The notes beneath the pieces are model-generated. The model was not told the origin of the DNA and did not search any database. It saw only the letters and a list, made by a program, of their open reading frames with translations. A program made the position numbers and the translations under genes. Shown here piece by piece: positions 1 to 64,000 of a stretch of 64,000 nucleotides of DNA. Within the stretch, counting starts at the first letter, position 1. Each line of letters starts with the position of its first letter. The DNA comes from Octopus vulgaris (Eukaryota): contig OX597829.1 in assembly GCA_951406725.2 (NCBI GenBank), positions 11,842,001 to 11,906,000 on the forward strand, given 5' to 3'.

Positions 1-700
1 TTTTTTAACTTTAATTTTAAACTTTAAGTTTGATTTCGAAACTTAAACTGGACTTTACCAGTAATCATCAGTTACATAATGTTATTTCCCAAGTACCATG
101 TTTAGCAATTTCTATCTCTATGTTTTATTATATACATAACTATACTTCCTTTCTACATATATTCTCTTATTACTCACCCGTATTCTTCAATTTAAATAGA
201 ATTTCAGGTATTTTAAACATTCTAGTTATTGTGTTTCTCTAAAGATAACTTGATATGCATATTCACATTAGGATTTTTCACAAAATTCTGATATATTGTT
301 TTACTGCTTTAGTGACGAATTGTTTTGATTCCTCTTGATTATATTCATTCTTTTCTTTCTTTTCATTCAATTCCGTCCCATTTCGTTTACATTATATAGA
401 CACAACTGTGAACCTTTTCTCTTCTGATAGTAATCACATGACCTTTAATCATTTCCCCATCTTTCAGTATGTTTACGCAATTTTCCTTACTAATGTATTC
501 TTAGATCTTCCCAATACTGCTGAGATTATTATTTCTTTTACCATTAGTAAAAAAACTGATTTCATTGATTTTTTGCTCCTAAAGATAAATTTCTTACTGA
601 CATGAAATTTTCTTCAATCCTACGATTATTATGAACAATTCTCGATATCGGCTGTTTCTTATTCTATATTATGAAATCATTGGCAATATTTCTTCAGATA

Positions 701-864
701 GTGAGCTGGCGGAATCGTTAGCACGCCGGGTAAAGTGCTTAGCGGCATTTCGACCATCTTTACGTTCTGAGTTCAAATTCCGCCGTGGTCAACTTTGCCT
801 TTCATCTTTTCGGAGTTGACAAAATAAGTACCAATTGATCACTGGGGTCGCTGTAATCGACTTA
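701..864 (+). mobile_element. tRNA-derived SINE (octopus OK-like), 3'-truncated
   Basis: A-box-like GAGCTGGCGGAATCG and B-box GAGTTCAAATTCC; colinear with the SINE copies at 8367-8855 (minus). Confidence 0.8.
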
Positions 865-1021
865 ATTTGAAACCAACATTTCTTCGGATGGGTCTAAAAG
901 TTAACCTATAAACCTGTCAGCTGATAAATTCAATTATTTCAAAGAACTAGATTCATGTATTCACTTTCCTTTCTTATTCACTCATATTTTATAACTAGAA
1001 ATCTTAACATACGTTGTCAAA

Positions 1022-1286
1022 TACCTGCGATTTCATTATTTACATTTGACGGATATTAGTCCTCATCTTGTTGTCTTGGGGAAATTTCAAAAAATACCTT
1101 AGGAATGAGAACCCAGGTTCAAAATTTCCCCAAGACACCTGATGAAGGCTGGAGAGTGTATCAGCCGAAACGTTGTGTTAACAACAAACAAGATGAGGAC
1201 AAATATCTGTCAATTGTAAATAATGTAAATAATGTACATAATTCCTCATCTCTTAAATATAGAACTGTATTACCTGCGATTTCATT
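1022..1286 (+). mobile_element. Short Penelope-type insertion (inverted pLTR) carrying a hammerhead ribozyme
   Basis: 16-bp direct repeat TACCTGCGATTTCATT at 1022-1037 and 1271-1286; ~40-bp inverted arms (~1034-1074 vs ~1181-1225); second copy at ~20450-20612. Confidence 0.75.
1134..1179 (+). ncRNA. Minimal type-I hammerhead ribozyme
   Basis: GACAC-CTGATGA-A-GGCTG(gagagtgtat)CAGCC-GAAA-CG-TT-GTGTT: full core, stem II, stem I GACAC/GTGTT. Confidence 0.75.
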
Positions 1287-1307
1287 TGTATTTATTCTAT
1301 TATCTTT

Positions 1308-1492
1308 TACTTATTACTCGTTTCAGTCAGTGGATCGCGACCATGCTTAAGCACCGCCTTGAAGGCTTGACTCGAACAAATCGACCCCAGTCCTTTATTT
1401 TTAAAGCCTGGTACTTGTTCTATCGGCGTCTTGCCGAGCCGCTAATTTACTGGGACATAAACAAACGAACACCTGTTGTCAAGCATTGGCAG
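1308..1492 (-). mobile_element. 3' part of OR-type octopus SINE
   Basis: Reverse complement matches the 3' half of the SINE at 42560-42945 (gcttgacaac...ggggtcgatttg...gcatgg..gactgaaac). Confidence 0.7.
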
Positions 1493-1509
1493 ACATGCGC
1501 GCGCGCACA

Positions 1510-2050
1510 TAGGTGTCTCAATATAGACCATCATGAGAATATCGCATGGCTGTAATGGTCACACTTTTGATAAATTTACGAAAAATCTCAGTCAATTAGG
1601 CCTCAAAATCACTGTTACTACTAATCTGTCTAAAGTTGATTTTTTAGATGTTTCCCTAGATTTATAAGCCATATCAAAAGCCAATACATACATAAACAGT
1701 CCTGTCAACCCCTATAGTCTTTAAAGCTTTGATAACTAACATTAGTAATAGGCTATTTGATAAGGCATCCTCCTACTATAATAATTCCCTAGCTAACAGC
1801 GACTTCAATGATAAAATATACTACAACTCTTTAAGCAAAAATATGGATCATAATTTTTTTTAACAAATCATTTAAAAAGAAGAATGACATTGGGTTATAT
1901 GTGAGCGAATTGAAGAGACGTTATGCAAACCACTTATCTTCTTTCCGACACATCAATAAAAGCAATGCAACTAAGTTGGCTAGCCACGTATGGTATTTGA
2001 AGAGTAGCTCCTCACCACATAGAATTAAGTGAAGAATAGTGGAGGGCACC
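1510..2050 (+). mobile_element. Degraded Penelope-like element (RT + GIY-YIG fragments)
   Basis: Manual translation: GLKITVTTNLSKVDFLDVSLDL (RT) and ELKRRYANHLSSFRHINKSNATKLASHVWYLK (GIY-YIG); large deletions. Confidence 0.7.
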
Positions 2051-2326
2051 ACCCTCTGGATTGAGATACTGTCCCGCAGACTTTGACAAATTTTCCGTTA
2101 TTTTGTTCTAAACCAGCTTTCTGTATTCAAGTTTTCTTGATTTCGTTTTTTTTCTCGTTCCATTTTTTTGGCATCAACCTTCTTCATATTTTTTCCACGT
2201 TTTTTTCTTATTTTTTTACTGTCCAGCATTGCATTCAAGTTTTTAATATATAATGCATAAATAGAGCCCAAAAGATTGTTTCAAGACACATGGTGCATTT
2301 TATGAGTATGACTGTCAAGTAACATA

Positions 2327-3593
2327 CGAGGGACGCTCAATAAGTAATGCCCCTGACCCATTTGCAGTTGTTTGATCTAGCTGAAATTTTGCATGTGCAA
2401 TCATTTATATCTCTATAGAGTAAGTGACAAATTACAACTCTGAATTAATTGTGGTTTCTGATTTACAGGTATTTGGAGCCTGTTGAGTGTCGAGCAGTGA
2501 TCCGGTTTTTGTATTTGAAAGGACGCACACCACGGGAGACTTTTGATGAAATGAAAGTAACTTATGGTGATGATGCCCCATCATATGACCATGTAAAAAG
2601 CTGGCATCGTGAATTCAAACATGGTCGGAACTCTGTGGAAACAGCTCCCAGATCTGGTCGTCCCCTTCTGCCATTGACGAGGCATCTGTCCGTCAAGTTG
2701 AGGCTGCCATTTTGGAAGATCGACGCATAATTATTCGCCAAATAGCCCATGAGGTCAAGATTAGTACCGGGTCTGTGGAAACTATCATTCATGACCATTT
2801 GCATATGCAAAAGGTGTCTGCCAGATGGATTCCCAGGTTACTCACGCCTTTCCAGAAGCAAGAACGCGTCGAGTGCTCGAGGGTGAATTTGAGATGTGCC
2901 AAGAAGATGAGTCAAAATTTTTCAAAAGACTGATTACACAGGATGAAACCTGGGTCCATCACGATGATCCAGAGACCAAAGCCCAGTCAATGCAGTGGAA
3001 GCACCGTGACTCACCCCCTCCAAAGAAGGCAAGGGTGCAGCCCTCCGCTGGCAAGGTCATGCTCACAGTCTTCTGGGACCAGGACGGAGTAGTGATGACA
3101 GATTTCCTGGCAAAGGGTACCACAATTACAGGAGCCTATTATGTTTCACTTTTGAGGAAATTAAGAGAAGTTATCAAAATCAAGAGGCGGGGCAAGATCA
3201 GCAAAGGCATCCTCCTCCTGCAGGACAACGCTCCGCTCCACAACTCGCTTGTCGCCAGATCAGAAGCACAGGCATATGGCTATGAACTCCTCCCCATCCC
3301 CTACTTTCCTGACCTTGCACCCTCTGATTTTCACCTCTTCCCAATCATGAAGTTGTTTTTGAAAGGAAAGCGTTTCCCAGATGATGCAGCCTTGATTTCT
3401 GAAGTCACGTTGAGGTTGGAGGACCAAGCTGGGTTCTTCTACAAAAACGGTCTCCAGAGCCGCATCAAACGATGGGAGAAATGCGTAACTCTGGGTGGTT
3501 CCTATGTAGAAAAAGACTAATAACTGTGCCAAGTTTCGTTGCTCTACTGCTATGGGAAGTGGGTCAGGGGCATTACTTATTGAACGCCCCTCG
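2327..3593 (+). mobile_element. Full-length mariner (Tc1/mariner) DNA transposon
   Basis: ~34-bp TIRs CGAGGG(A/G)CG(C/T)TCAATAAGTAATGCCCCTGACCCA at both ends; TA duplications at 2325-2326 and 3594-3595; ~1.27 kb. Confidence 0.95.
2470..3520 (+). pseudogene. Mariner DD34D transposase, two frameshifts
   Basis: ORFs 2449-2730, 2712-2933 and 2825-3520 join into one protein: HTH region, WIPRLL, TQDETW, LLQDNA, PDLAPSDFHLF. Confidence 0.92.
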
Positions 3594-3639
3594 TAAAAAC
3601 ATGAAACTATTAGTAGCTCTTTCCGTTGTGTATTTAAAT

Positions 3640-3641
3640 TG

Positions 3642-3710
<69 letters not shown>

Positions 3711-3790
3711 CATAAACACACATTCACACATACATACATGCACAAACACATGCACGCACGCACCCGCACACACACACACACATACATGTA
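3640..3790. repeat. (TA)n/(CA)n microsatellite
   Basis: Seen directly. Confidence 0.95.
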
Positions 3791-4556
3791 ATATAATAAA
3801 TGCAAACGTCAGTGTATCAGTGTGTTACACTTTTTCAACTTTATTCCAAGACGCCGTAGTCCAGCATATCATACCTTTTTTGGAATCAGGCCAACTCCGT
3901 GAGTACATTTTAAACATTCCGGGCCAAATCCGGATCCACAATCCTGAAATTTTGAATTCCCAAGTTTTCATTACTGCGATTGTTTCCGGCGATTTTTTAT
4001 GTTTTTTTTTTTTTTTTTTGCAGTGAATTTCTTGTACGATAATTTTTACACAGAAAATATTTTAAAATGTTAGCATGTGTAAATAGTGACTTCATTTAAT
4101 AACTATCGAATAATTACCTCTAAATTCCATAAATAATCGCTTAGATCCTGTTAATTGTGTGTATGTTAAGATTTGTTGGAAATTTTTTTTTTGCTGAGGG
4201 GCTAGAAGAGTTTCGGAAAATTCACATAACCTCACATTTTTCGCCTCACAACTTTCAGGAATTTTAATGAAATTTCATACAAATGCCTTTCAAACGGCAT
4301 AGAATTAACTGTCACACTGACTTTATCATATATCGTCCAAAACGAAAAGTTTTCCAGCGTTTTCTCTCTGAGAATAGCTTCATTCTCTTTCCCTATCATT
4401 CTCTATCCACTCCTTTCGTTCACTCCAGATATCTCTCTAAGTCTCTTTCTCTTTTTCCCTTCCCTCCTCTCTCCCTCCTTTATGTCTCTTTGCCGCTAAC
4501 CTTTCTCCTGCATTTAACGCAATATATTCCTCTTACCTCTCAGGAATATCAATGTC

Positions 4557-4571
4557 CTCTCTCTCTCTTTT

Positions 4572-4630
<59 letters not shown>

Positions 4631-4635
4631 GTCTA

Positions 4636-4678
<43 letters not shown>

Positions 4679-4702
4679 ATCTATCTATCTATCTATCTCT
4701 CA
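4557..4702. repeat. (TC)n/(TCTA)n microsatellite
   Basis: Seen directly. Confidence 0.95.
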
Positions 4703-4924
4703 CTCACTTACTCCTTACTCCTTATTTTTTGCCACTTTGCTTCTTACTACAACTATACTTCTGCCTAAGTTTCATTTCTCTCTTTTTACCTCTTCCTTTC
4801 AACTAAGTGTAACAGGTAACTACGTAGGTATTATAGCATATTAATATAACAATTTTTATAACTTGGAAATAAATTTGGGAATAATCGAAACAAGAGCACT
4901 CAGAGATCGCAAACCTCCGCCAAT

Positions 4925-6330
4925 GTTTCTTTATTTTGGCACTACGGCCAAACACAGAGGAGACACTACAAAGACAAACACAACACCACAGTGGGGACAA
5001 AAACATAAAACGAATGAAAATGAGATGTTATATAAAAATGATAAATGAAATGGTTGCATGGGCCCTACTCACATGCAGCATCATTTGAATGTTTATATAA
5101 ACTATTTACAATTGTTCTATTATCTTACTGTTTTTTCTTAATCTCGTTTTTCCCTCTTTTTTTTAATGAAACAATTTTACTTTTTTCCTTCTTTCTTCAA
5201 TAAAACAATTTTACTTACTTTTTTCCTTTTTAATATTTCATGAAAGGTTCTAAATCTTTTAGCTCCACTACTGGTGGCAATTCATCAAACTCCACCATCA
5301 CTCCTTCTTTCTTCTTTTTCTGCCGCTCCGGTGAAGAGTTCACTCTCCCACTTCTTTTTTTAAAACACCGTGAACTCCGTTGCTTTCTCCTTTATCTCGA
5401 CCTGTACCACCTGGTCCGTGCTCTCCTGCCTCTCCGTCTACTCTATCTGTTGTTCCCTCTGGGGGCACCTCGCTTTCATGTGGCCCTTTTCCCCACATGT
5501 ATAATATATAGGCGGCCTGCCCTCCACCACTACTCTCAATCTTACGTCATCGGGCGGCACTATCCCTTCGACAATTCTGTCTAGGTCTTCCATTGTTGCT
5601 TGAACGGTTAACTCATTTCCATATCCCCAGTTGTTTATTCCTTGGGGTCTTGTGGCCTTCATTCAGTATCTTGGCCTCCTCATTCATGTCATATATTATG
5701 GCTGTCATCAGACATGCTTCTTTCAGCTCTGGGGTCACTTTGCCAACTCGCACCCTGGCCACACGTTTTCCACAGTACGATGGCAAAAGTACCTTCTTCA
5801 GATCTTATTGCCTCCGTGGAGTGCCTCCGTGGAGTGCTTAATTGCTTACTCTACAGTAGCATACTTTGTCCCTCTTGTTATAAATGTGGTTAGTCTTATA
5901 TTCTTAAAACATTCTTCAATAGCCTCTATTGTCGCTATTTCTATTTTCCTTGTTGCTATATTCATTGTCTTATACATCACCGTTTTTATTTTTCATTATG
6001 TTGGTTGCTAGTTCCACAGGCGGCGTTAATTTCAGTGTGTTCCTGTCTCTTTCCAGCAACTTCTCGCTTTCTTTCATTTTTCGAGGTTCAAACTTTATTT
6101 CTCGTACCTCCAGTGTTTCCACGTCTATCCCTTTTCCGTTTGCAGCCGCATAACTGTGGCCACCTGCTGGCCTTTTTCTCACAATGGGATAAGACAACAA
6201 TTCAAAATAACACTAGCAACAATTTGAACAGTAACAATCAATCAAACAAATATTTAACACTATGACTTAATCTAACAAGACAAAAAACAACTCAAACCGC
6301 CTGTGAGACAAACCTCCGCCGAGGCAACGC
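4925..6330 (-). mobile_element. ORF1-only (HAL1-like) Tx1/L1-related retroelement, decayed
   Basis: Gag-like ORF1 fragments (5970-6200, 5438-5662 with zinc knuckle YTCGEKGHMKARC); ORF1 ends at ~5230, ~300 bp before a LINE-type tail ...ctcctctgtgtttggcc...aataaagaaa; no ORF2. Confidence 0.65.
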
Positions 6331-6339
6331 CAACATCCT

Positions 6340-8110
6340 GATTTCTTTTTTTAGGCATAAGGCCTCTTATAAAAATGGGACAAAGACAGACAAAACAATA
6401 CAGAGAGGTACACAAAACATATAACGGATGAAATTATGAATAATTGATAAATGAGAGGAAATGGTTTACCTTTCCCCACAAAGCAGGCAGTTCCATTTTA
6501 CTGTTTTTGTATCACACGGTTCATTTTTTTTTTCTCCATCATTTTTTTTAAAAAGTTCTTATTTTTAAATTTTAAATACCTCACTTTCCTTTATATTACA
6601 CATTCCACTTAGTCCTTAAATGCCTCCACCGGTGGCAACTCATTGAATCGAAACTGTAACGGTGATATTTCTATCATTTCCCCGAATAGTTCCTCTAATT
6701 TTTCACTTTCACCTTTAATTTTTCACCTTACAAGCAAGACTGCTTTAAATCCTTCATTGCACGCTTTAGGCACTAACTTCACCCTAATTACATTTTACAT
6801 TTTCGTGATCTTTTTTTTTTTTTTCTTTTTCAATTTCTACATTTTTTCTGTACTGTATCACAGTTCTTACTTGTTTTCCCTTCAATGTTACTTTCTGATT
6901 TCCATCACTAATCTCTTCTGCTGTTGCTGATTGTTGTTATGGTGATTAGGTGATGGTCTAGGGCTTAGGGGCGGGAGACCCCAGACCTTGGAAAAAAAAA
7001 CTTTGGTCGTCTTGTTGTAGTTGAGGGCTCTTCGTTGACGCCCGACACCACTGGGAGGTAGCCCTCGAAGTCGCTGGAAATGGAGATCTCTAGGTCCAAA
7101 TTCTTGAACGGCTAATGTTGCTGATATTTCCATGTCTTCCTTCTCTTCTTGTCCTTTTACTTTCTCCTCCGTGCTAATTGCCGCTGTCGCTCTCAGTTTT
7201 CTCTTTTCGTGTTTCTCGCTTAATTTTACCGACATCTCGTTTCTTTTCTGCTCGTTCGTTTTTCCCCCTTTTGGTAACCCTTGTCTCTCCTCAACACATC
7301 CTTTTCTTTTCTTCATGGAACTCTTTGGTGGTGAGTCCGTGTTTTCTTGTCTTTTCTTCCTCTTCACCACTGTGTATCTTTCTTCCATATTTTCCACTGG
7401 CCTCTGCTCCTCTATGCCTTGCACGTCCACCTCTTCTTGCTGTTCCATCTCCGTCACCTTCTCTTCGTGTTTCCGGGGACGCTTAGCTTTCATGTGTCCC
7501 CGTACTCCACATTAATAGCATACGGGTGGTGTTCCTTCCACTACCATTCTCAACCGCGTCTTGGCCGGCAACACCAATACCTCTGCAATTTTGTGGAGGT
7601 CTGGTAAACTGATGTGAACCGACACCTCCACTCCGTATCCCTTGCAGTTCACCGCCGTAGTTCTTGTAATTTTCAGTGTTTTGATGGTGTCTTCCTCTGT
7701 ATTATAGAAGATGGCTGCCACCAGCCACGTCTCGTCAATTTCTGGGAGCACTCTACTAATCCTTACTCTGGCCGCACGTTTTCCACAGTAGTTTGGTAGT
7801 AGTACCCACTCAGTTGATCTCAAAAGTACAGTGGAGTGTTTTATCGCTTCTTCTTCACTCACGAAGCGTACTGCCATTGTGCCGTATTTCTTTCCTCTGG
7901 TGTAGTACGTCGTTAAATCATTGACATCTCTCAAGTATTCTTCGACTGCCTCCACTGCTGCTATTTCCACTCTTTTTGTTGCAACAGATAGCGTTCTATA
8001 TATTATTGTCTTTCTCTCTGTTTTTTCAATAACTTCCATAGGCGGCGTCAATCTCAGGCTGTCTCCCTCCTTTCTCAACAGTTCGTTGTAAGACAATTTT
8101 TTCTAGTTTG
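6340..8110 (-). mobile_element. Second ORF1-only Tx1/L1-related retroelement, decayed
   Basis: ORFs 7512-8096 and 6888-7493 (RGKKYGT..VRF, LLPNYCGKR, VEGTPPVCY*CGVRGHMKA); ORF1 C-terminus at ~6610 followed by short UTR and LINE-like tail. Confidence 0.65.
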
Positions 8111-8296
8111 TTGCACACACGCATTTTTGCTAGTACATACGCGGTGAAGCTATACATTAGCGTCGTATTATTACGTTCGCTATTTCCAGTAAATAGCGGT
8201 ACTTCGTTGTGCCATATATTTACTTTTTTGTATATTTTTCCCTCACGGGCTATTCTTTACTGGAAAGCAATACTCTAGTATTGCATTACTAATTTA

Positions 8297-8366
<70 letters not shown>

Positions 8367-8369
<3 letters not shown>

Positions 8370-8573
8370 CTAAACACAGAGGGGACAAACAAGGACAGAC
8401 AAACGGATTAAGTCGATTATATCGACCCCAGTGCGTAACTGGTACTTATTTAATCGACCCCGAAAGGATGAAAGGTAAAGTCGACCTCGGCGGAATTTGA
8501 ACTCGGAACGTAACGACAAACGAAATACGGTTACGCATTTCGCCCGGGGTGCTAACGTTTCTGCGAGCTCGCC

Positions 8574-8575
<2 letters not shown>
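8367..8575 (-). mobile_element. tRNA-derived SINE (OK-like), copy 1 of a tandem duplication
   Basis: RC: GGCGAGCTCGCAGAAACG...GAGTTCAAATTCC...; tail TTGTCCCCTCTGTGTTTAGCCC; embedded in (TA)n/(TC)n. Confidence 0.85.
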
Positions 8576-8646
<71 letters not shown>

Positions 8647-8649
<3 letters not shown>

Positions 8650-8854
8650 CTAAACACAGAGGGGACAAACAAGGACAGACAAACGGATTAAGTCGATTAT
8701 ATCGACCCCAGTGCGTAACTGGTACTTATTTAATCGACCCCGAAAGGATGAAAGGTAAAGTCGACCTCGGCGGAATTTGAACTCGGAACGTAACGACAAA
8801 CGAAATACGGTTACGCATTTCGCCCGGGGTGCTAACGTTTCTGCGAGCTCGCCG

Positions 8855-8855
<1 letters not shown>
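8647..8855 (-). mobile_element. tRNA-derived SINE (OK-like), copy 2
   Basis: Appears base-identical to 8367-8575; 280-bp offset. Confidence 0.85.
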
Positions 8856-8912
<57 letters not shown>

Positions 8913-9818
8913 TGTCTGTCTAGCTATATATATATTAGGTACGTACACATATGTTTATATATATACATATGTTTTATTTATTAATATATTATATGACGAA
9001 ACACACGCATCCCTTTTTAAGTAAGATTGTTCTTGATATTAAGTTTTGTTCTTAATATTAACTTTGATGCGCACTCTTAACCTTTCTGTCCCATCCCTTT
9101 CTCAGCCTTCATTCTTTGATTTCCTTTTCCTCTACTTAACTTGTCTCTCCCTCTCTCTCATTCTTCACTCTCTCTCTCCCCCTCTCTCATTCTTCATGGT
9201 TTCCTCACAACCATTCCCCTTCTTCTCTCCCTTTCTCTTGCTCATCCTCCTCCCTCCCGTCGTTGACCCGCGACGAGACTTCCGCTACTGTCTTTCTAGC
9301 CTAACCCTCTCGAGGTGTGGACGGCAATTCTTTTTGCTTCGTTCGTCGTTCACAAAAAAATCCGCGTTCGTAATACTTTTTTTCGTTCGGCGTTAACAGC
9401 CCTTCTTATCTTGTTTTTCCTTGTCCTGTCTTTTACTGTTTATAATTTGTACTGTCGTTACTGTCCTGTTTTTGTTACCATTTTTTACCCCTCTGCGAAA
9501 AGATCTCAAAATTTTAATTGATTTGCTTTTCGCAGGAAGGAAAGTTTCTTGTCGAAGATACGTCTCGCTTTCACCTTCGAAACGTAGAGTAGATGAAACC
9601 ATAGCGACTGAAGAAGGGTTTTTTCTTTGTGTTAATTGTCCTGTACTCTATTTTTTTTTGTTGTTTAAAAAATGTCCAGTTCCTCGGGTTTGTGTTTATG
9701 TTTTCGTTTCTCATTGTGTTCGACGTCTTTTTGGTGTCCTGTACTCATATATGCGTGTATATGTACATGTAGAGGTAGGTACGTACATATATGTTTATAT
9801 ATATGCATATGTTTTATT

Positions 9819-9822
<4 letters not shown>

Positions 9823-9866
<44 letters not shown>

Positions 9867-9911
9867 CTAGACAGACAGACAGACAGACAGATAGACAGAC
9901 AGACAGATAGG

Positions 9912-10000
<89 letters not shown>
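9823..10000. repeat. (TA)n/(GACA)n/(GATA)n microsatellite
   Basis: Seen directly. Confidence 0.95.
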
Positions 10001-10001
<1 letters not shown>

Positions 10002-10354
10002 TGAATAAAGCACGTTTCGAACCTGAATGAAATCTAGATGTAGATGAGCATTTATTTAAAGGACACAATTTCATGTATTTAAGTGTTACTAATAGTTTCA
10101 TACATTGAGAAAACTCAAACATACTCTTCAGGCGCAAACCACATATCAGTTCGTTGTATGAAGAATATGTTTGAGTTTTCTCAGCATATGAAACTATTAG
10201 TATTGCTTTAATATAAGTATTGTGACCTTTAAATAAATAATATTTATCTCTCACCAGATGGAATACTTTTTTTGTTGAACTTTCTATCACGGAACAGTAT
10301 ATTGTATATATATATATAATAGAGGTTATAATAGCCTCATAAAGGGATAGTATC

Positions 10355-10427
<73 letters not shown>

Positions 10428-10434
10428 GGTTTAT

Positions 10435-10650
10435 GAATTTGTGTTGCAAGACTCCTGATGCGAAACCGTATGTCGAAACAGATTTTGTTATATTTCGGGA
10501 TGGTCTTCTTTTTTACATTTTTTTTTGCCAAATAAACACACGCACTACATATTCGTTCTTCATTCGTTTATTACTGCTCTTATTTTATCTTATATCCATT
10601 GTCCGGAAATCTTTTGTCACACATCTGTGACCTTTTCAGCGACCCTTTCT
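10435..10650 (-). mobile_element. PLE pLTR-like repeat with decayed hammerhead; same family as 34062-34378
   Basis: Shares gaaacagat..tgtt..attt..g..ggtc..aataaacacacgcactac(a)tat and, on minus, GGTCG-CTGAAAA-G-GTCAC..GTGAC-AAAA-GATTTC-CGGAC. Confidence 0.55.
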
Positions 10651-10869
10651 GTCCACGTGTGTCCTCCTGCTCCGCTTAATCCCCGCTCGGTTATATTTTT
10701 GACGGAGGTGTACAGTAAGCATCCATCCACTTTTTTCTTATTACTATTTTTTACAGATTTCGACGTTCTCGGCAACGGAGTTTCCGATCTCGGCATTTTT
10801 AAAATTCAGTTTTGATCATGACGATGATGATGATAAAAGAGGTTGAGTCTGTAATTTATTACTAGTCAC

Positions 10870-10997
10870 AGTTTTGGAGCTGGTGATAGTGATAATGATG
10901 ATGGTGGTGGTGGTGCTTGTGGTGACGATGGTGGTGACGGTGGTGGTGAGGATGGTGGTAGTGACGACGGTGGTGGTGGTAGTGGTGGTGACGATGA
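10870..10997. repeat. (GGT/GAT)n trinucleotide repeat
   Basis: Seen directly. Confidence 0.9.
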
Positions 10998-11670
10998 ATG
11001 TTTTTGTAAAACACATTTGAAGTTAATGCTTCCCTTTTTTATGTTAGAATTCAGGAAATATGTACATTTGGTAGGAAAATCTCTTGTGTTCTGTTATTTT
11101 ATTCTACTTATTTATTTTCAATTAAATATATTTTTGTATGTTTAAAAATTGGAATTTTGGAAAACAAGTTTTTCGCGACCGCTATTGCGATTTTTGTTTA
11201 CGTATAATTTTTTTTTTAATTTAAGAAATTTGGCTACTATTTCTAGTATGTGGAGAGACATTCTAGATAGATCGATAGATAGACTGCATGTATTGCCTGA
11301 AAATCACCTACACATGCGCAAATGTGTGAATGAGTTTAAAAACATGCAGATATTAGTATGGATGTGAGGGGGTAGGAGGGGTATCAATTTTTTTTTCTTT
11401 TAAATTAAATTTTAGTAAGAAACATTTTTCAGAATCATAATGTCCGTGTTTTTCTACCTGGAATCCAAAAATTATTTTCGCAAAGCAGTGGTGGGGGAAA
11501 TGTGTTTGGAAGGGAAGGGATTTCAATGCTGATTTTTTGTCAGAATCGAAAACTCCGTAAACAAAAACGTCGTAACCTGATAAAAAATTTTAAAAGGAGG
11601 TGGGACACCAAAAATATGACCGAGGGGTTTTGTCCGCTTTCGCACTTTAACCTAGGGGTTTTTATCCGGA

Positions 11671-11755
<85 letters not shown>

Positions 11756-12529
11756 GGATCCGGATAAAAACCCCTAGGTTAAATATATAATCCGAAATGT
11801 ATAGTATTAGATATCCGTCACGGCTGCTCGTACCAATCGGCTTCGCGTAAAGAATACAATGTAGTGTTAGATAAGAAACCGATTATATAATTTTACGCTC
11901 TTCAGAGTTAGCCGATAGGGAAGGGAATATGACGATTGCTCTCTATTGTCGGAGGTGGATTAGCACCACCGGTCAGTGGCTGCTGTGAAAGAGGTGCTGG
12001 AACTAAAAGGGGCCAAGGTTGGGTAAGCTGTAAAGCTGGCAAGCGTTATCTTGAATTGGGGAAAGTGTGTATTATTAATGTGGTGTTCCTGTGGGGATGG
12101 AGTATGTGGTATGTGTAGCGGTGTCATATGTATAATGTTTTTCGGGAGTGTAGGTATATATATATAGCGGTGTTCGTTGGTCTGTTTTCTTTCTGTAAAG
12201 GATAAAGCCGGGGCGGGGTTATGTTAGCGTGCGGTGTGTAATGTGTGGGAGTTCTGTGTATAATTTGCGTGAAGGGATATGTGTTGGGGTGGTGGGAGAC
12301 AGTTTATTTTGTGGGGTATCTTCTTTATAGGGGTGTGTGCGTGTGTGTACGTGGGTGCATTAGTCAAACTCTTTTTGCCGGGCCCAAAGGCATTGGTGGA
12401 AGGTCGTTTGCGGAAGGTGGAGGCAGGGAACCAACCAATGGTTGCAGTCATGATGGGGTGCACAAGTACGATAGAATGTACTTCCTTTCATGCGTGCAAG
12501 GATTAGACACCTCACTCCTACTATTCAGG

Positions 12530-13085
12530 TAAACATCCGGGCGTTGGGTACCTTTTAAAATCGCTTTCTTCTCAGCCAGGCATAATCTGCACTTCCTGCT
12601 GTTCTAGGATCTTCCACTTTATGCTGTACTCCTTGGTGCTTTCTTTCAAAGTCCAGACGTTCTAGGCTATGGTTGTGGCGTTACGTCTTTCTGGGATGTT
12701 GAATGAGGAGTTGTGGTTATTAAAGTGGATTCTGAAAGGGCCTTCCATTTCCCCCACGCTCGATCTTGTTGCTGCTACTTCTGTCTCGTAAACAACTGTT
12801 TCTGTATTGCTGTAGCCGTTTAGTGAACAAATTGTGTTACCCCTGCATGAGCATCCTGCTTCAGCCTTGGGTCTAAGCCTACCTACTTAAATCTTTTTTA
12901 CACTAGGTGCACAGCTAATGGATAATCTCAGAGCATGTCTATTAAATATTTTGTTGAATCTACTGGTACGGGGAAAGTGGTCTAAAGAGAATGGCGGTGT
13001 GGACCACAGTACTTTCCGATGGCGCTTTCTCTTGGGTGCGGAGGGCTATGGTCTGGTATGTAACTTATATTATCCTTGAAACTGC
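12530..13085 (-). mobile_element. Penelope-like element, GIY-YIG endonuclease region, decayed
   Basis: Manual translation: RKRHRKVLWSTPPFS...KIFNRHALRLSISCAP...CSCRGNTICSLNG...FNNHNSSF...VWTLKE..KEYSIKWKIL...CRLCLAEK. Confidence 0.75.
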
Positions 13086-13089
13086 TGGC

Positions 13090-14630
13090 AGTCAGAGCCC
13101 GGTTGTAGTACGGAGCGGCAGCATCAAAGATCCCATCTGCAGATCAGCATGAAAACCTACATCGACAATTAAAGAGCTACAAAGGAAAACTAGGTAATCA
13201 AAAACATCAAACAGAAGTATTCTATTCATATGCGAACAAACATAGTACCGCTGTCTCAACCTTGGTCCACTGATTGTTGATAGTAACATTCTCCACTATC
13301 ACGCTAAAGAAATAGCGGAAGTACTGCTTGTCTTTAATGATCCCACTGATATTGATGCAAGGGATCTGAACGAACTATTTCATCACCTACTATTTCATCA
13401 AAAAGTTTGAGAAAGTGATGGGATCAAGGATAACTAGCTTCTGGAAGAGCCACAACCTTCTAAATTCCAACTAGCATGCCTCTCGCTGCGTTAAGGACTG
13501 TCTGACACAGCTCATCGATGATGTTCCTTGGGATCACGCTCGGACTTTGATGTCATACATCTTCACTTGCGGTCGACAGAATTGACCACAATATTCTCTT
13601 GTCAAAATTGTCAAATATTGAAATAATGATAACTGCTATATCGGATAAAGAATTTTATGGTGAATAGAACATGTTTTTCGTTCGGTGGTCTCCACTCAAA
13701 CCCAGTGGTGTCCCTCAGAGGACTGTTTTACGCCCGCTTCTCTTTACTACATAAGCGTCATCAAACAGCGAAATAAAAATATCTGCAAATGACTCCAAGC
13801 TCCAGAAAATTATCAATGGAGAAGGCCGAACTGAACCCAGTCTGGTCTACATGCTGTAATCCAACGGGCGGACAAAAACAAAACGGTTAAATGACGGAAA
13901 ATTTGAACTCGTGCACTTTAGAAGAACGACTGCGCTCAAACAAGCATATTCTCTTCCTTCGAGGGAACTACTAACAGTATCCACTATTAGAGATATGGGA
14001 GTGATTGTTAACAACAATTTCAGTTGGAGTGTTCACATCAACAATAAAGTTGATTTAGCTCGCATCATTCCCCTTCTTCTCTAGAATAGAGCTGCCACCT
14101 GAAGTTTCCTCACACCAAACAAAGCATTACGAGAGCTGAGTCACTCCAGAGAGCATTCACTAAAAAAATAAATAACATGACTGATGTTGATTATTAAGAC
14201 CGATTTAAAACATTGAATTTTTATTCCCTCCAGCGCTGCCGTGAGCGCTACCTCATTTGCTCAATGCCGAATATACCACCTGCATTACCCAAAATACCTT
14301 AAGATTCTGAATTCATCCAAGGCCGGGGTTAAGTGTCATACCATTCAGGCTCACAACGCCTACATTCACAGCAATACAATATCTTTTCTTCAACGGGCCC
14401 TGTTCTATTTAGCAAAACAAATCAAATTCAAACAAAACCTGAGCGAATTTCTTCAAGGGATACCAGATAAGCCTCTTATTCTTGGATACATCTTAATCAA
14501 CAACAACTCCCTACCTGGATGAGCCATGATATCATAAAACTTGACTTTAAAATGACTTAACAGATCCTATCAGTGCTATTAAGTTAGACATGGCCTGGGC
14601 CAATCATTGGCCGAAACATATCTAAGTTTT
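13090..14630 (+). mobile_element. Degraded CR1-group LINE (RT and C-terminal region)
   Basis: SGVPQRTVLRPLLF, decayed ADD motif (SANDSKL), LNDGKFELVHF, IRDMGVIVNNNFSWSVHI, ESLQRAFT, YSLQRCRERY; many stops. Confidence 0.75.
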
Positions 14631-14640
14631 AATGTGTATG

Positions 14641-14721
<81 letters not shown>

Positions 14722-15260
14722 AGTTGAATTGCCCGTCGATTATTTTTACAATAGAATGACTTATATAAATTTCTGTTTATTCCATGTCACACCATGCCTT
14801 CCCCGATAAAATAGGTCTCTTGATCAGGACAGATTTGTGCAATTTTTCGCAAAAATTTTCGTTGAAGATGTTTTTTTCTTTTTAAAATTATTTACATGCG
14901 ACTGTTTCGACTTTATTCATTAAAACTTATAAAAACTTGAGATTTTCTTACAACTTTGGTCATCGTAATTCTTCGTTTGTTTGACAAAAATTCTTCGTAA
15001 TGATTTTGATTTCATTTTGTGATAGACAGCTATCATGCAGAAAATACCAGCTTCCAAATCCTGTTTTTGATTAGGTAAAATTGATTAAACTTTAAACATC
15101 AGTAACATTTTTCTGCAATTTTCCTGGAACAAGTATATTGTTTAACGTGGAAAATTATTTCAATATACCAAATTTGAAAATGTTGATGTAATTTTAAAAT
15201 TTCATATGTGACAGCAACAGGGGAAACCCTACAAAACTAGAAACACAGACAGTTATAGGA

Positions 15261-15301
<41 letters not shown>

Positions 15302-15840
15302 AAAAAAAACAAAGAAACAAACAAACACACATTTACAAACGTACACACTAGTTTAAAATTGTGTATAGTAGACATATGTACGTAAATATGTATGTATGTA
15401 TATGTATGTGTGTTTCTTTACTATGGACAGCAGAAAAGCCACCTACTCCCTCTCACCTTAAAGTTACGTATTCCTCACACCCACCCTTCTTTCCCTTCCT
15501 CGGTGTTTTTAAGGTTATGACAGCAGTATTAACGTTGCTCTCCCACCGCCACTCCATATTTGTCGCTTACACAAAAGTGTTCCCCCTTCCTTGATATTAG
15601 CCACACTCACTATGCCACCACATTTCTCTCACACAAACACTCTTTATACCCTTCTCATTTTACCAAATAATAGCCCAATTCCTTTATGGGGCCCATTATA
15701 GATTTTAATTGAAATAAGCCTATAATTGAACTGGATGTTAGTTTAACATGTATTCACAGTTTCGTCAAGATTGGTTCAGTGGTACAGGCAGCAAGATGGT
15801 AACAGACAGATCGCCAAACAGAAATTGACATTTACGTATA

Positions 15841-17231
15841 TGTCGTGCGTGGGAAATGAAAAGCGGTTCACCAACCTTCCTCTCTCGTCTGCACCCGTCT
15901 AGTAGTAGTCACTCCGGCGATCCTGCCCTAACCTGTCACCCAGTATAAGCAGCTGTTATCTCACCAAACCGAGAGCGAATTCCCTCGCGTCCGTTTGCAA
16001 TGCTTCAGCCGGCCAAAAGTGGACGACCCTGTCCTGTCCCCACCCCTGCACTTCCCTTCTCGCGCTTCCGCTTCCGGTCAGTCCTTTGACCATTGACGTC
16101 ATGGCCCTCTTCTTCCAGCTCATCCCACAGCCCCCCCCCCCTGATCTCAAAGATCACCCCCCCCACTTCACTCCATGTCGAAATCTTTCACCCACCCGGG
16201 TGGGCACCTTGCACGTTGTGATCTTCTTAAACAGGGAACCTGATTCTCTTCCTCTTCTCCACGATCGTCATCCGACGAAGCGTCAATCCAACGAACATCC
16301 AAGACATGACGCGGCATTCCATCCACAGAGATGTTGTTTTTGGAATTGACAGCCGTCACTATTCCTCTGTTCCACTGAGTTGAGCCTTTGGTGGCTTGAC
16401 CCAGACTTCATCTCCCACCTCCACGAAGTCGGGTTATCTCGATCATATCTCTGCACGGTCCCATTTCCACTCGGCATGTATGCCGCTCTGAAAAAGCGGT
16501 GCACTTTCCACCTGTCAAGCATCTCCTTCAGCGCTTCCGAACGAAATACTGTGCTATTGTCCATCAGCAATTCGTGCACAGGGCCCCAATCTAAGAATAC
16601 CTCGTTTAGAATACACGCCATCTCGTTCGCAATGCCTGTCCTCAATTCCTTCCAAATGGCCAGCCCACAATCGACCATCGAGAGATACGTCCCCTGCCTT
16701 TTCTACTCTGGTTAGAGCGTCTGCCTTGTTTCTCTCTGAAAGCACAAAGACCACATTCAGCTTCAGGCCGAACTCCCCTAGAATCCCTAGGCGGCGCTTC
16801 ACTAGCATTTCTGCTACCCTTTTGGTTTGCACCGTCTTCTCGTCGGTGATCACCGATCCTACTCACCCGAGCACGGTAGGCGAATCCGTCCTGATTTCAA
16901 TGGAGCGCAGCCAAATTCACTCACAGAAGAGGTAGAGAAGTGGATTAAGGAAGGAGTCCTTAGCCCGTGGAAAGATGAGTTGGTGAGCAGAGCGCTACCT
17001 CTAATGGCAGTGGTGCACCAACAAAGGGCAAAGTTAGACCGGTACTGGACTTTCTGGAGATGAACGGCCATGTATCGAGCCACATATGGCGAGGCGACCG
17101 ACGTCTGCTATGAGAGGCTGCACGTTAGAAGGCAATCGACTAAGGCCGTGAAGATCGTCGACTTGAAGTCGGCATATTTGCAGCTCTATGTGAGCGACGT
17201 CATGGCCCTCTTCTTCCGGCTCATCCCCACA
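15841..17231 (-). mobile_element. Rearranged Gypsy-type LTR retrotransposon remnant
   Basis: 3' LTR 16129->15841 (TGTGGG...ACGACA) preceded by a G-run PPT; integrase (VDCG, ELLMDNSTVFRS, AYMPSGNG) and RNase H (SERNKADALTRV) on minus; RT fragment (LPLMAVV, IVDLKSAYLQL) on plus at ~16900-17190; 35-bp LTR start repeated at 17197-17231. Confidence 0.75.
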
Positions 17232-17261
17232 GTATTATATATATATATATATATATATAAA

Positions 17262-17872
17262 ATGATGCTTTTGTTGCCAACTTAATGTGGCAGTCCAAAG
17301 AAAGGGGAAAATGCCACTACTATTTAGCCCCAGGAAACTTTGTTTCCAGTTGGCTACGTGACACAAGCTTTCTGCGTCCTTAAGTTTTCAAACAGGGGAG
17401 ACAAGCACCTTTACACAGCAAAGCCAGCAGTCAGATACTAGTTCCAATGTTATTGCTCTTCATCAGTCTGGAATAGCTTGGTTAGTTAGCTGTCGATGCT
17501 TATTTGCCTTTGAAAACTTATAGAATTTCAAGTGAAATAAATTCACTGATCTACAAAATTAGAAATATTGCATTTCTAAATCTTTCTGAGAGACTTATAC
17601 AGTAGCAGCATGGTTTGTTTCCAATTTAAGGACACAGAACGCTTGTGTCACATAGTTAACTGGAAACGTTGTTTCCTGGGGTTAAATAGCAGTAACATTC
17701 TTCCCTTTCGTGGGACTGCCACATTAACTTGGCAACAAACCATCACTTTACCGTGCTGCTACTGTATAAGTCTCTCTGAGAGATTTAGAATTGCAATATT
17801 TTTAATTTTGTAGATCAGTGAATTTATTCCACTTGAAATTCTATGTTTTCAAAGGCGAATAAGCATCGACAA
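17262..17872. mobile_element. PLE pLTR composite with interleaved inverted repeats and a degenerate hammerhead
   Basis: A(~17262-17395)...B(~17490-17613)-A'(~17614-17745)-B'(~17750-17872); minus-strand CCAGA-CTGATGA-A-...CAAT-AAC-ATTG-GAA-CTAG-TA-TCTG at 17430-17471. Confidence 0.6.
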
Positions 17873-17889
17873 CTAGCAAGCCACTTTTT

Positions 17890-18901
17890 TTGTTGTTTTT
17901 GGAGGGACTCTAGCCGAAATTTTGAGCGAAGCTACCATTGTTGGGTGGTAGTGAATAATTGAAAAAAAGAGAAGTTATTCGGAGGCTCAAGCCAGAGTTG
18001 ATGCAGTAGAATGAGGAGTTGATAAACAAATATTATGGTGTGGTAAAGAAGGAAGGGTCAAATGTGAAAATAACCCTGCCAGAGGAGGAAAAAGGAAAAT
18101 GATGAGGAAGTGAGGAAGACGGTTATATTCAGAACATTTTCGGATGAAAATAGAAGAATTGAACACGCGCTGCAGGAAGAGATAGAAGAAATCTTGGAAG
18201 AACAAATAGGAGACAACGGGACGTTCTTTACAAGAGGAAAGAGATATGCGTCGATAGTAGTAGTATCAGAAGAGGACACGAAAAAAAACCGACAACAGGA
18301 TGATACAGGGGGAAAATGGACGTTGACGCCAAAATGTTTGGGCAAAAGAATTGTTAGAATTAGGGTGGGAAGAATCCCACCGTCGATAGATCCAGAGTGG
18401 ATAATAGCCACAATATTTAATTCGGAGCTGAGGAAGAAAAGCTAAGACCTGAGAACTGACATGATGAGCCGAGCACAAGTGAAATATTGGGGCTACGGAT
18501 TAGAGATAATCTGTGCAGTGAATGCGAAATATTACGACGAAATTCCTGAAATTTTAGAGCTATCAAATGAAGAAAAGCTTGAGATAATGTTGGAGGGGAG
18601 ACCCCCAAAGTGTTACGGATGTGGTGAAAGAGGGCACCTGAGAAAGAAAGGTGCTAAAACAGCAGTGGAAATTGTAGGGGTGAGTATTCGGGAGAATATA
18701 ATAGTAGAAAAACAGCAGAAACAGAGAACAGAACATGGCGGAAACTTTGCGGAGGTGCAAGCCAGAAAAAGAGAGAGAAGGAAGTCACTGACGATAGTGG
18801 AATTGAAGAAGCACAAAACAATAGAAGAGGAAACCCAACCCACGGCGAGAAACGGGGAAGATTTACCAGTAGAATTACCAGTAAAGGACTTACAAGTATA
18901 G
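17890..18901 (+). mobile_element. Tx1/L1-related ORF1 (gag-like, CCHC), frameshifted; no adjacent ORF2
   Basis: ORFs 18110-18445 and 18461-18901: TRGKRYAS, LGKRIVRIRVGRIPP, LEGRPPKCYGCGERGH, C-terminal EDLPVELPVKD. Confidence 0.7.
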
Positions 18902-20291
18902 AGTCATTCAGAGCGGCAGAGACTTAAGCACATGGACATGCAAAAGCACACAAGTAATTGTTGGAATTGAACTGTTGTCGTTTTGACGAAATTTTCGCCG
19001 TACGGGGCAGAAAATTGTTTTCTGCATAACTTATTGGACTGATTCTTGTGATTTTTTTTTTTTTTACCTGTTGCAGAGTAAAAAATTAATTTTTTTGTAT
19101 TTTGACAAAAATATTTATGATTTTTCTGTTATTCGGAGGCCACTTGTAAAAATGAATTTGAATTTGTTGTTGAATGTCGACTTTCAGTTCTCAATGGAGG
19201 ATTTCCGGCGATGAAAGTCTGTAACCAGGAAGGAAAGGAAAAGCCAAGTTTCTCGGCTGCTGTTGGTGGCAATTTCTGTAAATTGGAAGTATCTAAGGAA
19301 CAATTTATTTAAGTTTCGAAACATTATAAAGAAGAGTGGAAACGAAACGAAACTTCTGCCAACACAGGATATGATACAAAATTTAACTGCCAGAACGGTA
19401 GTATACAAAATATACAACCGTAAAGAGAAAAGAATAATGTTAGTGAAGAACAAGGTGGTAGAGAAGTGCCTCGCCCCCATATGGTGAAAAATTATCTAAG
19501 TCGGTCGAGGACCAAGAAGCGCCACGATTGAAGCGCAATTCGAGAACGCTGAAATAGCAAAGGAAATATCGACCCAAACGTTAAAAAATGATGAAATGAT
19601 GTTGCTCCCGATCTACCTAGGCTGGAGAACTGCAAAAATAACAATAAAGGAGATACCAGCTGGTTACGATGTAACATGGATGGCAGCAGCCGTAATTTAC
19701 GACGCAGAAGAAGAAATAACTATACTCCAAATGAAAAAGCGAGAGGCTCTAAACTGAAATGGCCAAACACTCGAGATGGTGGTTCAAGCCTCAAATGAAA
19801 TACTCGAATCAAGGCCAGACCGCATTTTTATAGATGGGGGAGGGACTAAGCGCTAGAGTATCTGTCGAGGGTATAGACTCAGATGCTTTAAATGTGGAGA
19901 AAAAGGGCACGTCCGTTCGGAGTGCGAAGAAGTAAAAAAACAACAGAAAAAGGCTGGAGTCCTTCCCAAAAAAGAAAGTAACAAGAAAGCGACGGAAAAC
20001 GTCACAGAAAGCGTCTCAGGAAAAGGAGAAGAAAGGAAAATACAAATCGTAGAAAACACACAAAAGAAGGAAGCTGAAGAGGAAATAGAATTTACCAGTG
20101 GTTTCACATAAAAGAAAAAATCCATGTCCCAGACTCCCCTCCCCTGACAAAGAAGACATCTACACAAAATGCAAACATACAGAAAAATCTCCCCAATCCA
20201 CCCCAAGTCAAAACCCGCCACTAATCCCCCCAAAAAAATGCACTAGAAGAAAGGAATGTGATGTACAATGAGGAAAATAGTGTTCTAGAAA

Positions 20292-20327
20292 ATATTATTA
20301 TTATTGATATTGTTGTTGTTGTTGTTG

Positions 20328-20416
<89 letters not shown>
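20292..20416. repeat. (GTT)n/(ATT)n microsatellite
   Basis: Seen directly. Confidence 0.95.
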
Positions 20417-20420
<4 letters not shown>

Positions 20421-20613
20421 TCACTGCCTGGAATCAAACTCGGAATCAAGAACAACAACATAGAAAAATACCTTAGGAATGAGAACCCAGGTTCGAAATT
20501 TCCCCAAGACACCTGATAAAGGTGTTAACAACAAACAAGATGAGGATAAATATCCGTCAATTGTAAATGATGTAAATAATGTACATAATTCCTCATCTCA
20601 AATATAGAACTGT
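20416..20613 (+). mobile_element. Second copy of the hammerhead-bearing PLE-type repeat, ribozyme core deleted
   Basis: aaaaataccttaggaatgagaacccaggtt...gacacctgat|aaaggtgttaacaacaaacaagatgagg...tagaactgta matches 1090-1270 except for loss of stem II/GAAA. Confidence 0.75.
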
Positions 20614-23574
20614 AAGATCTTATTTTAGATAGGATACTTATTTCAGATAGAAATAGGAATACGTTTAGTTATCCACGCTTTTGTTGTGTCCCTTACACGG
20701 ATCACAAATTTGTGACGTGTGAGGTGTACATAGTTAAGTGTCATAGACAGGGACCAAGATACTGGAAGATGAACAAGTCTATTTTAACTAGTAAAGTCTT
20801 CCGTGTCCGGGTTAAGGAGTTAATGCAGAGGGCATTGTGCGGCGCCATCATTAATAATAGAGGGTGGTACGTCCTCAAGCGAGCCATTCGTTCTGAGTCT
20901 CTTAGATTTAGTAACCAACTAAGTCTAGAGAAGGAAACCTAATTAAGGAATTAGAGGAGGACATGGAATCTGGCTCTTCATCCAGAGTAATAGCGGCGAG
21001 AGCGATGTTAATACGTCATCTCAATGCCAAACACGAAGAGTGTAGAGCCAGGGCTAATTTATGTGCGGTGGGTAGAGAAGGTATTAACGTTGCCGGATGG
21101 GCCCGTCGTGTGGAGAGTCGGAGAGGCAGAGAAGCCTCTATAAAGTCTTTGATTGACGAACAGGGGCGTGCGATCAAAGGACAGGAGGAGATGCAAAAGG
21201 CTTTTCACCAACATTTCGCCCGGTTGTTTGGGTCGAGCGAGGCGCTAGACCGTGAGGAGTTCCTACGGGACTTCCTCACTGGCGGACCACGACTCTCGGC
21301 GCGGGAGGCGGAATGTTGTGAAGGGCTGATTACAGCTGCGGAGGTCGAAGAGGTACTGGCTGAAAACGCCGGGGACAAGTCGCCGAGGCTGGATGGTCTG
21401 CCCTATGAATTTCATCATAGTATAACGGACTTGCTCGAGGATATACTGGCCTGCATCTACACGAACTGGCAGTAGAATGGGAGAATTCTCAGCTCTGTGA
21501 GTCGGGGAATGGTGACGCTGATCAGAAAAGACCACAGCAGGGGGGGTCATATCAGTAACTTTAGGCCCATAACTCTACTTAATGTAGAGTTAAAGATTTT
21601 GGCCAAGGTGTTAGCAAAATGGTTGACACGTATCATGGAGATGCTTGTAGGGAAGGCGCAGACATGCGCCATCCTAGGTAGGTCAATCCAGGACAATCTT
21701 CATCTCTTACGCTACACCTTAGACACGGGTAAAGTATCCGGTAGGTGGGGCATTGGTCCATTTAGACCAAAGTAAAGCTTTTGATAGGGTAGACCACCAG
21801 TACCTGGCGGCAGTCCTTCAAGTGGCTGGGCTAGGCTCGGATTTTCGCGGTTGGATCAAGGTCATTTATGGCGGCATCAAATCCACAGTCCAAATCAACT
21901 GTAACCTGTCGGAGCCGTTTGAGATCAAGCGCTCGGTTCGTCTAGGGTGCCCCCTGTCTCCACTTCTGTATGTACTGACTTTTGAGTCATTGCTGCAGAG
22001 GTTGGAGAGTTTGGGGGGGCGTCCCCAATGAAATCGGATGTGGTAAGTCTGTTTCTGCATATGTGGATGACGTCACCATCATCGTGTCCAATGAAGCTCA
22101 GTTACCTTGTGTAGAGGATGCAATTAAAGGATACGAGGCGGTGGAAGGGGCAAAGGTTAACAAGGACGAGTCCATCGGTTTGCGACTCGGCACCTAGAGA
22201 GGCAAGCCGATAACGTCCAATGTCGTGGGGGTACTGGACGGATGGTCCTGTTAAGCTGCTTGGAGTTTGGTTTGGTCCAGACTCCCAGACGGAGAGTTGG
22301 AATGAGGTGGCAGACAGGTTGGAGGCCCTAGTCCGGGCCTGGTCTGCAAGGGCGCTATCCCTGAAAGGGAGGGTGGAGGTGGTGCAGGTGTTTATTGCGT
22401 CTGTTATCACCTACCGTCTGACCGTTGTCCCTTACCCTAATTCGTGACTATGCAAGTTGGTGCGACTTCTCTTCCGCTTTTTGTGGAAGAGAAAACCGCT
22501 TGTGAGGCGCACTGTATGCAGCCAAGAACCGCTAAAGGGTGGGTTAGGAATGCCGTGGCTATTGATGTGCAGACATGCACTGAGGCTAAGGCATCTCTGG
22601 CTCTACCTGGATGGTGGCCAGGTGTGGAATTCGCTTGCAGGGGAATTCTTTCCACGACCAGCCTCCTTGGAGGAATTTACGCCAGATTTGATAAAAAGAC
22701 AGAATATGACTGAATGACAAAAGGAGTACAGAAAAGCGCTCGCGCTAATCCACAGAGCGGGCAAGGCCGGCAGCGGAAATACCACCTCTGTATTTTCTAA
22801 AGGGATGGTAGAGTATATGAGCGATGACGTCCTTGGAGAGGCTCTGGGGTTCGATGAGAACCAGCTAGCCAATCTGTTTCAAAACACCTTCAGGTCGGGG
22901 TATTTAGATAATTACCAAAAATCCCTGACCTGGCAGTGTTACAGGGATGCGTTACCTGTCCGCGATAAATTGTCCAGGCACGGAATACCTGTGCCACCGG
23001 CTTGCCCAAGTGCGGGCAGGACAAGGAAACTGTCCTGCACGTTCTTGTACAGTGCCCGGAGCTTTCGGGCTTGATAATTAGTAGAACACGTGTTGTCGCA
23101 CCTGAGTCTGTGATAAAGATTGTACCGTCAACCGGACTATCAAAGAAGGTAAGGCATGTTTTCTGTATACAGTCGCAGTAATGAAAGAGCGTGCATGGAG
23201 AACAAGAATGCAAGGAATCGAGACAGGGTCCTTCATCTGCAGTCCTGGTTTGCTATACTACTTCAGGTACCACCTGAAAAGCAAGATAAGGCTGGAGAGG
23301 AGGCACCTGTCGCGAAGTATATATGAGAAAAGATGGAAGGATGTCGTGAGGAAGTTGGGAGTGATTGTTCCTACTTAATTCCACCCGTGGTAAAAGCAAG
23401 GTGTCGTCACTGGATTTCCAGCCGTTATTGTGAAAATAAATTTGTGTTAATTTTTAATTTATATATATGATTCATCCAATTTTTAATTATAAACTCACTT
23501 AGCTCATCTATATGTTTGTAACGTCCTGTATTGTCCTTCTTTGTAAAAGATATTTATCATAATAAAGAAATTAC

Positions 23575-26430
23575 GCCTTTTTCGTCAGCGAACGGTGTTG
23601 TTTTCAGTTGTTACCTGCGGTATGTGAGTTCGTTTCCTGTTCTGTTATTGTGAACTTTGTTATAGTTGAATTGAAAATTTTATTGGAATTTGAACTGTTG
23701 TCCTGTGGAAAACTAATTTTCGCCCTACGGGGTAGAAAATTTCAGTAAAAGAAGTAAAAGCGGTGGAAAAACCTGAAAACACAACAGGAAAAAAGACAGA
23801 ATAAGTGAAAGAGAAAACAAGAAAAAAGAAACAAGCGAAGATATGGACTTCACTACTGTAACGCATTAACAAAAGAAAACGCATGTCCCGGATTCCCCTC
23901 CCCAAATAAAAAATCATCGAAGCATGCAGACACACATTACCAAACCCCCAACCCAATCCCACACTAAAACAATTTGCCAAACCCCTCCCACAGAGAAAAA
24001 AATGAAAAAAATAATAGCATTCAGAGAAAAAAAATGAGACATTAAACAGAATCATTAGATCACATCACAAAGCAAGAATATACAAAGTATCAGAATACAA
24101 TATAACTGGTCGTCCTGGATGTAACTCACGAAAGTAAACAGTCCATCAGGCTGGTAGCTGTCTACGCTCCTAACGAGCGTGGGGACTCTGGTTTTTCCGA
24201 GACCTGGAGAACTTTATAGTGACGTCTAAAACGGTAGTTCTGTTAGGAGACCTTAACATTATACTCGATACACGGGGGTATAGTGTTGGCTCGACTGATA
24301 GGAAAGGAAATCCTGGCCTCAAGAGTATACTAGAGAGCTTTAATCTAGTAGACCGTTACAAACTGGATGAGCCGAACGTTCCACAGTGGACGTGGAGTAA
24401 AAACGACGGCTCTCACAGATCTTACATAGATAGGGTATTCGTTAGAGATAGAGATAAGGATACTTTTAGTTGTCCACAATTTGATATAGTACCTTACACG
24501 GATCACAAATTTGTGATGTGTGAGGTACGCGTAGATAAATGTCATAGACAGGAATCCGGGTACTGGAAGATGAACAAGTCTATTTTGACTTGTGAAGATT
24601 TCCGTGCACTAAGTACAGAGGGCATTATGTGGCGCCATCATTAATAATAGATGGTGGCATGCCCTCAAGAGAGCCATTCGTTTATAGTCTATTGGATTTA
24701 GCAATCAGCTAAGTTTAGATAGATGTAGAATAGAGTGTAAGTTGGTTAAGGGCTTAGACGAGGCCTTGAAATCTGGCTCTGCATCTAGTGTGCTAACAGC
24801 GAGAACGGACTTGTACCGTCACCTCAACGTCAAGCACGAAGGCTGCAGAGTTGGAGCTAAGCTATGTGCAGAAGGATGAGAAGATATTAACGTACTGGAT
24901 GGGCACGTCGTGTGGAGAATCAGAGGGGTAAAAAAGCCTCTATAAAGTCTTTAACGGACGAACGGGGACACAAGATCTATGGTCAAGATGAGATGCAAAA
25001 GTCCTTTCATCAGCATTTCGCCCGGTTGTTCCGCAGGGCGACGTGCTAGAGCGTGGGGAGTCCCTAAAGGGCTTTCTCACCGGCGGGCCGCGACTCTCAG
25101 TACGGGAGGTGAGGTACTGTGAAAGGCCGATTACAGCTGCGGAGGTCAAAGAGGCATTGGCCGAGTGCGCCGGGGAAAAGTCGCCGGGGCTGGATGGTCT
25201 ACCCTATGAGTTTTATCGTAGCATGCCGGACGTTGGAGGAGCTGCTGGCTAGCGTCTACATAAACTGGCAATAGAATGGGAGAATTCCCAGCTCTGTGAG
25301 TCAGGGAGTGGCGACGCTGATCCAGAAGGATCCGAACAACGGAGTTATTATAAGTAATTACAGGGCCATACTCCTACTCAATGTAAAGTTAAAGATTTTG
25401 GCCAAGGTGTTAGCTAAAAGGTTGACTCGTGTCGTAGAGGAACTTGTAGGGAAGGCACAGACATGCTCCATCCCAGGCAGGTCGATCCAGGACAATCTTC
25501 ACCTTATACGCTACACCTTAGACAGGTTGGGTAAATTAACCGGCAAAGGAGCGGCACTGGCCCATTTAGACCAAAGTAAAGCTTTTGATGGGGTAGACCA
25601 CCAGTACCTGGCGGCAGTCTTTCAGGTGGCCGGGCCCTGATTTCTGTGGTTGGATCTCCGCCATGTATAGTGGCACAGTCCAGATAAACGGCTACCTGTC
25701 AGAGCCGTTTTCGATCGTGCGTTCAGTTCGTCAAGGGTGGCCCCAATCTCCGCTTCTGTACGTGTTGGCTCTTGAGCCATTGCTGCGGAAGTTGGAGAAT
25801 TAAGGGGGGGGCGCCCCCAAAGAAATCGGTTGCGGTAAGTCGGTCTCTGCTTACGCGGATGACATGACGTCACCATCATCGTGTCCATTGAAGCTCAGCT
25901 ACTTTGTGAAGAGAAGGCTATCATAGGATACGATGCGGTGGTAGGGGCAAAAGTTAACAAGGACAAGTCCATCGGATTGCGCCTCGGCACCTGGAGGAAC
26001 AAGTCGATATCGTCGAGTATCGGGAGTCACTGGACAGATGGTTCTGTTAAGTTGCTTGGAGTTTGGTTTGGACCGGATTCCCAGACGGAGAACTGGAGTG
26101 AGGTGGTAGAGAAGGTAGAGGCCCTAGTCCGGACCTGAAAGGAAGGGTGAGGTGGTACAGGTGTTTATTGCATCTGTAATCACCTACCGACTGACCGTTG
26201 TTTCTTGCCCTGACACATGACTGAACAAGTTGGAGCGATTCCTCTGCTGCGATTTGTGGAAGGGAGGAAAGCCACTTGTGAGGCGCTCTGTTTGCTGCCA
26301 GGAACCGCTGATGGGTGGGTTACTGATAACCTTGTTGATAATGTGCAAGACTTGAGTTGAGGCTGAGGCATATCTGGCGCTACCTGGAGGGTGATAAGCT
26401 GTGGAATCCGCTGGATGTTCTAGTACCATG
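23575..26430 (+). mobile_element. Second Tx1/L1-clade LINE, internally deleted and 3'-truncated, directly downstream of the first
   Basis: APE endonuclease (IRLVAVYAPN, VLLGDLN, WTWS, SYIDR, YTDHK), KSPGLDGLP, LDQSKAFD, YAD, WTDGSVKLLGVWFG; many stops. Confidence 0.88.
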
Positions 26431-26610
26431 GGTTATTTTGATTGACAAAACTGAGCTGTAAACAACAGCCGCTTCGATTAGCCGTTTCGTATCCTGCCCG
26501 AGACTGAAACACTTCAATAACCACTAAAAAATCACACACACTTTTTCCATTTTATTTTTGCTATTACCCGTTCTCGCAACTCCTTCGTATCTACGATGGG
26601 GCTACGAACT

Positions 26611-29370
26611 TGTAGTGACGCTATACAGCGGCGCGCTCGCGCACCGTCCATTTGTATTTCGCGCGTGTTGGTACCTTTACCAAGGCAGAGAGAGGAAGGG
26701 CCCTCTCGCGCATGCGCGAAGCACCGGAAGAAGAACCCTATTGCTTACGTAGCAGTTAGCGAGGCAAGGGGTCGTAGAACGTTTGACCGCTAGCGGCAGC
26801 AGCGGCGACTTGGGACGGCAGCGATTGAACGCGGCGGTCGCGATGTATTTTCTCTCCGTTCGAACTAGCTTCTAGCAGTCCTTACCAAAAGGGCTTTAAC
26901 CAAATTGTTGCAGACTAACATCGTCTCCATTGTTCGACGCCATTTTGACCCGGTCTGTTTTTGGCGGCTGAATATTGTAAATATTACAATCGATTAACTT
27001 TCAGCCTTGCGCGCCTAGAACCAAGGACATCAGATAACACACTTATTGTTATTGTTACCAAGAAAGAGAATAAAGTAGTATATATATATTTTACGTCTGC
27101 GTCATGTTGTTTCTGACGGGCAGAGATTCTGGATAATTAACGAACGAGTAAGTGATTGCTTTCTTGTACCCCGAAAGTACAAGACAAGATATTCACTCAC
27201 ACTAAGTTCGTAACAGTGGTGACCTCCCGACGTGATTCTGGTCTAAAACCAGAGATCACTTATCAACAAAAAAAAAATCCAGTTTTTCTGCGAAGTCGGA
27301 ACACGATTTAACACTACGCATTCATCTTTCGACGATTTGTTTCCGGCCACCACAAACAGTTGTAGAAGGAGCCCCTTTTCTTATTCTACAACCATGATGA
27401 CGAACGCCATCAATTCATCGATGCTTTTTCTCTGCCTTCGTCATCACCATCGTCGTCTGTCTACTTCACGTCGTCGCTATCTTCGTCGCCATCATCACTA
27501 AGAACGATGTTGTCTCAAGTCCACTACAGTCGCCACCACCACAGTCGCTTTTCAACACCGTCGACCTCCACAGATGTACATAGCAACTCGCGGAAGTTTG
27601 GTCCACTTGCCGTTTGTGCATTAGCACACCAAGAATTCACAGCCCAGCACTATCTACGAGATTTCTTCTGTTCCAGTTAACCTATCACAGCATTGAAGCC
27701 ACAACCGCTACACGATATGTGTTCAATCGGCATCTGCATTTGTGATCTCAACATTCTGTTACAGAACGAACTGCTATTGTACATCAGGCTATCACAGACT
27801 GGTAAATTAACTCTTGTCTGAAATAGCACTTGAGAGACATTTTTTCTATGCGCTGTTTTTATATTTTGCTCGCATTCACCTTGTATGTATTTCTGTCGCA
27901 CACACGTACACACACATAAATGCTCTCTCTCACATACATACGTCACACATGCTTTTCTCGCTTGTTTGTTCCATGCTAAATTTGCCTTTTTGTGGACACC
28001 CCTCATTTCTATAGACCCTAGGTCGGTCACGTATACATAGAGAGGGTTGTTTGTCCATTATAACGCGCCAGCATGTCATACCTTTGTTCCTGTACGAACG
28101 AGGCATATAATCGCTCAACCACTGGCATATTCTTGCTGTTTTTTTGGTCTGGCAAGCTCTATTGCATTTCATGCGCCTTTTGCTTCGCACGTGTGTTTGC
28201 CTTGTTTTTTGCAACACGTTTGCAGTGGCTTAGTTTTTTTCCCGACTCATAGGACGTCGGATGTTCACATGCGCTGCGCCATGTTTAGGTGTAATTATTT
28301 TTCCCTGTTAGACCACTGTTGGTCACGTAATTAACAGAAAATTATCTGTGTCGCGCATCACACCAGCATGTTTGCACTTTTGCCTTTTGTGTTACTAGCG
28401 AGCTTCTGCCAATTCCATTTCCTCTCCTGCAGCAATTGATTTAACTGCTATTTTGCAGGATTAACCACCTTTAGAGAAGTTGGATTTAATTTCGCCTAGG
28501 TTCATTGACTGTGAGTTTTGCTTTCCCTCCGCTTCCTACAGCGGAAGGCTCTATACTTTGTGACGTATACACTTTCATGCATGCACTCTTGATTTTTGCT
28601 CATTGAGTATTTTTTCTCTTTTTCCTTTGGTAAATTTCTTGTGTATGTTATAAATTTTGCCATTATATTATTGTGTGCTATTTGGTTATCTGGTGTCCAC
28701 CTTGAGTTTTATAGTCACTACAGGGAATTTTGTGTCGTGCTCACGCACTGGGGTGGAGCTCTGTAGTGACGCTATACAGCGGCGCGCTCGCGCACCGTCC
28801 ATTTGTATTTCGCGCGTGTTGGTGCCTTTACCAAGGCAGAGAGAGGAAGGGCCCTCTCGCGCATGCGCGAAGCACCGGAAGAAGAACCCTATTGCTTACG
28901 TAGCAGTTAGCGAGGCAAGGGGTCGTAGAACGTTTGACCGCTAGCGGCAGCAGCGGCGACTTGGGACGGCAGCGATTGAACGCGGCGGTCGCGATGTATT
29001 TTCTCTCCGTTCGAACTAGCTTCTAGCAGTCCTTACCAAAAGGGCTTTAACCAAATTGTTGCAGACTAACATCGTCTCCATTGTTCGACGCCATTTTGAC
29101 CCGTTCTGTTTTTGGCGGCTGAATATTGTAAATATTACAATCGATTAACTTTCAGCCTTGCGCGCCCAGAACCAAGGACATCAGATAACACACTTATTGT
29201 TATTGTTACCAAGAAAGAGAATAAAGTAGTATATATATATTTTACGTCTGCGTCATGTTGTTTCTGACTTGTAGAGAATCTGGATTATTGAAGCAACGGC
29301 TAGTGAGTGATTGCTTTCTTGTACACCGAAAGTACAAGACAAGATATTCACTCACACTAAGTTCGTTACA
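26611..29370 (+). mobile_element. Non-autonomous LTR retrotransposon (TRIM/LARD-like), young
   Basis: LTRs 26611-27215 and 28762-29370 (TG...CA), near identical; 4-bp TSD AACT; PBS TGGTGACCTCCCGACGTGAT (tRNA-Trp type) at 27217-27236; purine tract GGGGTGGAG before 3' LTR; 1.55-kb interior without gag/pol. Confidence 0.9.
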
Positions 29371-29910
29371 AACTGTACAAATAAAATCCAGGGTTACACG
29401 TCGGTGAATTTTTAATAAAAATAAGAAGGTGGTTTATCAATTTAAAAATCGATATCCGCGAAATAATCCTACTTTCTGATTTATTAATGCTAAAAACCTT
29501 CCTGACGACCGTCTTTGTAATCCCGAAAAATACCGTAACCATTGGGCCGTGAAGAGAGAACAGACAAAGAGACGGACAGACAGGCGGACATAAGCCCATT
29601 ATAGTACGATAACAAATCTGCCCATCTACGACGGGAAATAAAGAGATAGTATCGCAAATTTCTAAATTCACGAGCTATGCGATGGGTGGGGGGAATCCAG
29701 TGTTAATCCTCGTCGCCGAAATTTAACAAAAATAAAGGTGGCTTATTACTATAAAACTCAATATTCACTAAATAATCATACTTTTTCACATTTTTTTTTC
29801 GCTAAAAACTTTCCTGATTTATAATCCCGAAAAACATCGTGACCATTGGTCAAGCCGTTTGACCGTGGAGAGGGAACAGACAGACATAACGCCCATTATA
29901 GTAAGATATA
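29371..29910 (+). mobile_element. Two tandem related Helitron/Helentron-like non-autonomous repeats (first one interrupted by the LTR element)
   Basis: Both end in (GACA)n-CATAA(C)GCCCATTATAGTA(C/A)GAT (~29608, ~29906) and share gctaaaa..ttcctga..aatcccgaaaaa..cgt.accattgg; family assignment is inference. Confidence 0.45.
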
Positions 29911-31425
29911 TATAAGAACATTATAGCATGACCTGCTGCAAATCATATAGTTGTGCTAACTACTACATTACAAACATTGAGCATCCAAATTAATAATAGC
30001 TACGACGGTATAAATGACCTGTCAATGGCAATCGCAGTCCACGTAATTTCAAGGTGTATTAATATATATCTAACTGAAAAGAAGGCAGAACGAGTTGTCA
30101 GATCGTGTGCAGAATTCGAAAGCCAAGCGTGTTGTAAACCACGATATAACAAATTTCGACCTCCCAAATTAGTAAACTATGGTTATATGATAATAACCTT
30201 AAGAAGGGGAGATTAGTTCATACACACCCATGTAAAAGTGAAAATATTTCATACCGTCTATCTCTTTATTAATGAAAACAAAGTTTGCATCCATATCATT
30301 CCAGAATTGTTGGAATCTATTATACATTTATTTTCATTAAACGTGGAAATTTTTTTTCTCTCCATTCTTTATCCACACTGGCCCACCCATAAGAAAAATC
30401 GTACTACTCAACATTTTGACACGCTTTTATTACTAATCGCATAAAATTTCTAACCACTGAGCTCATATTGGACATCCTGAACGTTAATAATAACTTTTCA
30501 TTTTAATTCATTCTTAGTAAATTTGTATTCAAAATTTTTTTTATGAGATAGTTTAAAGAATTCAGTGGGAACATTTCTCTAATGTTACTCAGCTTCGTGA
30601 TTTTGTCAGAACTAATTTTAGATACACTGATACAAATCACACGGAGAAAGGGGAAATAAAAATACTTTATTCTGTCTAACTAATGACTAAACCGGTTTAA
30701 TTCACTATTTTCTGTACCAGTTGGTTCTGCCAACGGCACTCTAGAAGGTAAGAAGAATGTTCTAGTTATTTTGTCTTTCTAAATAAGCAACAGTCGTCTT
30801 ACAGGTACCTCACAGTGACTGAATTATTAAAAATCCTTTTGTAATTAACAATATAGAAAATTCGCATACTTTCTTTTTTTCTTGTTTCCCTTGAAATTAG
30901 AAAAGATTATGCAAACCGTCCGTGTCAACTAAATATTTGGCAACATGTATAAACATGTTTTGGTTGCTAAAACTTATTAAGGACAGGCATAGTAAATGGA
31001 TTATTCTCATTTCTTTTATATCATGAAACTGATAAAGTGAATTCTCAACCTTTAGTTGAATTGGCAGTGTCGAGATTTGATTTCGGTGACATCAAATTTT
31101 TCCTTCGCTCTTTCAGCATCGATAAAAAGAATTAGAGTCAAGTATCGAGGTAGATATAATCAACTTTACCCCTCCCTCAAAATGTCTGGAATGTAACTGT
31201 GAAATAAAGTAATTTTGTAACTTTATCATTTGCCACGAGGCTGCTACATCAAGTGCATTGAAGTCAGAGTATTGTACTTTGAGAAAGTCTCAAAATTTCT
31301 GGAAAGCACCTTGAAACACTACATATGTAGCAATATTGTTTTCTTCATTGCTATCTTCACCGTTTGAGAGAAATATTAAGAATGATCTCGTTTGAGATTA
31401 CAAACATCTTTGGCTAGTTTAACGT

Positions 31426-31941
31426 TGTTGTGTCCACTATTTTGATTGGTTGGCATCTAAGCGCGGTCTGTCTCTCTACTTATTTCGCGCCACTGGCCAA
31501 AGCCAACCAATCACGGCCTTTGGTTAAGGTCCCATTTCCTAGGCTCTGTTGAGCCACCTTACTTGTATATAAGGGAGTGTTTTCAGTATACTTGCGTCTT
31601 TGGTTTCTAGTCCTTATGAGGACTAAACCTCTGACCACAGAGCTACTCAACATGTTCTAGTCACAGCGACAGACGATCAGCCACGACGACGCTAATGTAC
31701 ACTCACCACAGAAAGCCTGCTATCTCCGCCGCCGTCGTTACCATCATTGTACCAACATCGTCTCCATCTACGAAGATTCAACTTGTACACGACAAGATAA
31801 ATACAGATTCAACTCATGCTGTTAGGTGAAAATTTCACCACGGAAAAACAGTTGCAGTTTATATATCTGAAAGAATATCTATATCAAGAGAAAGATAAGC
31901 ACAACAAGTGATTCAACTAATCTCAGCTCCGAGACACAACA
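31426..31941 (+). mobile_element. Probable solo LTR
   Basis: 9-bp inverted termini TGTTGTGTC...GACACAACA, CCAAT and TATATAA motifs; shares AACATCGTCTCCAT with the 26.6-kb LTR; no TSD found. Confidence 0.55.
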
Positions 31942-32282
31942 TCTTGATATTGAACGCTTACACTTCGTGTACCTCATGAGCAGTAAATCAATTTCCATCA
32001 TTAACTCTATGCTCTGTACCTACTATGTCACACGCTTTCACCCTTATTGTATCTGTCACACACACGAACACACAGACACAAACACGCGTTGCATGCGCAC
32101 ACGCGTGTTAACGTTTACTAACTCCTAACATTGACACGGTTGTAAAATAAAATAATATCTATCTCTCAAACGGTGGAACGGCTTGTCGTTAATCCACCTA
32201 TGTTCTTTTTCGTTAGGAATATGGCCACGTGCGATCGTATTCCCTACACAATGCGACCACGTGCGTTCATATTCCTTACACA

Positions 32283-32534
32283 TGCATGCATACATACATA
32301 CATACATACATACGTACGTACGTACGTACATACATACATACATACATACATACATACATACGTACATACATACATACATACATACGTACATACATACATA
32401 CATACATACATACATACATACATACATACATACGTACATACGTACATACATACATACATACATACATACATACGTACATACATACATACATACATACATA
32501 CATACATACATACATACATACATACATACATACA

Positions 32535-32568
<34 letters not shown>

Positions 32569-32665
32569 CATACATGCATGCATACATACATACATGCATG
32601 CATACATACATACATACATACATACATACATACATACATACATACATACATACATACATACATAC
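32283..32665. repeat. (TACA)n tetranucleotide microsatellite
   Basis: Seen directly; source of the spurious MYVC/HTYI ORFs. Confidence 0.97.
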
Positions 32666-34061
32666 AAGGAGTATATCTTCCGAGATCGGAGATATCGACG
32701 GGTTAATTGCCCTCATTAGAGGTTTAATTCAGTGCGTACTGCAAAAGCACTTCTACAATACTTCTAGCTATTTTTCATTTTCTGAACATGAAATAAGCAA
32801 ATGACATTTATGATGGTACTAGCAGAGATGCTCTGTGATGCTCAACTTTTGCATCGAAGTATCATGAAAAGAAGGATATGGGTTGAAGGACTGGTTACTA
32901 CGTTAAGTATATCAGGCTAAGACGTAGAAGTTTACATAACATGGGTTATTTGAGTGTAATTTGGCAGCTATTTCTGTCATTTTGTGATTTCAAGCAGAGG
33001 ATCCCTCATTGGATGGGATAGGAAGAGAAGTGGGTATTATTTGTCAGGTGCGAGGTGCATTGAAGATGTCTCTCGTTTGCTAAAACCTTTCTTATCCTTC
33101 AACTCACCACTCTCCTCATATCTTCCTTTCGCCTCATTCTTGCAATCTCTACTTTGCCTGCTTCTCATCATTCCATTATTCTTTATCGCACTGTTTCTCC
33201 ATGATGTTCACATGGTCGTGCGAGCCTTATCAGTTGCAGCCAGTTTTACTTTTCTTAATTTAGAGGGTGTAAAATTCTGTCTCTCGTTCATTTCTCTCTT
33301 TTCAACCTAAACGTTAGATTTTTCCACTCCTCACGGCAAGTTTTATTGATTTTACTGCATATTATAAATATTGCCAAAGCATCCAACACCAGCCCTTTTG
33401 GAGCCTGTTCGATCACACACACACTCATACACACGTGTATATATAGTGTAAATTAATATATATATATATATATATTATAAAAGTAATGCAAACAGGAAAA
33501 ATAGAACTCAAAATATGAGCATATGCATATTTCTATTCATATTTAGCAGAAGTAATAGAGTGACTCAAGGTCCGAGAATACCGTGCCAAGTGCCAACGCA
33601 CGAAACTCTCGGAACTTGAGTCACACTGTTACTTCTGTTAATTATTAATAAAAATATGTATTTCATATATATATAGAATATAGAATATGCGTGTGCATGG
33701 GTGCGTGCGCACGTGTGCTTGCGCGTGCGTGTGTGCGTACATATGTGCGTGCATGTGTGCGTGCATGTGTGTGTGTACTATGTAATGGAGATTAGGTGGC
33801 CTACACATCTTAGACAAAGTTATTCTGAGACTCGGTAGATAAGTACTGATTATGTGGACACTCACCTTTCTATGGCAGTCTTCAACCTATAGCACATCCT
33901 CTCAAAGAACAGGATCTGATCTTGAGAGTAATTCTAACTTTCCATTCTTGGATTTTAAAAAGGAACATCAATATACACTTTAAAATGGTCTCGATATAAA
34001 GCTAAAGATGTACCAGAAGGATTACATTTGTAAATAAAATACAACGGAATAGATGTAAAAT

Positions 34062-34378
34062 TGTTATTAAACTTTGTTACATTTATATATTTATTTTGCA
34101 AGATTTTTGATGTGAAATTGTGTGTTGAAACAGATATTGTTGTATTTAGGAAGGGTCATTTTGCCAGTTTAGCCAATAAAACACACGCACTATATATTTG
34201 GTCTTACTGATGAGGTCACGGGAGTGTGACGAAAGAACTCTGGCCAAAATAAGATTAAGATTAATGTAAAAAATGAATAACGCTGAAGCAAAGGAGCACC
34301 AAATATATAGTGCGTGTGTTTTATTGGCTAAACTGGCAAAATGACCCTTCCTAAATACAACAATATGTTATTAAACTT
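34062..34378 (+). mobile_element. Short PLE-type insertion: perfect 69-bp inverted repeat enclosing a hammerhead core
   Basis: Arms 34134-34202 and 34298-34366; CTGATGA-G-GTCAC(gggagt)GTGAC-GAAA-GAAC-TC at 34207-34240; 13-bp direct repeat TGTTATTAAACTT at 34062 and 34366. Confidence 0.75.
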
Positions 34379-35529
34379 GTTTTTTTTTATTACAAGTTAT
34401 TAAGAACTACTACTAAAAGTCTTTAAGTAGTATTCAACTGAAATTCCATTTTTGCTCATCTTTTTGATAAAAATTGGCACACTATAACTCACAAGGAAAT
34501 TTTAGAAAAGGGAAGTTTTGATACCTTGAGGGTACAGTGATATTTTCCGGAGAGGGAGGTACTCTTCCTAATTAAATTTTTTGATTGGGAGGGTAGTATG
34601 TCATATAAGAAATTCTTCTTCGCCATGTGGTTTGAAATGTAAAACCTTCAATGTACCCACTCCGTACAGGTATGGGAGTATTTGAAAAGACATTTTAATG
34701 GGGGCTATTGAAATTTTTTTATATTGTTGCTAACAATTAGCCTTAAAATTATTATTTGATTTTAAAATTTTATGAATATAAATATATTTTTTAATTTTAA
34801 CTATAGATGCAATCTTTTAAGTATAAATATGCTTGTCCTGTACTTGTCCAGGTTTAATAACTTAAGAATATCAACCTCCATGCACTCGCATTTTTCATTG
34901 TAATCCACTTTTTCTCCAGGCAATGGACAATTAATTAGTGACAATTCATAATTCATAATTTTACTTGATTAAAAATTTTTCATCTTATTCAATACTGTTA
35001 TAAAAATAGTTTGATGATTGAATTAAAATAAGAATAAGTATTTACTTAAATGAATTGTAAGAGCACTTTAGTTACTCTAGCTCGTGATAAAATTTAGAGA
35101 AAAAGAGAAATCTTATTATGATGCAAGGGAGGCAACTGTGTGTATTTTATATAATATAATTATATGCAACTTTACGCCCCCCTCACTTACTCATGTCTTA
35201 AGCTTTGCTTCGTAAATACAAACGATACTTAACCATCCATGATTTTAGTTTGCGTGCGAACTAGATTGCGTATACATATGTATACATGCATTTGTGTGTA
35301 TATTTTAGCTTTATATTTATACGTCTGTATATGTATGGGGTTCGCACGCATCTATTCTGTGTATGTTGATATATATGTATACTTTAATATGAATATGTAT
35401 TGCTGTGTTATATTTTTAATGCATATTTTTAATGCATTTCAATTTCCATGTATTAATTATATTTCCTTCATTAAGGTCAATATGTATTTTATTCAATGTA
35501 AGGTTTTTTTCCTCGAATTTTATAATTTT

Positions 35530-35573
<44 letters not shown>

Positions 35574-35700
35574 AGCTCATCTTTGTTTATCACTCAAAAA
35601 TTGACCGTTATTTCTAAAGGGCCAATCAAACAAGTCCATTTTTTAAAGGTGTAGCGTTTGTAATAGTCTGGATAGAATTGACATATCGGTTCCATTCTAG

Positions 35701-35750
35701 CAAAACCTGTCCGATGAACGGCAACGGGAAACTCAAAGTAACAGGTTTTG
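35701..35750 (+). ncRNA. Type-I hammerhead ribozyme (one core substitution) in a PLE 5' pLTR
   Basis: CAAAACCTGT-CCGATGA-A-cggcaacgg-GAAA-CT-CAA-AG-TA-ACAGGTTTTG; perfect 10-bp stem I; directly upstream of a Penelope ORF remnant. Confidence 0.65.
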
Positions 35751-35776
35751 TTGAATTTTCTGCTGCTTTAAATAAA

Positions 35777-35846
<70 letters not shown>

Positions 35847-35912
35847 TTTTTTAGGAAATAACAAACCTGTTCTGAGTGCCTATCGACATTTTTAGAGACA
35901 TCAATTCTATCA

Positions 35913-35958
<46 letters not shown>

Positions 35959-35959
35959 T

Positions 35960-37900
35960 AAAGGACTGGTTTTACAGACTCAGATGGAAGTTTTTTTATT
36001 TTGGCAAAAACAGGAAATACAAGACTCTGAAAATAATTCAAATAGTGAAACTCATTCAATGATATTTAAAACGAAGACAACTCCTCTACCGAATAGTTAT
36101 CTGGAAAAGTTTGAACAAGACTTGTGGAATACTATTAAAAACCTGACATTTAAAACACCCTCCTTGGAACAGTGTACATCAGTGTAAACTTAAGAGCCTA
36201 ATGATGGAAATTTTGTGCACTCAGATAAAACACAAAACACATACAACCTAAGCACTGAAACATCATAATTCACTACACAAAGATATTACAAAAAAAAATA
36301 TAAGGTTGTAAGCAAAAATACACTTAGATTAATTGATGTAGAAGCTAGGAAAATTATGTATGATTATAATATTCGCTATAAAACTTAGCCCTTTGTACCG
36401 GTTAGGCTCTGTTACTAGGAAAGTTACTATTCATCTATAAATCCCACTATATTAAACAGCGCCAGTTTATTTGCAAGGAAATATAGAAACATTACAATGA
36501 AGGAAATAAATGTAAGCACAGGTCAATTATAGAATTTGACAACTATGGGCCAGAAAGAATACCCCTGATAGTTTTGAAGTAACTATGGGGTACCCGAGCT
36601 AACAGACTTAGTGGTAATCTATCTTCTTTCCATGCTACATGATGAATTCCCTGAGATTGGGGGTGGATTATATAGAGACGATGCATCGTAAAAAACTTCT
36701 CCAATAGATGCGTGGAACTAATCAAGAAATGACTATATAAACTCTTTAAGAGATTTGGTTTTACCATCACAATTCTATAAACTTCTTAGATGCAAATGTT
36801 AATTTAGTAACAGGCATCCATGAGTCTTTTAAAAAGCCTAACTCCAATATTAAGTATATACACTCCCAAAGCAATCAGGCAACATCAATAAAAGCGCTTT
36901 AATTTTAAAATATCAGCTGTAGAATATTATACCTCACATTGAATGAGGATATAAGAGAAATGTCATAAACAAATATAAAAGTTATAAAATCAAAAATGAT
37001 ATTGGTGACAAAAATATAAAGGAAAATGTGAACAACCATAAAGTTAAATATAAAAATAAAAATAATATCAGAAACAAAAATAGATCAGATATAAACGAAC
37101 TACAATAGCCCCACTAATCTAGTATGTCTTGAATCATCTAATAACAACAGCAATAACAACAATAGCAGCAGCAGTAACAACAACAACAACAACAATAGCA
37201 GCAGCAACAACAACAACAATATTAATAATAGGAAGGAGAGGAAGGAGAAGGAATAAATAATAATATATGGTTGATACTGCCTTTGTGTTATAGATTAAGA
37301 GTAATCTAGTAAAATCTATCCTTTCAATTATTAATAAGCATTTTAACAATAAATATCATGAAATTATTAATACTAAAACTATCAAAATAGGGTATAGTTT
37401 AACACAGAATCTGGCTACTATTATCTCTGCTATAAATAATAGGAAATTGGACTTATTCAATATATATAGAAAGGATTCTAACAGGAATGTAAATATCTGT
37501 AATACTATTATAGATAACCCTAATGCAAATATAAATGCCCATAACACATTTTTACAGAGCAATACATCTACTCATGGACCATTCACCTAATATCCTTGAA
37601 GCCAATTTTATACCTAATAACTGTGATTGTAGAATTAAAAGTAACTGCTTACTTAGAAATGCATGGAAGCGTAAAAGCGTACTATATGAATGTACAGTAA
37701 CGGCACAGGGAATGAAGCATTGTTATATAGGTTCAACACAGAATAAGATTAAGAAACGTTTAACCTCTCAGAAATAGACGTAGATCTGGTTCCACTGGTC
37801 TGAGTAAATTTATTTGGGAGCTAAAAGATAAGAATATACAGTATGATTTACAATGGGAAATACTAACCTCCGCCTAAATGAAAAATTCTTTATTCTCATG
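35960..37900 (+). mobile_element. Degraded Penelope-like element (RT + GIY-YIG)
   Basis: FKTKTTP..YLEKFEQDL, SDKTQN, GGLYRDD, NFLDANVNL, KKPNSNIKYIHSQSN, CDCRIKSNCLL, VLYECTV..CYIGST, LSKFIWELKDKN. Confidence 0.8.
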
Positions 37901-38844
37901 GTGAGATACTCTTGTATTCTAAATTTTTACTGATATAATTTTAATTATTTATTTATTTTATCGGTTGCAGTTTCATCCATGTCTAACCCATTTGACTACA
38001 TATTTAACTTTTTTCCCCTTTACTACATTAATCTCCTCTTTAAAATCAACATATTTTTAACCCCGGCTTTATGTATTGATATATATTTGCCCTTACATTT
38101 ATATTCATATATATCTTGCCCTTACATTTATATTCATTATACTTATTCATCCTTTTCCCATAAACTATATTAAATTTAATCTAAATTCTATGATCACCCC
38201 AATTTTACCAGGGGTTTATGTGTGTGTGTGTGTGTGTGTGCGTGCGTGTGTGTCTATATATGTGTGTTACATGATTTTATGGTCTCCATTCTCTATTTCT
38301 TTTTAATGTTAATTAACGTAATTATTTACCTTTAATAAATTCTCAATATTATAAATTTATCAGATATATGTTCTTATTTCCACATAAACTGGTTTTAACT
38401 TGGTTTCATTCCATATTTTATTATCTCTTATCCTACTCTGTATTTATAATAATATTTTATTCCACAAAATTTCTCCTTCATATTTCCTACATTATATTAT
38501 ATTATACCTTGCATTTATGCCTGTAATGTATTAATGTATTATTAATATACCCTTTAAATAGCATATTAACTCTTTGCTAGGTTTAAAATTGATATCTGTT
38601 TTTATTTTATTGTATTGTATTATTTTATTGTATTTGGCCTTATTTGATTTAATTTACTTATACTTTGATACTTTCATACTTTATAATCTTTGTATAAATG
38701 AATGTTATGTCATTTAATATGTTATAATTATTTATGAAAATTAAAAGCTTTTGGTAAATCCCATATTACCTCCCCTTAACTGTGTAACACAGTCTTTTTT
38801 ATGACTAGAGATTACTTTTTATATACATTATATATATGTGTGTG

Positions 38845-38898
<54 letters not shown>

Positions 38899-38940
38899 CA
38901 TACATACATACGTACATACATACATACATACTTACATACT

Positions 38941-38990
<50 letters not shown>

Positions 38991-39072
38991 ATCCAAACAT
39001 GAAAACACAACAGCGCGAGGACGTGGAACAAGTATAGTGTTATTGGACGCTCAGGAAAGGAAAAAAAGGAGG

Positions 39073-39108
39073 ATTTAACATTTCGAGCAGAGCTCTTCGT
39101 CAGAAACA
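39073..39108 (-). ncRNA. Minimal hammerhead ribozyme
   Basis: RC: TGTTT-CTGACGA-A-GAGC(tct)GCTC-GAAA-TG-TT-AAAT. Confidence 0.6.
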
Positions 39109-39851
39109 TAGGAAAAGGAAAGATCCAAGAAAGGGAAGACAGAGGAAAAAAATCGCCGATACACACCCGGTTACATGAAGTATTTTATTTCCGTTGTATA
39201 ATTAAGCTTATTTCTCCATTTGTCATATTTCGTATTAATTGTACTAAAATTAGTCTTATTATTTCATATTATTTAGTACTAAAGTGTGCCAAGTTAATAG
39301 TATATTGAGATGATTCCTGATTCACTGCTTAAATACATAAATAAATCATTACTTCTGATTAGCTCTAATTTAAACAAGATATGCCCTGTTTAAATTTATT
39401 CACGCTTAGCTGCCTTTACATATATCTTTCCCTACATCCCAGCTATGTATGAAAGCATTTTACGAAATTCATTGTAATTTATTTTTTATTTTATTTCCTC
39501 TTTTATAATGTTTATTTTCTTAATATTACATTTACCCCCTATAGCATGTCATATGCTTGCTTCAGTGCATATTTACTTCCGGTTTATTTAACGGAATGCG
39601 GTATGTCAAAAATTTTTAATTTTTTTTAATTCTTACCTAATAGTTTATTATTATTGTTGTTTTTTTACCTTAAAGGCTTGAAATAAATTCTCTCAAGGGA
39701 TGAACAGATATAGTTTGTATTTTGATATTTTCTCTTTATTGCTTTGAATTTACTATTTATTCATTTATTTGATTATAAACATAAGCAATAAGTTATTATT
39801 ATTATATTTAGAAATTATCTAATCCTTTCCGATTACTTCGGTTAAGACATT

Positions 39852-40094
39852 TTGCCACAACACCAAATCGTCAGCTACAGCCATCACAAATTAGTGACCT
39901 GTACGCTCGACATAGATAGCATGTGTAGATGAGGTACCGGTTACTGGAAACTAAAAAAGTCACTATTGGGCTGTGAAGCCTACAGGAAGCGGATTAAACA
40001 ATTAGTAATGAGGGCGTTGACCGGATCCATTATCAACAACAAATGGTGGTACGCCCTGAAAAGAGCCATCAAATTTGAGTCAATTAGGTTTAGC
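39852..40094 (+). mobile_element. Tx1/L1 LINE ORF2 fragment (end of the endonuclease)
   Basis: HHKLVTC..GTGYWKL..RALTGSIINNKWWYALKRAIKFESIRFS; homologous to ~20700-20910 and ~24500-24700. Confidence 0.8.
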
Positions 40095-40528
40095 TGCCTC
40101 GACGAATATCGTCGTACCGTTTTGAAAGGAAGCGACCACCGCAGCACGACGCATAGGGCGCCGGATGAGTCTAAAAGCTGCAGCAGGCCCCTCTCGTCTG
40201 CCGACCTAGTCGCTGGCCTTCTTCTTCTTCGCCGCCTTCTTCTCCTCTTCCGCCCGGAACCGGCCCCCACTTCGAATCGACCCGCACCGGAGCCCGTCCG
40301 CAGTGGCCCCGGTGTGCGACAGTAGGATCGCAAAGCGCTTTTGCTCCGCGAACGCTTCTTCGCGTATTGACTAGTTTGTTTTCGCCTCTTCTCCCGTCGG
40401 AGGAGGAGGAGGCGCACGCGTATACGAACGGCTGCCGACTGGTCGAGCCCTACCCGCTCGCCTCTTTTCGGGCTGCCGATTCCTCTTCTTCTTCTTCCGC
40501 ACTTCGTTTTCACGTGTTGTGTTGGTGA
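40095..40528 (+). other. rDNA 5' external transcribed spacer fragment
   Basis: GC-rich sequence immediately upstream of the canonical 18S 5' end. Confidence 0.7.
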
Positions 40529-40825
40529 TACCTGGTTGATCCTACCATTAGTCATATGCTTGTCTCAAAGCTTAAGCCATGCAAGTGTAAGTTCATGCCG
40601 TAAACAAATGGTGAAACCGCGAATGGCTCAGGAACCGGACCTAATCCTCGGGACCGTATTCTTCCACCGTGAGGAGAGTGGATAACTGTGGCAATTCTAG
40701 AGCTAATACATGCAACCGAAGCCGCGATCGCAGGTCGCACCCGGGCGTCGGGCTCGAAAACGACGTTCGGCAGCCGTCGCGTCTTCGCGGCATTGCTGCC
40801 ATTCGCCGCCGGTGTCCGCTCTGAT
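40529..40825 (+). rRNA. 18S: 18S rRNA 5' fragment (orphan, pseudogenic)
   Basis: TACCTGGTTGATCCT...AGTCATATGCTTGTCTCAAAG...AAGCCATGC...GGATAACTGTGGCAATTCTAGAGCTAATACATGC; ends within V2. Confidence 0.93.
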
Positions 40826-41967
40826 TAACAAAAAATGAAGCGGAAGACGTGGTTGACCCTACAAACCACATACTCACACTGAAGACTTTGCTTTCTCCTT
40901 TTCTACATTCCCGATTAAACAGGTTCTTTCACTCGCAACATACTTGCTATATACTTCCATCTGTTACGAAACACACTTTGCGACAGGCATTTCTTCTCCA
41001 GCCTTATTTTCCGTTTCATGTGGAAAACGAAAAAGTCAATTAGCTCGAGACTGGAGATAAACATGCCTGTTGCAATTCCTTTTTCTCTCGTCTTCCATAC
41101 AACTTCTTTCGCCATATTCAGGGAGGTCGGCGGAACTATCTTAATTACAGATTCGTTCGACAGTTGTACTCTTCTCGAATGCGACAGCAGGTGTTCTACA
41201 TAAGCCCAGAATTCAGTCATCTTGGGGCATTGCACAATCGCGTGCAGGACAGTTTTACTGTCCCTCTCACATCTTGCACAAACCGGCGAAAGTGCACACC
41301 CATGTCTAAAGAGCTTATCTCGAACCGGTAAAGCTCTTCTGTAACACTGCCAGGCCAGCTCTTCTGTAACACTGCCAGGTAAATCCAGAGGTGCCTAAAC
41401 CTGAGTGCATGTCTGCGCATTTTTAGCCACGGCATCCCTAATCCACCCTTCAGCGGCTTTTGGCAGCAAATTGAGCGCCTTACAAGAGGTCTGCTCCCCC
41501 TCCACAAAAAGCGAAAGAGCATGCGTTCCAGTTTGTTCAGCCACGAATCGGGGCAAGGCACGACGGTCAGGCGGTAAGTGATTACAGAGGCGATAAACAC
41601 CTCTGCAACCTCCTCCCTCCCTTTCAAGGACAGCTTCCGCTCAGACCAGGTCTGAGTTAGGAGAGCCACCTTTTTCGCCACCTCGCTCCAGTTCTCTATC
41701 TGGAGATCTGGACCTAACCAGATTCCAAGCATTTTCACCGGTCCTTCCGTCCAACGTCCTACGACGTTGTCGGAAGACATCGACTTGCCCCTCCAGGTGC
41801 CGAGTTGCAAGCCAACAGATTTATCCCGGTTGACTTTCGCTCCTGCCACCGCTTCGTAGTCCCTTAAGGCCTCACTCACCCACTGTAGGTGCTCGACTCG
41901 GGATACGATGACGGTGATGTCATCCGCATACGCCGAAGCTGACTTTCCGCACCCTAGATCTTGCGGA
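40822..41967 (-). mobile_element. 5'-truncated Tx1/L1 LINE (YADD to 3' UTR); 3' end displaced to 46271-46390
   Basis: ORFs 41217-42062 (SAYADD...KGGLGMP) and 40915-41235; 3' UTR cut at 40822. Confidence 0.88.
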
Positions 41968-42540
41968 GGAGAGAAGGAGGGGGTGAGAGTGAGAGAGAGG
42001 GTGAGATAGAGAGTGAGAGAAGGAGAGGGTGAGAGAGAGAGTGAGAGAGATAGATGCCCCATTTTGTGCTTGTTTACATTCTGTGTAAGACAGTGAGAGA
42101 GAGAGAGAGTGACGGAGATAGAGTGAGAGAGAGAGGGAGAGAATGAGAGAGAGTGAGAGAGATAGATAGATCCCGCAGTTTGTGTTTGTTTACATTCTGC
42201 GTAAGACAGTGAGAGAGAGAGAGATAGTGAGAGAGAGAGGGAGGGAGAGGGAGAGAATTAGAGTGAGAGAGATAGATCCCCCATTTCGTGTTTGTTTACA
42301 TTCTGCGAAAGACAGTGGGAGAGAGAGAGTAAGATGGAGAGAGAGAGAGTGAGAGAGTGAAAGAGTGAGAGTGATAGTGTGAGAGGGAGGGAGAGAGTGA
42401 GAAAGAGTGAGAGTGAGAGAGATAGATCCCCCATTTTGTGTTTGTCTATATTCTGCGTTAGACAGTGAGATAGATAGATAGATAAAGAGAGTGGGAGAGA
42501 GAGAGTAAGACAATGAGAAAGAGAGAGGAGGCAAGATATA
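41968..42540. repeat. (GA)-rich microsatellite containing four copies of a ~45-bp unit
   Basis: GATAGATCCCCCATTTTGTGTTTGTTTACATTCTGCGTAAGACAGTG at ~42049, ~42165, ~42271, ~42421. Confidence 0.85.
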
Positions 42541-42559
42541 GCGAGTGAAAGAAATTGAT

Positions 42560-42945
42560 AGACGTGGGAGGGGCTGTGTGATAAGTAATTTGCTTACGAA
42601 CCGCAGAGTTCTGGTTCTAGTCCCACTGCGTGGAAGATTGGGCAAGTGTCTTCTACTATAGCCTGGCGCCGACCAAAGCCTTGTGAGTGGATTTGGTAGA
42701 CGGACACTGAAAGAAGCCCGTCGTATATATGTATGTATATATGTATATATATGTGTGTGTGTGTATATGTTTGTATATCTGTGTTTTTCCCCTAAACATC
42801 GCTTGATAACTGTCTAGCGGTGCGGCGAAAGAGACCGATAGGCCTACAAAGAATAAGTCCTGTGGGGGGGGGGGTCGATTTGCTCGAATAAAGGCACTGC
42901 TGCAGCATGGCCGCAGTCAAATAACTGAAGAAAGTAAAAGAGATT
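42560..42945 (+). mobile_element. OR-type octopus tRNA/CORE-like SINE
   Basis: tRNA-like head, TTGGGCAAGTGTCTTCTACTATAGCC, internal (TA)/(TG) tract, tail GCATGGCCGCAGTCAAATAACTGAA..AAGTAAAAGAG. Confidence 0.75.
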
Positions 42946-43217
42946 AAACGTTTAAATCGCGCCAGATTTGTATATTCTCTTAACTTCATAATCAAGGAGA
43001 GAACTGAAACATAACAGAGTTAGTTCCCTTTACTATTCAGGATTAGGGGTGGGGGTGGGAGAAAGGTGTTTCTGTTATCTTCAGAAATGTAAACAAATCC
43101 ACGTGTGTACTTATACCGAAAGATCGCCCTATAACCATTACTTAATAAATAAATCTTTAATAATATTAACAATACTCATAATAATAATACTGAGCTTGTT
43201 TGTTCCTTGTCAAGCCA

Positions 43218-43558
43218 TGAGAGAGAGGGAGATAGAGAGAGTGAGAGAGAGAAAGAGAGAGAAAGAGAGAGAGTGAGTGAGAGAGAGAGTAAGAGAGATA
43301 GAGAGAGAATGAGATAGATAGAGAGTGAGTGAGAGAGAGTGAGAGAGAGAGTGAGAGAGAGAGGGAGCGAGAGAGGGAGCGAGAGAGAGAGTGAGGGTGA
43401 GAGAGAGTGAGGGAGAGAGGGAGCGAGAGAGAGAGTGAGGGTGAGAGAGAGTGAGGGAGAGTGAGTGAGATAGAGAGAGACAGAGAATAGGTGAGAGAGA
43501 GAGTGAGAGAGAGTGAGAGAAAGTGAGAGAATGAGAGAGAGGGAAAGCGAGTGAGAGA
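43218..43558. repeat. (GA)-rich microsatellite
   Basis: Seen directly; abuts the LINE 3' end. Confidence 0.95.
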
Positions 43559-44892
43559 GTATTTCTTTATTCACCATAAGGTTGAGAAAAAGGGGACAAT
43601 ACGGGGACAGACAAAACAAACGTTGAGGTCAGGGCATCGAATGAGACGAAACGTATGAATAAACAATTAAAATATATACAATTAAATGAGGATGAGTGAT
43701 TAACAAAAAAATGAAGCGGAGGACGCGGTCGACCCCACAAACCACATACTCACACTGAAGACTTTGCTTTCTCCTTTTCTACATTCCCGATTAAACAGGT
43801 TCTTTCACTCGCAACATATTTCCTATAGACTTCCATCTTTTACGAAACACACTTTGCGACAGGCATTTCTTCTCCAGCCTTATTTTCCGTTTCATGTGGA
43901 AAACGAAAAGGTCGATTAGCTCGATTGCCTGTTGCAATTCCTTTCACTCTCGTCTTCCATACTATTTGTTTCGCCACAGCAACTACCGAAAGAAAACAGG
44001 CTCGCTCCTCCTTATTCAGGGAGGTCGCTGGAACTATCTTAATTACAGATTCGCTCGACAGTTGTACTCTTCTCGAATACGACAGCAGGTGTTCGACATA
44101 AGCCCAGAGTTCAGTCGCCTTGGGGCATTGCACAATCGCGTGCAGGACAGTTTCACTGTCCCTCTCACATCTCGCACAAAGCGGCGAAGGTGCACACCCA
44201 TGTCTAAAGAGCTTAACTCGAACCGGTAAAGCTCCTCTGTAACACTGCCAGGCCAGGGACTTTTGGTAATTATCCATAGGCCCCGGACAGAACGTTCTTT
44301 GGAACTGGCTGGCCCGTTGATCTTCGTCGAAGCCTAGGGTTTCTCCCAGGACATCGTCACACTTAAACTCTACTAACCCTCTATAGAAGAACGAGGTAGT
44401 ACCCCCGCCACCGGCGTTGCCCGCACTCTACATGCCACACGCCCAACCTCGATCTACACTTGATCCATGTGTTCAGTTTGGTAAACGTAGTGAACTGTGG
44501 AAATAACAGCTTGAAGAACGGAGACCATACCTGCTCACCGTCCAGGTAAAACCAGAGGTGGCTATGTCTGAGCGCATGTCTGCGCATTTTTAGCCACGAC
44601 ATCCCTAACCCACTCTTCAGTGGCTTTTGGCAGCAAATAGAGCGCCTTACAAGAGGTCTGCTGCCCCGCCACAAAAATCGAAAGAGCATGCGTTCTAGCT
44701 TGTTCACCCACGAATCGGGGCAAGGCATTACAGAGGCGATAAACACCTCTGCAACCTCCGCCCTCCCTTTCAAGGACAGCTTCCGCTCAGACCAGGTCTG
44801 AGTTAGGAAAGCCACCTTTCTCGCCACCTCGCTCCAATTCTTCTCTATCTGGAGATCTGGACCTAACCAGATTCCTAGCATTTTCACCGTCC
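43559..44892 (-). mobile_element. Tx1/L1 LINE 3' part (post-RT ORF2 plus complete 3' UTR) fused to 18S sequence
   Basis: ORFs 44381-45094 (VKMLGIWLGPD...) and 43840-44277 (DNYQKSLAWQCYRGALP..CARC..ETVLH..QC); ends AATAAAGAAATA then (TC)n. Confidence 0.9.
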
Positions 44893-46270
44893 CTCTAAGA
44901 AGCGCTGCGTTCGCCAACCGACTGGCCCGGACGTGATGGCGTGCCGCCGCCGGGCTCGCGCGGGCCGAGCCGACCGGGTCACCGCCGCCGCTCCGCAACC
45001 GACGCCGCAACCACGCCGCGACCGCCCCGCGAGGGGGACGGCAGCCGGACGCGGCCGCAGCGCCAGACGCGAAGGAGAGTGGCGGCAACGGCAAGCCCGG
45101 GTCGCGCGCGGAGCTACCGACGACGGCTTCGGCGTCACCGCGCTACCGGAAAAGCACTAATCGACGCGCTAGTTAGCAGGCCGGAGTCTCGTTCGTTATC
45201 GGAATCAACCAGACGGATCGCTCCACCAACTAAGAACGGCCATGCACCACCACCCACCGAATCGAGAAAGAACTATCCATCTGTCAATCCTACCGGTGTC
45301 CGGACCGGGTGAGTTTTCCCGTGTTGAGTCAAATTTCTGTTTTGCAACGATACTCCCCTCGGAACCAACTATGGTTTCCCGCGCAGGCTCCCCGCCGGGT
45401 CATCGAAGCGAACGCCGGCGGAGCGCCAGTCGGTATCTGATCGTCTTCGAACCTCGTGGCTCCCGTGCGCGCAGCACCGACCCGCGCGACGACGAGGCCG
45501 CGCAGGCGTGAAACCGGACGACACATGCGGGCGAAGACAGGCGCAGGGCGGCGGCCGACGCGGCGGCGACGCGAGCATAGCTCCGCGGCCCGACCGCGCA
45601 CGCACCGGCGAATAGGGTCGGGAGTGCGAACGGACGACCGAAGCGGACGCGCCAGAAGCACGCCTACGACGGCGCAGTCGCCCCGAACGTGCTGGGGCAC
45701 GTTTTCGATACCCGAATTCCGACTACGAGCTTTTCAAACGCAACAATTTTAATATACGCTACCGGAGCTGGCACCACGGCTGATGGCACCTGACTTGCCC
45801 TCCAGTCGATCCTCGTTAACGGATTTGAAGTGTACTCATTCTGATCGCGGGGCCTCGACAGAGTCCCGCTTCGTTATTTTTCGTCACTACCTCCCCGTGC
45901 CGGGAGTGAGTAATTTGCGCGCCTGCTGCCTTCCTTGGATGAGGTAGCCGTTTCGCATGCTCCCTCTCCGGAATCGAACCCTGATTCCCCGTTACCCGTT
46001 GCTACCACGGTCAGCACTGACCGGGCCGTCGACAGTTGATAGGGCGGACTCGCGGGGGACCCGTCGCGCGAAGGCTAGTGCGATACTAGCCCGTGCGATC
46101 GTACTGACAGTTATCCAGAGTCACCAAAATCGAAGGGCGTGAAGCCGCCGCACGCCTAGGATCCGCGCGCTGAAGGCGCGGCAGCTGCGTCGGTCTCAGT
46201 CTAATATTTGCGCCGCGCTCCAATGCGGAAGGCCGACCGTATCGTCGCGACCGGAAGGTTCGAGCGTATC
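44889..46270 (-). rRNA. 18S: 18S rRNA internal fragment (V2 to V7) with internal deletions, pseudogenic
   Basis: RC contains TTGGTGACTCTGGATAAC, GGGTTCGATTCCGGAGAGGGAGC, TCCAAGGAAGGCAGCAGGCGCGCAAATTAC, GGAGGGCAAGTC, AATTTGACTCAACACGGGAAA, GGTGGTGCATGGCCGTTCTTAGTTGGTGGAGCG, CTTCTTAGAGGGAC. Confidence 0.95.
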
Positions 46271-46390
46271 GTAATTGTATATATTTTAATTGTTTGTTTA
46301 TTCATATGTTTCGTCTCATTCGATACCCTGACCCCAACGTTTGTTTTGTCCCCTCTTTTTCTCAACCTTATGGTGAATAAAGAAATACTC
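46271..46390 (+). mobile_element. Terminal 3' UTR of Tx1/L1 LINE
   Basis: Matches RC of 43560-43685: taattgtatatattttaattg...ctcaaccttatggtgaataaagaaatac. Confidence 0.85.
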
Positions 46391-46786
46391 TATCTCACCC
46401 TCTCTCTCACTCTCTTTCTCTCACACTCGCTCACTATCTCTCACTTTCTCTCTCTATCACTCTCTCTCTCTCTGATTCTCTGTCTCACTCTATCTCACTC
46501 TCTCGCTCTCACTCTCTCTCACTCACTCTCTCTCTCTCTCAATTTCTAACTCACACTCTCTCTCCTAACTCTCTCTCTCTCTCACTCTCTCTCTCCTCAC
46601 TCTCTCTCTCCTCACTCTCTCTCTCTCACTCTTTCTCATTCATTCTCGCTATCACTCTTTCTCATTCATTCTCGCTATCACTCACTCTCTCTCTCTCTCT
46701 CTCCTCACTCTCTCTCTCCTCACACTCTCTCTCACTCTTTCTCATTCATTCTCGCTATCACTCACTCTCTCTCTCTCTCTCTCTCA

Positions 46787-46876
<90 letters not shown>
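46388..46876. repeat. (TC)-rich microsatellite ending in pure (TC)n
   Basis: Seen directly. Confidence 0.95.
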
Positions 46877-46880
<4 letters not shown>

Positions 46881-47870
46881 CGGACTCTTATCTGTTATTC
46901 TTTGCTCCGCAGTGAAAGATTGTTTTTGTGCTGAAAATTGTGAAAATTTGCTGTTTTGGTCGGCGAGACCACTTCTCTTCTGCTGTTGAAACAGAGTATT
47001 GCCGTTGTTTCCCCCTTGCTTCAAGGGGGAAGCGGCGAAAGACATGAATTTGTCACCAATTTCTTCCGAGTCCAAGGAAATCTTTGAAAATTTGTTTGAA
47101 GGCATAAAGGCGAATATGTGGGAGGAGGGCGGTAAAGATATAGAGGCGAATATGTGGGAGGAGGAAGGTAAAGGCATAGAGGCGAATATGAGGAGGAGAA
47201 AGGTAAAGGTATAGAGGCGTCGCACGCGCTCGTTACAAAGGCAGACAACAAAATGTCTAGCGAGGAAAAGTCAAAAATTAATTTTGCGAGTGCAGCAACT
47301 CGCCCCTGTGAAAATATAGTCATAAACAAAGAAGATTTAAATAAATTCCAAGGACTACTAAAAAAAGAAGGTGATAATGTGAAGTTACTCCCTCCCAGTG
47401 AATTAATTTACGCGACGGAGAAAAACTGATATATAAAACATATGTAAAAACTAAAAAAAATTGATTTCGTACCGAGGAAAGCGATAGAAAAATGATTGAG
47501 GCCGATATGGCAACAAACAAGCTATATAACGAGGGGTAGTCGCTTCGGCACTGTAGAGGTGCGTTTCCCTAGCGAAGAAAAAGCTAGGGAAAATTCAACA
47601 ATGACATTGAAGTCGGAAGAAGTAGTTCTCCTGCCGACTTACATAGGAAAGAGAACTTCAAAAATCACGGTCACTGATATACCACCCGAAATAGATGTGG
47701 CCTGGGTGATAGCCGCTATTCTCATAGGCAAAGAAGAAGAAATTTCAATTCTTCAATCTAAGAGATACCACCACATGAACTGGGTTGGACAAGATTTAGA
47801 GCTTGTCATCCAAGCAAACCCCTCAGACTTAGAAAAAATGCCCAGTTCCCTTACAATTGGGAAATAGTTC
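46877..47870 (+). mobile_element. Tx1/L1-related 5' UTR + ORF1 fragment
   Basis: ORF 47496-47867 (ITRGSRFGTVEVRFP..LLPTYIGKR..IPPEIDVAW) homologous to the other ORF1s; 3x33-bp repeat at ~47100-47220. Confidence 0.7.
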
Positions 47871-48084
47871 GAAATGGTATAAAATTCGACATTTTCAAGA
47901 ATAATACTATTTACATCTGTTGCGATATATTTTTTCGCCGATTTCATTAAAACAATTTGGTCTCTTAATAGTTTTTTATTTATTTATTATTTTTATTTTT
48001 ATGTACTAGTGAATGTCTAATACATAAAAATAAAAATAATAAATAAATAAATTTAAAAAAAAAATAATAAAAAAAAAAATAAAC

Positions 48085-48332
48085 AAAAAAGTTTGTTTTA
48101 AACCTTGGGATTACATAGAGAGTATTTTGCGTAGGATATGAGCAGTTCCCATGAGCACTATCTTTTTGGGGTTTCCTGGAATCTGAGTTAGGTAGCAGGC
48201 ACAGAACTTCCAACCTGTTGTCTCTTTATCAGACATGATGGGTATATTGGGATTCGTATATTTTACCCCAGTGTCACTTTGATGGCATGAGCTGCTCTCT
48301 CACTCAATAATAATAATAATAATAATAATAAA
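48085..48332. mobile_element. Non-LTR (R4/Dong-like) C-terminal fragment on minus plus an (AAT)n-tailed 3' end on plus
   Basis: RC translates QKIVLMGTAHILRKIL; ...ctctctcactc(AAT)n at ~48295-48332; clade call is from memory. Confidence 0.5.
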
Positions 48333-48915
48333 TTCTTGTTTTATTGGCCACATGAAAGGACAAACAGAGAACGATAAAAACAAATGGTTTTGCAAAAAGA
48401 AAAGTCCGTGTAAACATATGGTAACAAGAAAAATTTAACAGGTAAAAAGAACTCCCAATAGGGGGGGGGCACTTTGAAAGTTATTCACCCACCTTTTAAT
48501 AAATTTGCTACAAGATTACACTTCCCTCTCTTCTCTCATCTTCCTTTTCAAGTGGAACTTGAAAAAGTTAACGAGGCCTTGGCCAAAGAGGGAAGTGTCT
48601 GACTTTGGCCCTTTCAAACGGGGCCACCATACCACCTCTTTCGCCACAGCCACTAGACAAATGAAAATTTTCCTTCCCCTCCCAGTTAGAGGAGGTCGGC
48701 GGGGCAAGCTTCACTATGGATTCAGCTGATAGCCGGATCTGTCCTACACGCGACAGCAGCTGTTCGACATAAACCCTCAGGTCAGCAATGCTCGGGCACT
48801 GGACTAGTGTGTGCAGAATGATTACGTAGTTCTGAGCGCACCTCGGGCGGGCCCAGCTGGAAGCAATCCATGGGCCCCGGCCTGAAAGTTCTCCCAAACA
48901 GACTGCTTAGCTTTA
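48333..48915 (-). mobile_element. Tx1/L1 LINE 3' end fragment
   Basis: ORFs 48568-48897 (LHTLVQCP..ESIVK) and 48516-48707 (VAVAKEVVW..FKFHLKRKMR); tail ...tttgtcctttcatgtgggccaataaaac. Confidence 0.75.
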
Positions 48916-48921
48916 ACAGTT

Positions 48922-49240
48922 TTAACTGTGCAATTTATGCGCTTCTAAAATTGTGGCAGTGTCCTCTATGTCTAAGAGGACAGCTACCACTAGCCAGCAT
49001 ATACTGAGTTCAGGTGGCACTTGCTCTATTTTTATTTTTGTAACGCGCCGACCAAGGTATGTCGGCATGAGCAGCAAATCCTCAGTTTTTAAGGGTACTG
49101 TGGAATACTGCTTTGCGTTCTTTTCAGTTGGGAAGCGAACTTCTACAGTTCCAAATCGTTTCCTCGCTTCCCCTTGGTTACATATTGATTTCTTTGCCCG
49201 TATCGGCTTTAGCACTATCTAAAACTTCTGTGGCACTTTA
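48922..49240 (-). mobile_element. Tx1/L1-related ORF1 fragment
   Basis: RKRFGTVEVRFP..LMPTYLGRRVTKIKIEQVPP..WLVVAV. Confidence 0.7.
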
Positions 49241-50514
49241 GTGATCTTTTTGATAATTGTAATCTTACCAATCAGTAAACTTATATACATCCAAGAGTTA
49301 ACTCAATTTAACAAAAGGTTTCAAATAAAAAATTTGTCAGTATACTGCAAAAAAGCATAACAATGTGAACAAAATGTGTTAAGGAATATTGGAAATAATT
49401 CCAGAAATGCAACAAAATTACTATTTCATCGATTTCCTCCGAGCAGTGGCAGATGCCAAAACAAACAAACAACATTTAAAGCTTCAGATAAATTATAATT
49501 ACCAAAGAGATTACTCAAGTGACGACATACAAATTTGTTGTTTTCAGGATACAAAATGCGTCAAAATATTGCAAATAAACATGAAAAAGTAAAATTGCTA
49601 ATTCAAATTTATTTATCTTCAAACATTTTGTAGATGATTTGAATTACCAAAGAGATTACCCAAGTGACAAAAGTTTTCCAAAAAATTATCTAAAAAGCTT
49701 TAAGTAAAATTGCAAATACAAATTTAATTTCGTGTCATTGAAAACGTCTGTCACTTAATTACTTTGATAAATGTAATCTTATCAAATGATAAAAAATATT
49801 GCTAATTGCAAAAAAATAACAATGTGTTGTCAAAATAATTCCTAGAAATGCAACAAATTAAAATTTGGCAATTTCTTTTACTTTTAAATGGTTATTTGCC
49901 CGAGGGATAACTAAAGTCACAGTAGATTTATGGATAGGGCATAAACATATGCCCTATCAATAAATCTACTTTACATGAGTTATAAATTGCATATAAAATC
50001 CAAGATTCTCAAAAGTTTTCATGATACAACTGTGTCAAAATATTGAACGTGAATAGCTTCAAATTTGAGTTACGTGATCTGTTAAATATAAATTTACAGA
50101 TTGATGATAAGGATATATTTATCAAAGACATCACAAAAATGTCAAAAGTTCCCAAGATACCTAATGTGTTAAAATATTGCAAATTTGTACTAATAAACAA
50201 TAAATTGGAATTTGCAATCTTGTTCACATTGTTAGACATTTCTTCGGTAACTATAAGTTTAGTGATTCATAATAATCTATATTTATTTAAGTAATCAGAA
50301 AAATATATATTTTGACATTTATAATTTATGAGGTTTTCAGGTAAAAAATTTTGACAAAATATTGCAAATAAGCATAAAAATGTGAACATGAACAAAATCA
50401 GGTAACTATTATTTACCTAAGAAATTTCTTATTTCACAAAAGATTTCAGAAAACAAAATATGTTTAAATATTGGAAATAAACATGAAAAAGTAAAATTGC
50501 TAATTCAAATTTTG
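49240..50514. repeat. Degenerate, deleted edge units of the 1.3-kb satellite
   Basis: Shuffled partial copies of unit segments, including the 50-bp hairpin at ~49921-49970. Confidence 0.8.
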
Positions 50515-53500
50515 TAGGACTCATTTGCAATATCTTCAAACATTTTGTAGCATAAATTACCAAAGAGATTACCCAAGTGACAAAAGTTTTCCAAAAAATT
50601 TCTGAAAAGCATAAAAAAGTAAAAAATACAAATTTTAATTTTAGTACTCATGTGGAAAAAGTTTTCACTATACAAATAAAAGTAATAAAGTGATATTGCT
50701 GATTTAAATTTGTTATTAAATTTATCACAAAACATTTTAACACATTTTTTATCCTGAAGATGACTGACAAATATATTGATGACAAAAGATTGCAAAATAT
50801 TGTACATAAACATAGAAAAGTGAAGAAAATTGCAAATTACAATCTTTTTTTTTTAGTACTTATTTGCAATATATTGACATATTTCGTATCATGAAAACGT
50901 CTGTCACTTGAGTGATCTCTTTGATAAATGTAATCTTATCAATCAGTAAACTTACATTCATCCAAGAGTTTACTCAATTCACAAAAGTTTCAGATAAAGA
51001 ATTTGTCAATATACTGCAAAAAAGCATAACAATGTGAAGAAAATGTGTCAAAATAATTCCTGAAATGCAACAAATTAAAATTTGCAATTTTTTTAAACTT
51101 TTTAATGGTTATTTGTCTAAGGGATAACTAAAGTCACAGTAGATTTATGGATAGGGCATAAATATAAGCCCTATCAATAAATCTACTTTACATGAGTTAT
51201 AAATTAACTCATATATATATCCAAGATTCTCAAAAGTTTTCATGATACAACTGTGTCAAAATATTGCACGTGAATACTAAAAAGCTTCAAATTTGAGTTA
51301 GCAATTTTGTTCACATTCTTATGCTTATTTGCAATATTTTGACACCGTTTTCATCTGAAAATTTTTGTGACGTGTGATCTGTTAAATATAAATTTACTGA
51401 TTGATGATAAGGATATATTTAAAATGTCAAAAGTTTTCAAGATACCTAATGTATCTTGCAAAAAAGTACTAATAAAACAATAAATTGGAATTTGCAATCT
51501 TGTTCACATTGTTAGACATTTTTTATCTGAAAACTTTTGTGACGAGTAATTTCTTCGGTAACTATAAGTTTAGTGGTTCATAATAATCTATATTTATTAA
51601 AGTCATCAGAAAAATATCAATACTTTGTCACATTCTGTTTACTGAAATATTTTGACATTTTTGTGATGTCTTATAATTTATGAGGTTTTCAGGTAAAAAA
51701 TTTTGACAAAATATTGCAAATAAGCATAAAAATGTGAACATGAACAAAATCAGGTAACTATTATTTACCTAAGAAATTTCTTATTTCACAAAAGATTTCA
51801 GAAAACAAAATATGTTTAAATATTGGAAATAAACATGAAAAAGTAAAATTTAGGACTCATTTGCAATATCTTCAAACATTTTGTAGCATGAAATTACCAA
51901 AGAGATTACCCAAGTGACAAAAGTTTTCCAAAAAATTTTTGAAAAGCATAAAAAAGTAAACAAAATACAAATTTTAATTTTAGTACTCATGTGGAAAAAG
52001 TTTTCACTATACAAATAAAAGTAATAAAGTGATATTGCTGATTTAAATTTGTTAATAAATTTATCACAAAACATTTTAACATTTTTTCTCCTGAAGATGA
52101 CTGACAACTATATTGATGACAAAAGATTGCAAAATATTGTACATAAACATAGAAAAGTGAAGAAAATTGCAAATTACAATCTTTTTTTTTAGTACTTATT
52201 TGCAATATATTGACATATTTCGTATCATGAAAACGTCTGTCACTTGAGTGATCTCTTTGATAAATGTAATCTTATCAATCAGTAAACTTATATTCATCCA
52301 AGAGTTAACTCAATTCACAAAAGTTTCAGATAAAGAATTTGTCAATATACTGCAAAAAAGCATAACAATGTGAAGAAAATGTGTCAAAATAATTCCTGAA
52401 ATGCAACAAATTAAAATTTGCAATTTTTTAAACTTTTTAATGGTTATTTGTCTAAGGGATAACTAAAGTCACAGTAGATTTATGGATAGGGCATAAATAT
52501 AAGCCCTATCAATAAATCTACTTTACATGAGTTATAAATTAACTCATATATATATCCAAGATTCTCAAAAGTTTTCATGATACAACTGTGTCAAAATATT
52601 GCACGTGAATACTAAAAAGCTTCAAATTTGAGTTAGCAATTTTGTTCACATTCTTATGCTTATTTGCAATATTTTGACACCGTTTTCATCTGAAAATTTT
52701 TGTGACGTGTGATCTGTTAAATATAAATTTACTGATTGATGATAAGGATATATTTAAAATGTCAAAAGTTTTCAAGATACCTAATGTATCTTGCAAAAAG
52801 TACTAATAAAACAAAAATTGGAATTTGCAATCTTGTTCACATTGTTAGACATTTTTTATCTGAAAACTTTTGTGACGAGTAATTTCTTCGGTAACTATAA
52901 GTTTAGTGGTTCATAATAATCTATATTTATTAAAGTCATCAGAAAAATATCAATACTTTGTCACATTCTGTTTACTGAAATATTTTGACATTTTTGTGAT
53001 GTCTTATAATTTATGAGGTTTTCAGGTAAAAAATTTTGACAAAATATTGCAAATAAGCATAAAAATGTGAACATGAACAAAATCAGGTAACTATTATTTA
53101 CCTAAGAAATTTCTTATTTCACAAAAGATTTCAGAAAACAAAATATGTTTAAATATTGGAAATAAACATGAAAAAGTAAAATTTAGGACTCATTTGCAAT
53201 ATCTTCAAACATTTTGTAGCATGAAATTACCAAAGAGATTACCCAAGTGACAAAAGTTTTCCAAAAATTTTTGAAAAGCATAAAAAAGTAAACAAAATAC
53301 AAATTTTAATTTTAGTACTCATGTGGAAAAAGTTTTAAAGTGATATTGCTGATTTAAATTTGTTAATAAATTTATCACAAAACATTTTAACATTTTTTTC
53401 TCCTGAAGATGACTGACAACTATATTGATGACAAAAGATTGCAAAATATTGTACATAAACATAGAAAAGTGAAGAAAATTGCAAATTACAATCTTTTTTT

Positions 53501-56500
53501 TTTAGTACTTATTTGCAATATATTGACATATTTCGTATCATGAAAACGTCTGTCACTTGAGTGATCTCTTTGATAAATGTAATCTTATCAATCAGTAAAC
53601 TTATATTCATCCAAGAGTTTACTCAATTCACAAAAGTTTCAGATAAAGAATTTGTCAATATACTGCAAAAAAGCATAACAATGTGAAGAAAATGTGTCAA
53701 AATAATTCCTGAAATGCAACAAATTAAAATTTGCAATTTTTTTAACTTTTTAATGGTTATTTGTCTAAGGGATAACTAAAGTCACAGTAGATTTATGGAT
53801 AGGGCATAAATATAAGCCCTATCAATAAATCTACTTTACATGAGTTATAAATTAACTCATATATATATCCAAGATTCTCAAAAGTTTTCATGATACAACT
53901 GTGTCAAAATATTGCACGTGAATACTAAAAAGCTTCAAATTTGAGTTAGCAATTTTGTTCACATTCTTATGCTTATTTGCAATATTTTGACACCGTTTTC
54001 ATCTGAAAATTTTTGTGACGTGTGATCTGTTAAATATAAATTTACTGATTGATGATAAGGATATATTTAAAATGTCAAAAGTTTTCAAGATACCTAATGT
54101 ATCTTGCAAAAAAGTACTAATAAAACAATAAATTGGAATTTGCAATCTTGTTCACATTGTTAGACATTTTTTATCTGAAAACTTTTGTGACGAGTAATTT
54201 CTTCGGTAACTATAAGTTTAGTGGTTCATAATAATCTATATTTATTAAAGTCATCAGAAAAATATCAATACTTTGTCACATTCTGTTTACTGAAATATTT
54301 TGACATTTTTGTGATGTCTTATAATTTATGAGGTTTTCAGGTAAAAAATTTTGACAAAATATTGCAAATAAGCATAAAAATGTGAACATGAACAAAATCA
54401 GGTAACTATTATTTACCTAAGAAATTTCTTATTTCACAAAAGATTTCAGAAAACAAAATATGTTTAAATATTGGAAATAAACATGAAAAAGTAAAATTTA
54501 GGACTCATTTGCAATATCTTCAAACATTTTGTAGCATGAAATTACCAAAGAGATTACCCAAGTGACAAAAGTTTTCCAAAAAATTTTTGAAAAGCATAAA
54601 AAAGTAAACAAAATACAAATTTTAATTTTAGTACTCATGTGGAAAAAGTTTTCACTATACAAATAAAAGTAATAAAGTGATATTGCTGATTTAAATTTGT
54701 TAATAAATTTATCACAAAACATTTTAACATTTTTTCTCCTGAAGATGACTGACAACTATATTGATGACAAAAGATTGCAAAATATTGTACATAAACATAG
54801 AAAAGTGAAGAAAATTGCAAATTACAATCTTTTTTTTTTAGTACTTATTTGCAATATATTGACATATTTCGTATCATGAAAACGTCTGTCACTTGAGTGA
54901 TCTCTTTGATAAATGTAATCTTATCAATCAGTAAACTTATATTCATCCAAGAGTTAACTCAATTCACAAAAGTTTCAGATAAAGAATTTGTCAATATACT
55001 GCAAAAAAGCATAACAATGTGAAGAAAATGTGTCAAAATAATTCCTGAAATGCAACAAATTAAAATTTGCAATTTTTTTAACTTTTTAATGGTTATTTGT
55101 CTAAGGGATAACTAAAGTCACAGTAGATTTATGGATAGGGCATAAATATAAGCCCTATCAATAAATCTACTTTACATGAGTTATAAATTAACTCATATAT
55201 ATATCCAAGATTCTCAAAAGTTTTCATGATACAACTGTGTCAAAATATTGCACGTGAATACTAAAAAGCTTCAAATTTGAGTTAGCAATTTTGTTCACAT
55301 TCTTATGCTTATTTGCAATATTTTGACACCGTTTTCATCTGAAAATTTTTGTGACGTGTGATCTGTTAAATATAAATTTACTGATTGATGATAAGGATAT
55401 ATTTAAAATGTCAAAAGTTTTCAAGATACCTAATGTATCTTGCAAAAAAGTACTAATAAAACAATAAATTGGAATTTGCAATCTTGTTCACATTGTTAGA
55501 CATTTTTTATCTGAAAACTTTTGTGACGAGTAATTTCTTCGGTAACTATAAGTTTAGTGGTTCATAATAATCTATATTTATTAAAGTCATCAGAAAAATA
55601 TCAATACTTTGTCACATTCTGTTTACTGAAATATTTTGACATTTTTGTGATGTCTTATAATTTATGAGGTTTTCAGGTAAAAAATTTTGACAAAATATTG
55701 CAAATAAGCATAAAAATGTGAACATGAACAAAATCAGGTAACTATTATTTACCTAAGAAATTTCTTATTTCACAAAAGATTTCAGAAAACAAAATATGTT
55801 TAAATATTGGAAATAAACATGAAAAAGTAAAATTTAGGACTCATTTGCAATATCTTCAAACATTTTGTAGCATGAAATTACCAAAGAGATTACCCAAGTG
55901 ACAAAAGTTTTCCAAAAAATTTTTGAAAAGCATAAAAAAGTAAACAAAATACAAATTTTAATTTTAGTACTCATGTGGAAAAAGTTTTCACTATACAAAT
56001 AAAAGTAATAAAGTGATATTGCTGATTTAAATTTGTTAATAAATTTATCACAAAACATTTTAACATTTTTTCTCCTGAAGATGACTGACAACTATATTGA
56101 TGACAAAAGATTGCAAAATATTGTACATAAACATAGAAAAGTGAAGAAAATTGCAAATTACAATCTTTTTTTTTTAGTACTTATTTGCAATATATTGACA
56201 TATTTCGTATCATGAAAACGTCTGTCACTTGAGTGATCTCTTTGATAAATGTAATCTTATCAATCAGTAAACTTATATTCATCCAAGAGTTTAACTCAAT
56301 TCACAAAAGTTTCAGATAAAGAATTTGTCAATATACTGCAAAAAAGCATAACAATGTGAAGAAAATGTGTCAAAATAATTCCTGAAATGCAACAAATTAA
56401 AATTTGCAATTTTTTTAACTTTTTAATGGTTATTTGTCTAAGGGATAACTAAAGTCACAGTAGATTTATGGATAGGGCATAAATATAAGCCCTATCAATA

Positions 56501-59500
56501 AATCTACTTTACATGAGTTATAAATTAACTCATATATATATCCAAGATTCTCAAAAGTTTTCATGATACAACTGTGTCAAAATATTGCACGTGAATACTA
56601 AAAAGCTTCAAATTTGAGTTAGCAATTTTGTTCACATTCTTATGCTTATTTGCAATATTTTGACACCGTTTTCATCTGAAAATTTTTGTGACGTGTGATC
56701 TGTTAAATATAAATTTACTGATTGATGATAAGGATATATTTAAAATGTCAAAAGTTTTCAAGATACCTAATGTATCTTGCAAAAAATTGGAATTTGCAAT
56801 CTTGTTCACATTGTTAGACATTTTTTATCTGAAAACTTTTGTGACGAGTAATTTCTTCGGTAACTATAAGTTTAGTGGTTCATAATAATCTATATTTATT
56901 AAAGTCATCAGAAAAATATCAATACTTTGTCACATTCTGTTTACTGAAATATTTTGACATTTTTGTGATGTCTTATAATTTATGAGGTTTTCAGGTAAAA
57001 AATTTTGACAAAATATTGCAAATAAGCATAAAAATGTGAACATGAACAAAATCAGGTAACTATTATTTACCTAAGAAATTTCTTATTTCACAAAAGATTT
57101 CAGAAAACAAAATATGTTTAAATATTGGAAATAAACATGAAAAAGTAAAATTTAGGACTCATTTGCAATATCTTCAAACATTTTGTAGCATGAAATTACC
57201 AAAGAGATTACCCAAGTGACAAAAGTTTTCCAAAAAATTTTTGAAAAGCATAAAAAAGTAAACAAAATACAAATTTTAATTTTAGTACTCATGTGGAAAA
57301 AGTTTTCACTATACAAATAAAAGTAATAAAGTGATATTGCTGATTTAAATTTGTTAATAAATTTATCACAAAACATTTTAACATTTTTTCTCCTGAAGAT
57401 GACTGACAACTATATTGATGACAAAAGATTGCAAAATATTGTACATAAACATAGAAAAGTGAAGAAAATTGCAAATTACAATCTTTTTTTTTAGTACTTA
57501 TTTGCAATATATTGACATATTTCGTATCATGAAAACGTCTGTCACTTGAGTGATCTCTTTGATAAATGTAATCTTATCAATCAGTAAACTTATATTCATC
57601 CAAGAGTTACTCAATTCACAAAAGTTTCAGATAAAGAATTTGTCAATATACTGCAAAAAAGCATAAGAATGTGAAGAAAATGTGTCAAAATAATTCCTGA
57701 AATGCAACAAATTAAAATTTGCAATTTTTTTAACTTTTTAATGGTTATTTGTCTAAGGGATGACTAAAGTCACAGTAGATTTATGGATAGGGCATAAATA
57801 TAAGCCCTATCAATAAATCTACTTTACATGAGTTATAAATTAACTCATATATATATCCAAGATTCTCAAAAGTTTTCATGATACAACTGTGTCAAAATAT
57901 TGCACGTGAATACTAAAAAGCTTCAAATTTGAGTTAGCAATTTTGTTCACATTCTTATGCTTATTTGCAATATTTTGACACCGTTTTCATCTGAAAATTT
58001 TTGTGACGTGTGATCTGTTAAATATAAATTTACTGATTGATGATAAGGATATATTTAAAATGTCAAAAGTTTTCAAGATACCTAATGTATCTTGCAAAAA
58101 AGTACTAATAAAACAATAAATTGGAATTTGCAATCTTGTTCACATTGTTAGACATTTTTTATCTGAAAACTTTTGTGACGAGTAATTTCTTCGGTAACTA
58201 TAAGTTTAGTGGTTCATAATAATCTATATTTATTAAAGTCATCAGAAAAATATCAATACTTTGTCACATTCTGTTTACTGAAATATTTTGACATTTTTGT
58301 GATGTCTTATAATTTATGAGGTTTTCAGGTAAAAAATTTTGACAAAATATTGCAAATAAGCATAAAAATGTGAACATGAACAAAATCAGGTAACTATTAT
58401 TTACCTAAGAAATTTCTTATTTCACAAAAGATTTCAGAAAACAAAATATGTTTAAATATTGGAAATAAACATGAAAAAGTAAAATTTAGGACTCATTTGC
58501 AATATCTTCAAACATTTTGTAGCATGAAATTACCAAAGAGATTACCCAAGTGACAAAAGTTTTCCAAAAAATTTTTGAAAAGCATAAAAAAGTAAACAAA
58601 ATACAAATTTTAATTTTAGTACTCATGTGGAAAAAGTTTTCACTATACAAATAAAAGTAATAAAGTGATATTGCTGATTTAAATTTGTTAATAAATTTAT
58701 CACAAAACATTTTAACATTTTTTCTCCTGAAGATGACTGACAACTATATTGATGACAAAAGATTGCAAAATATTGTACATAAACATAGAAAAGTGAAGAA
58801 AATTGCAAATTACAATCTTTTTTTTTTAGTACTTATTTGCAATATATTGACATATTTCGTATCATGAAAACGTCTGTCACTTGAGTGATCTCTTTGATAA
58901 ATGTAATCTTATCAATCAGTAAACTTATATTCATCCAAGAGTTTACTCAATTCACAAAAGTTTCAGATAAAGAATTTGTCAATATACTGCAAAAAAGCAT
59001 AACAATGTGAAGAAAATGTGTCAAAATAATTCCTGAAATGCAACAAATTAAAATTTGCAATTTTTTAAACTTTTTAATGGTTATTTGTCTAAGGGATAAC
59101 TAAAGTCACAGTAGATTTATGGATAGGGCATAAATATAAGCCCTATCAATAAATCTACTTTACATGAGTTATAAATTAACTCATATATATATCCAAGATT
59201 CTCAAAAGTTTTCATGATACAACTGTGTCAAAATATTGCACGTGAATACTAAAAAGCTTCAAATTTGAGTTAGCAATTTTGTTCACATTCTTATGCTTAT
59301 TTGCAATATTTTGACACCGTTTTCATCTGAAAATTTTTGTGACGTGTGATCTGTTAAATATAAATTTACTGATTGATGATAAGGATATATTTAAAATGTC
59401 AAAAGTTTTCAAGATACCTAATGTATCTTGCAAAAAAGTACTAATAAAACAATAAATTGGAATTTGCAATCTTGTTCACATTGTTAGACATTTTTTATCT

Positions 59501-62500
59501 GAAAACTTTTGTGACGAGTAATTTCTTCGGTAACTATAAGTTTAGTGGTTCATAATAATCTATATTTATTAAAGTCATCAGAAAAATATCAATACTTTGT
59601 CACATTCTGTTTACTGAAATATTTTGACATTTTTGTGATGTCTTATAATTTATGAGGTTTTCAGGTAAAAAATTTTGACAAAATATTGCAAATAAGCATA
59701 AAAATGTGAACATGAACAAAATCAGGTAACTATTATTTACCTAAGAAATTTCTTATTTCACAAAAGATTTCAGAAAACAAAATATGTTTAAATATTGGAA
59801 ATAAACATGAAAAAGTAAAATTTAGGACTCATTTGCAATATCTTCAAACATTTTGTAGCATGAAATTACCAAAGAGATTACCCATGTGACAAAAGTTTTC
59901 CAAAAAATTTTTGAAAAGCATAAAAAAGTAAACAAAATACAAATTTTAATTTTAGTACTCATGTGGAAAAAGTTTTCACTATACAAATAAAAGTAATAAA
60001 GTGATATTGCTGATTTAAATTTGTTAATAAATTTATCACAAAACATTTTAACATTTTTTCTCCTGAAGATGACTGACAACTATATTGATGACAAAAGATT
60101 GCAAAATATTGTACATAAACATAGAAAAGTGAAGAAAATTGCAAATTACAATCTTTTTTTTTAGTACTTATTTGCAATATATTGACATATTTCGTATCAT
60201 GAAAACGTCTGTCACTTGAGTGATCTCTTTGATAAATGTAATCTTATCAATCAGTAAACTTATATTCATCCAAGAGTTTACTCAATTCACAAAAGTTTCA
60301 GATAAAGAATTTGTCAATATACTGCAAAAAAGCATAACAATGTGAAGAAAATGTGTCAAAATAATTCCTGAAATGCAACAAATTAAAATTTGCAATTTTT
60401 TTAACTTTTTAATGGTTATTTGTCTAAGGGATAACTAAAGTCACAGTAGATTTATGGATAGGGCATAAATATAAGCCCTATCAATAAATCTACTTTACAT
60501 GAGTTATAAATTAACTCATATATATATCCAAGATTCTCAAAAGTTTTCATGATACAACTGTGTCAAAATATTGCACGTGAATACTAAAAAGCTTCAAATT
60601 TGAGTTAGCAATTTTGTTCACATTCTTATGCTTATTTGCAATATTTTGACACCGTTTTCATCTGAAAATTTTTGTGACGTGTGATCTGTTAAATATAAAT
60701 TTACTGATTGATGATAAGGATATATTTAAAATGTCAAAAGTTTTCAAGATACCTAATGTATCTTGCAAAAAAAGTACTAATAAAACAATAAATTGGAATT
60801 TGCAATCTTGTTCACATTGTTAGACATTTTTTATCTGAAAACTTTTGTGACGAGTAATTTCTTCGGTAACTATAAGTTTAGTGGTTCATAATAATCTATA
60901 TTTATTAAAGTCATCAGAAAAATATCAATACTTTGTCACATTCTGTTTACTGAAATATTTTGACATTTTTGTGATGTCTTATAATTTATGAGGTTTTCAG
61001 GTAAAAAATTTTGACAAAATATTGCAAATAAGCATAAAAATGTGAACATGAACAAAATCAGGTAACTATTATTTACCTAAGAAATTTCTTATTTCACAAA
61101 AGATTTCAGAAAACAAAATATGTTTAAATATTGGAAATAAACATGAAAAAGTAAAATTTAGGACTCATTTGCAATATCTTCAAACATTTTGTAGCATGAA
61201 ATTACCAAAGAGATTACCCAAGTGACAAAAGTTTTCCAAAAAATTTTTGAAAAGCATAAAAAAGTAAACAAAATACAAATTTTAATTTTAGTACTCATGT
61301 GGAAAAAGTTTTCACTATACAAATAAAAGTAATAAAGTGATATTGCTGATTTAAATTTGTTAATAAATTTATCACAAAACATTTTAACATTTTTTCTCCT
61401 GAAGATGACTGACAACTATATTGATGACAAAAGATTGCAAAATATTGTACATAAACATAGAAAAGTGAAGAAAATTGCAAATTACAATCTTTTTTTTTAG
61501 TACTTATTTGCAATATATTGACATATTTCGTATCATGAAAACGTCTGTCACTTGAGTGATCTCTTTGATAAATGTAATCTTATCAATCAGTAAACTTATA
61601 TTCATCCAAGAGTTTACTCAATTCACAAAAGTTTCAGATAAAGAATTTGTCAATATACTGCAAAAAAGCATAACAATGTGAAGAAAATGTGTCAAAATAA
61701 TTCCTGAAATGCAACAAATTAAAATTTGCAATTTTTTAAACTTTTTAATGGTTATTTGTCTGAGGGATAACTAAAGTCACAGTAGATTTATGGATAGGGC
61801 ATAAATATAAGCCCTATCAATAAATCTACTTTACATGAGTTATAAATTAACTCATATATATATCCAAGATTCTCAAAAGTTTTCATGATACAACTGTGTC
61901 AAAATATTGCACGTGAATACTAAAAAGCTTCAAATTTGAGTTAGCAATTTTGTTCACATTCTTATGCTTATTTGCAATATTTTGACACCGTTTTCATCTG
62001 AAAATTTTTGTGACGTGTGATCTGTTAAATATAAATTTACTGATTGATGATAAGGATATATTTAAAATGTCAAAAGTTTTCAAGATACCTAATGTATCTT
62101 GCAAAAAAGTACTAATAAAACAATAAATTGGAATTTGCAATCTTGTTCACATTGTTAGACATTTTTTATCTGAAAACTTTTGTGACGAGTAATTTCTTCG
62201 GTAACTATAAGTTTAGTGGTTCATAATAATCTATATTTATTAAAGTCATCAGAAAAATATCAATACTTTGTCACATTCTGTTTACTGAAATATTTTGACA
62301 TTTTTGTGATGTCTTATAATTTATGAGGTTTTCAGGTAAAAAATTTTGACAAAATATTGCAAATAAGCATAAAAATGTGAACATGAACAAAATCAGGTAA
62401 CTATTATTTACCTAAGAAATTTCTTATTTCACAAAAGATTTCAGAAAACAAAATATGTTTAAATATTGGAAATAAACATGAAAAAGTAAAATTTAGGACT

Positions 62501-64000
62501 CATTTGCAATATCTTCAAACATTTTGTAGCATGAAATTACCAAAGAGATTACCCAAGTGACAAAAGTTTTCCAAAAAATTTTTGAAAAGCATAAAAAAGT
62601 AAACAAAATACAAATTTTAATTTTAGTACTCATGTGGAAAAAGTTTTCACTATACAAATAAAAGTAATAAAGTGATATTGCTGATTTAAATTTGTTAATA
62701 AATTTATCACAAAACATTTTAACATTTTTTCTCCTGAAGATGACTGACAACTATATTGATGACAAAAGATTGCAAAATATTGTACATAAACATAGAAAAG
62801 TGAAGAAAATTGCAAATTACAATCTTTTTTTTTTAGTACTTATTTGCAATATATTGACATATTTCGTATCATGAAAACGTCTGTCACTTGAGTGATCTCT
62901 TTGATAAATGTAATCTTATCAATCAGTAAACTTATATTCATCCAAGAGTTTACTCAATTCACAAAAGTTTCAGATAAAGAATTTGTCAATATACTGCAAA
63001 AAAGCATAACAATGTGAAGAAAATGTGTCAAAATAATTCCTGAAATGCAACAAATTAAAATTTGCAATTTTTTTAACTTTTTAATGGTTATTTGTCTAAG
63101 GGATAACTAAAGTCACAGTAGATTTATGGATAGGGCATAAATATAAGCCCTATCAATAAATCTACTTTACATGAGTTATAAATTAACTCATATATATATC
63201 CAAGATTCTCAAAAGTTTTCATGATACAACTGTGTCAAAATATTGCACGTGAATACTAAAAAGCTTCAAATTTGAGTTAGCAATTTTGTTCACATTCTTA
63301 TGCTTATTTGCAATATTTTGACACCGTTTTCATCTGAAAATTTTTGTGACGTGTGATCTGTTAAATATAAATTTACTGATTGATGATAAGGATATATTTA
63401 AAATGTCAAAAGTTTTCAAGATACCTAATGTATCTTGCAAAAAAGTACTAATAAAACAATAAATTGGAATTTGCAATCTTGTTCACATTGTTAGACATTT
63501 TTTATCTGAAAACTTTTGTGACGAGTAATTTCTTCGGTAACTATAAGTTTAGTGGTTCATAATAATCTATATTTATTAAAGTCATCAGAAAAATATCAAT
63601 ACTTTGTCACATTCTGTTTACTGAAATATTTTGACATTTTTGTGATGTCTTATAATTTATGAGGTTTTCAGGTAAAAAATTTTGACAAAATATTGCAAAT
63701 AAGCATAAAAATGTGAACATGAACAAAATCAGGTAACTATTATTTACCTAAGAAATTTCTTATTTCACAAAAGATTTCAGAAAACAAAATATGTTTAAAT
63801 ATTGGAAATAAACATGAAAAAGTAAAATTTAGGACTCATTTGCAATATCTTCAAACATTTTGTAGCATGAAATTACCAAAGAGATTACCCAAGTGACAAA
63901 AGTTTTCCAAAAAATTTTTGAAAAGCATAAAAAAGTAAACAAAATACAAATTTTAATTTTAGTACTCATGTGGAAAAAGTTTTCACTATACAAATAAAAG
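50515..64000. repeat. AT-rich tandem satellite, ~1,335-bp unit, ~10 near-identical copies, continues past the window end
   Basis: Identical spurious ORF recurs at 51850, 54498, 55834, 57152, 58486, 59822, 61158, 62493 (spacing 1318-1336 bp). Confidence 0.97.

What the first reader, a model, noticed from the sequence alone, without database searches (positions are those of the whole stretch)
39852..46270. LINE-pre-rRNA-LINE chimera: a Tx1 LINE whose RT core is replaced by 5'ETS+18S
Seen: LINE endonuclease end (39852-40094, +) runs straight into ETS+18S 5' end (40095-40825, +). The remaining 18S (46270->44889, -) runs straight into post-RT LINE ORF2 and an intact 3' UTR (44892->43559, -). The second junction has GGAC microhomology (18S CTTAGAGGGAC / LINE GGAAGGACCGGTGAAAATG). 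After undoing the inversion below, the order is LINE-EN | ETS-18S (~2.1 kb) | LINE C-terminus-3'UTR, all sense. The rRNA substitutes for ~1.35 kb of ORF2, judged against the LINE copy at ~24700-26045. Known: L1 RT makes template-switch chimeras (e.g. U6-L1). Inference: RT switched from LINE RNA to unprocessed pre-rRNA (ETS retained, implying nucleolar access) and back. If multi-copy, this would be an rRNA-bearing non-autonomous retroelement family.
Basis: partly seen in the sequence, partly recalled or inferred. Interest (0 to 1): 0.8.

Follow-up and report, generated by a model that had tools for sequence, protein, structure and literature searches.

The report
Ribosomal DNA trapped inside a LINE
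A single, decaying piece of ribosomal DNA sits where the reverse-transcriptase core of a LINE retrotransposon used to be; it was likely patched in by DNA break repair rather than copied from RNA, and it is an ordinary kind of genomic debris, not a spreading new element.

Summary
The architecture is real. LINE ORF2 (aa 221-300) joins ETS+18S, and 18S joins LINE ORF2 (aa 753 onward) and its 3' end; 1354 nt of LINE, including the RT core, are missing. A tandem duplicate 32 kb away keeps the un-inverted order and confirms the inversion. Both junctions occur once in the 2.8-Gb assembly, so there is no amplifying family. The rDNA piece and the LINE pieces are equally old (about 3.5% private changes) and co-oriented, which keeps double template switching alive. 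But dispersed rDNA fragments are common in this genome, many carry intergenic spacer, and 2 of 87 examined form the same LINE|rDNA|LINE sandwich in ways RNA template switching cannot give: one antisense 18S-ITS1 piece with the same 7/8-nt microhomology, one antisense spacer piece. None of the 87 was a simple rRNA-LINE 3' chimera. There is no target-site duplication, and the locus has since undergone an inversion, a duplication and large deletions. Best reading: end-joining capture of an rDNA fragment in a Tx1-like LINE plus deletion (0.62); double RT switch onto pre-rRNA 0.27.

The parts
39175..39854 (+). Older AT-rich dispersed repeat forming the 5' flank; not the (CT)n target typical of this LINE; joined to A through CCAC microhomology
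   Evidence: 70-77% matches to many loci; junction read
39855..40094 (+). A: LINE ORF2 aa 221-300 (end of endonuclease plus linker)
   Evidence: about 96% to L063-L073; tblastn
40095..40528 (+). B1: 5' ETS remnant (434 nt left of about 690), several internal deletions; junction 1 at 40094/40095
   Evidence: junction 15-mer matches one ETS site at 14/15
40529..40821 (+). B2: 18S rRNA nt 1-295, cut by the inversion
   Evidence: 94% blastn to the array unit; 10/272 private changes
40822..46271 (.). Inversion that arose after the tandem duplication
   Evidence: breakpoints split both the 18S and LINE C/H; the duplicate is un-inverted
40822..41968 (-). C: separate 5'-truncated copy of the same LINE family, (CT)n-flanked, with an internal deletion of about 300 nt
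   Evidence: 28/1101 private changes
43217..43558 (-). (CT)n-rich tail/target of F
   Evidence: sequence; same tail in L063-L073
43559..44889 (-). F: LINE ORF2 aa 753-1138 plus 3' UTR; junction 2 at 44887-44889 (CGG)
   Evidence: 43/1168 private changes
44887..46266 (-). G: 18S rRNA nt 321-2200 with 4 deletions of 10 nt or more (17, 11, about 430, 51 nt)
   Evidence: Rfam SSU hits; 44/1276 private changes
46272..46390 (+). H: 3' end of LINE C, left outside the inversion
   Evidence: continues C after a 12-nt loss
46881..47860 (+). I: 5' UTR and ORF1 start of a further copy of the family, inserted in the (CT)n tail
34161..49234 (+). Block duplicated about 32 kb downstream (L132, L149, L151); the duplicate is un-inverted and has lost the rDNA

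Best explanation
This is a single, dead rDNA fragment lodged in a Tx1-like LINE copy, likely captured by microhomology-guided DNA break repair, with 1354 nt of the LINE lost then or by a later deletion. Shown: the junctions, single copy, equal age of the pieces, the later duplication, inversion and deletions, and the control sandwiches. Inferred: (1) the LINE inserted into a (CT)n repeat; (2) soon after, a break in it was joined to a loose ETS-18S fragment (DNA, or possibly a free cDNA) through short imperfect homology; (3) deletions removed the RT core, the LINE's original 5' part and about 27% of the rDNA piece; (4) the block was duplicated, one copy was inverted at 40822-46271, and the other lost the rDNA. 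It has no ORF and no predicted function.
For: Dispersed rDNA is common: 185, 124 and 240 first-look candidates for ETS/18S, 18S 3' end and 28S queries; a spacer query 0.9-1.5 kb past the 28S end matches about 29 loci outside the array. Two control sandwiches among 87 dispersed loci examined: L178/L228, an antisense 18S-ITS1 piece inside the RT domain of a related LINE, about 55 nt lost, left junction TCGGTAGT vs TCGGTGGT = 7/8 as at junction 1; and L203, a 263-nt spacer piece, antisense, between LINE EN aa 214 and aa 225. 0 of 87 were joined in sense to the 3' part of this LINE family. Deletions in 43 LINE copies have 2-5 nt microhomology in 31 of 40 cases, against about 16% expected. Large later losses happen here: the duplicate jumps from LINE 3919 to 5694 although it split off recently (31 shared, 4+5 unique private alleles), and contigs under two other organism labels carry a further 76-78-nt deletion in the ETS piece. 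No target-site duplication; A's 5' flank is not (CT)n, and the old repeat there does not resume after F.
Against: rDNA and LINE are co-oriented. The piece holds only transcribed-region sequence (assuming 690 nt upstream of 18S is ETS; the transcription start was not mapped). Ages are indistinguishable (G 44/1276 vs F 43/1168, Fisher p=0.83), which one event explains most simply. The 1354-nt loss is far larger than in the two controls (about 55 and about 30 nt). Junction 1's 7/8 match exceeds all 40 LINE deletion junctions (maximum 6/8). RNA-derived rDNA copies probably also exist here: 4 of the 20 fragments begin within 7 nt of the mature 18S 5' end, and L083/L084 runs from ETS to about 200 nt past the 28S with no spacer.
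Confidence: 0.62

Rival explanations
1. One retrotransposition event with two template switches: RT started on the LINE 3' end, switched at CGG to an ETS-bearing pre-rRNA at 18S nt 2200, copied 2.9 kb, and switched back to LINE RNA 1354 nt upstream at GGTTT(A/C)GC. Later deletions erased the 5' end and any target-site duplication.
For: Same orientation; equal age of A, B, G and F; microhomology at both joints, with P about 0.0014 for 7/8 at random breakpoints; a large LINE gap is natural for a return jump; tripartite chimeras are described (PMC2104539, parts 1-2 of 5 read: 1 of 33 chimeras, with a 14-bp TSD) and internal switching into U5 is described (PMC4476161, passages).
Against: 0 of 87 dispersed rDNA loci were the single-switch product that should outnumber double switches; no TSD; the rRNA part is neither full length nor ends at a mature rRNA end; the antisense control has the same 7/8 junction; microhomology is general for DNA deletions here.
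Confidence: 0.27
2. A and F come from two different copies of the family that once flanked or surrounded a longer dispersed rDNA unit; deletions brought them together and the collinearity is coincidental.
For: The family piles up head-to-tail in its own (CT)n tails at this locus (F, C/H, I); A's 5' flank is non-canonical; long dispersed rDNA units exist; F carries older-subfamily alleles, while A has no diagnostic site to test.
Against: A and F have the same age within error (7/240 vs 43/1168, p=0.70), and 17 loci appear in both top-40 lists; it needs more events.
Confidence: 0.08
3. An amplifying rRNA-bearing non-autonomous element family, or else a misassembly.
For: None for a family. For misassembly: junction 2 was not checked against reads, and the contig over junction 1 has only 12 nt on the LINE side.
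Against: Each junction occurs once. The copy-specific ETS-18S deletions occur in contigs under two other organism labels, and the flank-A joint is bridged. The duplicate independently shows A and F as neighbours. The piece carries 3.5% private changes and has no closer donor than the array.
Confidence: 0.03

Closest known systems
Dispersed rDNA pseudogenes, as in the human genome (PMC5381670, passages read)
   Same: Degraded rDNA pieces far from the arrays; spacer-containing copies in the same genome point to a DNA-level route.
   Different: This piece sits inside a LINE copy and replaces its RT core; it holds ETS+18S only.
Tripartite chimeric retrogenes, WEIRD-MgSINE-MGL (PMC2104539, parts 1-2 of 5 read)
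   Same: Three co-oriented, directly fused segments ending in a LINE 3' part.
   Different: No flanking direct repeats; the 5' part is the same LINE, not a full-length cellular RNA; no background of bipartite chimeras was found (31 of 33 in the fungus, 0 of 87 here).
U6/L1 and U5/L1 template-switch chimeras (PMC4476161, passages read)
   Same: Cellular RNA sequence joined in sense to a 5'-truncated LINE; the U5 cases are internal switches.
   Different: The partner is 2.9 kb of pre-rRNA sequence, LINE resumes upstream, and there is no TSD.
Kibi-type Tx1 LINEs that target (TC)n (PMC4494074, passages read)
   Same: APE endonuclease + RT + zinc finger ORF2, CCHC ORF1, (CT)n at the 5' and 3' ends of most copies.
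   Different: Clade placement was not tested on a tree; no reference Tx1 sequences were on hand.
Templated insertions at double-strand breaks by microhomology-mediated end joining (own knowledge; PMC11724301 seen as search listing only)
   Same: Short, imperfect junction homology, loss of target sequence, either orientation, patchwork inserts (L108).
   Different: The 1354-nt loss is large for one event and probably includes a later deletion.

Membership tests
LINE template-switch chimera (criteria of PMC2104539) | Parts directly joined in the same transcriptional orientation | tested here: met
   pre-inversion order shown by the duplicate
LINE template-switch chimera (criteria of PMC2104539) | 3' part is a 5'-truncated LINE with its tail | tested here: met
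   F runs to the 3' end and (CT)n tail
LINE template-switch chimera (criteria of PMC2104539) | Cellular RNA part is full length | tested here: not met
   begins inside the ETS and stops at 18S nt 2200 of 2643
LINE template-switch chimera (criteria of PMC2104539) | Whole insert flanked by a target-site duplication | tested here: not met
   5' flank is an old AT-rich repeat, 3' end is (CT)n; a later deletion could have removed a TSD
LINE template-switch chimera (criteria of PMC2104539) | All parts are of one age | tested here: met
   7/240, 10/272, 44/1276, 43/1168 private changes; p=0.70-0.83
Non-autonomous retroelement family (SINE-like) | Several genomic copies share the junctions | tested here: not met
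   1 match each at up to 2 mismatches in 2.8 Gb
Dispersed rDNA pseudogene | rDNA-derived, outside the array, decayed by substitutions and deletions | tested here: met
   on C16, array on C20; 3.5% private changes and about 27% deleted
Dispersed rDNA pseudogene | DNA-level origin shown by untranscribed spacer in the piece itself | tested here: inconclusive
   no spacer in this piece; spacer in about 29 other loci and in control L203
Tx1 clade of L1-like LINEs | APE endonuclease + RT ORF2, closer to L1 than to R2 | tested here: met
   Pfam Exo_endo_phos, RVT_1, zf-RVT; ORF1 zf-CCHC; L1 ORF2p E=2.6e-70 vs R2 5e-22
Tx1 clade of L1-like LINEs | Target preference ((TC)n for Kibi-like families) | tested here: met
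   (CT)n directly 5' of most full-length and truncated copies inspected; exceptions include A, L121, L124
Tx1 clade of L1-like LINEs | RT phylogeny groups with Tx1/Kibi | not tested
   no reference Tx1 sequences were fetched

The most novel reading that the evidence does not exclude
A Tx1-like LINE reverse transcriptase jumped from its own RNA into the middle of an unprocessed, ETS-bearing pre-rRNA, copied 2.9 kb, and jumped back onto LINE RNA. This would be a fossil of a double template switch with a nucleolar precursor, in an invertebrate. Literature searches listed no LINE-pre-rRNA-LINE case; the library lacks most subscription journals.
Probability: 0.27. Interest if true: 0.5.

Novelty: new member of a known kind. 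Interest (0 to 1): 0.22.

Why it matters
As best read, it matters little: it is one of many rDNA fragments scattered through a repeat-rich genome, and a good worked example that a co-oriented, microhomology-joined LINE|RNA-gene|LINE sandwich is not by itself evidence of template switching. If the double-switch reading were proven, it would show that Tx1-like RNPs reach nucleolar pre-rRNA and can leave and rejoin their own template over kilobases, but as a single dead copy.

Tried and rejected
Amplifying family: rejected. Copying from an older dispersed rDNA copy: no closer donor than the array, and none of G's four deletions was seen at the same ends in the 9 other dispersed 18S copies aligned. 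Same-subfamily test for A and F: inconclusive, as 16 sites separate the subfamilies in the F region and none in the A region. Microhomology as a mark of template switching: not discriminating. Deletions in G as RT skips: unnecessary, since spacer-bearing copies L085 and L090 have as many and deletions differ between organisms. The duplicate as an 'empty' allele: rejected, as its deletion spans both junctions and it is much younger than the rDNA piece. Two adjacency flags (L208, L259) were dropped: they match a short high-copy repeat in the flank of L188, with no ORF2 match. L115 (75 nt from a distant RT fragment, same strand, begins in spacer repeats) and L229 (340 nt from a LINE) are near but not joined. 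For several long dispersed units one end lay beyond the stretch fetched, and only the 40 best candidates are scored per search, so 87 loci is a sample biased to long, young pieces. Runs with small word shares (X11-X21, X23, X24) were not used. The raw-read run X22 gave 5 reads, none at a junction. Earlier scan findings: none for this genome. The mir-1277 hit is a microsatellite, below the gathering score.
Full report
Setting. The window is G000:C16:11842001-11906000 in a 2.8-Gb assembly of 227 contigs. The rDNA array lies on C20, with units of about 18.3 kb and a 2643-nt 18S. Genome size and the expanded GC-rich 18S suggest an octopus-like animal; this is an inference and was not tested.

Observation. 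Against an array unit and 11 LINE copies, the region resolves into A (39855-40094, +, LINE L064 3845-4084), B (40095-40821, +, ETS and 18S nt 1-295), C (40822-41968, -, a second LINE copy), F (44889->43559, -, LINE 5439 to the tail), G (46266->44887, -, 18S nt 321-2200) and H (46272-, +, the 3' end of C). The LINE gap is 1354 nt, ORF2 aa 301-751, containing YADD. The family encodes Exo_endo_phos, RVT_1 and zf-RVT in ORF2 and zf-CCHC in ORF1, is closest to L1 ORF2p among solved structures, and has (CT)n at the 5' end of most copies, like Kibi-type Tx1 elements (PMC4494074, passages). Junction 1 has GC perfect and 7/8 imperfect homology; junction 2 has CGG, not GGAC.

Is it real? A block of about 15 kb (34161-49234) is duplicated 32 kb downstream at roughly 98-99.7% identity. 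F and F' share 31 private alleles, with 4 and 5 unique. The duplicate jumps from LINE 3919 to 5694 and holds no rDNA; since the rDNA piece carries 3.5% private changes, it predates the duplication and the duplicate lost it. In public contigs, a run labelled organism B bridges the flank-A joint (138 nt), holds a 297-nt piece with this copy's own ETS deletions, and has a 93-nt contig over junction 1 with only 12 nt on the LINE side, below the tool's 31-nt criterion. A run labelled organism C holds the same ETS copy. Both have a further 76-78-nt deletion. Junction 2 was not checked against reads.

Copy number. Each junction pattern has 1 match at up to 2 mismatches, and 401-nt junction queries give full-length matches only to the window (40 best of 1575 and 1495 candidates scored). 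There is no family.

Age. Private changes: A 7/240, F 43/1168, G 44/1276, 18S part of B 10/272, C 28/1101. G vs F p=0.83, A vs F p=0.70. Equal age and equal orientation are what a double template switch needs. Each is worth about a factor of two against later insertion (my estimate).

Background, the deciding evidence. Dispersed rDNA is plentiful, and a presumed untranscribed spacer query hits about 29 loci outside the array; spacer-bearing copies argue for a DNA route (PMC5381670, passages). I examined 87 dispersed loci (11, 20, 12, 44 new). None is joined in sense to the 3' part of this LINE. Two sit inside LINE coding sequence with LINE continuing on both sides. L178/L228 is a 1.5-kb 18S-ITS1 piece, antisense, in the RT domain of a related family, with about 55 nt lost and a 7/8 junction match. 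L203 is a 263-nt spacer piece, antisense, between EN aa 214 and 225; its downstream LINE match is weak, E=0.001. Neither can come from switching onto rRNA. If orientation is random, a sense sandwich is expected at a similar rate. In the fungal precedent bipartite chimeras outnumber tripartite ones 32 to 1 and carry TSDs (PMC2104539); here there is no bipartite background and no TSD. A's 5' end abuts an old repeat through CCAC, not (CT)n, and that repeat does not resume after F, so the 5' end was trimmed. Microhomology does not discriminate: 31 of 40 deletions in 43 LINE copies have 2-5 nt. Large losses are frequent: 2 of those 40 exceed 300 nt, further gaps of 325-3524 nt appear, and the duplicate lost at least 1.7 kb recently.

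Against my reading. The 1354-nt loss is much larger than in the controls. Junction 1's 7/8 exceeds every LINE deletion junction. RNA-derived copies probably exist too: 4 of 20 fragments start within 7 nt of the mature 18S 5' end, and L083/L084 spans ETS to just past 28S without spacer and without an evident TSD. The sample of 87 is biased to long, young fragments. Weighing these informally gives 0.62 for capture plus deletion, 0.27 for double switching, 0.08 for two LINE copies joined by deletions, and 0.03 for family or artefact.

Novelty. Searches listed no LINE-pre-rRNA-LINE chimera. A review of rDNA-transposon associations (PMC10946416, passages) and an octopus repeat annotation (PMC13282606, term search) showed none in the passages returned; supplements were not read. 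The locus itself appears unreported, but it is most likely a new member of a known kind: a dispersed rDNA pseudogene.

Noticed in passing
L078, L082, L084, L087, L088, L090, L091, L199, L226 (dispersed) vs L230-L235, L237 (C20 array): The R2 target site in 28S is intact in 6 of 7 array units but interrupted in 9 of 9 dispersed copies in which the upstream motif was found. Inserts include about 4.6-4.7-kb elements with RVT_1 and zf-C2H2 ORFs and a 1.75-kb element without a long ORF. Either R2 insertions persist in copies outside array turnover, or R2 cutting helps disperse rDNA units.
   Followed up: partly
L084:3928-5680; also L087, L195, L199, L206, L250: A recurrent 1.75-kb insert at the canonical R2 site whose 3' end resembles the upstream target sequence; a likely non-autonomous R2 derivative.
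   Followed up: partly
L083:4672 to L084:7388: Dispersed rDNA copy running from 1.44 kb upstream of 18S to about 200 nt past the 28S end, without spacer; a possible whole pre-rRNA retrocopy, no TSD seen.
   Followed up: partly
L108:4323-5717: Patchwork of five rDNA pieces (18S, ITS1, 28S) in both orientations, flanked by a 9-nt direct repeat.
   Followed up: partly
L098, L099, L100, L101: Short 18S 5' fragments that start within 7 nt of the mature 5' end, suggesting RNA-derived tailless copies.
   Followed up: no
L089:4560-5111: 18S fragment duplicated as a fold-back palindrome that extends into its flanks.
   Followed up: no
window 50061-64000, continuing to L132:4976: Tandem array with a unit of about 1336 nt at 97-98% identity, lying between the two copies of the duplicated block.
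   Followed up: no
window 20694-23379 and 24107-26410: Two older Tx1-like LINE copies, 67-69% identical to the family studied here.
   Followed up: no
window 2795-3520 (+): 241-aa frame resembling a mariner transposase catalytic region (resemblance from recall).
   Followed up: no
L196, L205, L206: Spacer-derived pieces lie next to a short stretch matching the 28S around the R2 site, suggesting that older rDNA spacers carried a copy of that region.
   Followed up: no
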